Positions 1-64,000 of a DNA stretch of 64,000 nt are shown piece by piece. Source of the DNA: Marsupella aquatica (lineage: Eukaryota; Plantae; Marchantiophyta); the NCBI GenBank assembly GCA_973895155.1, contig OZ316893.1, positions 10,111,660 through 10,175,659 of the forward strand, written 5' to 3'. Within the stretch, counting starts at the first letter, position 1; each line of letters starts with the position of its first letter. Both the position numbers and the translations under genes were made by a program. The notes under the pieces are model-generated. The model was not told the DNA's origin. It made no database searches and worked only from the letters and a program-made list of their open reading frames with translations.

Positions 1-1954
1 CGGTTTCAAGGTAACATTGTACTTTCTGAGATAACCTACCGACAAAATGAAGTCTACGGCTAGACCGTCTAGAACGTAGAACATCTCCTGACTAACAAAA
101 TTTTGTTGTTCGCCTATGACCTCTACCCGAAGTCTATGCACTACTCTCGACACTATCCCCTTCGTGTCGTTGGCGAACTTGCACACTAACGGTTGTAACA
201 GCTCTTGCACGTCCACCCAAGACGAGGTGCCGCCTGCCCACTTATGAAGCAGGCGGTCGCGCCTGTATCCACCAAGGCAACACCCAAATTACCGTTAGAA
301 GTGACATTCACAAAAATCAGTTTTTCAGGATCCATTGTCTTAAGTTTAGGTATCTTCTCTTGCAACAACACCCTCTCACCGCCAGGGACATCCCCTACAG
401 GGACCTTGTCAGCTACTAAGGGTTTGGTTAGAGCGATACTTACCTTAATGCTCTTCTGCCCTCCACCATCTCCGTTTGGCTTGCCACCTTTCGTGGAACA
501 ATCCTTACTTTGATGGCCCATGGCGCCTACTTCTTTGCTTTCTGTGCCGATGAGGCTCCTTTCTTAAAGTTGTTGGCCTTCCGGTTTCGCTTAGCTTCTC
601 CATTCTGGGGCTGGGGATCCAAACCACCGGCCCCCGCCCCCTCAGGTTGCTTCCGCTTATTCCCGGGACCTTTTGCTTTCCCAGCTTTCGCCTCGGATCC
701 CTTGCCACCCACCTTTGCCAAGTCCGGTCGGTTATTCACCAACATAGTGGCCTTGTCGAAGGCGTTAGAAAGCGTTTTGAACTCATGACGCTTTTCCTGC
801 AACTTTTCCCTGAGCAACGGCGGGAGACTCACAATAAAGTTGTGAAGTTGTGTGTGTAGGGTCTCTTGTCCCGTCGGGATACATGCCAACTGATTCTGGT
901 AATAAGTGATGTACTTTTGGATATCACCCCTGAAACTCATCTCCGTTATGCATTTCTGAGCATGTCGCTCCGGGTACTTAGTGGTGACATGAGCACGGAG
1001 ACCCTCAACCAGGTTTTCCCAAGTTAACGGTAAGGAGGAGTCCTCTCGCGACTTCTTCCATGACTTGTACCAAGTCAAGGCATAGTCCTTCAGGTAAGGA
1101 GCGGCTGCGGTAGCCCAAGTGGAACGCTCAATGCAAGCTTGGAGATGAATCTCCATTGTGGAGAGCCAACTTAGGAACTTTTATCCACTTTGCTCGTAGG
1201 CTCCGTCGTAAGTTGGAGGAGTTGGTAGCTGGTTCACTTGGAACATACTCTGTCCAACTACCATTCCCCCTTCGGGACGCGACGCACTCTGACTACCCAG
1301 ACTAAGTAAGTACTTAATCTGGGCCCCCTTGTTGTGTTCCAACTGCTCATAGATGAGTCGTTGGTCTTGAGTCAACGGACCTAGACCGTCGTCAGCGGCC
1401 GGGCCCTTGCGGGTTGTATGAGGACGGTCCTCCAACCGTCTTTCCTTTGCGGGCCGCCTGTCCTTAGGTTCTCTTGTGGATTTTGGTGAAACACCCCGCG
1501 TTTTGCGAGTACCATGACCTCCCGGGACTGAGGTATCACCCGCATCATCCTGGTTCTGCTTGGTCAAATTATCCACGATGATGTCCGGCTCGGCATCATC
1601 CTCTGGTTCCGTGTTCAACCCTCTCAAGGCTGGGATCACTTCCTCCTCCGGGTCCTGACCCTCTTCCTCTGTCTCAACTTCAGCGTTGTCGTCGCTTGCG
1701 GTTGCATCGGAGTCATCATCGTCCGATCCATCCTCTGAAGGATCAACCGCCTCCTTCCCTTTAAGTTGACGGCGCTTTGCACTTGCTTTGTTTGCCGCAG
1801 CGGTCGACGGTTCGGCCGTTGCGTCTTCTTCATCCTGCTTGTAACGTTCGTCTAGGGAAGTCGACCCGTCCTCCTTCTGTTCATCTTGAACTTGGGCTCT
1901 CCCCTTGGTGGGGGGAGCCTGCTTGCCACTCTTTGCACGAGTGTTTTTAGCCAT
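1..1954 (-). pseudogene. Disrupted gag-protease polyprotein
   Basis: ATG at 1954 (MAKNTRAK). An in-frame TAA at 1181-1183 separates two ORFs in the same frame (YEQSG*KFLSWLSTMEIHLQ). A frameshift/deletion near 522-530 removes the CxxC half of the zinc knuckle. After a frameshift near 215 the protease continues as DVQELLQPLVCKFAND...LAVDFILSVGYLRKY. Confidence 0.85.
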
Positions 1955-2074
1955 GTTCCCAACGACCAAATCTGCCCGCAGTCGACTCATCGGACACGTT
2001 GAAGCACTAAGTCCCCACAAAAATCCGTTAAGATTTTTGGATTCCGACTCGGCCCGGTGTCTATGCCAGCAATC

Positions 2075-2086
2075 GCTCTGATACCA
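2075..2086 (-). other. Primer binding site, tRNA-iMet type
   Basis: GCTCTGATACCA on + reads TGGTATCAGAGC on -, the canonical plant Met-tRNA PBS; it lies 4 nt from a TG at 2091. Confidence 0.9.
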
Positions 2087-2090
2087 CAAG

Positions 2091-3570
2091 TGGTGGACCT
2101 CACCATCCAGCGCCCTCACCAATCCCAGCACTTGCACCTAAGTGCCCTTGGTGCCCAAACGCCTCCACGGAATACCTCGAGCAAGCATCCAAGTGCCTCT
2201 AGCACGCCCAGCGGCCACTCCCATACGAAGCCGCACTTGCTCACCTACACGACCGCTACTCAACGGTCCTCATTGTTTACACAAGTAACCAAGTACCTCG
2301 GTAAGTAAACCCATCGGATCTAGAACTCGCCCAGTCTAGCATCCTAACTCAAGCTCAACAGACGTTGGTAAATAGGTCAGCGATAGGTCCTCCCGATGCC
2401 ATAAGCCGGAACCAGAACCCACACCCACTGTCCGTCCAGGACAGCTCCTTCCTTGGGCGCGGCCCGGGTTCCCCCTCGTACCTATCCATCACCAACTGAC
2501 CGCCCTGACCTCAGGACATACTCATGGCCCAAATAGTGTAGGTTGTCCTAAAGCTTGTCTCAACACGTCAGGACCAGAACGGCCCCGACTCTAACATCGA
2601 CTCCCGGTTTGCCCCACTGATGGTCTAGGGACCGAGCGCCCTTGGGACCCAGCCTCCATACCTACTTGGCCTTGCCTCCCCAACGCAAGCTCCCTTGGGA
2701 GGCTGAACGCGGCTTGGCTGCTGTTCGGCAAAATTTGGCAAGCGGGCGAGCTAACACCCGAAAACCACGAGAACCCATGGCACCCCCAGACCCAGCTGAG
2801 CTCAGGAGGGCATAGCCCTCCTCAAGAGCTTTCCAACGCACCTAAGAAGTCCTCCAACGGACTTCCCGTTGGGAAGATATCGCCATTTTCGTTTGGCGAT
2901 TTCCCTTAGTGTCGCGATCGCCGCGGCTCACGACTTCGGCTCGCCCTTAGCCCCCAGGGAAACACCACTCCCCTCATATATGCTTCTGGAGACCTGCCAC
3001 CCCCGGACCAGCTTTGGTCCCGAAACATTTGGCCCCCAACCCGGATCCCATCGCGCATAATGGGCGCGCCACCAACTGGCAACGCCCATAACTTTCTTGA
3101 TAGGCATCCGCAAGCGGAGTGCCTTAGCCCGTTGTAACCGGGCCGACCCAGTGCTCATGCCTAGGCCCTCAGGTCTGATCGCCGCTCGGGGCCCCCGACC
3201 GGCCCAACCCGGCTCGGGCCACAACTTGCACCCCAAGCGTCCGTTGCCAATGGCGTCAACTCCATTGGCCTTGGGACCAAGAGGAGCTCACTTCCAAGCC
3301 CTCAGAACTCAAAGCCCATCCGACGGTCCGGACGGCCATCCATGAGTCCGGCCCATTTCCCCTTGACCCGACCAACCATAGGCTAGTCCAAGTCCTTAGT
3401 TTGTGTCCCCAGCTTGGCCCCTTGCCTCGCCAATGCCATGTCTCATTGCCCACAAGTCTCCCCATGCTAAGTCCTCCCCGGATGGCCTATCCGGGCCTGG
3501 ACCATAAGGGAGCTCGGCGTCGGAGTCAGCAACGCCGAAGCTAAGTGTTAAGGTAGTCGAGTTCCGCGAC
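2091..3570 (-). repeat. Putative 5' LTR (about 1.5 kb)
   Basis: Non-coding GC-rich tract between the PBS and the abrupt start of LINE RT coding sequence at about 3571. The partner LTR is outside the window, so the outer boundary is approximate. Confidence 0.6.
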
Positions 3571-6184
3571 TGGAAGGGAAAGACATCCTCGATAACTTGA
3601 TGTCCTTCAAATTGAGCCAGGAATTGGCCACGCTTAGAAGACAACCACTCATTTTCCTTAAGTTAGATTTCGTCAAAGCCTATGATCGTGTTGCACACTC
3701 CTTCCTTTGGGCTGTGATGGGGGCGATGGGGTTCGATGAGGCGGTGATCAAGCTGGTGAAAGGACTGGTGGTAGGAACCGAATCAAAAGTACATGTTAAC
3801 AGACGCTTCACTGAGTCTATTCAACTGCTCAGAGGTGTGCGGCAAGGGTGCCCGCTCTCCTCACTCCTCTTTACTCTTACCACCCAGCCACTCATGTCCA
3901 TGATTCAGCAGGGGTTGGAGAATGGATGCTTGCAGGGGATGAAGACGCTTGACGGCAGTAGCCTGTGCCACCAGCTGTTTGCGGACGATATATACTGGGC
4001 TGTTTTTGGCTGCCACTGAATCTGAATTCAACATTGCCAGGCATATAATTCAGCAATGAATATGAACTTATTTCCGGGGCTATGCTGAATATCCAAAAGT
4101 CCCGGATCATCCCGCTGTACCTGGAGGAAGAAGTCTACCCCAACTGGTTCCAAAACACCGGATGCAGCATTGCCTTAGCTGGACAAATTACTGAGTATCT
4201 GGGCTGCCCTATCGGCTACAAAGGCCGTCATAGGCCACCAGTTTTCTGTTGGGCAAAGTGAGGAAGAGACTCTTTCATTGGACCAACCGCATTCTGACTA
4301 TGGCTAGTAGAGTTATATTGCTGAAACATGTGCTCCGGGCCATCCCCACGTATCATCTGATGACTCTGGAACTTCAGCAAACTGGATACAACGAGCTCGA
4401 GAAACTGTGCAGACGGTTTCTCTGGGGATCCTCCGCCGCAAATGGTCACAAGAAAGCCTTGATTGCTTGGAAGGACATTACTGTCCGGAAAGAGGTGGGA
4501 TGCCTGGGGATCCTCCCCTTTGCTGAGCAGGCTCAAGCACTGAAGATGAGACATATCTCCAAGATTGTTTCGGGGGGCAATCACGAATGGGTGAAGTTGG
4601 CAAATGAGCTCATCAAGCAGGGGCTGAAAACTGGCAGAGAGAAAAAAGAACGAAGGTGGTGGTCACCCAACGAAGCTCTCCTACTGAGTGATGAACTGGT
4701 CATTAAGGGGTCCCAACGTTAAGAGCCCTCCTGAAAGGATGGACAGCCAAACGATCACTACTATCTTTCAATTTTGACAAGGGCAAGCTCCCAATCACCC
4801 TTACCACCGAGCAGGTTGTCCTCCTGTACTCTTTCACGAACCCACTATCTGATCAGGAAGGGGCTAATCTGAGAAGATACATGGCTACCCGCAGAATCAG
4901 GAGGATTACTGACTTATGGACACCTCAAGGAGGTTGGACTCACGAAGGCGAGCTCCACGCAAGAGTCAGGAGCAACAGTCCCAGCGGACAATCCGAATTC
5001 TCCAACTTCTATTCCCAACTTAGAAGATGCCCCGGCTTAAGCGACATCAAGTTACATGACTGCGAAGGTTGGCAGTGGAAGTGGAAAGGCAGAAATTGGG
5101 GCTGGAACTTCCCCAATAAAGTGTGGACAGAGTGCAATTTACCTGAGACCATGGACGTGACCAAGATAAATAGGAGGTGGGGACAACTGAGCACACCTGA
5201 GGGCTGGAAATCCCGGTGGAAGTGGCTTTGGGGTGGATGGGCTCTTCCCAAAGTCAGATTCTTCATCTGGAGACTCCTGAATCACGGATTCTTTAACAAC
5301 GGACGGGGAAGCCACTGGAAAGTTTGTGACGGAATCTGTGGTAGGTGCAAATCTTGTTTTGAACACACTGAACACCTTTTTTTTAGTTGTAACAAAGTCT
5401 GTGAGAGGTGGGGGGAGGTACAGTGGCTGACTCGAGATCACCCGGCCCTTGCCTTCCCGACTGGGACCTTGTTTGACGCTATCCACGGAGCCATCCGACT
5501 GCAGAAGAGAAGACCAGGGCCTTTGATTCTCTTAATGGAATTGTGCTCTAGCATTTGGACTGAACGCAACGCTGCCGTCTACTCTCAATTCCTCGGCCGG
5601 CTTCCCGGGTGGGTGGTCCTTAGATACACCGAGAGGCACTTGCAGGCGATGCTGGACATCTGCACTTCACCTAAAAAAGGGAAACAACTCAGAACTGCTC
5701 TTGGACAAATCCACGCGGTCCTTCAACCCTGGGAGAAAACTGAAAGCCCGATGGCAATTAACTCGATTTCTGATGAAGCAGCGAACAGTCAAGAATAAGG
5801 TTAACTTGCAGTTCGTTCAGGGTGACCACTGGGCTCTGTATGACACCACTGAGAAGAGTAATCAAAACTTTAGCACGATCCGTGACCAAGCGCACAAGGG
5901 TAGACTGGACAGCAAGTATAACAGAGTGAGAGATACAGGTAAGCATAGCAAAGACAGGAGGAAAAGACATAGACAGGATAGAGATGACAATCATTGGTCT
6001 TCGACCACTCCCCGATTAGGGTGGTGTTTCTTTGAACCATGGCTGGATTAGTGGTTCTGTTGGCCTGTTGTTCGCCGTGTGGCCGCGGTCCTCCCTGGGT
6101 GGCTTTTGTCCCCGGGGGGTGTTTCTGGGCTTTGTCCCCCTTGTCTTAAAAATAAAAATAAAAATAAAAATAAAATAAAATAAA
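3571..6184 (+). mobile_element. L1-type LINE, 3' part (RT, zf-RVT, 3' UTR, A-rich tail); frameshifted
   Basis: RT motifs GKDILDN, LDFVKAYDRV, GVRQGCPLSSLLF and LFADD; post-RT segment KVRKRLFHW...SRVILLKHVLRAIPTY; zf-RVT (PKVRFFIWRLL...CGRC...EHLFFSC); (AAAAT)n tail at 6148-6184. Confidence 0.92.
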
Positions 6185-7221
6185 TTTACCTCAATTGGCA
6201 AATGCTCCCCAATTTTTAAATTTTTTTCCCTTGACAAAACCACTTGAATTACATTCAAAAAGCCAACATACAACAGGAGTGGCCCACAAAAGGGGGTTGG
6301 CACCCAGGAGGACCATAGGTCATGCAGGTTTTGGCTCCCTGAAATTTTGATGCTTGATTTATGTGTCCAATGCAGCTTGAATTGTGTCAGAATTTTTCAG
6401 CAATCAGACAGCATAAATTGGGCCAAAGCTTGCAAGAGAAATTATCACAGCAGTCCCCTAAATGGAACGGAGTTTGTGATGGACAAGAGCTTACCTTCTT
6501 AATGTCTACTTCTTTCTTGAGCTCAATGTGTTGCCAGGTAGATCTCCATCTCAAATTCATTTGGACATCCTGAAACATTTGGACACGTGCTGAAGCCTCC
6601 TTCCTTTTCCTTAAACGCATGGAGCGTGAATAAGTTAGGAGTTATTTCTTCAATTGGGCATAACACTTTTAAGTTTTGTTGAACATTAGCGGTGTTCTAA
6701 ACCAATTTTGAGACTATAGGAGTTTTAATAACCAATTTGCCAACATTCCATAAGGTGAGCAGTACAAATAATAGGAAAAAAATATTTTATGTTTTAGGGT
6801 ATTTATTATCCAAAACTTTGGGCGTATTAGAACTCCCTTGCAGTGAGGCCCCCAAGTGAGACCCGGCCAAAAATTATCACTTCCAGACAGTAACTATATG
6901 TTGTTCCAAAGGAAATTCAAACAGTAGTCCTTGGTTGTGGGAGAGGGTTGGTGGGTGAGTCAGATGGGCCGAGTGCCAAACATAGCAAATGCAATTAAGA
7001 CAATCCGTAGATGGGCCACAACATTTAACCTAAGGATTGTGACAGACCAAACAAAACAAAAACTCTAAAAGGTGAGCATTGATTTCAACAAAAAGAAAAG
7101 TTACATGTGAATAAAAGACAACCTTTCAGAACACTCCATACAAGCTTTGGCAGTTTTTGCTTGGTTTGTCTCAATGCTTGGATTGATTTGTGCCATGAAA
7201 TCATGACTCATTAGAGTTATA

Positions 7222-8093
7222 TCTAAAACTGTAATACTGAATCCCGCCTATTTGTGACCTTCGTCCCGTTACGATAATGTTTTTCGTGTCTTAGTTTTCT
7301 TTCAACTGCGCGATCTCCAAAATGAACCCCGGCTGGACAAAAGCCTGTCGTGCCTCCCACGCGATGAAAATGGACTTTATGCACTTTGTTTTTGCACTCT
7401 TTATTGGTGGCTGCAAACACTGCTCCATTAAACAATAGATCTGTAAGTGCAAAATCCTCTACAAGAGCATATACAGTTATGAATAAGAGCGTAAACTCCC
7501 ATGTGGAACTCTTATGGATAAGTGCATATTACTTTAGGTATCTAGAAAAGTTTGGTTTACTGGGCATTGCGTGCTGTGATGCCCCCAAAGATAGTATCTT
7601 AAATATATCGTCTTTGGATTTTCTCAATTCTTACTACCTAAGAAGGCCACCGTGTTGTGTCAACTTACGAGAACCTCTTAAATTGTATTGTAGAAGAAAA
7701 AGTGAAGTCCAGTTGGCCCCTAAAAGATCACTTTGCATTGAGGCAATATAGACATGAGTTGGTTGTTGGTAGCCACGTTTATTGCTCACCAAATTACCTT
7801 ATTCAATGTTATATACCTTGCCAAAAGTGATATTTTGACATCTTTTTCTCAGCTTGACATCTTTTACCTCCTCGACATGATGTTCTCTCCTTACCTTCTT
7901 TTTCTCCTCAACATCTTTTTTCACCTTGACTTTTTTTCCTCACCTCAACATCTTTTTCTCTCCTTGACATCTCTTTCCTCCTCGACTTCTTTTCGTCACC
8001 TCAACATCTTTTTCTCTCCTCGACATCTCTTTTCACCTTGACATCTTTTCCTTGCATTGACATCCTTTGTGCAATGCACAGGCCTCTGGCTAG
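7222..8093 (+). mobile_element. Non-autonomous Helitron
   Basis: 5' end A|TCTAAAACTGTAAT at 7221/7222. 3' end has a short palindrome TGTGCAATGCACA (8068-8080) followed by CTAG|T (8090-8094). Inserted between A and T with no TSD, as expected for Helitrons. Confidence 0.65.
7834..8063 (+). repeat. Degenerate pyrimidine-rich minisatellite (about 20-bp unit, CTTGACATCTTTTTCTC-like) inside the Helitron
   Basis: Repeated (C/T)T(C/T)GACATCTTTT motif visible across the interval. Confidence 0.8.
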
Positions 8094-8733
8094 TAAAAAA
8101 CGAACAAGGTAAAATGAAGGGTGATCTTTGTTGTTAAGCCCAAAAGAAATCCAGCCCAAATTCTTGCATGGACACATATATATTAGATCATCAAACTTTG
8201 GTTGAGGTCTTGGGGCAGTATTGTGAAGTCAAAGTGGTCTTATTTTGGTTCAGACTTTTTGCTCTGGTAGGAACTGCATGTGCTTAGTGTGAAGCACATC
8301 TAAAGCCCTTTTGGCAGTTTGAGCCCCTGTTTGAATCCAAGTAGTTGTACTGTGGGATGACGCTCAACTCACCCTAGATCCGTGCCTACACATCAGTCCA
8401 CTCACCCCAATTTGGCATATTAGTACTAAACTCTTTCCATGGGAACTTCTGTCTTGGAAAATCCAATTGTGAACTTATTTAGAGCATTCTCAGGGGTCAC
8501 ATTGTACTTGGCTCCTTAGCAGGCAAACTAGTCAGTTGTTTTGGCAGGCCCAAAAGTGGAGGTGTCCTGGTCCTGGCAAGGTTCTCCACCAGACACCAGC
8601 ACTGACATCACAGTGCACAATACTTTGTGACAGTGGATGTGGTCCAGGAATGTATGGGCGTCGTCGATTTCAGATGTCCGGAATGGCTGTCAGCCATCGA
8701 TTGCACATGGCGGGTGTAGAGGCCTCCATTTTG

Positions 8734-8977
8734 GCGGTACCGCCATGTTGATGCCATTTTGACTCCATGTGTGAGGATACACTAAATCTCCCAAGCCCAG
8801 GTGTACACAGAGAGGAGTGGAGGTATATGCTTGATGGACCCCCAAAATGAAGCGGTACCTCCATGTTGATGCCATTTTGACTCCATGTGTGAGGATACAC
8901 TAAAATCTCCCAAGACCAGGTGTACACAGAGAGGAGTGGAGGTATATGCTTGATGGACCCTCAAAATGAAGCGTTAC
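8734..8977 (+). repeat. Near-identical tandem duplication, 118-119 bp unit, 2 copies
   Basis: GCGGTACC.CCATGTTGATGCCATTTTGACTCC...CAAAATGAA begins at 8734 and 8852; a third unit starts at 8971. Confidence 0.92.
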
Positions 8978-9242
8978 TTGATGGGACCCTTTGAGTGGTC
9001 CATAGCGTTCATAGGCCTTACATAAACGTACCCAAAAACTCAAATTACACTTTTCGTTTTGTTTTGGGGTACATCAACCAAACAGCTCGGAAAAGGCTCA
9101 GACCGGTGTGAATGCTGTTATAGGAACAATAAAAAATCTGAACGAAGAATATTAAATCTCATGATGGACCCGCTGTACACAAAAGCCCCACAATGGTGGT
9201 GACCGGCGAGGAATTTGCAGCAAGCATTGCCTGTCGGTCACG

Positions 9243-12175
9243 ATGGTGTCTGCCAAGAAGAAGGTCATCATCGACACTGATCCCGGAATTGGTACGTATG
9301 GGAGTCCGAAGTATGACGAGCTTTTCAACAAGCTCTCACACTCAGGGGACAAGTCGTGTTATCCTCGTGTGACGTCTGTCGTTCGAGTTTCTTGCTGTTG
9401 AATTGGGGGATTCTTAAAGCTCTGTGGTCCTCAAAGACGGATTGGCAGGAAAGATTGCTCACCAGGTATTGTCTAAGATATTAGAAATCTACTTTTCTGT
9501 GAGAAGGACTATTCTAGAACGGGCAGCTTTTGCTCCAGTTTCCAGTTTCCACAAGCACAGAAACTAATTTACTCCTTGTGTACAGATGATGCAATGGCGA
9601 TCTTCCTGGCGTTCAATTCACCAGAATTGGACGTCATAGGCATGACCACCATCTTTGGAAATGTCCGAACAACGATGGCAACTTCTAATGCCCTCCATCT
9701 GGTTTGCGTCCCTTGCCCATTTCCTCGTGCTGAAGATGAATGCCGATATGAATGTTCCCCATTGATGTGCAAGCAAGCAAAACTTGGTAAGAGAATGAAT
9801 GAGTCACTTAGATTATGTAGGAAACTAGGCCCAAGTTCAGAAGCTAACGTTTCAGGCTGAAGAAAGATTGTACCCTAAAAATGAAGTCGATAGCAAATAG
9901 ACTGCGCAGATACAGGGAAGGATCGAAGCAGGGTTGTTTAGGGGAGATGTAGATCAGATAGCTATTATAGACGAATGACATAAGAGTTCTGGCTCTTTGC
10001 AAGCCTCACAGGGTTAGAAATCTCTAGTCTTTTGCAGATTCGTCCCATATTAATTACCTCATTATGTTTTGTTGTTTTTCATGAGCAGTGTGACGTTGCT
10101 GGGAGAGATGATATTCCAGTTTCGCAAGGATTTGTCACAACCTTGATTGTAAGTAAGACTTTTTGGATCTGTTTTAATAGAGGAAGTGGAACCCTCCAAT
10201 TTCATATCTTTACTGTGTAGTTTCTTGTTGATTGGGTGATTCTCGGATTGTGTTGAATCGAGATTCGCATGTTCGCATAGTCAAATAAGGAAAAACGAGT
10301 AGCGATTTCGCGTAATATACAATAAGTGACTCTATGAATTTCTTGGCTTTGATTGTGTCTTTCTTCGTTCCCCTACCCTCAAAATCTGCTTGCAAGTTTC
10401 ATCTGATGCGTGAGTAAGATCAGAGGATCATGGTAGCAACAGTAAACTGCACAATCCTAAAGACGAGTGAACTCCGAATAATGTTTCGTCTACATTATTT
10501 GGGTTGCTGTGTTGGAAAGCAGGGACAAGAGAAGATGCAGGTTGCGGATTTTGTTCATGGCAAGGATGGACTTGGAGACACCAACCCAGCTCCACCAAAG
10601 AGGAAAGCAATTGAACAGGGCGCGCCTGAGTTTCTGATCGAGAAAGTGAAGGAATTTCCCGGGGAGATCACTATTGTGGCACTGGGACCCCTGACGAACC
10701 TTGCAAAGGTACAGTGTCGCCTTCATCCAATTGCGGTTTAAATGCGCCAATCAGTTCATACTCCTATTCTTTCCATCGTTTCTTTTGACGCAATTGGCCA
10801 GTGCATGTTGTTAAGATGGTGAACTTTCTCTTTCCGAAGTTAGGACCACATTTTTGCCAATGCGAAACTGTCTTATGTGCTTATGCTCTCGTGCAGGCTG
10901 TTCAGGATGACCCTGAATTTGCCAAGAACGTGGGTCAAATTATTGTGTTAGGTGGGGCATTCTCAGTGAATGGAAATGTCAACCCAGCAGCAGAAGCAAA
11001 TGTACGTGAAATTATCGCTCAGCAACAAACTTAGATCCCAATAGTTCTTGCCTTGCCTGTCCTCAAGACCCAACTATGTAGAGGCTTTTGTTGAATTTCT
11101 AACCCCAGATGATCACCCTATATAACTGAACTTTGAAGCCAGGAATGTAATCATTTTCTGATGGTAGTAGGTCCATGGAGATCCTGAGGCTGCAGACATC
11201 GTGTTTATCTGTGGTGCTGACATTCTGGTTGTTGGTATCAACGTTACACATCAAGTGTTTCTGACTGGTACATGTTCTCTCTCCTATGCAGAAGGATAAT
11301 TCAGTTAAGCCTCGCTGTCTTTTCTGTTAAATGACGTGTAAATTCTAAGAGATGTTTCCTGAAATGTCCAGTTCCGGCACAACAGGGCCCACAAAACATC
11401 TTTGATAGAAGCTGTAATGTATTGTCACTTTCTGAATCCTTGAGAGCCGTGGATATTTACATCAGAGAATGCTACTTGATCTTCTCAGATGAGCAAATGG
11501 AAGAAGTAGGAAGAAGCAAGGGTAAATTCGGCAAGTACTTGTATGATGCAGCAAAGTTCTATTTTCGCTATCATCGCGAGGCGTATGACATAAATGGTTA
11601 GGATCTTCACTACCGCTTGGAGTAGAGCATGTGGTGCAGTAACTGGTGATGGACAGCATCGTTCAATAAAAATTTAGGAAGAAAGAATGTTCATGGGTTG
11701 AGCTGATAACTTTGCAAAAACATTCATAACCGGCTACGATTGTGACTTGGTGTTTTTGGAAAGCTTCAGTTGGGGCATTTGTAATATGTTTTCATCAATG
11801 TGATTCCCTTCAAGCAGTAACGAAATGCTTGTGTGTCTACTGCAGCCATTTATTTACATGACCCGACGACAATGATGGCAGCTGTAGATCCATCACTGTT
11901 AACCTATGAAGAAGGTGTTGTAAGAGTCCAGACAGACGGTATATGTCGAGGAATGACTGTTTTCTGTGATACACTGAAAAGGTATGTTTGGGACACAGAA
12001 CTCCCTGCCTCTTTTGTACTGCCTTAACTCGTGCCAATAGACTGATAGTAGCCTCATATTTGGGTGCAGGTGGGCCGAACCTACAGAGTGGTGCAATAAG
12101 CCTCGGGTGAAGGTTGCGGTCACTGTTGATGCAGACAAGATGGCGGAACAAATCAAAGACAGGCTGTCGGCATAA
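9243..12175 (+). CDS. NRH: Nucleoside N-ribohydrolase (inosine/uridine-preferring, URH/NSH/NRH family), 9 exons
   Basis: Exons 9243-9291, 9586-9701, 10089-10148, 10523-10708, 10897-11001, 11171-11267, 11489-11596, 11846-11981 and 12070-12175, all with GT-AG introns. Motifs: KVIIDTDPGIDDAMA, TTIFGNV, VHGKDGLG, ALGPLTNLA, GNVNPAAEAN, YLHDP. Confidence 0.95.
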
Positions 12176-12792
12176 GTTCTAATTTATTTATTTTGGTTGT
12201 TGTTGTCTGTGTGTGGACTAAAGGAGTTTGTGCTGACATGTAGATCTCGGCATAAGTTCTATCAAAGTGTAGTCCAGTATTAATGCTATGTTCGAAGGCC
12301 ACTTTGAAGAAAGAAACTTACGTTGGTCTTTATTAAACCTTCCATTATTTACATAGCATTACGTGTCTTTCTACCTTCGGTATCTGCCCGTCAGACTCTA
12401 GTCTAGAGTTCGTGACGCGATGCATGCATCCAACTTTTCTAGACGCACTAGCTGGACAGTGAAGCAATGTATGGGTGGAATGCACTGGGAAAACAGGACA
12501 GAAACTCGTCCGCCAAAGCTTTAGGTCCGTGATGGCTCGTGTAGATTCGGTTGTTTCAATTTTCGTTTTCGTTTTAATCCAAGTGGGTAGTTTATGGTGC
12601 TGGTACTGATCGATAATGCAAACTCATTCACGACCTTCACACCCTTGGCTAGTATTGAATGAGGGCAACCTTCTGCTCTTGTCGAATACAGGCAGTGTGG
12701 GTTGAAATGTAGAGTTCCTCACGTTCTCAAAATCTTAAATATATGGGGTCAACTCAATAGAAGACGTCTGGAGCCTACGTCTCTCAGTATCT

Positions 12793-12817
12793 ATATCATA
12801 TCATATCATATCATATC
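12793..12817 (+). repeat. (ATATC)5 microsatellite
   Basis: Direct reading of the sequence. Confidence 0.85.
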
Positions 12818-15444
12818 AAAGTATCATAATACATAGAAAGCTGAATGAGACAAACGACCCGTATGGTCAAGCAGGAACCATGCCTAAAAATAAGGACACC
12901 CAACAGCGATTTTGAAGTCTTATATATCCCTTTTTACTTTCGTCCAGTCGTGTACGCAAAACTTGATCGCGATGACACGGATGTGAAGGGCATAATCCAG
13001 CAAGCAGGTTTCTGTTTCTGCAGCAACCTGTTGGCAAGGAATTGTAGACCCGGTTGGCACATGGTCGAATTTGTCAGCTTTTTCCATCTAACAGCATCCA
13101 GAATTTTTTCAAAAGATGGTACTCTCCTTAATATCGAGTCTGGTTCATAAGAGCTTCTATTAGTGTATCGAAGAGTTGTTCAATGCCCAGAAATTGAAAA
13201 TTCTCTACTCACATCTTAAGCACCGTAGCAGGGTAATGAAAACTTCTATTTTCCTGCACATTGCACAATCTAGGTGGTCTCTTGGAATATAACTTTGAAG
13301 ATAACATCCAAAATTGTTATGATTCATTGATGCGAGTCCTAGTAGTAACTACGTAGCTTATCCAAGAAGTCCACGAGTCCACTTTCTGTTATATAGGAAC
13401 TGACGTAGATAAGTATACAGTCTTAAGTACATAGTAGCACCTTATAACATTGATGCAGAGTCGTATATTCATTTTGCATATTTACATCACAAATTCAACT
13501 ACAAAATTCAGAGTAGAGCCTATGAGATTGATTCAAAGTCCTAAGGATATTTTGCATATTAGTTTCAACAAATTTTGCCACCAGGTTTTCATCAGCAACA
13601 GTGGGTTTTGCTCAAATGTATGCTACATTCTGAAGTGGATCGTTTTGTCTGTTAGAGATTCAGGGGACGTTGGTTGGCTTTTTACACAGGTGACAATCCA
13701 CTAGGGTGTTGTCCTGGCGCACCTAGACCATAGCCACGATGGCAAAGACTGCAGAACCAGGTTGCACTGGGGAAGCTATACCTAGGGATTCAAAAGGGCT
13801 CTTGGATAGCTAGTGGCACCATTAAGATGGTGGGGACGAGCACTCAAAAGACTAGTGAGGAGTAGCCAGACCACTGGACTTGGCCCTAACAGGGGCACTT
13901 TCCATCAGCTCTTAAATAAGGAGCCAAGGGCTAGGACACAAAATGGAAGGCTTTCCTGACCATCCAGTGCCAATTAGAAACTCGCAGGCTGCCTCAGTTT
14001 CAGTAACAACTGGCTTTGAGAGTTGATGGAACAGAGTCCCAAGGGCATTGTCTAGTCCATCAGTGCTGAAGGAGCTGATGGAATAAATCCTAAATCCATC
14101 CAGTACTCCCAATTAGAAACCATGAGAATGGAACCCTGAATAGCAGGATGCTTTCGAGACTCCTGTCTGGCTAAAACTAGGGGTCAGGAGTGTGAAATTT
14201 GGAATCTCACCTCTAATGTATAGAAACTAACCCAATGTCTGTGCCTCTATGTGTGCACTGAAGATGTTGCACCTCCATAGAGTAAGAATTGCATTTGTGG
14301 GTAAAGGGACACATCCAGGGAAGGGATGTACAGTTTCGTGTGGGAATCAGGAGAATTTTCACTGACAGAGGGCCCATTGCACATGGAGGCACTATAGCTC
14401 TTATCAATAAATACAAAATTCCATTGTTCACAGCACGGACCTAGAGAGAGACCAAGTGGATGCTTGCTCCAGATTGGCATTCATTAGAGCCTCTGGGCAT
14501 TCTGCTGGGGTCTGCTATTTTGGCTAGAACTGGCGGTCTACACTTTGGATTTGGAAGTGGACCTCCAAATAGTTTCAGATATATATGGTTCGTGCCTGAC
14601 TATTAGGGCACGCGCAATTGCCAAATTTCCTCTCCGTCTAGTTTATTTGGTGTCCTTGTGGGTGGAAAGGAGCACCAGTGAATATGCTCTTAGGGGGTGG
14701 GAGTCCTACACTTTCACCTCCTTGTGTTGGATGAACCATTACTCATTCCAGTTGGTAGGACAGTACAATGAGCTCTCACTAAGTGCACATTCCATGAGTG
14801 CAAAGCCATTCCTATTTTCCCAGCCATGTTGCATCTTCCCCCATTTTGTTTTGGTCAGCCTCTGCAGGAAATTTCCATACACAACCTTGACCAAACCCCA
14901 ACTTATTGGGACTCTTGACCCAGGAGCTTTTCCGTTGGAGAAATATCACAACACTCGCCCAGATGTTAACTCAACAACATCAATTTTTAATTTGGTCATC
15001 TTTCTGAAGGGTACCAATGATTCTTGAAGGGCGCTGGATGCATTTGTGCATGTAGGTTTTCAGAGTTGGGGCACTGACCGCCCTGTAGGCATTTACTCCC
15101 AAGTCTAGAGTAATGACTGTAACCATAGTTAGGCTAACCATAGTTGTCGACTTGGTTAAGTTAATGATGTTGTGTCCTACACACACAAGTAGTGTTAGCT
15201 TATGGAGTAACAACTAAGGCTCATTGTTACTGACCCACTTGAGAGACAGAGAGAACTTGTGGTGTGAAGACTTGATATGGCCAACAAATCTAAAGTGCAA
15301 CAAACTCTTGTGTAATTCTAGATGTAACTTCATCAAAGGTGAATCACTTATCTCTCTCTATCAACTACTTGTTCATTGGATGTCACATCATGTGCATGCC
15401 ATTATGAATTGTATCTTTGTTCAACAGGCCCTAGTTAGTGCCGG

Positions 15445-15590
15445 CCATCTGACCATCTGACCACCCCTAACCCATAATCTGACTATCTGACCATCTGACC
15501 ACCCCTAACCCAGCCTGCAGCGGTCAGACCACCCCTAACCCATAATCTGACTATCTGACCATCTGATCACCCCTAACCCAGCCTGCAGCA
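15445..15590 (+). repeat. Compound tandem repeat of CTGACCAT / GACCACCCCTAACCC units
   Basis: Four copies of ACCCCTAACCCA in an A-B-A-B arrangement (CCCATAATCTGACT alternating with CCCAGCCTGCAGC). Confidence 0.85.
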
Positions 15591-16096
15591 TTCTGGTTGA
15601 GTAAAACCTTACTTGAACAGAAAGTTTGAGACCCCCTAGGGTAACAAGTACAGTCCCAGGAGAAGGGCCAAGTGGATGGAAGCTCGCTCCAGATTGGCAT
15701 TCACTATGATTCGAGCCTTGCCGTCATCCGCGTCGACGAAGTGAAGTCCAATCTCCCCCTCTGTTCATTCCCCACGAAGCAATCATCGAACTTCCATCGT
15801 TGCGCTCCCTCTGCTCAGCGCCTCCAGCGTTCTGTAAAGCCTCCGTCTCGTGTGCTCTCCCGATCCGAGTCTGGTGGGTTTTCGTTTCGACCTCTGTGGT
15901 CGTCTCTGGAGTCTAGACTCTATCTTTTCCCTTTCCTTACATTTGGCATCGGGAACGCTGACAGATCCAGCAGTTCGGCGTGAATTTGATTGTTCAGGTT
16001 TGAGCTCCGAAGAGTCGGCCAGTTTTGGTGAGTGTGGTCCCGACGAGGAGGAGGGTCGGGTCGTGAGGTTATAGTAGTCTGTTTGATTGCTCGGAG

Positions 16097-16492
16097 ATGG
16101 CCATGAGAACGGTGGCTCGGAGATGGCCTGGAGCTTCTCAAGTGAGGGCGGTGTTGCGATCTGGACGGCAGCAGGAGCAGCAGCAGCTGCAGCAGAGTCG
16201 TGCTTATGCGCAGGAGGAAGGTTACACCGGGAAAGGGTTGGAGGAGAAGGAGAAGGCAGCGGAGAACCGCTACATCAGGCAAATGGAGCAGGAGCGCAAG
16301 CTGAAGAAGGCGACTGGAGAGACTAGTGCACATTCTGTGAGTACCCCTCACACGGTGACCCCAGCTGAAGAGACTGCGAGTGGTGGATTCCGCGCAACGG
16401 CGGTCGTGGCTGGGATTGTAGCAGTCGTTGCCGGTTATTGGTTGTTGTCGGGGTCCGGGTCGTCGAAGAAGGAGGAGAAGGAAAGCACCTAA
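16097..16492 (+). CDS. Small mitochondrial protein, At2g27730 / complex I subunit P2-like, with an IF1-like motif
   Basis: Arg-rich presequence (MAMRTVARR...), core GKGLEEKEKAAENRYIRQMEQERKLKK and C-terminal hydrophobic AVVAGIVAVVAGYWLL match my recollection of the At2g27730 family. The ORF is uninterrupted. Confidence 0.8.
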   Translation: MAMRTVARRWPGASQVRAVLRSGRQQEQQQLQQSRAYAQEEGYTGKGLEEKEKAAENRYIRQMEQERKLKKATGETSAHSVSTPHTVTPAEETASGGFRATAVVAGIVAVVAGYWLLSGSGSSKKEEKEST

Positions 16493-19400
16493 GAGCCTAA
16501 GATGCATGCAATGCACCTGTCAGTTGGACCATCAGTTACCGCTCGCCGTCAACCTGTTTGTCATGTTTCTCGTCTTTTATATGACTCTTGATTATCTAGT
16601 GAGGACTGGTGGTCCAATTCTCTGAAACAAGGAAGTGAAACTCGAACATTTTGCACGGGGAATTCTGGTCTAGTCAGAGATCTAAAGGTCATAATAATAA
16701 TAATAATAATCTGTGGTTGGCCTTTGGTATACTCGAACATCAAGCATTTTGTGTGCCACGTTTCTTTTGACAACGAAGATGGGTATTCTCTAGCTGTTTG
16801 GCCCTCTGCATATTATTTAGGCTGCCTGCAGTGTTGAAAAGTTCCACATGGTACGTTTGTACATACATCCCGACTGCTTAGAGTTTGGTGGTAGTTCTGT
16901 TCACTCAAAACGAGAGAGATGACTGGAATTTAATTTCAGTGGGATGGTATTAGAATGGAAGTTTGGTGGAATAAAAGTAGCGAAACTATATTCTGCGTTT
17001 TGTTTAGACTCCGCTCCGTAGGAAAATGATTATGGCGGCTCCCTCTGCTTACACTCCTTTCAGCACTTCCTGTTTGAGTGGCAGATCTGGGTCTAGACCT
17101 AAATTCCTGATGTGTTCGGTGAGGCATACCAATCTCTTCGCACATTTCTGTGGCTCTTTTATTGGAATACAGGAGGCCAGTTCACTAGACATGTGGGTTA
17201 CAGTCGGAGAATTAGATCTGCACGCTGGCTACTCTCTTGATTTCTTTGCTCACTTTCTTCCTTCTATTTTAAAATTTTCTTTTATTAGCTTTGAGAATGA
17301 TTCTTTGATCCTTCACTCACGTTCCTTGCAATGTCTTATGTGGGTCGTCTCCACATGGACTTCTCTTCCATCGAGAGAAGAGAAGGTTATGATTTGGTTA
17401 CCCCCACATTATTCTCCTCTCGAAGGGAAATGGTTATGATCTCCAACCAAGGAGGGATCACCAACATTGCGGCTGATGTTCCTATTTTGGAGACTGTTCC
17501 TTTGAGTAGACGAGAATCAATCAAAAGCTTGGATATTCCATTGGGTGACCTTGGAAGTTTCTTTAGCTTGTGATTTTGGGACACCAAAATCATATCTCGA
17601 CCTCAGCACTCGGCACAAGAGGCTACGACCCGAAGGACTCGTGTAATTTTATTGCGCATGGAGCCTATGCCACAATTGAACCACAAAAATACGATTCCCC
17701 GTTGTAGAATGCACCCGGCAGAACAAAGTCGAGTGCAGCGATAAGGCAGCCCCATTTCTATGCGGTATCTGGGTCGGTGGCAGAATTGTACTAGTTGAAG
17801 CCCCACTCATTCACTTTGGCAGTGGATATTGTGACCTTCATGTTTTTACAATGAGCGCAATTATTTTCCGCAGACTCCTGCAGAACATCCCTGGTTCGTG
17901 AACCGTTACACAAAATTCAACCGGGTCCAGTCATTCAGAAATCTTCAACCGTAGCCCGCCGTGAATTTGAAATGAGGCTATGAAATTTGTCCTATCTCTT
18001 TTGTAAAAAGGTTCCCACCCTTGTTTGTGGTAGCTTCGAACGAAAGTTTACAGAAGAGCAAGTGATTATAATAGTTTCCATCGGACATAATACACCTCTT
18101 TTCAAATGGAAATGACTGATTTCCATCACAGCGGAGAGACGAACAGTGTCAAAATGTAGTAGGAAAACGGATGGAGAGTCGATCCCATAGATTCTCAGTC
18201 GTTGAAGGCATTTCTTATTTGAACCGATACATGACAAAACTGTTTTCTGGTACAGCACTCGTGATTAGTCAAAGCTAGCTAAGAAAAAAACTTAACAGCC
18301 TTACAAACAAGTAGGTGCTAGACCTACATCGCGTTCCTACTGTCTTACTCCTGAATCCGGACACCATAGAATGACACCCACTTGGTTGTTGCAAGCTTCA
18401 ATCAAAACGAGATAACATTGTGGGCCATGCTCGCGGGTGACGTTGAAGCATTTTCTAGGATTTTTGTTCTCCATGAAGAAAAATACTCGTGAAACATTTT
18501 GAGCTTTTTATTGTCACCATCTCCTAAGTTTGTAGAGAAGAAGCCAACTCAATTCCATTCCCCTAACTAATATTTTATGCTCTGCGTCATTCCAGTTCCC
18601 TAACGCCATTTTATATTTCTCTAAACCAATCGCCCTTAGCACTTTTAGCATCGAGAACTGAAATAGTAGCTTTAGTTGTGCCACGCTGGAGATGTTTTGC
18701 TAGCCGCCTCCAAAACTTGTAAAGATGTGGTTCTCTCCCCGGGAAAGACATTTTGACTTGGAATTTAGGAGCGGGATTCTGCGTGGAAGAACAGCAGGAA
18801 GGATGGCTGGTCAGCATTGGAACTCCCATGAAAACCCAAACCAACCAACAAGCAAGACCCAGGCTGACAGCCCCCCCCCCCCCCCCCCCCCCTCCCCGGT
18901 GAAGGCAAACTGACAGTTCAAATTCAGAATTTACAATACTTCAAGAAAGGATCCGGTCGACACACCCAGAACACCAAAGAAACCGGAACAGCTTGGATGA
19001 GGACACTCACCGTAAACGTATTCAAGATCTACAAACTTTACGATGAAAGGAGAGCGGTTTCCGCGGCAGATAAGGTACCTGATTCAACACACCCGGAGCC
19101 AAGTATCAACTCTCATAACGTGAGCCTGTTGACGGCTGGCCGATCACGTTCACCTCGCGGCAGTCCCAGCCGTGACCGACCAGGACTTCCCAGCGTCTTG
19201 AAATTTCTCAATATAGCTCGGAAAGGCTGTCATCCACAAGCCAAAACAAGAAGTCAGGAGATTAAGAGAGGGAATTGTCGGGATGAATCGAGTAACGACG
19301 ATACTGGCTCAATATATTCGGAGCATTCTATCAAGATTGTCCATGTCATTCCTTTTTTCGATGGCTGGAACATAGATATGCAAAGACATTGTACTCAAAT

Positions 19401-19644
19401 CGAAAGAGGGAATTCTATTGACGTAATCCGTACATCTCTTTCCCCCACTGGCTGCAACAGATGCCCACAGAAAGACCTCTCTGGAATAGCATAGAGCGCA
19501 ATTGTAAGGCAGGGCAATTCAGAGCGGTTCAGACTATACAATTATCATTCAACTCTTCTCCCAATTGGACCCATAGCGTTTAACTGCGACAGTCATTACC
19601 CCATACTTAAGTCCGCAAAACTATCCACAAAGAAGCTCTCACGA

Positions 19645-21876
19645 TTATTTCTCGAACCATGCAAACGGTGATGGACCTACCAAGCATGTCGTCATTCCCG
19701 ACTTCTTTGTAAGACCCTGCTTCCTGGCTAGTCGAGAGTCGGGGGTGCAATCACCGAGTCCGCCAGTGGGGTTAAATACTGGAGAGCTGCTGCTGGCATT
19801 GCCATCCTCGAACATCGGAGCACAGCCGGCTCGTCTAATAAAACTCGACGGAATGGCATCCTGGTATCCTTGCTGAAACGCGATCCCCCTCGCAACCTTA
19901 CTCCACGACTCTGCCCGAGACATCCCCAGCTCCGTCACGTCAGACCCACGGGCAAAAGACATCGAGTCCTCGCTGCGCAGAGACGCATCGTAGTCGAGCG
20001 AGATGGAGAATCTTCTGGAGGCCTCGGATTCTGTGAAGGTCTTGTTGTGCGGTGAGTTGTGGCCGTAGGCTTTCCGACCGGATACTCCTCCTCCTTCCTC
20101 ATCACCCTCGTTCGAGCGGGTGAACACAAATGCAGATGATACAGGCGAGTAGGTGAATCTCAGCCCATCCATGGCACCTCTTATCACTTCCTCTGCTCTC
20201 ACTGAATCGAGATCTGCCTGCTGTTCGTCCCAAGAAATCTCCTGATGTCTAGTCAGAGTGTTAGACTTACTGTTAGTGAGGCTGCTGGATACGGAATCAT
20301 CGCCATGTTCAACCCATGAGCTCGGATGACTGGAGAGAAACCTCTTGTCTCTCAAAGAATAGTCATCCACACTCATTGGGCGGTGGTAGTTCAGTGACCG
20401 CCTGATGGGCCCCGAGATGGAGCTGCCCGAGGAACTGCGAGCCAGAGAGGCGACACTGGAGGAGGGGCTGATATTAGACTGTTGACCAACAATCTCCTCC
20501 TCACTGTCAGAGTAGAAATCCATGGTGCTGTATTCCGGCTCCAAGTCGAAGCGTGGTACTGCTGCACCCCTTGCCCAAGCCGGACTGCGACGAACCTGTT
20601 CATTGTGGGTGAACAAGTCATCGTCGTCGTCATCATCATCAATTGGACTCTTGGCATAAGTCGGGGTCGCTTCCCCATCCAAGTAAGTGTCAATTTCCAC
20701 GAAAGAATCCTCGAACCGTTTTGATTTCTCTGGATCAATGGCGAGTGCTGCCTGCAACGCAACGAGGCATTGCCCCATGTAGCGAGTGGATGAGCTTGTG
20801 CTTGCTCTGGGAGATTCATGTGCAGACGGCGAAGAGAAGCTTGAGAGCCGGCGGCGTGCAAGTCCAATTCCGGGCAGAGGAGCGGCGGGTGCAAGCCTTG
20901 GTGGACTATGAACTGAAGATCCGGAGCTTCCACTCGAATTGGTGGTGGGCGGACTGGCCGGCCGTTGCAGAATGCTCACTGGGGATTCCTCCTCGTAGTA
21001 TTTGTACTTTGAATTCTCGCTGTTATCGTAAAGGTTAGCATCGCTCCTAATGCGATGATTCTCCAGCCCCCTAAGCACTTCAGGGCTTTTGTGTAAGGCC
21101 AGCCTCTTGATATGCTTCCCATCCCCTGAGGATGAACGAACGTTGGTCAATTGCCGAATCGGTGATACACCCCTTGCATTAGGACTGGACGACAGCCTGC
21201 CTCGTTGCAGCTCCAGCTGCTCTCTCCCAATCTTATATTCCTTCTTCTGGGATGAAGCTGAAGATGGAGAGTTGGACATAGAGATAGATCGGCTGGGAGG
21301 CATCTGAAGCTGCTTAGCTTGATTAGGAGAGGTTACTCTCTGCAACTTTGATTTCCTGGGCTGTGCCTCCCAATCGAAAGGAACTGCCGCTGCATCTCCT
21401 GCCAATGACATACTTCCGTGCAAAATCTTCTCAGCAGATCCAGATATGAGGATACGACGATTGATGGGGGCTTTGAAACTTCCTGAATATGCTTCCTTGC
21501 CGGTGGACCTCACGTCATCCTGAACTTGGTTCTCATCGGCTCTAGAGATCTCGAAACTGGGACTACAGTTTACGTCCACAGCCGGAGGAGACCTCGACAT
21601 TCCAAGAAAATCTGACAATGGCTTGCTCTGGCGCACTGCGCTAAATTCACCGGATGGTTGCCTGCTGCGGAGTAACTTCCGATCGAGATAGACGTGTTTG
21701 ATCTCCGCCGGCCCTGCTGCTGCATCAGAAGTGGACCCGGGAGTCCCATTCTTCGCAAGTACCTTCGGCTTGCCGAGCGTCTCCCAATCGAATCCCACAC
21801 CTGAATGCTGTACCGCATCTTCGAAAACTTCCGATTCATCTGTGGAAAACTCTAACAGAGCCGACTCCAGCAACAT
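19645..21876 (-). CDS. Ser-rich, probably disordered plant protein (about 743 aa) with DUF688-like motifs
   Basis: Uninterrupted 2.2-kb ORF; first ATG at 21876. Contains VGFDWETLGKPK and AVPFDWEAQPRKSK, resembling the VPFxWExxPGxPK motif of DUF688-type proteins. Extra exons cannot be excluded. Confidence 0.75.
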   Translation of the reverse strand: MLLESALLEFSTDESEVFEDAVQHSGVGFDWETLGKPKVLAKNGTPGSTSDAAAGPAEIKHVYLDRKLLRSRQPSGEFSAVRQSKPLSDFLGMSRSPPAVDVNCSPSFEISRADENQVQDDVRSTGKEAYSGSFKAPINRRILISGSAEKILHGSMSLAGDAAAVPFDWEAQPRKSKLQRVTSPNQAKQLQMPPSRSISMSNSPSSASSQKKEYKIGREQLELQRGRLSSSPNARGVSPIRQLTNVRSSSGDGKHIKRLALHKSPEVLRGLENHRIRSDANLYDNSENSKYKYYEEESPVSILQRPASPPTTNSSGSSGSSVHSPPRLAPAAPLPGIGLARRRLSSFSSPSAHESPRASTSSSTRYMGQCLVALQAALAIDPEKSKRFEDSFVEIDTYLDGEATPTYAKSPIDDDDDDDDLFTHNEQVRRSPAWARGAAVPRFDLEPEYSTMDFYSDSEEEIVGQQSNISPSSSVASLARSSSGSSISGPIRRSLNYHRPMSVDDYSLRDKRFLSSHPSSWVEHGDDSVSSSLTNSKSNTLTRHQEISWDEQQADLDSVRAEEVIRGAMDGLRFTYSPVSSAFVFTRSNEGDEEGGGVSGRKAYGHNSPHNKTFTESEASRRFSISLDYDASLRSEDSMSFARGSDVTELGMSRAESWSKVARGIAFQQGYQDAIPSSFIRRAGCAPMFEDGNASSSSPVFNPTGGLGDCTPDSRLARKQGLTKKSGMTTCLVGPSPFAWFEK

Positions 21877-24349
21877 CCTGGACACTCGCTATATCCCTGC
21901 GCGTCTTCCTCCCTTCCCCAATAAAATCACCTCAGAAGCACTTGTCGCTTGTACTGAGTACGTTGAGCTTAAGAAAAATTGCCTGTAATGCTCCAGCTCG
22001 AAAGTTCAAAGCAGCACCAGCCGCCTTCGCATGTTTTCTCCCCACCCTGTTCAGAAGCCACAACTCGGGCGAAATTGACAAGCCCTGGGATCATTAGGAA
22101 CCATCCCATGCTGCTTTGACTGATCGAGTCAGGTTCCGTGCCCAATTACGTCCTACAGTAGTGAGTCCTCGGAATCCACATGAGGAAGGCAGAGAGGCCC
22201 TACTCCTACACAATCCATAGCAGGCGGTCAGACATTTCAGCTCGCTCAAGAATGTGTAGTACTCCCACCGAGAGGAAGCGAGAATGCCCACAAGAGCCCT
22301 CTCAAGCGCTGAGCATCTCAATTACGAGAGAGGAAGAGGAGAGCTCGAGGGCAGAAACTAGTCTGCAGCAGCACAGGTGATGCGGCACGCACTGTACCGG
22401 CGTAGTAGAAGGAGCAGCAGCTGCGAGCTGAGCCATCATGTGCGAGGCATACACAAATACAGACACGATCGACTCTCTGTCAAGAACCCCACAGGGAGTA
22501 ATCAATTGCGCCTAGCGGGGGTGGGCATGGAATTAAGGAAAGGACGGAGAGAGACACACCGCGAGAGAGTGAGATCCGGAAGCAGCCACTGCACTGCTCA
22601 ACGAGAGCTAAAACTGGAAGAACCCCGGGAGCAACAGTGCACAGCCCCACGAGCAGCGCTACAGCAGTGCAGGAATTGCGACGGAATTGCGAGAAACACC
22701 CCACCGCTCCAGCGAAGCAGAGGAAAATATCACGCGTGCCGGAGTCTCCTCCATCGCCTGATCAGAGGGAGAAGGAGCACAACGAGCAGCAGAATCGGAG
22801 CTTGATCAAAGGCGAGAAATGCTTACGAAGCGTAAATGCCTGATCATCCGAAGGGAGCAATTCCTGTCGTCCTTCACATCATTCTGAGAATCTGGGTGAA
22901 TAAAGAGCGCCACATGCAGTCAAGCTGAACACATCACAGAATCTGAGAGCACCAGCAGCAGGACCGCACTCACCGCAGAAGCTGCATCAAGGAGCTGAAC
23001 ATGTGCACGAGAGAATGAATGCACCCCAACAGATTATACTCCGCACTCTTCTCAGAATCCGCTCGTGTTTCCCCACATTCCCGCGGTTCTGTCTTTTACT
23101 CCGCTGAATCACTCCTTCAATAGAGGTGTGAATTCCATCCCCATGACCCCACCCCATAGCACGCCCATTGGTGCCTTTTCATTTTTACTAGCCCAAGTAT
23201 TCATATGAAATTCATATTTTGTCATACTATAATATCCAATTCCGCCAAAGTTTGTCCATCATCCACTTACAAAAATAGTTCTGAGCGGGAATGATCAGCA
23301 ACCGTTGATTTTTTTGCATTTTTTCCCTAATTACTCAATGCTAAAAGGAGACCCTTGAATGCAAAAAGAGGTGAGACAGGGGTACTCCATCCTCATGTTG
23401 GGCCTGAGACAGGGGTATGCCCCACTGCCCACTAGTACCTGGCAAGGGTAAAAAAGTCACTCAGAAGAAAATGAACAGACCCCTGGCCCAAAAACTCTCC
23501 CACCTAGTCAGGCCATGAAACCCTGAAAAGCCATGACAAAGTAGCTCTTGCAGTGTCCCAGATTGGCTTAATTCTATTCTTCATACACATAGCCTTCGCC
23601 AAAATGTAAATGAAAAATCCTGCACATGCTAGAGCTAACTAGAGACCTGCATATTATGTGCATATGCAGGTAGACAGGGTATGGTAGACTATAATATCCC
23701 AGAAAGGGATAGTAACCAACCTTAACGGCCTACATAGAGAGCATACTTTGATTACAAATTATGTATAGACTTTGACTCCCCATACATCTCCCTACAAATA
23801 AACATACTCTAAATATCAAAAAATTATGCTACCCAAGGAAAGAAATCAGGGCATGGATTCACTCGATCCATTAAGTCTTGAACTTAGACTTCATTTGCAA
23901 ACTAGAGTTTAGCTACTTCCAGAAAATGACAATGGCAAAGGGCCAGGATGAAAACTTGCCAGACTCCCCTTGTAACTGAAACGTGTCACTGTGCCTGTGA
24001 GACATTTTGCCTTCAAATTCAGAAACATAGGACAAGTATCACAGTTTGCAACCCACCCACGGCTCCCACATACATCCCTGGCGCTTCGGACTAGTCGCCA
24101 GATAGGATGGTCTTAATCACGCGATGTGGATGGATGGAGGGTAGGGATTGACCCTACAGTTGCGTACAAGATAGAGTGGCTGAGCTCGGATTGCGAGTAC
24201 CTGTCAATCACATCAAAACACCACGACGAGCGATGAACGACTTGGCGAGATCGACGCTCAGACGTGCGCGTTGCTATTTTAGATGGGAAGGCTCAAGTAC
24301 AAGGACGAACGGATGGGGACTTGAACGCGATGGAAGAACGGCATGACGA

Positions 24350-24830
24350 CATAGCTAAATTAGCAGTCCCTCCATCTGTCCCTGGGACCTTACTGCCGCC
24401 ACATCGCGTGTTGAGGAGACCTGACCCGCTTTCGATACAACGGGGGAGGAACGGCCTGACGGGCTGCTAAACTAGCGGGCCCTGCATCCATCCTGCCAGC
24501 CGACGGAAGCCCCGACATCGCGTGGTGAGGATGACGCCCCTCCAAGAGGGAAAGATCGGTCGGCCCTTGGATGACCTGACCCACTTCTGATACGAAGTGG
24601 AAGCCCGCGAATTCCACGTGCCCGATTTCTATAGATCCGAAGGCTCGGGGTACAACGATGCACCAGTCGGGATATTGGGAACATTGGCGCGATGGGACGA
24701 ACGGTTCGCCGGGCTGCTAAATTAGCGGTCCTCCATCCATCCCTGTCAGGCGACGGAATTGCCGCCACCTAAGGATGGCGTCCCTCCAATAGGGAAAGAT
24801 CTTCGACCCTTGGATGACTGACTCGCTGTG
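24350..24830 (+). repeat. Diverged internal repeats (about 250-bp period), probably a TE relic
   Basis: GCTAAA(T/C)TAGC...CCATC occurs at about 24354, 24466 and 24716. GGATG.CG.CCCTCCAA.AGGGAAAGATC...CCCTTGGATGAC occurs at about 24529 and 24773. Confidence 0.65.
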
Positions 24831-25800
24831 AATACCGTCAGATTGATTTTCGTCTTAACTCTTCCGGTCTCGACTGGTCTGCAAAAGTTATCGATTTAAG
24901 AGCGTTAATATAATGTTCAAAATTATTTGTAATGTATCGTAAATCGATGCTGTTGGAGTTTTAAACTGACGACTCAGACTGGACCACTATACTGTAACAT
25001 AATCAAGAAATTGACGAAGATGTCTCCGAGGCAGTCTGTCGGCAGTGGTCAGAGAAGCACATGGGTGCTGTCACCCAACTGTGGTGGAAGGCCCTCTCTA
25101 GGCGTATTTCGTTTTGTATTTTCTACAGTTTTGATAAGTCAAACTTGTCTTGTAACTAGTGTGTTAGGTAACGCCCTCGACGAGGGTATGCCCCAAAATC
25201 AAGGGTAATAGTCGAATTCTAAATCCGAGTATTACCCTTAGATGTAGGAAGATTTTCAGGAAAATCTTTCTGTATGTTTTAAAGAAGACAATGTTAGCAT
25301 CTTCTCTTGACATTCGCCACCGTGGCAAGATTATATGAAAATCTTTGGAATTTGACCCTGCCTCGGGCTCCTGGGAGATCTCCCAAAGGGGGAAGGCGTT
25401 AAGTGATTTTGTCCCCAACACTGAAATTTCCAAAATCAGCATAAGACAGTGAGAATGCCCTCATACTTTGTGAACCACCTGCCTGTTTGTCTCATCTGGC
25501 ATCTGGCGCTTTCAAAATTACAGAAGAAAATGTTGGGGAGTGCCGAAATTAGGTGTGAAGAATATTTTCCCTTGCAATCACCAAACAAACTTTTAGCTAA
25601 TTGGCTTCTATACTATACCAAATGCCAAATCTTTGAGCATAAACAGAGACGAGAGGACATTCAATCCCGTGAAGCCACATGTCTCTGTTTAGTTTCCGCT
25701 ATTAAAACATTTTACATGAATAAAAAATAAAGAAGCCCAAGGAAGGAAGTGAGAGGACATTCACTTGATTGAAGCAAAGGAATCAGCAGGAACGGTCCTC

Positions 25801-25953
25801 CAAAGGAAGGGAGAGAGAACCAAGGCTTCACCTAAACCCTAAACGATAAACAACCTAGACTGAAACCTGGAAGAACCAAGAGCCAAAGGAAGGGAGACAA
25901 ACCAAGGCTTAAGAGAAACAAACTAGACTGAAACCTGGACGAACCAAGAGCCG
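25801..25953 (+). repeat. Tandem duplication, about 70-80 bp unit
   Basis: CAAAGGAAGGGAGA...ACCAAGGCTT...CTAGACTGAAACCTGGA.GAACCAAGAGCC occurs twice. Confidence 0.8.
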
Positions 25954-26569
25954 ACTATAGATGCCCTCAGGAGCAAGTTCCAATGTCCTTCTCTTCTTGT
26001 CTGCTTCAGACTACAACAGATCAAACTAAATTGGAGCTGCTAATAATTGCATAACACTAATTACACTAACAACACTAATTTTTCAGTGATAATTCAAGTT
26101 TTTGTTTACTTTAAGTGGGCTCATTTCTAACAATACCAATTTTTTCTGATGCAGTTTTTCATTTACCTGTTTTGATAGTGGGATATTTCCTCAAGATGTT
26201 ATTATTGTAAGATCTACAAACCCTCAATCTGGCAAAGAGTGGAACATAGGACCTCCTGTTACACTCAAATTCTACACATAATTATATTATTTTCATTAAC
26301 CAAGATTTTTTAATTTGTTTTTTTTCCAATGAAGAGTGTACATAAGTGTGTCTTAAGTACTAAATGCATAGCTCCAGTTTGGTCTAGCTCCTTCGTCCTG
26401 TTATGAAATCCAGAATCAGCGGGAATCAAAACTGGCAGTTAGATATTTTAGAGGATTATCGTAATCCATTTGATTAGCACTTGCCCTCTCTGGCAAGGTC
26501 TCACACGCTCGTGCCTTCATTATGGACCCCCCTCGCAATATACGTATACGGGCATCAATGCTTGCGATG

Positions 26570-26725
26570 CCTTGTCGCCCCTCACGATGCCTCACCCTGA
26601 CGCCCTGCCTCTCGCCCTCCCCTTGGTCCACGCCCTGCCTCGCCCTGATGCCCTTTCCCTGACACCCTGCCTCGCCCTCCCTTGGTCCCGATGTGCTCAC
26701 CCCTGCCTCTCGCCCGCCCCGGGCT
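26570..26725 (+). repeat. C-rich low-complexity repeat (CTCGCCC/CGCCCTG units)
   Basis: Repeated CGCCCTGCCTC-like units; possibly the interior of a MITE. Confidence 0.6.
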
Positions 26726-27879
26726 GACTCCCTATGGGCAGGCCCTCATTGCGCCATGCAACAAACGGGCATAGGGTTCGTTGGGTAGAATAACATACTT
26801 CCTTCCCAACTAATAACTGAGATTTGGTCAAAGTCACCTTGACGGAGACGGGAGCTAACCAATCATAAATCTGGATGCAACGACGACCATTGGATGTGAA
26901 GAAGCTAACTCGGGTTAAGTTTGTGAACCGGCAAACAAAAATAGTGGCATTGTGATAAATACAAAAAATTCAGTGACTAGGTACATGTTATATAAAAAAA
27001 TGACAATCTAGTAAATCCCAGATGTATAATGTCCTAGAGCCATCCTCGTTTGTGAGGACATGCATGAAATAATTAGTATATTTCATTCCAAAAATGACGC
27101 AATTCCAAATTAGTATGCTTCTGATTTTATTTTTGATGTAGACTGGAAAGTCAATGTTTACTTCAAGATGCTTACTAAGATTATTATTAACATTTACATC
27201 ACAAAATTAGTTTAATTGAGGTCTCACAAGCAATCTGAGGTATTTTGTTACTCATGTGCAAAGTTTCAGTAATTATTTACTGCATTAGGATAACCTGGAT
27301 ACCTCCGGTGCTAGGGTACATCAAGTAGAAGTAAAGAAGAATGTCTTTCTTCCCAAACATTTACCAGTCATTTTCTTCAGTTTGGGAAAGGAGTGTGAGT
27401 GTGCTTTGCTCTCCTTCCTTGAGGAGTAGTTTTAGTCATAATTGTGACTCATGCATGTGAACGTTTGCTTTTCTTCCAATGCAGTTAGTTTGGAGCTGTA
27501 CATGGCTGATTTGTTAAGGAACAATCAAGACCAAATGAGATATCGTATCAACACATGTGAAAAAACCTCCATGGATAGCCACATTGAAAGCACGGCTCTG
27601 AGAGAAATATAATAATCTAATAATACCAACTGGCAAAACTAGCCTTAGTCAACGTGCTAAAGTTCTTACTCTCAGAGTGAACCATGCAAAGTGAACACAA
27701 GTATTTAATTCCCTTGGGTATGAGTGTGTGGAACAAATATCATCCTAATCTGTTGAATCCTAACTAGTACGTCTATGAAAATAAGTAAAATATACTAGAA
27801 GCATAACTTAACATGATTACACCACTTCTTTAAATCCTTTGAGTTTGACTTTGATTCTCAGTTTTACACTCTTCAAAAA

Positions 27880-28460
27880 TCTTTGAACAGTAATTTGAGG
27901 ATTCCACTGCGACGACGTTTCATTCTTCAAAAAGGTCTGCTGAATCAAACGGTCATTTGGGGATTCCACTGCAACGACAATTATTCTCTCTCTTCTAGTT
28001 TCTGAAGTGTGAGTGTTTGCAGAAGGTCAAACGAGGCTCCAAAAAAGCAATTGCGTTCATTATTCAAAAATACTTCTGCATAAAGCAAACAGTAATCTGG
28101 AGATTCCACGCCAACAATAATCTGGAGATTCCACTCGAACTACAATAGTTCTCTCTCGTTTCGCTTCTGCCAAGTGCTTCTGTGTCAATAGAAGTTTAAA
28201 CACCAGGCTCCAACAACAAGCAAAGATCATTCTTCAGAAATACTTCTGCATAAAGCAAACAGTAATTTGGAGATTCCGCTCCACAACACTAATTCCATCT
28301 CTTTTCGCTTCCCATTATTAAGTTGCATTGCCTTTGGCACCATGTCTCCAGCCTCCAGGTTTAGCCTTTTGGCCTTTTTGTTCTCTGGCACTTTGAATAT
28401 ATAACTTTTCGCTTCCGCCAATTGTTTTGTTTGCAGAAGTTCAACCACCAGGCTCCTGAC
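27880..28460 (+). repeat. Degenerate tandem repeat (about 170-bp period)
   Basis: Recurring motifs AACAGTAAT(T/C)TGGAGATTCC, AAATACTTCTGCATAAAGCAAACAG (about 28068 and 28238) and AGAAG.T.AA...AGGCTCC. Confidence 0.7.
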
Positions 28461-31087
28461 AACACGAACCCTGTACACCTTCTGTGCAACTTTATAGCAT
28501 GAGATTGCAGCCTCCAAAAGTTCAAATCCCACAGTAGCTTATTAGACCGCCTAAACTCCCTTATCGGAAGTCAGTCTACATTTCAAATCAAAGAAGCAAA
28601 GGGCTCAGTAACCCTCTACAATTAGCAATCAATAATGCCCTCAAGATTCAAGCATTTCAAATTAAAGAGCATAGACCTCCAGAAACGTCTGCAAAATATC
28701 AATAAAGAATGTAACTCAATTTTAAAACATTCAAATGAAAGAGCTGAGAACTCGAGTGACCTCTACAAATATCAAGGTGTCATCAATTCATGATGAGATT
28801 CTCCAGGCCCCTCTGGTTTCTCCCCATCCAGGTGTCCACCATGAATATATAGGGTAATGATGGATTGGTCTGTTGTTACTAGTCTGTAAATCCTATGACC
28901 AGAAAATGAAGAATACTTAATGAAGAACTATTGACAGGCAACAGACCTGAAGTTTTTTTGTGCTTTGTAAGAACAAGTTTCAAATAGTAACTCCAGTCCA
29001 AGCAATCATTATCATATGTAATATCTACCCAGAAAAATATTATCGGGCAGTACTTTCTGGGCACAAGATTATGGAATTTCTGGGCTCAAGATTATGGAAA
29101 TGGTGGCATCTAGTAGAAAAAATTACACACCCTAACCTTTCTTCCTGACAAAAATTAAGTCTAGTAAGTGAGGAGTAGAAGCACCACAGATTTGACTGAT
29201 AGAGCTGTTTCCTCTCTCATGGATCCTTTGTTAGTTACCCCACCGGTTGCTTTCACCGACCGGTCATATGGAGTGTGCCACTCCACTCCCTTTGTAATAG
29301 TTAAACTGCATATTTGGTTGCCTTTGGCCTCCATCTCTCCTAGTGCAGGCCTTCACGGTTTCTGCCTTTTTGGGCACTTTGATCTCCAGTCCTCCCGGTT
29401 GCTGTCTCCTTTTTTGGGGCCTGCCCCTTGTTGTTTAAGCTGGCTTTTTTAGCGAATTTCAGTTGATTTTTTCAGGAAAAAAACAATATCAAGGTGTCCT
29501 CAAATTTCAAAATACTGGACAGTCAGTTCACAGTGGTGTTCAGCTTTCCGCCATGTCATCTACAAAATTTCAGTCAAGATATTCCTCCCATGCAGTCTAC
29601 TCAAGAGCTTGCTACTACGTAGGGCTTTAGGTCCCACAATGTTGTAAGGACTCCTTCCTGGTTTCTCGCTTGTGTTCCCCTATTTATTGGGTCTCTGGGT
29701 TCGAGCCTCTAGATTTGACTCTTGTTGTTCTTTGGCAGCTTTTTGGTCGTTGGCAGCGAGATATGCTCCATGTTCAAAATAACATTATGGTGTTCAGCTT
29801 TAGGCCATGTTCGGATTTGGGCCAGGCGCGCTTCACACATTCTCGCCATGATTGAACCCACGTGCAGGTCTTCAGGCGCCTTGTCGCTTCCTCTAATAAC
29901 AAAGTCACCAGACTAACAGGAGGTCTCAAATATGGGGATTGTCATAGGTGTTCCGGGGAGGTTACCATTGCCCGTGAGTTTAGGAGGGATGCGGGCGATT
30001 TTAATGGTAGTGAGAAATTTTTGCACCTCAAATTTTTCAGGCCTGTTTGTGTGACTTCCTGGTGGAGGAATTAGGTGCTATGGTGTTTGCTTAGCACGAG
30101 GATGCCTTCAGCACACAGAGAAGAGTGAGTAGAGGAGGCTCTGGCTGGTGAGTTTAAACTGGGGGAGTGGTGAAGTTTGACCAAGTCTGTCTGGGAATCA
30201 AGAAACCCTGCGGGAGGAGTGTGCATGGTACCCTGAGGGTGTCCCAAACACTTTTGGGCCATGTCCACCCAAACTTAACTCAGGCACCCACAAAACTCCA
30301 CCGGGCTGATATTTTAGAGCCCCTAATGATGAATTGGAAATCCTCAGTGAGTCAAATCCAGCTTATTTTTCAGTGTCCAAAATTGGCTAGTTTCCATCTC
30401 TCCAAAAACGTTTTTGCCACTTTTGGGGAAATTTGGCTAGGTTTTCTGTTTCCAACTAGCCACAGACCTCATTAGCCATAATCTAATGGCCATTATTAAA
30501 TCTGGGGGAATCTAACCATCAGAAAAGAATTCTGAAAAGTCAGATAAGGAACATTGCTAGCATCTTCAACTTTTCACACAGGCTGGCGAATAAATAAGAA
30601 CACATGTTAGTCAAATCCCTCTCGTAGCCACTAGCCACCACACCTGCACGGTACTTATTGTGTTTCTCTGCTGCCATTTGGACTCAAAGCGGTGTCTCTG
30701 GACTCGAGGACAGCATTCCTTTTTTGTTGCCTTGAAATATTTCATAAAAGTCCATGGAGTGGTTCAATCTTCTTGACCATGTTTTACTATCCTATCCAGT
30801 AAACCTGTTGAAATTATTAACCTACCACCAAAACTAATTTTGTTGTCAGGTTTCCCCCCATTTGTATCGGGTACTAAACCAATATGGCATGCCTTTGGTT
30901 TGCTGACACATGGAGGCTTGTGATTTGCCCATGCCATCTTCTTCTCCTACCACACTTTCACCCGTTCACCCTGTAATAAACCCTTTCACCCGTCCATGAA
31001 AGTGTGAAAGTGTGAAAGTAGAAGGATCCTTATCTAACTTTTCACCCTTTCACCCGTTCACCCTCTAAACCCCAAATTCACGGGATG

Positions 31088-31156
31088 CAGGTATACACTA
31101 TTTTATTTATTTATTTATTTTAATTTATTTTCCAAAACGGGTATACAGGTATACAC
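31088..31156 (-). mobile_element. Extremely 5'-truncated retroposed insertion with an 11-bp TSD
   Basis: CAGGTATACAC at 31088-31098 and 31146-31156 flanks a (TTTA)n tract plus a few nucleotides. Confidence 0.5.
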
Positions 31157-34100
31157 AATTGTCTGTGAGCAAAGAATATTGTATTTTGCCCTCCTACATT
31201 TCTGTCACTTTTACACCAGGAGGGGTTGAGCTTGGACAAACTAAAAGACTCTATGTGTCCCCAGAGAAATAGTTCTTTTAACTGGGCTAGTAGACCAACG
31301 TTCGTTTTAGTGAAGAGAATTTGGTCAATTCCACCTCAGTAACAAGTCTTCAAAATTCTTCAGTTTTTTTGTCTTCTACACCTAGCCACATATCCCATTA
31401 GCCAGAATGTAACACTTATGCTTAAATCTAATCTAGGGAGATCTACAGTAGAAGTCAAAATTCAATCTAGAAAAAATAGATGATATATATTCCTAGTATC
31501 CCTCCACCACTATTCCACTAACCTTGACAATGAAGCCCTATTAATAATGCATGAATGTCCAGCGCCGAGCAACTCGGCATTATTCATCGGGATCTGCAGA
31601 GGAGGGTTTTGTCTCAGTCAATGGTCGTCAATGCATCACTGCGTCCTTAGTTGTTTTATTTCTCAATCTCCCTTGGCTTGTTTCGGTTGCTCTGATGCTA
31701 CTGCCAATGAATCGTAGCAACTACTGTAGATGAAGGAAATCTTTATCTCAATCGGCATGTTTCCTTTGCTGTGGTGTTTCCGGGGAAGGGTAGATCCTCT
31801 ATATTTCTGTAGCACATGCCTGACCTGCTGTTGAATTGGCAGACAGTAATGAGTATTTACATCACTCTGGATGGAGGGAAATTGACGACCAAGAACGCAA
31901 GTTTCGAGAATGTGAACAGTAGGTTCAGTGTGACTGCGCTCTGATACAATGCAGTAATGCACTCCCGAATGGCCGAATGCACAGGTGCAAAACTTGCCGA
32001 ACGTGCTGTTGCGTAATGGATTTATAAAATAATCTTCATGCTCAACTCATTTATTAGGACTTGATTGGTGGATGTAGCATGATTTCGACCTGAAGAAGGA
32101 ATTAAAACCTTGAACAAATCTCGACGACATCGACAATGGTGGGAGAATGTTCTATCAGTACAGTGCTTGGAAGTACTTGGAAATGTTGGAAATGATCATG
32201 ATGTATCACATGTATAATATTCGTATGTACTCCAAACCTCCACTCTCCTTTGTACATCCAACAACATTGCTACCATCATCATTGATGAGTTCTAACTACT
32301 GGGAGTACTGGAAGAGGATCTTCAGTCGGCTGTGTGCTCGTGAAAGGAACTCACCGCGGTGAAGGAGACGAACCCACGTGCACAACTACGCATCCGGGTA
32401 CGTACGCAACCCACTTCAACTGATGATTCTGCTTCCATACAGGATTTCAGCCACTCCTTTAACAATGAGTGGAGTGGAGTGGAGTGGAACACCCGACGCC
32501 CACCCTTCCAATTTACTTTGAAGAGGTTAATCGTTCCAAACAACTCCGATTAGGTTCGTTGCAATCTCAAAAGTACAGTAGTACGAATATTCCAATCGTT
32601 CCCAGACGTCACGTCGTTTTCAATCTCCAGGGTCCAGACGAAACGGATTCAGTTCCACGACCACGTCTGCTAACTGATGGTTATGGGACTATGGGATGAC
32701 GTCAAAGCCCTCATCTCTTTCCAAGCTTTGACCTAGAAATGATCGAGAAAAATACGTTTCAGTGGGCATTAAGGCAATCCAAAAGGAATTACAGTACGGT
32801 AGTGCTCAATATTGTGCAGTAATCTACTAGCTTGCCGGCTGTTGACGAAACCGGAATTCCATTTATTTTGTCGATGCGATGATACTCCTAGCTCGGCCGG
32901 CTTGTGTTGGAGCATTTTTAGCTACAGGGCCGCGCTGTACTTGGTCCGGGACTGGAGTCTAGCTAGATAGATTCCATGGGGCACTTGGGCAAGAGCAATG
33001 CGAATTCGCTCTCAAGTGGTGTTCAGCATCAGGCGCTTCCTACAAGACAAAGAAGCGTGACGACTCGATCCTTCCAAAGGTAATTCCGGCCCGAGCTGCC
33101 TCATCACCTCAGTCTTGTTTCATCGTCATAGGGACCATCGCCTGATAGTCGCTAGAGTACTCTGTGTGTGTGACTTGCTGCGAACTAGTACGTAGCGAGG
33201 TACGTAGTAGATCGGACTTGAAGCGGAGAGAATGATGTTTAATCGAGTGTTTAAATACTACGGTCTCAGAACGATTTGGGCATTTGGCCAATCGGGCCCA
33301 GCTTTCATGACCGTTCGCAGTAAGTTACGTGGCGCGCAGATTAGAGTTCATTTGACCAGTACGAGATATCACTGATGCACTTCGATCACCTGTCGTTTGA
33401 GAAATCAACAACCCATGATTTTCGATGTCCGACCTTTCGTGTACTCTCGATCAACTTAGTTGCTTCGCGCTTAAGTTAGTTTGTACATAGAAATCGATCA
33501 TATTCATTTCGAATTGAGTATGTATATTCAAAAATCTGATCATATATAAATGGTATATGTACTGAATGCGTCCACAGTTTTCATTCTGGAGGATGAAGTG
33601 CTCTCGCTAACAATTACACTGTTAGGTAACATTTTCTGTTCTTCTTCTTCAATACGGTCAACAAGCAACTCTAATTGATCATGGCGGGGTCAAGTCGTCA
33701 GCCTTATCACACAGGCGCCCCGTCAATTTCTGATTGACATACATTCCCTTAAAAGGTAAAGATAATCCAGGTCGGATACCGTTTGCCATCACGTTTCCAG
33801 CTTAGAAGCGAGCCGAGCTTCTTGTGTAAATTACTCGCAATTAAGCTCTTGGCACTGGTCACGATTCGGCGACAAGGGAATGGCCGCGATCGACAACCCT
33901 TCTGCCGTCATTCTGTATTTCGAACTCCTAGATTTGTACAACGTTGGCCCTCAGGGAGCGAAACAGAATGACAATTGGTGCATCTCTCTTGCTGACCAAT
34001 TTGAATGCGGAATTGGCAGCACACACGAGCAATCCATGCGCAACTTATTGTGTTACTTGCCCAAACTACTGCTCATGAAACTTGTCATGGATATTAGAGC

Positions 34101-37100
34101 TCGCTAGTCTCCATACCCACCTACCCATACTCCATGCCAGTTCCTACCCATACTCCCATGTCCCTCCCTACTCACAATGACTTCGAAGTATCAAATTTGC
34201 TATAATTTTTTTTTACTTATGGCCTCTTGCTTCACATCTATCGAGTACAGTAGGTCAGGAACAATAACCTTTGACAGCAAACTATAGTACAGCTATGGAA
34301 GAAAGATGCCAAAGAATAAAAAGCTCCAATCCTGGAGACAAGACAGGACCCAAAGGCATGAAACCAACTGTGATCACCAATTATAGTGTAAAGATATTAT
34401 GTATCACACTGCCAAAGACTAAAAAGATGTGATCACCGATTATAGTATAAAAACATTATATATCTAGGAGGGTCACTATAGTAAGAGATATTTGTCTAGA
34501 GGCTAAAAAACGTGACTGTGGCGACTGTGACAGTGTTGGGACATATTTGCTTCGTGGGCCCTGGGGCCAAACTTAGCCTTCGTGAGTCACACGAATTGAA
34601 GACATCCTTGAAGAAACCATTCTGACTCTACCATTGCTGTCGTTCTTGTACTGTTCAGTTTATGTGTATGTAATTATGCTTCTAGAAGAACCTAGCTGTT
34701 ACTCCTCCCCTCGCGACTACATTACAGGGCTGGGCCTGCATTTTCCCACAGTTGGAATGAACCTGATTTTTGTGGGCCATGCCCAGGTATAATCAACGCA
34801 TCTGGTTTTGTGCTCACTTTAATCCACTAATACATTCAAGAACATTCTTGAAAACCACCTAATGGTCAGTTTAGGTGGGAAGGGTGACGGTTGACCAACT
34901 GGTTTCAAATGCGCTCTGGAACTGTTGGGGTGGCCAGGGGTAACTTGTGACCAACTGATTTCACATTCAATCCTAGTCACTGCCCCTTCTGCAATGAGTT
35001 CTGCTCCAAAAGCATCCTTGCAAAAACTCCCTGTCCTTGATCTTGAAAGTGGATTGCAGATTCTCGAAACCTTAAACCTGCCAAGATCACGACATCCTAC
35101 TCTGAAGAGCCAGCCAACCAATAACCATACTCAGTGATGAAATATGGACAATAGACCCCAACAGAGGGATGCAGGTATGGAACCTCAACCTCAGCAATAA
35201 CATCGCGGATATTGTGGAAGAGACGCAAAGGGCAAGGATGAAACTATCAATTTTACCAGCTGTTATCAAAAGTGGACCCAATTTACTGTGCACTGAAATT
35301 TTTCTTCCAGAAAAGAAACGTGTATTATGCTTAATGTGGGTTTCATCGTGGCTTCAGGACAGGTGCACGTAAGTCCCTCTTCATTTCCACAAGACCCGAT
35401 CGGCAGCCCCGTTTATAGAACCCTGAACAGTGGTCTCCCATGTTGTAGATTTCTATGATTTGCCAAAGAAAGAATGGTGGAACTGATGGTGTCAACGCTC
35501 TAAAACCTTTTCCATTCAATGGAGAGAATAGATGAAGTCTTTGGTGTGTGAGCCCCAGCCAAATTTCACAAGACTATTAAAATTTTGAACTGTTGAGTTG
35601 CAAACGCCCTCGTCGAAGAAACCGCCACGGCCTAAATATATGGCGGAGCTGACTCTAGCATGATCACAATCATGGCTGATTACAGCTCCACCTTAAAATG
35701 TCCCTACAATCCGAAAGCTGTCCTCAGTACATTGTGTAGAGGCATACCAGTGTAAGAGGCTAGCTGTGAACGACTGTCGTTATCTGTCGAATATCGTCAC
35801 ACGACAAACCGCAGAAAACCTTCACAACAAATTTTACTTTTTGGAAACAGCATGTCGCATTAGTTATGCCTGATTGGATCTCACACTCAATCCTTCTGTA
35901 AATTGTTTGACCAGGCTCAACCGAACCAGTCCACAATAAAATTGGAGAAGCTTGTCCTCACAGCTGTAATCCCGCAATTTCGCCTGTCCTCGTGTGAATG
36001 AAGAAGGTGTATCTTAAGTGAAAGTGAGTCCTAAGATTGGAAGTATTTGATTACCCCACTGGCTGTTATCTCAGTTTTCGAGTGTCTCATCCTGTTCTGG
36101 CGTGATGGTCAAAGTAGACCTGTAATTTGTTCAGTAAACGTGCTGGCCCTTATAAGTACCAGTCCGCATTGAGAAAATTTGATGATCGCTGACGGCTGTA
36201 TCTCGTCTTGTGGTTGCAGAAGACCTATATTGGGTGAATTTGAAAGCTAGCCCATTATTAAGGACAATGACAGAGCGAAATTGAAAGTACAATACCTGAT
36301 TTATGGGAGGGCAACAGACTCATTCCTCAATTTGGTGTCCCAAGATTCTTTTGACCGAATGCTTGAGTGAGGAAATCCTTTTTTCTTTCTCCTCACAAAT
36401 TCGACTTCATGAACACAACGAAAAACTGTCGTCTCAGAACAAGTCCACATTGAGTGGTGGTGCTTGGATGGCCCACACTGTCTAGATCCCATATTTCCGA
36501 CGTCCGTCTCTGTTTTGGCTTGAATGGTTCTTCCGCACCCAGAGGACTGTTGTGTCCATTTTCCTCCTCCCACCGTCCCTTCATGTTGTGGATTGAATAG
36601 TTTGTTGAAATCGACCGTACAGTCGCTGCGTAGTTTAGATTTTCACATTTCGATTGACAAAGACTTCGAGTCTGACAACAGAAGTGTACCACTCGAGGTT
36701 GGTGGGGAACATGTTACGATATTTGTTGTGACAAGTAAATTTCGCGATAGTACAATTTTGTGTCTTGCCAATCGGTTTATCCCTCGCTTTGTCATTTTCT
36801 ATGGATACTCGTTGATCAAACTCAGTGAATTCTAACGCCGTCATTGTTGCCATCTGTGTCGTGTCCACGTATGTACGTGTAATCTTGAATTGCCAATACC
36901 ATGGTAGCACGTCGTGCCTTGTTGTCAGAGGTTCGGTTAGAAGCCGATGAAAATCTTTTCCAGCATCGGGTACATGGAAGACGAGGCTGGCAGTGGAACA
37001 AAGGCGTTTGATGCATAGTGATCAGGGAAGTCTCCTATATCTGTGCAACATTCATGGACTGTGATCACAATTTCCTCAGTCCATGCATTGAGGCATCAGT

Positions 37101-40100
37101 TGACTAAATAAAATCAAAGGGTTCCATGGGCAAGGTGGATATGCTCGACGTGAAGCACTGTTTGTTCTTGGTTGTTGCTGTAGTTTTGCTTGCAGGGATG
37201 TCCTGAACAACACCCTATGAACGCATGTGTGGATATCGGTTCGTTTTTGAGTATTCCATTGCATAATCAGCACATTGCAATATGACTAATCTCAATGCCT
37301 GCATATAATGGACATGGAAAAACCATGGGTAGCTACTGGAGAAGTCACTTCTATCATGTGACATCACTCTTCCAAGTAGTGGATGTTTTCGTCAAGGTGG
37401 TAAAATTTGCAAGGATTCAAGTTTGTAGGATCGATCACTCGCCATTTATCTCTGGCTACATATCTGCAGTCAGAAGCGTTATGACTAATTGTACTGTCAT
37501 TATGTCTCACATTTCATGTCGTTGACAGCCAAGATTACCAACATTAATATTCATCCTCTCTTGCAATCAATCTTGGGTTGAATATTTTAGCAAAGAATTC
37601 TGGCTATTAAAGTAGGCAGGGTGGCGCATTGCATCATGAACACTAGTCGGTTATAAAACGTTGAAAACTTGTGATCGGAGACCGAGGACTCCGATGATCC
37701 GAGTGATCAGAGACTCCCACCCCAGCTCCAAAAACTTCTTGAACCATGCAACTGGCCATCTTGCAATTTTTGGATTAGTACTTCCTCCTGCCCAAGAACG
37801 ATATCAGGGGATGCCCGACTTTCCGACAGTTGTACAAACAAATGAATCCAAATTCGAAAGTCATATTCTGACGCATTTGGTACTGAAATCATTCGGCTCC
37901 ACTACAGCATTCTTAGCCTCGCAACGTGTACGACCCAACGAGCTCATTCAATTGCACGAGAATTATGCATTAGACTTAAGCTGACTGTCCATATTTACAT
38001 GCAATTCAACTAATTCAAGAATGCAAGCTACATTTCTTTACACACCTGCAAGGTTTTACTGCAACTTCACCGCTTCCATTCCAAGACCCCTTCTTGCTAG
38101 ACACTCGTGGTGGGTGAGTAGGTGTTCAATCTCACACAGTTGAACGGATGCACGCTCTAATCTATAGACAGAGGCAAATCAACCGAGTTGAAAAGTGGGC
38201 AAGAACAAACTATCCATAGGTGAGGAAGAACGAAATTGACTAAGGGTGCATAAGAACGAAGTGAAAGTACAGGAGGTGCTGCAATGGTAGTCCATTTTAG
38301 CAGCAGGTGCGCTCCAATTCAGATCCTGTGACGCCAATGGATTGCTGTTAGCAGCGAGCTCAGGGCCAGAAAGATTGACGCCAGTGTTGGTCATTCTCCA
38401 AGGCTTGAGCTACACTCCGTCTCGAACTTCTCCCACGACTGCTGGGAAGCAGAGGATTTCTCCCAGCCCGCCCAAGCTGAGATGCCCAAGTTTGAGTAAG
38501 CCGGATAGTCGCCCCATGGAGGAGAAATCAGCTGCATTCCGGCAATGTGCTGTAAAATCTCCGTTTCATTGTCCGTGCAAGTCATCAAAAAGGGCACAAC
38601 TGCTTGGAAAAATCCTGCAGCAGCCACATGGCTCTCGCAAAGTGGTGTCATGCTGCTGTCCGAACGGGTGGATGGTCGGGGACCCTGGAGGTACTTCTTG
38701 ACAGGGTCGCCCAGCAAGAGTCGCCCCTGCTCGCGAAGCATGAAGGCTCCGAGAGCCGTAAACGTCTTCTTATGGAGGCTGTCCGATATCGTGTGCTGGT
38801 CAGTCCAGACGCGAAGATGGTCCAGTGCTGATGAACGACGGCAACTGCATACGATTGAATTCCATGCTGAGCAATGTAGCTCCCGATGCTCCTGCTGAGA
38901 GACGAGAATAAACTTTCAAAGGCAGGCAGGAATAGTTGTAAGAATCAGACGGCACAACGTCGGTGGTTGAGAAGAGGAAAGGTGCATTCGGGAGCTGAAG
39001 CAGGCAAAGTAACACTAACAACGATCGCCGCAACCACAACCACCGCTCTCGTCCTCGTCCTGCAATCTTGGATCAATCTAACTAGTATAGGTCCTTTAGT
39101 GGACAACTCTTCATCGCCTGCACCTGATAAATGAAAAAACAATGTTTGAGTCACAGTTATCCTAAAAATCGTGGCACGGAGTACGTTAAGTGGAACGAAG
39201 ACACAAAGACGCCCGCCACTAGACTGATAAAAAATTCTATCAATCTACAAGTCATGCTGGGCTCTGATTTAGTTAATAAAAACATCCCTTGGAATGGAAA
39301 ATTAGGCATCTTTCTAACCTCCAGTGTGTGGGACTCACATAAACTGCTGCTTCGGCAGCCTCAGGCTTACGGCTGAACAGATATTGCCTAATGCGTGCAG
39401 GTCCTTTCATATAGGGCGCTGGCGAACTCGATCCATTCCTGCAGCAACAACGCACGCAGCTTCCGAAATGTCTGGCTCCGAATCTGACGGTCACACGGCA
39501 TTTCATGCAGGGAGCACTTTCGAGGATTTGTTGCTGTTTGGATCATCCGAAGCTGAACATTTCGTACGGAGGTGTATTGCCCATTGAAGCCCAATGAACC
39601 ACTTTCGGGCAAGAAACCCGTGACAAATGGATTCGTATGATCAATCTCCAAATGAGTGAGGCATGGTGGTCCCCAGACACACATACAGTCTTACAGGTTC
39701 ATTTCGTTTCTTCGAGTGCACACTGAAGAGGTACTCCATATTTGATGAAGCTGCAGGCTTCACAAGGTCGACCGTGCTGCCTTGCTCGTACGCTAAGGGT
39801 CTAGGGAAGAAGCCTTAGCTCACACTTCGCTCCATTGCTCTTGGCAATAAAATTTAGCTGTAACATTTTGCACCCAGTAGCTTGAGTGGATTTTGTATGC
39901 ACTAGGCACATTACAAGGCCAATTCAGGTGAGTTGCTGCTCGCGTCAGTACACAGGGTGAGCTGAATTTTCACTAGTCTACAAAATTACTGACAGATACA
40001 TTTGTTCGTGGACCCTTCCATAAAAAAGGGTAACTTTGATTAGTACAACAGAAAGGTATGTTCCATCCAATTCGGAACACTCTCAGAATCGTGACCCTCG

Positions 40101-41030
40101 GTGGATTGAAGCGGTCTCATAAACCAGTTTTACATGCATTCTTACTGAGCTGTCCAGAATACAGAGTTGCCACACAGCGATTACCATTAGACGAGCATAT
40201 ATTTTCTACACTATCAGCTGCAGCTATCGGTCAATTGAACAGAATGATAGCAAATTATCTCAAATGTGAATCACTTTACCGTTTCCATAGCCAACGCCGG
40301 GCTCTGTCAAAGTTTGAGCTTGTCACTGTGGCGAAACTGAAATCGACTACCGTAGTCAAGGCACTGGCGAAGCTACTGATTGGGATGTCCCGTGCGTTCT
40401 TCACTTCACTTTCCCCTTGTATGATGAAGATTTGATGATGACTTCATAACAACTCTCTGTAGCTATCCCAATCTGCGTCCAATCCGCCCTGATGCAACTC
40501 AAGCTAACAAAATTCAGTCCAATGTACTCCAGCCCAATGCAATCTGGGATCAATAGAAACTCAATTCATAACATTTTGAAACTCATGGAAGTTTAGACTG
40601 GAACTGCGATGGTGCACATGAGAACATCACAGGAACTCGAGTTACCTCTGCTTCGATTCCAAAACGTGTTCACCGCAAGAAGCTTTTGCTATAACACGTT
40701 TCTCCTAACACCACAAGTATCCCAACCTCCTTGTTGAACTTTGCAATAATGCCAGGATCTTCCGCGTCCTGAGAGTCATTGCCAAATGTTTCCCCTCCAA
40801 TATAACTTTCTAGTTCTTCCTCTTCTGGTACCCTGAAAAAGCCCAGTCTGAATGCCTTTCCACAGCCCTCAATGACAAGGGTCCTGTTTCTAATACCAAC
40901 CCAGTTCCCACTAAGGTATTTGCAAGCCCACCTTGAGCATTTTATGGTATTTTCATTGAAGGTTGTGGGCCATAAACCTGTTACCAGCCTTGCCTCAAGA
41001 TTCCATGACTTAAATCTCACTACAACTGGC

Positions 41031-41170
41031 ACAAGTCAAGACTCTTACAGTACTCCTATCAAGCATAGTTTTCCAAAGACTCTCAAGGTGGGTAGGATAG
41101 TTTTAAAACGATCAGATTCAAATTTTACAAGTCAAGAGTCCTACAGTACTCCTATCAAGCATAGTTTTGA
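41031..41170 (+). repeat. Direct repeat, about 42 bp, 96-bp spacing
   Basis: ACAAGTCAAGA.TC.TACAGTACTCCTATCAAGCATAGTTTT at 41031 and 41127. Confidence 0.85.
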
Positions 41171-41731
41171 AGAAAAATGATAATTTAAAAACGGTAATAT
41201 TCAAATTTCAAGCCTGAGTTGATCCTGATAAGCCCAAAGAATATTATTATGTACAGTAGATACTCTACTTGACCGCCAGTCAGCACAGTAAAATAATCTC
41301 ACAGATCTTCCATACCGTAGGACCCACTGAGGAAGTTTTGGAGGCATAGACGACCGTCAAAAGTCCGTTGCCTTGCCCTTTTGGCCTAGATCAAACTAAT
41401 TAGGGCTTCCTACGAGATGCCACATCCAGGACAGTAGTATATATGTCACACTTCCAAAAAGGCATTAGTGGGTCGAGAAGCCACATACATCCCTCACCAC
41501 AGCCAACATGGTCCCATCCCATCGAAGAGCGACAGAAAGCAACCTCTAGAGCAGGTGGGTGAGTGAAAGGTCCCTTCCCCAGGACTTATGGTCGTTTTTT
41601 GATCAAATAGAATCCCAAACATTTACCCCAATAAGTTCGAGTAAGTATAGACTAAGCCAAAGCCTCACACTTCCAATTTTTGCTAGAAACCTTTTGCTCC
41701 TTGATAAAGAGGAAAGATTTCAAAGGTAATT

Positions 41732-41932
41732 GGATTGGTAAAAACAATTATTTTTATTTTTATTTTGGAAAATTTAAACCCCATGAACGAAAAGGGGGGA
41801 ACCAGCAAGCCAAGGTAAGCAACAACAGCACCTGGGGGGGTGAAACAGGCCAGAAAGGCAACACAGCAAGATGGACCCTCACCACAGGGGGAAAACTACC
41901 TCAAGCCTCCAAGCCACAGACGGATTGGTAAA
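41732..41932 (-). mobile_element. Short 5'-truncated LINE/SINE-like insertion with an 11-bp TSD
   Basis: GGATTGGTAAA at 41732-41742 and 41922-41932 flanks a (TTTTA)n tail and about 160 bp. On the minus strand that stretch is A-poor and GT-rich, like the 3' UTR of the LINE at about 6040-6147. Confidence 0.6.
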
Positions 41933-44249
41933 GATTTATCCACTTAATCTAACTTCCTTCATTGTTCGTAGATGCAGCTGAGAAAACTCCAAAGCTTCAG
42001 AAATGGTACGTCTACTACTAAAATTTGAAGGGGCATCACCAAGCCAGAGCGATCACCTCTCCTGTCGTGCATGGCTACAGTAGTCCCCTCTCCTGTCGTG
42101 TGTGGCTAGATTACTCTCCTGACATATATAAGTTGCAGAGAAGGAAACCTCAATATGTTCATGGTGTCTTAGTGGGGGTTCTTGCTCACGCTCTCCACAG
42201 AAAAAGAGTCTCCATTATTTATTCAATTCATGGTAGTACAGAGCAGAGCAGAGCAGAGAGGACCCCACTAGTCTTGCTTTTGGTAGATGCCACATCCGCC
42301 CACTATTTGTGCGCGGCGGGTGCCTGGCGTCCATCCCAAAGCATAGAGAAGGGGCAAGGCATTCTCTGCACTGCTACTTACCTGTCAGTAAAATAATGTT
42401 ACCCTCAATACCAGAATAGAAAAGAGAGAGGGGGACAGAGGAGAGGCTAGTCGGTTTTCACAGGGTAGGCCAAAAGACTCCATTGAAGCTGTCCGATCTT
42501 CCTTCTACACTATGATTTGTGATCCAAGTTTATTGTTCATGTTCTAATTTGTACAGTGAACCCATAGCTCGCAATTAGATGGTATCAACTTTCTTTTTAT
42601 AATTTTACGAGGCTTGTGATGGGCAATCCATGGAGCCATAGGTCGTGATTTACCTCATGACAGAAAATTTTGATATGTTTAATATTGTTGTGGCGGGCAT
42701 GAAGGGTATGTCTTGGTACAAGGAGCCCTTGTTGTGGACACACATGGGTATTTGGGCTAGGATTTAACATCCGACAAAATAGAGCTCAAAACACGGCAAT
42801 ACCTGTCTGACTTAGCTTTAATCAGGCCAGCGCAAGGTCAAGAGCTTTAATATTCAGCTGGGAAGATCAGCCACTTTGGAAGCAGTGACTCCGGAGGGAA
42901 GCAAAAATTGGCTACAATAGCTGTGCTCTGTAGAAAGGGGCTCACCGAGCTCCAAACCTTGCAATACCTGTCCCTCCAACTCCAAACAGGCTACCTCCTG
43001 AATTTTAGCAGGGAGGATATGGAGGCTAACCCATGGTCCAAAGGGCAGTTAGCCTAAGGAGGTTATGGCCCATAATCCCCCAACGAGGCCATAGCTTATT
43101 GGGAGCTTAGCGTTTCCCTTGAATGTAGGTTTGCCTGAATTTCACGAGACTATTTTCACCCAAACTTCATAACCTTCAAGCTCACCGGCCAGGGGGTGCT
43201 TGTAATCTTATGACACCAAGCCAGGCTGACCAAGGCTTTCCGTCTATCTATCTAGACATTACAATATCTAATCTTGTCCATTCTGTTTATAAATTGCCAT
43301 CTGGGCAAGGAGAAATTCTGGCTGCTAAAAAATTGTTAATTTAATCAACTTTTAAATACTTTGTCACTTAAGATATTCTAATTTACAATATTGTCACAAT
43401 TTTTCATTATTTAAAAAAATGTCACAGTTTCTTATCTGAATGACAAGTTCACCAAGATAATCAGGGAAACTATATAAAACTATATAGGAAAAGAAGCCTG
43501 AAACACCTCTCTCTCTCTCTCGTGAACAAAACAAATGTAAAAAACTTATGAGTGATTTACAGGTGTGGTGTTGTAACCATGGTGGGGATCACCAGATGGC
43601 AGCACCAGCGGCTCCAGAAGGCAGGAGGGAGGGAGGGAAGGGAGGAGTGGGTCCCATGGGACGTACAGGAAGTGGGGCTGAAGACGTAAAGACCTTATAC
43701 TCCTCTCTACTAGAGCAGTAGTCGTTGTGACCCATAACGGAGGTCGAAGGCAAATTCCATTACAAAGGAAAATTCTCTTCCTCGTCTTCCTCGAGTCCTT
43801 CCTGCCTTCCTTCCTTCCTTCCTTCCTTGGGACCTGGACCGCATTTGCCACGGCAGAAAGCTCAAGCTACTACTCGAGCGTACCGCATCAAAAATCACAT
43901 TCCATCACGTTGCGTCGTGCTTTTGTTGTGCTCGCTTACTTGCGTGCTTGCTTGCTGACTTGTGAGTGCGGACGGAGGGAGGGGAGGCTACTGCTCTACG
44001 ACCGCCAATTCATCCGCAAGGAGCCGAGCCAACCATCATATTCAACGGCATCTTCAAACATTCTCGCCACCCGATCTGTCTGACTTTGTGTCTCTTCTCT
44101 TCTCTTCTCTTCTCTGTCTGCCTGCCCATCGCCGCGATCGCGGGAGAGAGTAGCGCTCGGAGGGTTTGGGAGAGGAGGGCATCCGTGATCGGGGATGCCC
44201 GACAGTAGCAGGCAAAGGTGAAGTCAATCTTCCCCGGTGGGAGTCCAGA

Positions 44250-47200
44250 ATGCACCGAGCCAATAAGGCCCCGTCTTTACTCCGCGCCGGATATGCTGCA
44301 GCATCACATGGTATGCGAGCTGCTGCTGCTCCAGGTTCTGATACCACTGCGTTAGGCTCGACACTCATCTCCCGAGCATCTTCTCGCTTCAACAGATGCG
44401 CGGCGGTCATCGTTCGTGCGCCTGAGTCGTCGGCTACGAGATTAGGCTCTCGGTTTCTGAGTACGATTGCCTCCAATTCGATTCCTAGAGCAGGAGGATC
44501 TGGTTATTCGGTGCTTCTCTCCGGCTCGACGAGCGGTGTTGCTGCACGGGGGCCTATTATTGCTTCGGGAGCTCTCCTCACCTCTAGACCGTCCAGGACA
44601 TACGCCAGCATGGGTACTGAACAGCTTCTTTCTTTCCTTTCCCTTCCTTCCGGCGGGGATGAGTCTCGTTAGCAGTAGTGGATCATCTGACTGTCAATAT
44701 TGAGATTGCTGCATAGCAATTGTGAGTTTCTCGGCCCGCCGGACCCCGTGTGAGGTCGCTTGCAGACGCATGTGGCAGTGCTTGCGGCCAAAGTGGCTGC
44801 TCTGCTTCGTTAGTGATAGGTCGTGGAAAACCGTCCTTTTTCTTCTGATGGCAATCAGACGGGAATTGGTGAGCTTTGTCGAATTAACCTGATTCCCGCC
44901 TCATTACCCTCATCGGCATTCATAGATGCATCTGGCGGTGCTGACGATCGAAGTGGCTGTTCCGCGTTGACGTTGCGGCCGAGAGAAAGCTGTGCTTACT
45001 CTGAGCACGTAATTCAGCCAGGGACTGGAAAGATTGGTTGAATCGTGCATGGAGTTTACAGGTGCATGTGGCATTGTAGACCTAAGCGGCTATTCTGCTT
45101 CATGGTGTTTAGGCGTGGAAAACTGTGCTCACGCTTGATGGCAATCGGATGGTAATTGGGCAGTTCTGTTGATTCTGACCTGAAGCAATCCTGTCTGGTT
45201 ACCCTCATCGCATTGATCTGACATTCATCCACGTTGGCATGTTGAGGGGCTAGCTGTTGATTGGAGGGTTCGTATAAAACTATCGTTTGGATGGATGGGG
45301 AAAGTTCGGCCGTGACTGCGATAAGAGATCCTTGGCCTTGTCGTGCATACGTGGATTTCTCCGATGCCTTCTGGCGAAAATGCGTATTTTTTCTAGTTTT
45401 CGGAGGTCTCTGTGCACAATTTCTCTTCGCCCAGTATTTTGTTTCTGAAATATTGGAGGATTTGGTGTTGCAGCTGAGGCCAATCCATTTAAAAAGGTCT
45501 TGACTGACCTGCCCAAGCCTGGCGGAGGATCGTATGGAAAATATTACAGTCTTCCGAAACTGAACGATGAGAGAATTGGTAAGTTTGATCTCTATTTTGT
45601 AATCACGGAGGAGCGGTGTCGGGTATTGAGGATATTTCTGGCCTTCTTTCTCATTTTAATGACAAGAGTATCGGTGAATGTCTATACTTCACCACCTGAA
45701 ACTAAATTATTGCGGTTTCCGTGACCGTAGATAAGCTGCCATACTCCATAAGAATTCTCCTGGAGTCAGCTGTCAGGAACTGTGACAACTTTTCAGTTTC
45801 GGACAAAGATGTGGAGAAAATTATCGATTGGGAAAAGAGTTCTCCCCAGCAAGTGGAAATTCCCTTCAAACCAGCTCGTGTCATTCTCCAGGTATTTGTG
45901 ATCATTCGTATCCTCGCATTCTCTTGTGTGTACTCATGGAAAGGTAGGTTTTTGGTAGCGTTTCTCTATTGAGGAAATCTCGATCTATTTCGTGTTCCTC
46001 AGCGGAAGGTTGAAATGGTGTCTTGGATTTTTTATTGTCGTTCAGGATTTCACCGGAGTTCCAGCTGTTGTAGATCTTGCTGCGATGCGAGATGCCATGA
46101 AGAGACTGGGCGGTGATCCTCAAAAGATCAATCCTTTGGTGAGCATTTAGATTGTTGTCTGCAATACAAGTCTAGATTCCGAGCGAATCGGAAAGGAGAA
46201 CAGCTGGGAGGAAAAGTTGATGGCTCGTTAACACTGTTGAAGCGGTAGGAAAAACATTCTCAAAGAGAAGTGTATTTCTGGGATTCATTGCGTAATAATC
46301 CCAATTTTGTCTTCGGGGTTGTTTATATCTTGAATGCTTTTAATACTGTGCCAGAACCGCTAGCATTCATCACGAACGACATGAGAGTGGACCATGAAAC
46401 GTTTGAAATTGGGAATGCAGGTTCCAGTGGATCTCGTGGTCGATCATTCCGTCCAAGTCGATGTTACCCGTACCCCTGACGCACTCCAGGCCAACATGGA
46501 GCACGAATTCGGTCGCAATAAAGAACGATTTGCCTTCTTGAAGTGGGGGGCGACAGCTTTCGAGAATATGCTTGTTGTCCCTCCAGGCTCTGGTATTGTG
46601 CATCAGGTTGGTTGCTTTCTTCAGAGGTCTGGTTCTGTCGATTACAGTCCGGTTTTCTTTTGGTTTTGAAATATTAGGGTGAATAGGATATCTGATGAGA
46701 CTCTCCTTTGTGTGCAGGTCAACTTGGAGTATCTGGCACGTTTAGTGTTTAACAGCTCTGGGATCCTCTATCCAGACAGCGTAGTTGGAACAGATTCCCA
46801 CACCACTATGATCGATGGTCTTGGTGTTGCTGGATGGGGAGTTGGTGGTATTGAAGCCGAGGCATCTATGCTTGGGCAGGTCAGTGAGCTGGCGTCCTTG
46901 TACAAATCTTGACTATCCTTGTCATTTGCTGTGATGTAGGTCTTCAAAGAAGATCCGGTGTTCGGAGGACACTGACTGAGTCTGCCTTTCCAACTTGAAT
47001 CTGGTCTCGAGTCTCTTTAAATTGACGAAATGTTGAGTGACAAGATTTGCTATGGTGGTCATGATTACACAGCCCATGAGCATGGTACTTCCTGGGGTGG
47101 TGGGATTCAAGTTGACGGGCAAACTAGAGCCTGGAGTCACGGCAACAGATTTGGTGCTCACTGTCACTCAAATGCTGAGGAAGCATGGAGTGGTTGGGAA

Positions 47201-50200
47201 GTTTGTGGAGTTTTATGGTGAGTTACTCGGTCATCTTTTGTCATATACCAATTATGGAGACCCCCATCTCGTGTTACATGTCCCATTTCTGATTCTGAAT
47301 TGATCACCGTCTGCAGGGAGTGGTATGGGGAACCTGTCCCTTGCTGATCGTGCGACCATCGCCAATATGTCTCCTGAGTACGGTGCTACCATGGGGTTTT
47401 TCCCTGTTGATGATGTCACCCTAGATTATTTGCGTCTCACGGGTCGCGACGAAGAAAAGGTGTTCTCTAATTTAGTCATCTTGATGTGTGCCTAGTCTTC
47501 ATACTTCTTGTGTGTCTGTTGTTGTGGTGGTGGTGGGGGGGGAGGGGGGGGGGGTGGGGCGCTGGTGGCGCGGGTTGCTGGATGAAGTTTAGCAACTCTA
47601 TGGAACTTTGACTGGTGTTTGGTTGGATCTCATAATGTTTACTTAAGAAGAGGACAGCTTTTGTTAACTGTTTCCTATATGAATTCATCGGCAGAATGCG
47701 AAATTGTCGCCTTCCGCGTCGTCAGAAATGATATGATCATCAGGCACGAGTTTCACCGCCTGAGTACATTAAGTAGCACTGCCACTCATCGTCAAATGTC
47801 TGGTTGGATATCTCAGGTGAACCTGATTGAAGCATATCTGCGAGCCAACAATATGTTCATTGATCACAGTCAGGTAAAGTCCCATTGCTAGTGTAGGCGT
47901 ACAACAATTTGTTGTTATTTCAGGGCCCTGATTTTGTCTGGGATGTTTTCCCGAGAGGAACTAATTTGGGAAATATGTCAATGCAGCCTACCGAAGAAAA
48001 TGTGTATACCTCGTATTTGTCTCTGGATCTTTCGACAGTTGTGCCTTGTGTCTCCGGCCCCAAACGGTGAGGCATTTCTAGTTCATGTTTACCAGGATTA
48101 TAAGTACACGTGTGAATGAGGAGCGTCTTTTTCAGATGTGGGCTTGCCCTTGTTGCAAATGTAGATGCGAATTGGTTTATGATGAATAGTTTCGATACCA
48201 ATTGCTAATATTATGATTTGCAGGCCCCATGACCGGGTGGCTTTGAAGGAGATGAAGAAGGATTGGCAGGCTTGCTTGGACAATAAAGTTGGCTTCAAGG
48301 TATGGATGTACATGATTCCGTAATCTATCCTATTAATTTCTCCCTGTTTTATAGTTTGTGAATGGTGTTGACTACTTGGAGCTTCCAACTGTGATCGGTA
48401 ACGTGTGCAGCTGGTATCTATTATCCATTCCATTTGGCCTGTATACTGTCTTGACATGGACACATGTGAAACAATGGATTTTAGGGTTTTGCCATTCCCA
48501 AAGAGGAGCAGGGCACTGTTGCGAAGTTCGACTTCGATGGCGTGCCTGCAGAGCTTCGGCATGGTGATGTTGTAATTGCTGCTATCACTAGTTGCACGAA
48601 TACATCCAATCCAACTGTAATGCTGGGTGCGGGCTTGGTAGCAAAAAAGGCAACTGAGTTGGGCTTACAAGTAATCTTCCTACTCTTGTGCAGAGAAGTT
48701 TCATTTGTTGAGTTTAAGGAATCTGAATTTTGCTTTTCTAGAGTCCTGGTGAATAATTTCCCTTACTGCTATTCTCCCCTGATCCCAAGGGAGTTACTGA
48801 ACTACGGGAGACGGAGTTAAAAAATGCGACTCCTTGGGTTGATGATAGCGATGAATGTTTTATTCATTGTTTATTAATTATGGGAATTTGACAGCACGGT
48901 GCCTTGGTTCTTTGTGGTTAAATTCTGGCAGGTGAAACCTTGGATAAAGACAAGTCTCGCTCCAGGTTCTGGTGTCGTCACCCGGTATCTGGAAGACAGG
49001 TCGAAACACATAACTTTTGTCATTCGCGTATATAAGAGTACAGTGTCTCATTAGGCCAGCTGTAATGATCAAAGGTACTCAAATACGTAAATTTTAATCC
49101 CTGACACGATGGAGGCAACAGATTGTTGTATTAGTCTCCCCCATAGTTTTAATCCCTGACACGGTGGAGGCAACAGATTGTTGTATGAGTCTCCCCCATA
49201 GTTGAATACGTGACGGCCAGGCATTCGAAGTCATGCCGAGGTGAATCATTATGGGAGCGATCTCTGTAAAGTACTAGAAAGGAAGAGCAATTGCATCCGA
49301 AAACTGTTAAATTGAAAATTCAGGGAAGGGACGAAATTGTGTGACCATTGCATATTATTGTCACTTTTTGTTGAAGTGCTATTTTGTTGAAGGGGTGATC
49401 TATATCTTGTATGGTGGGCTGTTATCTGTGTGCAGTGGTTTGAATAAGTACCTCGACAAACAAGGCTTTAGTTTGGTGGGTTATGGGTGCACCACATGCA
49501 TAGGAAATTCCGGCGAGCTTCACGAGGCTGTGTCCGCTGCAATTGTTGACAATGGTACAGCAGTACTCATCATTTTACTCACTGTAGATTTGATAGTTGA
49601 TTGAGCGTTGTGCACTTCAAGTGTGCGAATGCTTGTGTCTGCCTCTTTTCGAAATTATGTCGTCTCCTGTAGCAGCCAGATGGGCACTTGAACGGGGTCT
49701 GCAGGACGGACTTGCATGGGGCTGAATAACTCAATTGGTGATGGAATTCCGTGAATCAGATGTTGTCGCTGGGGCAATTCTGTCGGGCAATCGTAATTTT
49801 GAGGGTCGTGTGCATCCTCTGACACGTGCGAACTACTTGGCTTCTCCTCCGCTGGTTGTGGCTTATGCCTTGGCTGGAACAGTGAGTATCAGCTTAGGCT
49901 GGCCCTTTTTGTGCTCATTCTTTTAGATGAAAATTGTGTGCCCGGTTTCAGAGACTAGATGAAATATTTGTAGATACTTCGGTTGTCAAAATCACCCTCT
50001 TTTGTATTTGATATTGAGTAATCAACTGAGTCCTTCTCGTGATATGAACAGCTCAACATCGATTTTGAAAAGGAACCGATTGGCATTGGCAAAAGTGGAA
50101 AGCCAGTTTTCCTTCGTGACATCTGGCCTAGTACGGAGGACATAGCGAAGGTTTGGTCATGATATAGTTTATTACCTCCTATACACAACAGTGAACTTTG

Positions 50201-51945
50201 AATTGAAAGGCTACTTCATGTCAATGGAATGGTAGCTTTTATAGTTCTGGCACGTTTGCGTTCGTTTGCTCTCCTTCCATATTGTGAATGTCTGGTTTTT
50301 GTGTTCGCATTTTTTGCCAGGTTGAACAAGAGTCAGTTCTTCCTGACATGTTTAAAGCAACCTACAAGACTATCACCGGCGGGAATGAGATGTGGAACAG
50401 ACTTACTGCTCCAGAAGGTTCTCTCTATGCCTGGGATCCAAAATCTACCTATGTGCATGATCCTCCCTACTTTAAGAGTATGACAGCCACCCCACCAGGC
50501 GGAACCACTGTTAAGGATGCCTACTGTCTCCTCAATTTCGGTGACAGTATAACCACGGACCACATCTCTCCAGCTGGTAATATTGCCAAGGAGAGTCCAG
50601 CTGCCAAGTTTTTGATGTCCTTAGGAGTTGATCGCAAGGACTTCAATTCTTACGGAAGTCGGAGGGGGAATGATCTTATAATGGCCAGGGGCACTTTTGC
50701 TAATGTTCGCATAGTGAACAAGTTCCTTAAAGGAGAAGTGGGGCCAAAAACCCTCCATGTTCCTAGCGGCGAGAAAGTGTCCATATATGATGCGGCTAAG
50801 GTACTTGACACATGACAATCTCTGTATCAGTGTTGCTCGAGTCGGTACCTTTTTGTCTTTTGTTTTGTGAGCTAGTTGCAGTCTCTTTGATAGAAGCTAA
50901 ATTTATAACTATATAATCGCAATAGGAAGCCACTCTCAGGGCCTACTACCTAGAGTGAAGCCTCTAGACCGTGACTCTGGGGCATAACTGAAAGTTTGAG
51001 CGCAGGCAGAAAACAGGGATGACCGTGGGGGCAAGTCACTGATGAAAGTGAAACAGTAGGGAGTCTTCTTTTTTTTGCAAGATCTGTGTTTTGTCCTGAC
51101 TTCTATTACGTCCAAAGAACAGGCGGTCAGGCTAGCAAGCACTTAATTTGTGACTTGAATATAGTCCTGCTTGGGAACATTCTGACTTTGCTCGACGTCG
51201 TACAGAAATATCAAGATGAGGGTGTTCCGACGATAATTATTGCTGGAGCAGAGTATGGCAGTGGAAGTTCTCGTGACTGGGCAGCTAAAGGTCCAGCACT
51301 TCTGGTAAGCCAGCTGTTCGATGATCTAGTTGTTCAAAACGGAGCTATAACCCTTGCCTGGCTGTTTTTCTGTAGATGCAAAGTGGGTCTTTTGTTCCTG
51401 CTTTGAGCCCGGACTTTCTGTTGGATGCTTTAATGATCTCGAATATCATCAACATTCAGGGTGTGAAAGCAGTCATCACCAAGAGCTTTGAGCGAATTCA
51501 CCGCAGCAATCTTGTGGGGATGGGAATCATTCCTTTATGCTTCAAGTCAGGAGAAGATGCAGAGTCACTAGGTCTTACCGGATATGAGCGATACACCGTT
51601 CACCTTCCAACAGACACTGAGAAGATCAGACCTGGTCAGGATGTGGAAGTCACTACAGACGATGGGAAGAAGTTCATTACCACTCTGCGTTTTGACACAG
51701 AGGTACTGCATCTCACTATATTTGGATTGTCCCCGATATGGTCCGGATTCAAAAAAAAAAGATCCAGTTGGTTGTGCAATTCCTGATTCCTCTAGCGGGG
51801 ATCCAAGGACTTTTTCAAAGACATTTATTCTCGAATGTGTTACTTACGAAACTGGATGGCGTGGTTAATTGTTCAGGTCGAGTTGACTTACTACAAGCAT
51901 GGGGGCATTCTCCACTACGTTCTGAGGCAGCTTCTGCACAATTAA
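44250..51945 (+). CDS. ACO: Aconitate hydratase (plant AcnA/IRP-type) with N-terminal transit peptide, 20 exons
   Basis: Exons about 44250-44613, 45474-45578, 45731-45891, 46046-46138, 46421-46606, 46718-46879, 47073-47217, 47317-47459, 47817-47873, 47987-48066, 48224-48299, 48485-48670, 48932-48999, 49436-49554, 49760-49881, 50052-50150, 50321-50800, 51206-51304, 51460-51702 and 51877-51945. Motifs: [74 protein letters not shown]. Confidence 0.97.
49092..49203 (+). repeat. 55-bp tandem duplication in an aconitase intron
   Basis: TTTTAATCCCTGACACG.TGGAGGCAACAGATTGTTGTAT.AGTCTCCCCCATAG at 49092 and 49147. Confidence 0.9.
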
Positions 51946-52699
51946 GCTTTCCGTGTGAGTACATATAATTCAGCAGAGGGGATAGTTAATAAGGACTGTC
52001 AAAAGATTCCAAGGAGGACAAGTGCCTTTAATAAATGTTATCGGTGTGACTTGATGGAAGCTGCCAAAGCAGGTCGTTAGGTGTGCAAATTAAAACATAA
52101 TTACTTGTGAAGAGACTGCTGATATTGGATGACACTGATGAAACGTTTGTCTAGGTTAGAGTTTCACAAATGTACGGTAGAGCTGGTCTATTTGGAGGCA
52201 GGGAAAGAGTGCCTCTTCCATCTGCCATGACAAATTCTGACATCTTTATCTCTTGCAGTTAGCCATCTGGCACAGCCTGGTCTCATCAGCCGTAGATTGA
52301 GACGTACCAGATGCAGCTGATGGGTTTGATGATTTGCTGCTTGTGAAGAAGGCTGTTTCATTAACGACTTCCTCACGCACCTCCACGTTAAGAATTTCAT
52401 CCGCAATTTTTTGCGAATGGTGACTCTGGTCGTTTCTGGAAGTCTTTCCACCTATGAGACTGCAGCATCACCCAATAGTCGTGGTGGAAATGAAGGTTGT
52501 GCGTGGGCTCAAAACTTTTGGACGTATTTAGAGTTTTAGAATATGGTTCAATTGTGCCAAAGCTTTTAGTCGAAGCGACTCACTTGTTATGAAGTCGAGA
52601 TCATGTTCATATGTTGTTGTGCACTGTACTCAAGCTGGATCAATGATCTGAAGATCAACAGTGTGCTGGAATCTGCTGGAAGCTCCCAGGTCGTAGGAC

Positions 52700-54000
52700 G
52701 TCGAATGCGAGAATTCTACCTGACTTGTAGATATGTGGAAGGATGCATTCCTTTATAAAAAATCCATGAAGCAAAAATGTTGAGTAGAATAAAGTTGGCC
52801 AACTTTCCTTCGCAATCTTGGATTCTCCTGGACTGCTTCATTCCCGACAGTTACAGGTTTTGTCCCATCGTTTTATAATGCCTCCAGATCACCGCCCTCG
52901 TGAATAAACTAACCTCTTAATTTGAAGCACCTTTGGCTATGGCCAGTAAACTCAGCCAATTCAGGACTTTTGAAACTACTCTTGCTGTGCTTCTTTATCA
53001 ACAGAAGTTGGGACTTCATTGCGATTCTGGTTTGTAGTCTACACGGCATGGAGAGGTTTGGCAGATAGTACAGATGACAGTACAGAGCTTTCTGTGAACG
53101 TTTGTGCCATGTTGTGTTGCCCGTATTATTGAATCGTCTCCGCTCCAAACTTTCCTTTTGGATAGAGTTATTCCCCACCCAATAATGAACGTCTAAAGTT
53201 CCTTCTTGGTCTTCTGGTGTGAGGTAGAGCTTGTTCATGTAGGAATCCAAGGCGGAGTTAAACACGTGGACAAAATGAGTCGAAGTAAGTTTGGCTGGAC
53301 TCGGGCCTTCTGTTTAAGGTGAAACTAGAATTAGAGCCAATGTAAACCAGTATTAGAGCCGGTGTAAATGTTTCAGTGGACGCAAGGCTTATTATGCTCA
53401 TGGTAGCTCACATCCAGGGCAGGGATCACTGCAGTGAGTAGTGCACAGCAGTCATCTTGAGTTCATAGAATGCAACAGTTCGAAAGATACCAAAGATGGA
53501 ATCAAACGTTTTCTCTGAGTCTCATGTTTGCTTGTTTGCTAGTTGGCTTTTTAATTTTTAAGTGCAGTCGAGAATACTTTCGACAGTAGGCGTCCTTGAA
53601 TATTTTCCAGCCACTTGCAAATCCCAACTTGCAGACCGACAAACTTCGCACATGTGGAGGCCACCAAAGACTTTCTCCTGGCTTGCCAAAATGTACGTCT
53701 GCACTAGGGCCAGATGGCCGAATTGAAAAACCTCTACACTTTCGTCCCTGCTCCTTGCATTTGACAATGGGCCATTGACACTAATGTGTCCAGGCGCGTA
53801 CGGTAAGAACCTCTGCAACGCTGTTCTGCGTTTGGCATGGCAGGATGATTCAGACCCACTTTTGGTCCAGAGAATTCAAGTGATATTGACCGCAGCCCTG
53901 AAACCCCTTGTGGATGATATTTTATCTCGTAGAGCATCGGTGCTGGTTTTGCGGTGCCAGGCTGCGATTGGGAAATTTTCCTGACATGGTTGGGAATGAG
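52700..54000 (+). mobile_element. Ancient, heavily degenerate LINE relic (APE endonuclease to start of RT)
   Basis: Fragments in LINE ORF2 order: LVDMW (about 52725), SRI (about 52783), PDHRP (about 52885, cf. SDHRP), LPKCTSALGPDG (about 53690, cf. KSPGPDG) and ILTAALKPLVDDIL (about 53890, cf. ILANRLKPLL). Many stops and frameshifts. Confidence 0.5.
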
Positions 54001-57000
54001 CATACCCTGACGTGAACAGCTGGTGATGAAGTTTGGCAGGGCTGAGAAATTCATTTTGGCGCTCTGGCTATTAGCCTCATTGTGCACACAGCCTGGAAAG
54101 CATGTGCGGATGCAAGCTTCCTGAGTGTACAAATCATAAATGGGAGCAGACTTTGATTTTCACCAGTTTTGCCAGCACCAGGCCTATTACAAGCTGCTCG
54201 TACTGTCTGTGTCGATTTTCATAACGCATCCACTAGTTCCTTGAGAGTACCTGTGGTTCTCAAGCTACTGTCTGCCTTCCTGGGTGAGGACAAAGACACC
54301 ACCACAGAACTGCAAATTGGCGCATCACGACCACCTTACTCTGGTCAAGGCTCCTCTCAATGTCTTATGATTGTACAAGTTTAGCTGGACATGGCTTTAG
54401 TCCTCTATTTGAGATGATTCAATTGTCTTTTTGTTGGTTCTCTCAAGATTTCAGGAGAATGAAACGTCAGCTTTTATCTATTCTATTGTTTCCTTTCTGC
54501 CTTTTGAGTCCATCACAAATGCTCTCATTGTTGACCATTATGTAAGATAGAACTTCCATGTTTTGAGGACCTCTTCATCCAAGATAACGATCGATGATGT
54601 AGTGAATGGAAACAGGTCATTTCAGGTCACCTAAGCTGCTGGTGAGGTGAGTGGACATGTTGTACTAATTCTTGTGTTGTAAGAACCATACTCACCTACA
54701 TGTAATATTAGTTGCTTGTAAAAACAATACTCGAAGTATAGACATATACCATGCTCCTTCTTGAACATGAAACTTACTCTCTGATTGATCGAGTGATTGT
54801 CTAGGTGGATTCAGGGGTTGTGTGCAAAGCTTAGATGGACTGGCAAAGCTCCTATGTACTTCTCACATTGTCAAAACAAACTTGGATAGTATCGTTTTAC
54901 ACTTAGTCTCAAATATGACCTGTAAACATTCTGTTGATTGTTTGTAGCCTCTTTCACTTAGTTTACCCTATGTTTTGTATCATGTGCACAAACACAACTT
55001 TGTATACTAATACTTTAATATATTAATACATATATTAATATTTTGATAGATTACAGTGGCAATCCTTATTAACCCAAAATTGGATAGGAAAGGGCGGTCT
55101 TGAGGAGGCTCTCGACAAGGAATTAGGAGTTAACTTCAGGGGTCCTTAATCTGAAATGATTTTTAATGAAGTAGATAGCCTTTGCTAGTAGCCTTGATCT
55201 ATGGTTGCTAGTAGCTATGTTCCCAGTGGCAAGTTCATTATTGTACACAACTAAGTTTTTATGGATAACAAAGGGAATTTTAATGTCTTCCAAAACTAAC
55301 GATAAGAGGTACTATGGAGGGGGGCGTTCACACGTGTACCCCTTTATTTTCCAAAAGGCTGGGGGCCAGAGCCAGAGCCTACTCCAGCATTTGAGTGGGG
55401 GATTAAACAACATGAGTGCCATACGAATGCATCTACAGGATAGGGGAATGCAATCCCACCTTTGGCTCACAGCACACTGTCTAGAGCAGGGCAAACGTGT
55501 CACTGAAATACCAAGCACCCTATTGATGCACACATAGAGAATGGCAAATTTAATTTTGTCCAGATTCAGTTCACTCCCATCATCCAACCATAGATCATGC
55601 TAGTGCATTCAAGTGTCATGTGAAGCATCAGACAGGCTTGCATTTGGTAGTACAAAACCCATGATAATTATGTGATGATGCGACAAATCTTCCCTTGAGT
55701 CTTAAATAGGGGTTTGATACAAGATTCTGTGAGTAAGGTGAGAACACATCTTAGTGACTGATCAGTTTTCTAGAATATGACTGTGCAAAGGTGTGGGTGT
55801 TACTCGTAAAGCTTGACATGTGAAGGCAAAGCCCCCTTTGGCAGTCCCTAGTTATAATTTGAATAATGACCAACTGCAAATAGTTCTGGCAGATGAACTA
55901 AACTGTTTGGTAATTAATGTGGCCAACACCCGGGCCAACATAGTACAAAGCTAGGAACAATGGAGCAAGTAGAAATTTTGTGAAGACTTTTTTAATGCCA
56001 AACAGACTGAATTGATTCATGCCACACAGACTCATTTGAATGATTAAAATGCTATAAGGAGAGATCATGTATAATTTTATTTCCAAATTGGAACCCCATG
56101 CCTTTCCTTGTCATGCCGAGGGACAGTGCCTCTTATGCACATCGGCATGTCCCTCGCCTGCCCACTAGGTATGTAGTTAGGGCTAGTGTACTACCTGAGT
56201 TAACGACATGTTCTTGTAGCAAGTCTGGGCCGTTCTTGAAGCAAATGTGCTTGTTAGTGTGACGCCAGGACTTTGCTTGCTTAGGGCATGTCTTTCTTTG
56301 TGGGTTTTCAGTTCTTCTTGAATCGCTATTGACAGAGCTCAGACAGTGCTCGTCGGTTCCGTACACGGGATTCACACAGTGATTCGTTAGATGCTCCCGG
56401 CCGATCTTGGCATCCTGCCGGTTTTCGATTCGATTTCAGTACAATTGTTTCTCTTACGCCTTTTATTCAAGAAGAACTGTCGAGTTAGCGGTGACGGGAA
56501 GAAGATTGCTCATGGCGATTTCGACAATTTTTGATGAAGCCATTGCAATTTCTTTGACAAACATTGGAGCGACGGAATGAAAGTTATGGGTTTATGTGGT
56601 TATGTGTATACTTAAGTGTATACACATATCCATGCTTCCGAAGGGGTCAGGAGTTCCTTTTCCGGTTGCATCCGCGACTCCTTTGCTGCTTCCGACTGTC
56701 ACTGCCGTTTGCCGCACGACCACCTCCCGACTGCAACCCGTGGTTTGTAGGCCGCTGGCCCTTCACATTCCGGCCACAACCTGCTGCTGCCGACGTTGCA
56801 TCAACCGTTGCCTCGACTGCTTTTGGGGCCGTTTTGTGTTTGTTGCCACTTTTCGGCCACGGCTGCCGTTGAGCCCGTTTTGTTGCCTCGCGACGCCCTG
56901 CACAGGCCGTGCATAGGGCACCATGCCCTTGCCTCGGCTGTATCTCCCTTTACCGGCCGTAGTCCCTCCTCAATCCGGGATGTTTCTTCCCTTTTTCGGC

Positions 57001-57983
57001 ATTTTCTCGCTCGTTTTTCCTGCCTCGACTCCCTTTCTTTTTGCCCTGCCATAAGCAAGCGAGAGGACAGAGGGCACGAAGCCCTATGGAGAAATAAAGC
57101 ATGGGGGAAGGGGAGCCGAGCACAAGGCAGCGCGAGTGTGCCAGGAGAGGGCACGAAGCCCTATGCTGCAGTAAAGAAGGAGGGGGAGCGAGGGTGCCAG
57201 GAGAGGGCACAAGGCCCTAAGCAACATTGAAGTAGGGGAGGGGAGTACACTCGACTCCCTTGCCTTCGGGCATACTGTCACCAGGGCACGAGGCCCTATG
57301 GAGTAATTAAAGTAGGGAGGGGGAGGAGTACACTTGACTCCTCACACGGGAGTCTTTTGCCAGGGCACGAGGCCCAAATTGCATTGAAGGAGAGGAGGGG
57401 GGGAGTTCGTAGCCCCTTTTCGGGAGCACATAAGGTGGGGCACGAAGCCCTATGGAGGGCTCATGCCATTAAGAGGGCCCCATTTTTTTTGCCCTGCCTC
57501 GCGATGTCTTTTCTCCTCTTTCCGGCCACCTGCGAGCTTGCCTCGGCTATTTTCCCCTTTTTCGGCCTTTCTCACTTTTTCGCTGTGCGACGATCGACCT
57601 GCTGCCAGTTCCCGGGTCCACATCGGGGCCCGATGTATACACTTAACCGGGCCCCATGTTTATACATTTGAAAAGGCCGATGTATACACTTAAGGGGGGC
57701 CCAGGTTTACATTTTTAAGGGCCCATTTTTCTGGATTTCTTTGCTGCCGCCACGTGTCATCTGCATAAAGCTGAGGGCCGGCATATTCATCAGACAGTCA
57801 ATCCAGCAAGCACAACACCAGTCCAATTGGAGTTTTTAAGGGTCTTTTCTTTGCCGACGGTTTTTCTGTGTGTTTACACATTCGACACATTTCTGCCTCG
57901 CACTGTTTATTTCCTAGCCTTGGGGCTGTCATTTCTTTTTCTTGTCAGTTTCTTTCCCATTGGCACCCAGGTGAGCATGCAGC

Positions 57984-59249
57984 ATGTCAGCCGACGCGCC
58001 AGGTGGTAGCAGCACATCGCCACCGACACCCAGGTACCATTTACGGAGTGATCCACGACCATTGGTGCCAATTTCATTGGAGTCTCGACAATTTCGACGA
58101 CGTCCACAGACAGCAGCAGCACCCACACCACGCAATCCTTCTACTCCATTTGGCGGTCGCTTGACCACTACTCCCAAGCCTGCTATCACTTCATTGCCAT
58201 TTACCCCTTCTGCATCAGTGGTTGTTCTTGCTTCATCGACATACAGCATGGATGCCAGCCACTCATCTGGCCGCATTGAGCGCTTCAGCGGGCGGCCAGG
58301 CACTGTCTCTTTACGTGAGTTCAAATCCACTTTCTACACTGTCGTTTACGAATTGGAGCTGAAGTACGGCAGCAATTTCACAAATGCATTTGCATTTAAG
58401 CAGCTAGCCAAGTATGTGCACCATGAGGCTTTGGATGTGTATGAGCAGCATTCTCAACGGCTGCTTGCTGTCACACAGTTGCCTAACCCTACCTATGCCA
58501 ATGCAATTGCGGCAGCCTCACAATTGGCCTTACAGAATGCCATTGCAGCCCATGCTGCTGCTCCTGCCACTTCCCCTCCTACTCCAGTTCCCACCACTGC
58601 GCCAGTTACTCCCACTATCTTGGCACAGGCTACATCAGGCATTTCTCCCACCATTGATTCTCCTGCCTTCGTTGATCCAGTGGCTGAGTTTTTCCAGGTT
58701 CTTGAATTGGAATTCCCAATCAAGAGTGCTGATAAAATCATGCAGTTGGCCACCTTTGTGAGGCAGCGCGATGAAACATTGAAGATGATGTATCGCCGGC
58801 TTCTCAACCTGAAGGAGGACACCCAGAGCATCACTGACTTGGAAGTTGCTCATCGCTATCTTCACGCATTGGAGGGCACACCAGCTCTCCATTCGCAAGT
58901 GTTGCAACAAGTATTCTCAGAGTTTGGAGACAGTTACACCTTGCTCAATGTCTATGACACTGCTGAGAAACTTGAGTTGGCCCATGCACATTATGAGGCC
59001 AGTATTGCACGTCCACCGCGATCCAGGTACCAGGTTGCTGCCCCTACACTGGTCACTCCTCCCTGTGTGCCACAGTATGGTTCCAAGACCAAGCCAGCAC
59101 ATGCTGCTTTCATGCTGCCATCTTGCAACTACTGTGGTAATCCTAATCACAAGGCTAATGAATGTGATATTGTTGCTGAGGACCTATCTTGTGATTTTTG
59201 TGGGAAAGTGGGCCACTTGGAGGCAGTCTGTTTTGCCAAATTCCCCTAG
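57984..59249 (+). CDS. gag: Gag with two CCHC zinc knuckles
   Basis: IERFSGRPG...LREF gag-like start; zinc knuckles CNYCGNPNHKANEC and CDFCGKVGHLEAVC at 59124-59231. Confidence 0.85.
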   Translation: MSADAPGGSSTSPPTPRYHLRSDPRPLVPISLESRQFRRRPQTAAAPTPRNPSTPFGGRLTTTPKPAITSLPFTPSASVVVLASSTYSMDASHSSGRIERFSGRPGTVSLREFKSTFYTVVYELELKYGSNFTNAFAFKQLAKYVHHEALDVYEQHSQRLLAVTQLPNPTYANAIAAASQLALQNAIAAHAAAPATSPPTPVPTTAPVTPTILAQATSGISPTIDSPAFVDPVAEFFQVLELEFPIKSADKIMQLATFVRQRDETLKMMYRRLLNLKEDTQSITDLEVAHRYLHALEGTPALHSQVLQQVFSEFGDSYTLLNVYDTAEKLELAHAHYEASIARPPRSRYQVAAPTLVTPPCVPQYGSKTKPAHAAFMLPSCNYCGNPNHKANECDIVAEDLSCDFCGKVGHLEAVCFAKFP

Positions 59250-60389
59250 AGGAAGCAGCTACGACAGCAGGCCACTCATCTTGCTCCTGTTTCCACTCCC
59301 CCACCAGCTAGGAGGGCTCCTACTGCATCCACTGCTCCTCCTTCCAGTGGCAAAGCACCCGGTGCTAACAAATTGCCCAAGCAGCCACAGAAGCAACCAC
59401 CTCAGAAGGAGGCTCACAACGCACAGGCAACTCAACTCCAGTCTCTGACTCATGAGGTTGAGTTCTTACGTGCCCAACTTGCCAACATCAAAGGCAAGTC
59501 CACTGCCTCTGCTGGTCCTTCTCAACCGGCTGGTCACGTGCAACCCATCCCTGGCCCAGGCACCGCTGACAATTCAGCACCTCTACCCCGCTCTTTCTAT
59601 GGCTTACCATTTGATGCTCATATGGGTGAGTGTGTGTTGTCCTCTGCTCCACAGCCTAGCCTTACAGCAGAACTTTCAGATTCATTCTGCCCTTCCTATT
59701 TTGCTTACCAGCAGGCCAGTGCTGCCTCCCGTATTGCTCCCACACGCCGCATTGTACAGGCTGATGGTCTTGCTGCCGGTCCTCTGACTAGAGCCAGGGG
59801 CGCTCGGGCTATCATGCCCCAATCTTTTCAGCCACTCACACTTGCTGAAGAGCGCACCTTGTTGGCGAGGGGGGAGGGAGCTACAGCTACATCCATTCCA
59901 CCACCAGGTGCTGCTGACATTTCACAGGGAGTTGTTTCTCCTGAGCTGCTTGAGCATTTCATCTCCGGTATGGCACAAAGGATTCTTACAACTCCACTTT
60001 TTAGTTGCCATGATTTACAGTTGGATGCTAGAGCTGTCATCAGAGCGCTAGAGGGCTCACTGCATTCTTCATCAGCCCCTGTGACACCGGTTTTGGAGGT
60101 CCAATCTCATATACATACTGGACCTTTTTCTTCTCCTTTACATGTTTCCACTGGTTTGGCTGCCCCAGTACCGATTGCTGCTGATTGTGTGACCAGAGCT
60201 ACACTTGATTCTGGTCATGCTGCTCCATCTTTCCTGGCTATGTTGTTGAGTGGAAAGACCGTGGACACTAACTCCCTTCACAAGGTACCTCATCATTTGC
60301 CAAAAGTGGTGCCTAGTGACAGGACTTTAGTTTCCACCACCATTGCCATTGTTGACAATAGGAATTCAGCAGTCAAGTTGGAGGGTCAC

Positions 60390-60700
60390 ACTCCTCAGGT
60401 GGTCATGCTAGACACAGGTGCTCAACCAGTGATATTGGGCATTCAGTTTGCCAAGAAGATGGGACTGTTGACTGATCATTTACATCAATCCAGGTGGCAC
60501 ATTCGGACTGCTAGTGGCACTGTGGAGGATGTGCTGGGTGAAAGTTCTACTTTACTCACTCTCACTTTTAATGGAGGTACAGATCAGGAATTGCATTTCC
60601 TAGTCAGATGTTTGGTTACCAATGCCACTACGGATGATGTGCTCATTGGCCAGGAGGCTTTGTTCCCACCAGGTTTTACCATTGACAATTGGCATGAGCA
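60390..60700 (+). other. Retropepsin-type aspartic protease domain
   Basis: VMLDTGAQPVILG (DTG at 60411-60419), IRTASG and DVLIG. Confidence 0.85.
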
Positions 60701-61076
60701 TGCATACTATAGAGTTGATTGGCATACGGATGGCTCACACTTGGGCTACATTCCACTTGATTTGCATGGTGCCCACACACCTATGGCTCACCACTGTGTG
60801 TTGAAAGTAGTGCACACAGCTACCTATGTCAACCACCCATTGCAGGATTGGATTGAGGAGGATGATGATGAGGTGGCTACTGCACATGCTGTTGCACCTA
60901 TAGTAGCACTTTCCAGCCACGTGGATCATCAACCAGAGGTGGTACAACGGCTCCAAGTAGCCCATGGACCTTTGGTGGCTGCATTGCGCAAATTTGAGGA
61001 TCTAGGGCAGCACAATGGCCAACCAATAGCCCCAATCTTGAGCGCACCAGTTACATGGACTCCTCCTTCAGATGGC

Positions 61077-62015
61077 CTTACATTGCTTGAGCTTTTTGGT
61101 GGCATTTCTACAGGCCTGGAAGCTCTCCTAAAGTCTGGCATGGTGGTGAAGTAGTACATCTATGTGGATATTGATCCAGGTGCAAGGCAAGTGGCTGAAT
61201 CCCGTCTGCTGGAATTTTCAGAGCGATTTTCCCAGCAGTTTCCACATAGTGCATGGAAGTCTGCATTTTCTTTCTTCCCTCCAGATATCCAGCTTGTCCA
61301 GCACCGGCACTTAACTCTTCTTGGCTCCCTTGATTTGATCATAGCTGGTTGGGAATGCCAAGGGTTTTCAGCTGCTGGTCACGGTGCTGGACTGCATGAT
61401 TCTCGTTCTGGCCTTTTCACAGCATTGGTTCAGATTCTCACCTGGGCTCAATCCCTTTATCCTGCTGTTGGTTATATCATTGAGAATACTCCATCTCAGT
61501 TTGACCAGCGTCCACAGGTCAAAGAGGATTTCAGTGTGGTCCAGCACTACTTGGGACCACCCCTTCTCATTGATGCAGTGCACTGTGGTTCTTATGCACA
61601 TCGTCTTCGTAACTTTTGGACTAACCTTGCACCACCTTCCTTGCTGGAGATGGCTCTTCACCACACATCCAGGGACACTAACCTTACAGTGGACCAGATT
61701 TTGGATCCTGGCAGTTCTTGCCAACCAGTTACACGGCAAGAGCCAGCACCTTGGTATCCAGGCAATACCATTGGACAACCCCGTGCTGCTTGGCCTACAT
61801 TTGTGTCCTTTCCAGTTGCACATGCTTTTCAGGGTGATGGTCCTGGTCTGGTTTATCGACATTCTACCGGTACATGGGATGAACCTAGTCCTGAGGAGAG
61901 AGAACGGGCTATGGGCTTCCAACCCGGTACTACAGGTCACACCAAAATCACCAGGCTGGCCAGGAATGCTTTACTTGGCAGGGTAATGGATCTCAATGCT
62001 CTCACTTGGCTTCTA
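61077..62015 (+). other. C5 cytosine DNA methyltransferase domain
   Basis: Motif I LLELFGGISTG; II YVDID; III DIQ; IV DLIIAGWECQGFSAAG (Cys codon 61356-61358); VI YIIENT; VIII AHRLRNFWTNL; IX EERERAMGFQPG; X RNALLGRVMD. One TAG at 61152 lies between motifs I and II. Confidence 0.9.
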
Positions 62016-62483
62016 GTCACTTGCATCCTTTTTCAGATGTACATTCCTCCAGCATTAGGAGCTCCAGCCTTACCACTCCACAGTGCTGCTGCATGGCATC
62101 CAGACCAGGTGCACTTACCTCTGTCCAACACTCACCACTTCAGTCCAAGTATTGGGGGGGAGGAGGTCCCTTGTAATGCGGCTGACATTATTTCTGAGTT
62201 TCATGGTGTGGACCACTTCGGATCAGCAGGTACAACAGGCCTTGGAGAGGCCTCATCACCTTATCAGCAACATGCTAGCAGCTTGGACAGTGGAGAGGCT
62301 GGCACTTCTGGCTCTTCAAGTATGAGTACATCAGGTCCTATTCCTAGTGTTGCCAACTACACATTTATCATGGGCAACCACCTGAGTAAAAGACAGAAGG
62401 ACCAGCTGCTGAATTTGCTCCTCAAGCATGAGAATGTGTTTGCTTTCTCTATGAAGGACTTGGGTAAGTGCAAGACCATGTAG

Positions 62484-63770
62484 TTCTCCATTGAGTTGGC
62501 TGATGAAACACCTATCTTCAGGCGGAGACATCGTTTGAGTAAGCATGAGTGGCAGCTGGTGGATGAGAGGTGCCAAGAGTTATATGAAGCTGGTCTTATT
62601 CAGCCATCTACATCAGATTTTGCAGCAACTACAGTGATGCCAGCAAAGAAGGATTCCAGTGGATTGTGGACAGAGAAGCGCATGTGTGGGGACTACAGGC
62701 CACTGAACTTGGTCACACCCCAGGACAGGTACCCCATGCCACGGCCAGAGGAGCTATTTGACAGCATTGGAGACTCAGACATCTTCACTCTTGTGGATCT
62801 AAGGCAAGGCTTTAACCAGATTTTGCTGCTTGCAAAGGATCGCAAGAAAACAGCTTTCCATGGTAGTAACCAACTATGGGGGTGGTTGGTGATGCCATTT
62901 GGTTTGAAGAATGCGCCCATATTCTTTCAAAGAGTCATGGACCAGGTTCTTCAAGGTGCTGAGTTTCTGAAATGCTACATTGATGATGTGTTGGTCCACA
63001 GCAAAGGATTTGACCAACATCTACTTGACCTTGAGGAGCTATTCATGAGGCTTAAGAAGGTGAACCTGAAGATACACCCCAAGAAGTGTGAATTCGCTGT
63101 CAGATCAGTAGTATACCTTGGGCACCGCATTCTTCCAAATGGAACCATGGCTCATTGGGCCAAAGTGGTATCCATCCTGGAAATGCCCACTCCTACTGAT
63201 GTTCACACTCTTAGGAGCTTTATTGGGTTGTGCAATTACTACCGGATCTACATCAAAGATTTCAGTACCATTGCACATCCATTGTACTCTTTGTTGAAAA
63301 AGAATGTGACTTGGACATGGAGTACAGATGCTGAGGCAGCATTTGTCACTTTGAAGGAGAAGCTCTCAGAATACCCGGTGCTGAGAAGACCTGATTTCAG
63401 CAAGGTCTTTGTGCTACACACAGATTGGAGTGCCCTTGGGATTGGTGCCATTCTGGACCAGCATGATGAGGAAGGTAAAGAGTACGTCATTGCCTATGCA
63501 TCCAGGAGCAACAATCAGGCAGAGAGTCATTATTCTTCTTATGAGGGTGAATGCCTTGCTGTTGTGTGGGTTGTCATACATTACAGGCCCTACCTCTATG
63601 GGACCAGGTTTGTTCTCTACACCAACCACCAGCCCTTGAAGTGGTTGATGACCAACGACAAGCTTACTGGCAAGCTTGCTCGTTGGGCGCTCATACTCCA
63701 GGAGTATGATTTTGAGGTAATTCATAGGCCTGGTGTGACACATCAAAATGCTGACACTATGTCCCGTAGC
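62484..63770 (+). other. pol: Reverse transcriptase and RNase H domains (Ty3/Gypsy type)
   Basis: RT: RMCGDYRPLN, DLRQGFNQI, KTAF, MPFGLKNAP, YIDD (62976-62987), YLGH, RSFIGLCNYYR. RNase H: LHTDWS, YEGECLAVV, YTNHQPL, ARWALILQEYDF, NADTMSR. Confidence 0.95.
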
Positions 63771-64000
63771 CCTTTGATTGCCTCTGATGATTCCTCAGAT
63801 GCACGGCAGGATTTTGACCAGGTTTCCATCCTGCCTACATTTCATGCATCGACCTATCTTGCTTTGCTGCCATGCTATGTTGTTGACCAACCTGTGGTGG
63901 ACATATGGGAGGACAGCGACACTCTGAGATTTCTGCAGCATGGGGAGTACCCCACACATATTACTGCTGCCCAGAGAGACCGAATTCAGCAAAGGTCCAA

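Follow-up and report, generated by a model that had tools for sequence, protein, structure and literature searches.

A broken Ty3/gypsy-type retrotransposon with a DNMT3-like methyltransferase and a predicted self-priming terminal repeat in the liverwort Marsupella aquatica

The locus analyzed here raises the question of whether a cytosine DNA methyltransferase can be a regular part of a land-plant retrotransposon and, if so, how such an element would replicate and use it. It lies at the end of a 64-kb stretch of Marsupella aquatica DNA (the window; Table 1). A Pfam search of the translated gag-pol frame, with the TAG stops read through as X, gave matches to an aspartic protease (PF13975, 32.8 bits), DNA_methylase (PF00145, 28.8 bits, E 1.1e-6, above the cut-off of 22), RVT_1 (99 bits) and RT_RNaseH (126 bits), with a weak zf-CCHC match (18.1 bits) under its cut-off of 20.8. 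The domain order is gag-zinc knuckle-protease-C5 methyltransferase-RT-RNase H, and both Pfam and the motifs seen directly confirm the proposal of a preliminary description that a C5 methyltransferase sits in frame between the protease and RT of a Gypsy element. The frame has no frameshifts and is still open where the window ends. Protease-RT-RNase H-integrase is the canonical Ty3/gypsy order; the window follows it as far as RNase H, integrase comes next in the sister locus L004, and among PDB entries the family profile matches Ty3 Gag-Pol best. An rve integrase was found in L004 and in the stop-free polyproteins P0189, P0350 and P0475 (2138-2240 aa), and the C-terminus of L004 carries a PHD finger, with no chromo matches. 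By analogy with L004, the one sister locus in which integrase and PHD finger were seen downstream of RNase H, both are expected past position 64000 in the window copy.

Table 1. Positions of the element's features and of the host marker gene in the window
Feature	Position	Strand	Remarks
Host aconitase gene (host placement only)	44250..51942	+	phylogeny
5' terminal repeat A	56109..56466	+	starts TGTCATGCC; predicted promoter and R/U5 part
Predicted transcript 5' end and self-primer, arm 1	56309..56323	+	complement of 56465-56479
Predicted self-priming primer-binding site, arm 2	56465..56479	+	end of repeat A
Long 5' leader, CG-rich	56480..57983	+	short internal repeats 57048-57464, 57630-57716
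gag-pol frame	57984..63998	+	single frame, 2005 codons, runs to window end
Gag with zinc-knuckle region	58248..59246	+	CCHC 59121-59168; weak zf-CCHC match
Stop 1, past zinc knuckles	59247..59249	+	stop-free relative P0003 reads through region
Aspartic protease, LDTG	60372..60662	+	PF13975, E 1.1e-7
DNMT3-like C5 cytosine methyltransferase	61074..62039	+	PF00145; catalytic Cys codon 61356-61358
Stop 2, within methyltransferase past motif I	61152..61154	+	in-frame TAG
Stop 3, directly before RT	62481..62483	+	P0002 reads through region
Reverse transcriptase core, YIDD	62670..63131	+	RVT_1, E 3.2e-28
RNase H	63318..63707	+	PF17917, E 9.5e-37; also PF17919

Three in-frame TAG codons (422, 1057 and 1500) show that the window copy is dead and, as the second lies inside the methyltransferase, that it cannot make the enzyme. 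Stop 2 is common to none of the 78 sister segments covering that column, and the window Gag shares 72% identity with the corresponding part of P0003. The methyltransferase motifs LELFGG, GWECQG (with the catalytic Cys), IENT, RLRNFW, ERERAMGF and RNALLGR, which we take to be motifs I, IV, VI, VIII, IX and X, respectively, occur in unpermuted order. The claim of a complete domain needs correcting for the stop inside it. The best PDB sequence match of the window domain was DNMT3A (E 1.8e-7), ahead of DNMT3B, M.HhaI and 4onq, and the search with the family profile gave E 7e-24. A predicted structure of a sister domain (71-72% identical to the window's; pLDDT 95.7) matches DNMT3A/B/C with a TM score of 0.84 on the target. 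By sequence the window methyltransferase is DNMT3-like, and it would share the fold modeled for the sister copy. Host DNMT3 proteins, represented by the human DNMT3A/B/C structures, are the best sequence and fold matches, yet the element domain shows only about 21% identity to host DNMT3, lacks the companion domains, is intronless and lies within a polyprotein; moss DNMT3 (PMC6453930) served as host comparison. The dN/dS ratio of the methyltransferase was 0.07-0.09 against five sister loci, with similar values for gag and protease, and 0.10-0.39 among six pairs of decayed loci, all rough values because dS is near saturation. Judged from these ratios, the domain is under purifying selection.

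The domain is a family trait. Among metagenome contigs, 257 of 305 candidate stretches encode relatives; all 80 loci fetched carry the methyltransferase (they were selected on that domain), and those showing protease or RT on the same strand all have the window's order. Relatives occur in Sphagnum, Marchantia and Closterium, with 215 relative clusters at E values up to 1e-30. The link to Klebsormidium elements suggested earlier was supported by the K. nitens protein GAQ93235.1, which is colinear with the window across protease and methyltransferase (585 aa, 30% identity, E 3e-61) and matches weakly in gag; from its domains it would be a copy of KnitGypsy-Dnmt3 of Klebsormidium nitens (de Mendoza et al. 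2018, PMC5890265). In an RT tree built without Klebsormidium RT, the window groups with Closterium elements (99% SH-aLRT). Quick methyltransferase trees, built without a host DNMT3 outgroup, did not resolve the deep branches, including those of the window and Klebsormidium, and placed the PR-first protein P0007 among the RT-first group. It is highly likely that the window element is a land-plant member of the published Gypsy-DNMT3 (KnitGypsy-Dnmt3) lineage. Chlorophyte relatives carry the same domain at a different place in Pol, so the claimed acquisition in the K. nitens lineage (PMC5890265) is too narrow an account. Of the two histories offered for land plants, persistence fits better than re-entry, because of the RT grouping with Closterium and because synonymous sites are saturated against moss-type copies. 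The window aconitase is 92.8% identical to that of Calypogeia fissa, 84.1% to that of Marchantia paleacea and about 80% to those of mosses, and falls in the liverwort clade (99% SH-aLRT). The host, expected to be a bryophyte, is by this phylogeny a liverwort, not an alga, and probably a leafy one.

The element begins at 56109, about 1.9 kb before the start first assigned to it (57984). The first 9 bases of repeat A are identical to the A start of sister elements, read depth jumps at 56109, and the flank contig of run X3 ends at 56134 with zero differences, so that the 5' junction is present in this run; the 3' end of A was set by analogy with sister A ends. Instead of the paired LTRs initially assumed, sister copies have split repeats, A-coding-B-A-B, with the full layout A-gag-PR-MT-RT-RH-INT-PHD-purine tract-B-A-B, TG...CA ends and a G-run/purine tract directly before B. 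The sisters do not have two complete direct LTRs; A lies at the left and B-A-B at the right. We found B-A-B 3' ends at 18 of 80 loci (15 distinct sites) and a 5' A at 28 of 80 (21 sites), preceded by B in none. The B-A-B end was seen in relatives 60-76% identical in the methyltransferase, while the window shows the 5' A only. Six loci have both ends of a B-A-B element: 4-bp target duplications are exact in four, have one mismatch in one and are missing from one. The B1|A2 junction reads ACA/ATA-RY-TRT (an internal CA-RY-TG) in 14/14 examined of the 18 B-A-B loci; the A2|B2 junction shifts by 1-2 bases among copies. The B1 of a copy resembles its B2 no more than it does the B of other copies, and renewal of B2 in each cycle is thus not supported.

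Repeat A also holds a candidate primer. Its two arms are a perfect 15-bp complement, a length reached in 0 of 100 shuffles (maximum 10), and are paired in both MFE and centroid structures. Taken as a whole, the region 56305-56500 folds no more stably than its shuffles do (z -0.48); the 15-bp helix alone stands out. Compared to moss-type copies, two positions are changed on both arms with pairing kept, i.e. compensated. Of 22 sister A repeats, 11 have a perfect self-complement of 13-16 bp, and 20 keep 13 or more of the 15 pairs in the homologous position. Arm 1 of the sisters lies about 32 nt past the start of a TATAAAA box; a clear TATA box is absent from the window copy. No TGG start follows A in the sisters inspected, the self-complement taking the place of a tRNA primer-binding site, as judged by the TGG start rather than against a tRNA library. 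The complementarity very probably serves self-priming. The internal repeats of the leader belong to families D3, D4 and D13.

We propose, as the likely reading, that the window holds a broken copy of a Ty3/gypsy-type DNMT3 element, an active copy of which would self-prime, integrate via internal junctions and methylate its own cDNA. In Tf1, the RNA 5' end pairs internally and serves as its own primer. Here, RNA would start inside A and its first ~12 bases would anneal to arm 2, where A ends. Plus strand would begin past the purine tract, giving a working LTR of B+A and a cDNA of the form BA-coding-BA, and the integrase recognition site would be the internal CA-RY-TG junction between B and A. 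An extra B would be added at the right of the cDNA when ends are joined, through an RT template jump or through ligation, leaving a ragged A|B joint, and staggered cuts after each CA would yield A-coding-B-A-B with normal integrase ends. Integration by integrase cutting internal repeat junctions is probable. Cleavage of palindromic LTR-LTR junctions by integrase has a foamy-virus precedent (PMC1180852), which also favors a possible but doubtful alternative, in which two-LTR cDNA is ligated into a circle, both of its B|A junctions are identical, and some mark decides which of them integrase cuts. A BA-coding-BA circle opened at its left B|A junction yields exactly A-coding-B-A-B, and the ragged A|B joint resembles end-joining. 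The mark might be methylation that the element itself places on the CACGACA repeats, which contain CG and lie where B ends; such a scheme would explain the co-occurrence of methyltransferase and split repeats here and in SymbioDIRS-Dnmt3. However, an unmarked circle predicts A-B-A-coding-B half the time, and this was seen in 0 of 21 distinct 5' ends; the circle therefore needs an extra, hypothetical mark.

What would the methyltransferase do in the self-priming element we propose? Catalytic self-methylation of the cDNA is an evenly balanced proposition: the protease would free the methyltransferase in the particle, and the enzyme would add CG methylation to the cDNA body, sparing promoter and leader; a methylated new copy would resemble a body-methylated gene, or be damped. 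In four pol bins the observed/expected ratio of CG is 0.17-0.32, whereas the 37 bins outside pol have a median of 0.63, with two of them down to 0.27. CHG shows no depletion in pol, and repeat A and the leader are spared CG depletion (0.71 for 56467-57983). In seven moss-type loci, flanks (0.14-0.40) and pol (0.27-0.41) are equally CG-poor, so that the depletion can be accounted for by host methylation alone. In yeast, the domains of SymbioDIRS-Dnmt3 did methylate CG (PMC5890265).

The moss-type loci would also suit a domain retained to bind DNA, protect the cDNA or choose targets with the PHD finger, with no cDNA methylation, as would the lack of methylation by the K. nitens domain in yeast, an assay its authors call inconclusive (PMC5890265), and the Glu that replaces the usual Pro before the catalytic Cys. 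Glu-Cys stands in place of the DNMT3-type Pro-Cys dipeptide in the window and 75/81 sister segments; new cluster representatives read WEC in 49/130 and WPC in 36/130 cases, making Glu a family-wide feature, and Marchantia and K. nitens relatives have Pro-Cys. We consider this non-catalytic role unlikely, however, given that the Cys is kept in 80/81 aligned segments, with the ENT, RLR and FGG motifs mostly kept, and that it persists in clusters formed at 50% identity whether Pro or Glu precedes it, and given a dN/dS below 0.1. An enzyme that acts chiefly in trans, with the host genome or competing elements as its target, and that is made at Gag level in Marchantia-type families, is quite improbable. 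Several Marchantia gene models of 1278-1281 aa encode gag-protease-methyltransferase with a common end point and no RT, and P0008 and P0050 likewise end without RT. Against this, the domain sits in the RT frame in the window's branch, the K. nitens methylome is land-plant-like (PMC5890265), and the Marchantia ORF ends, known from gene models alone, may be artefacts. That a host DNMT3 gene was captured just once, or that the assembly is chimeric, is suggested by nothing beyond the weak single-sequence Pfam score; this reading has a negligible chance and is refuted by the shared order in fetched loci, the stop-free polyproteins, the 215 clusters, the lack of introns and the 5' junction in run X3.

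The closest known system, KnitGypsy-Dnmt3, likewise has an unpermuted DNMT3-type domain in an intronless Gypsy Pol, purifying selection, the colinearity noted above and, according to its Fig. 4c legend, a DIRS-like repeat structure (PMC5890265). It differs in that the liverwort element resides in a land plant and has Glu-Cys vs. Pro-Cys in the K. nitens protein. The sections of that paper available to us do not describe self-priming, target duplications, an internal CA-RY-TG junction or a PHD finger, and the species table shows Physcomitrella, neither Marchantia nor Sphagnum (PMC5890265). SymbioDIRS-Dnmt3 of Symbiodinium shares DNMT3 in Pol and A-coding-B-A-B repeats (PMC5890265), but has a tyrosine recombinase and DIRS-type RT where our elements encode a DDE integrase (rve) and are flanked by 4-bp duplications; membership in DIRS/PAT/Ngaro, with tyrosine recombinase and no duplication, was rejected on the same grounds. 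Tf1/Sushi and plant Tcn1 chromoviruses, the latter known from mosses as well as club mosses (Neumann et al. 2019, PMC6317226), are Ty3/gypsy elements predicted to self-prime without tRNA, but have ordinary LTRs and a chromodomain, in contrast to the PHD finger of L004; the parts of this survey covered contain no mention of PHD, methyltransferase or Marchantia. Chlamydomonas Gypsy-7a_cRei and REM1 have a Gypsy Pol with PHD finger (PMC9940879, PMC6673714), a likeness by domain content only, with no methyltransferase among the domains listed for Gypsy-7a_cRei. DAM-LTR and EpiLTR are Ty3/gypsy elements with DNA methyltransferases, but of adenine or DNMT4-related type; the same preprint (bioRxiv 10.64898/2026.05.21.726589) cites 'streptophytes (Gypsy-DNMT3)' as already described and, in the portion available, mentions neither Marchantia nor bryophytes. 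Our literature search found no land-plant report of Gypsy-DNMT3 elements. The element design is already published (PMC5890265), and the host, probably a leafy liverwort, is newly added.

A broader view, offered tentatively and unlikely to hold as a whole, is that a green-plant-wide integrase lineage (chlorophytes, charophytes, liverworts, mosses) moved its integrase site inside the LTR, that each cycle needs end-joined or circular cDNA opened internally, and that the element's own DNMT3 marks the cDNA, either to set which junction is cut or to disguise the copy as a body-methylated gene. The repeat anatomy suggests integrase cutting at internal junctions and bears on circular or end-joined cDNA as an integration substrate. 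Split repeats would evade paired-LTR tools, which may explain the absence of these elements from bryophyte surveys. The Marchantia gag-protease-methyltransferase models could be miscounted as host DNMTs. Retrotransposon-borne cytosine methyltransferases had been reported solely from algae that lend themselves poorly to experiments; the open gene models of Marchantia polymorpha (18 near-identical gag-protease-methyltransferase models in one 90% cluster) bring the question of what these enzymes do into a genetic model plant.

The frame of the element at the right edge of the window runs for 2005 codons without a frameshift and contains three TAG stops, which were read as X in translation. A Pfam search of this read-through translation placed DNA_methylase (28.8 bits against a cut-off of 22) after a weak zinc knuckle and an aspartic protease and ahead of RT and RNase H, bearing out the preliminary description of a C5 methyltransferase held in frame between the protease and RT of a Gypsy gag-pol. 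The integrase of this copy would be expected past the window end; in the sister locus L004, one of 80 retrieved from metagenomes, a DDE integrase is followed by a PHD finger. Since one TAG lies within the methyltransferase, the window copy is dead. All three stop regions are read through by stop-free relatives and, judged from sequence, the stops are a trait of this copy rather than of the family. None of the 57 single-frame sister loci was stop-free over the whole methyltransferase span used, which takes in a few linker residues; the domain itself, without them, is open in L004. Sequencing-run depth was very high over the element and low over the flank, a contrast that is not a copy number and would fit a family present in many copies. 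Run X3, which may be the source sample, contained the left flank together with the element's first 26 bases, with no differences. No RNA data set was listed as containing the sequence, an outcome with no bearing on expression.

Among solved structures, the top sequence match of the window domain was DNMT3A (E 1.8e-7), with DNMT3B, M.HhaI and others behind it, and the family profile reached E 7e-24. A structure model was built not for the window domain itself but for its naturally open counterpart in L004, from an alignment of 65 sequences (pLDDT 95.7); all the Foldseek matches listed were DNMT3A/B/C, with TM ≤0.85 on the target. The catalytic Cys was kept in 80 of 81 aligned sister segments and preceded by Glu in 75. 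Because WEC occurred in 49 and WPC in 36 of 130 new cluster representatives, Glu-Cys is, as read from these motifs, a variant within the family. The methyltransferase dN/dS was 0.07-0.09 against five sister loci, with dS near saturation. The ESM Atlas returned DNA_methylase clusters without taxa.

The aconitase beside the element, its exons joined with the Calypogeia protein as guide, is 92.8% identical to that of Calypogeia fissa, 84.1% to Marchantia paleacea and ~80% to mosses; a single exon gave the same ranking (88% vs. 77%). A quick tree without an outgroup placed it in the liverwort clade with 99% SH-aLRT, in agreement with the bryophyte host proposed earlier. On this gene's evidence the host is a liverwort, probably a leafy one. 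Other features of the window and sister loci are listed in the table.

Coordinates of features in the window and in sister loci
Sequence	Positions	Strand	Feature
Window	527-2137	-	Piece of another Ty3-type element, Ty3_capsid match, cut by window start
Window	3552-5798	+	Decayed LINE; RVT_1 and zf-RVT matches
Window	7838-8072, 8734-8977, 27886-28288		Clusters of short tandem and dispersed repeats
Window	19645-21888	-	Serine-rich frame, 747 codons, no Pfam match; probably a large plant-gene exon
Window	56109		Start of repeat A
Window	56109-57983		Repeat A and leader
Window	56112-56156		Hairpin in repeat A
Window	57984-63998	+	Frame of the element
Window	61074-63707		Segment compared with Sphagnum-type copies
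L004	5547-5591		Hairpin in repeat A
L004	17133-18521		PPR-DYW (RNA-editing type) host gene adjoining the sister element; fits a land-plant contig
L053; L073	17994-18472; 14583-15050 (minus strand)		A-B units without adjacent coding sequence

Relatives were named from Marchantia polymorpha, Sphagnum compactum, S. balticum, Closterium, Klebsormidium nitens, Haematococcus, Monoraphidium and Scenedesmus, and 215 clusters were obtained at 50% identity with E up to 1e-30. The S. compactum protein nests among the 80 metagenome loci, which we therefore call moss-type. The window aligned with K. nitens GAQ93235.1 over 585 aa, covering protease and methyltransferase. The methyltransferase lies between protease and RT in streptophyte-named members, and between RNase H and integrase in chlorophyte-named ones. 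Among the 130 new cluster representatives, 50 clear and 19 probable cases had the RT-first order, and 5 clear and 7 probable cases the protease-first order. The order RT-RNase H-methyltransferase-integrase-PHD was seen in Haematococcus and Scenedesmus, and its RT-RNase H-methyltransferase part in Monoraphidium (proteins P0022, P0355, P0059 and unnamed ones). In quick trees without an outgroup, as all of ours were, RT split the two domain orders at 99%, on two sides of one branch, with the window joining the Closterium elements. The deep branches of the methyltransferase trees were without resolution, both in the first, which omits six near-duplicate proteins and matches of <160 aligned residues, and in the second, made from 36 chosen proteins plus the window. 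A search of viral contigs for the family gave one pattern match and no relatives.

Five M. polymorpha genes annotated as 'hypothetical' (Mp4g09160, MpVg00370, MpVg00540, Mp5g06330 and Mp5g06860; proteins P0005, P0190, P0191, P0197 and P0198) encode gag-protease-methyltransferase proteins of 1278-1281 aa that are 95-97% identical. Their motifs are intact and they stop at a shared point ahead of RT; several of the genes are on the V chromosome. The window element matches Marchantia copies at 43% and the Sphagnum-type copies (L004/P0002/P0254) at 71-77% in the methyltransferase and 86% in RT, whereas the host aconitase shows the opposite closeness. This mismatch could stem from deep paralogous lineages or from an ancient transfer between mosses and liverworts. 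Synonymous sites are saturated. Recent horizontal transfer from a moss was ruled out by ~0.7 synonymous differences per site.

Self-comparison of the sister loci revealed that their left end carries a repeat A of ~290-320 bases and their right end B-A-B. B-A-B was present in 18 of 80 loci (15 sites) and a 5′ A in 28 (21 sites), and B was never seen upstream of the 5′ A at these 21 sites. Sister elements start with TG and end with CA. Both flanks were available for six elements: four had exact 4-bp target duplications, one had a duplication with a mismatch and one had none. The B|A junction read ACA/ATA-RY-TRT in 14/14 examined, the A|B joint varied by 1-2 bases, and a G-run lay immediately 5′ of the first B. 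The first nine bases of A are the same in the window and its sisters. The ~50 first bases are predicted to form a long hairpin in liverwort and moss-type copies alike, though the sequences diverge after base 9. B1 was no closer to its own B2 than to the B of other copies. The A-B unit in L053 is surrounded by a 4-bp duplication, as a solo LTR would be. A-coding-B forms occurred in 20 loci; of the six in which B ends intact and both flanks are present, four have exact duplications. We set these forms aside as direct integration products: L025 (B-A-B) and L040 (B only) are one site, so recombination or assembly collapse is enough to yield them.

A 15-base stretch, 200 bases into the window's A, is the perfect complement of A's end (shuffle control, 0/100 above 10). 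Moss-type copies keep the pairing, ~32 bases past the start of a TATA box, and each arm differs there at two positions. In the standard Ty3/gypsy scheme, the extent of the working LTR follows from the primer site and the purine tract; Tf1 uses the 5′ end of its own RNA as primer. From the anatomy we infer a model in which the working LTR would be B+A and the cDNA BA-coding-BA, primed by the RNA's own 5′ end as in Tf1. The TG and CA of the integrated ends would then sit inside this LTR, at the B|A junction, staggered cutting after every CA would produce two-base overhangs of the normal kind, and the right cDNA end would gain B through an RT end-to-end jump or ligation, yielding A-coding-B-A-B. 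Self-priming has been predicted for the plant Tcn1 and TAR lineages, according to the available text of PMC6317226. A marked two-LTR circle might replace the rightward extension, and foamy virus integrase is reported to cleave LTR-LTR junctions (PMC1180852). However, a plain two-LTR circle should also give A-B-A-coding-B, which none of 21 sites shows; this favours rightward extension, with the marked circle as its rival.

The placement of the methyltransferase between protease and RT suggests that the protease would release it into the particle, where it would act on cDNA, as in the model proposed for DIRS elements (available text of PMC5890265). CG observed/expected was 0.17-0.32 in the window pol vs. 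a median of 0.63 elsewhere, with no depletion of CHG. Across the window and seven sister loci, from both hosts, CG observed/expected stays at 0.71-1.06 in repeat A and the leader, against 0.17-0.41 in the depleted pol. Moss-type flanks are CG-poor to the same degree as pol, however, which counts against a self-methylation reading. The K. nitens domain showed no activity in yeast, a result its authors called inconclusive (PMC5890265, same text). We consider the case for catalytic self-methylation of the cDNA to be about evenly balanced.

The available text of PMC5890265 describes this design, with DIRS-like repeats, in K. nitens (KnitGypsy-Dnmt3); the host here, in contrast, is a land plant. 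That text does not mention Marchantia, and its species table includes Physcomitrella, without Marchantia and Sphagnum. Later papers from the same group refer to 'streptophytes' and, in the portions available, name no land-plant copies (PMC12344493; bioRxiv 10.64898/2026.05.21.726589), nor are any reported in the accessible parts of PMC6453930, PMC12885004, PMC9940879, PMC6673714 and PMC10952607. Literature searches turned up no report of the family in land plants; supplements, Repbase, theses or subscription journals may hold such a report. PMC5890265 also cites two previous papers that connect DNMT with RT, and the chlorophyte form may therefore already be published. The window element is real, and is a new land-plant copy of a published DNMT3-bearing Gypsy design. 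Three things make the family worth pursuing in Marchantia: the range of its hosts, the alternative domain order seen in chlorophytes, and the way the element's ends are built.
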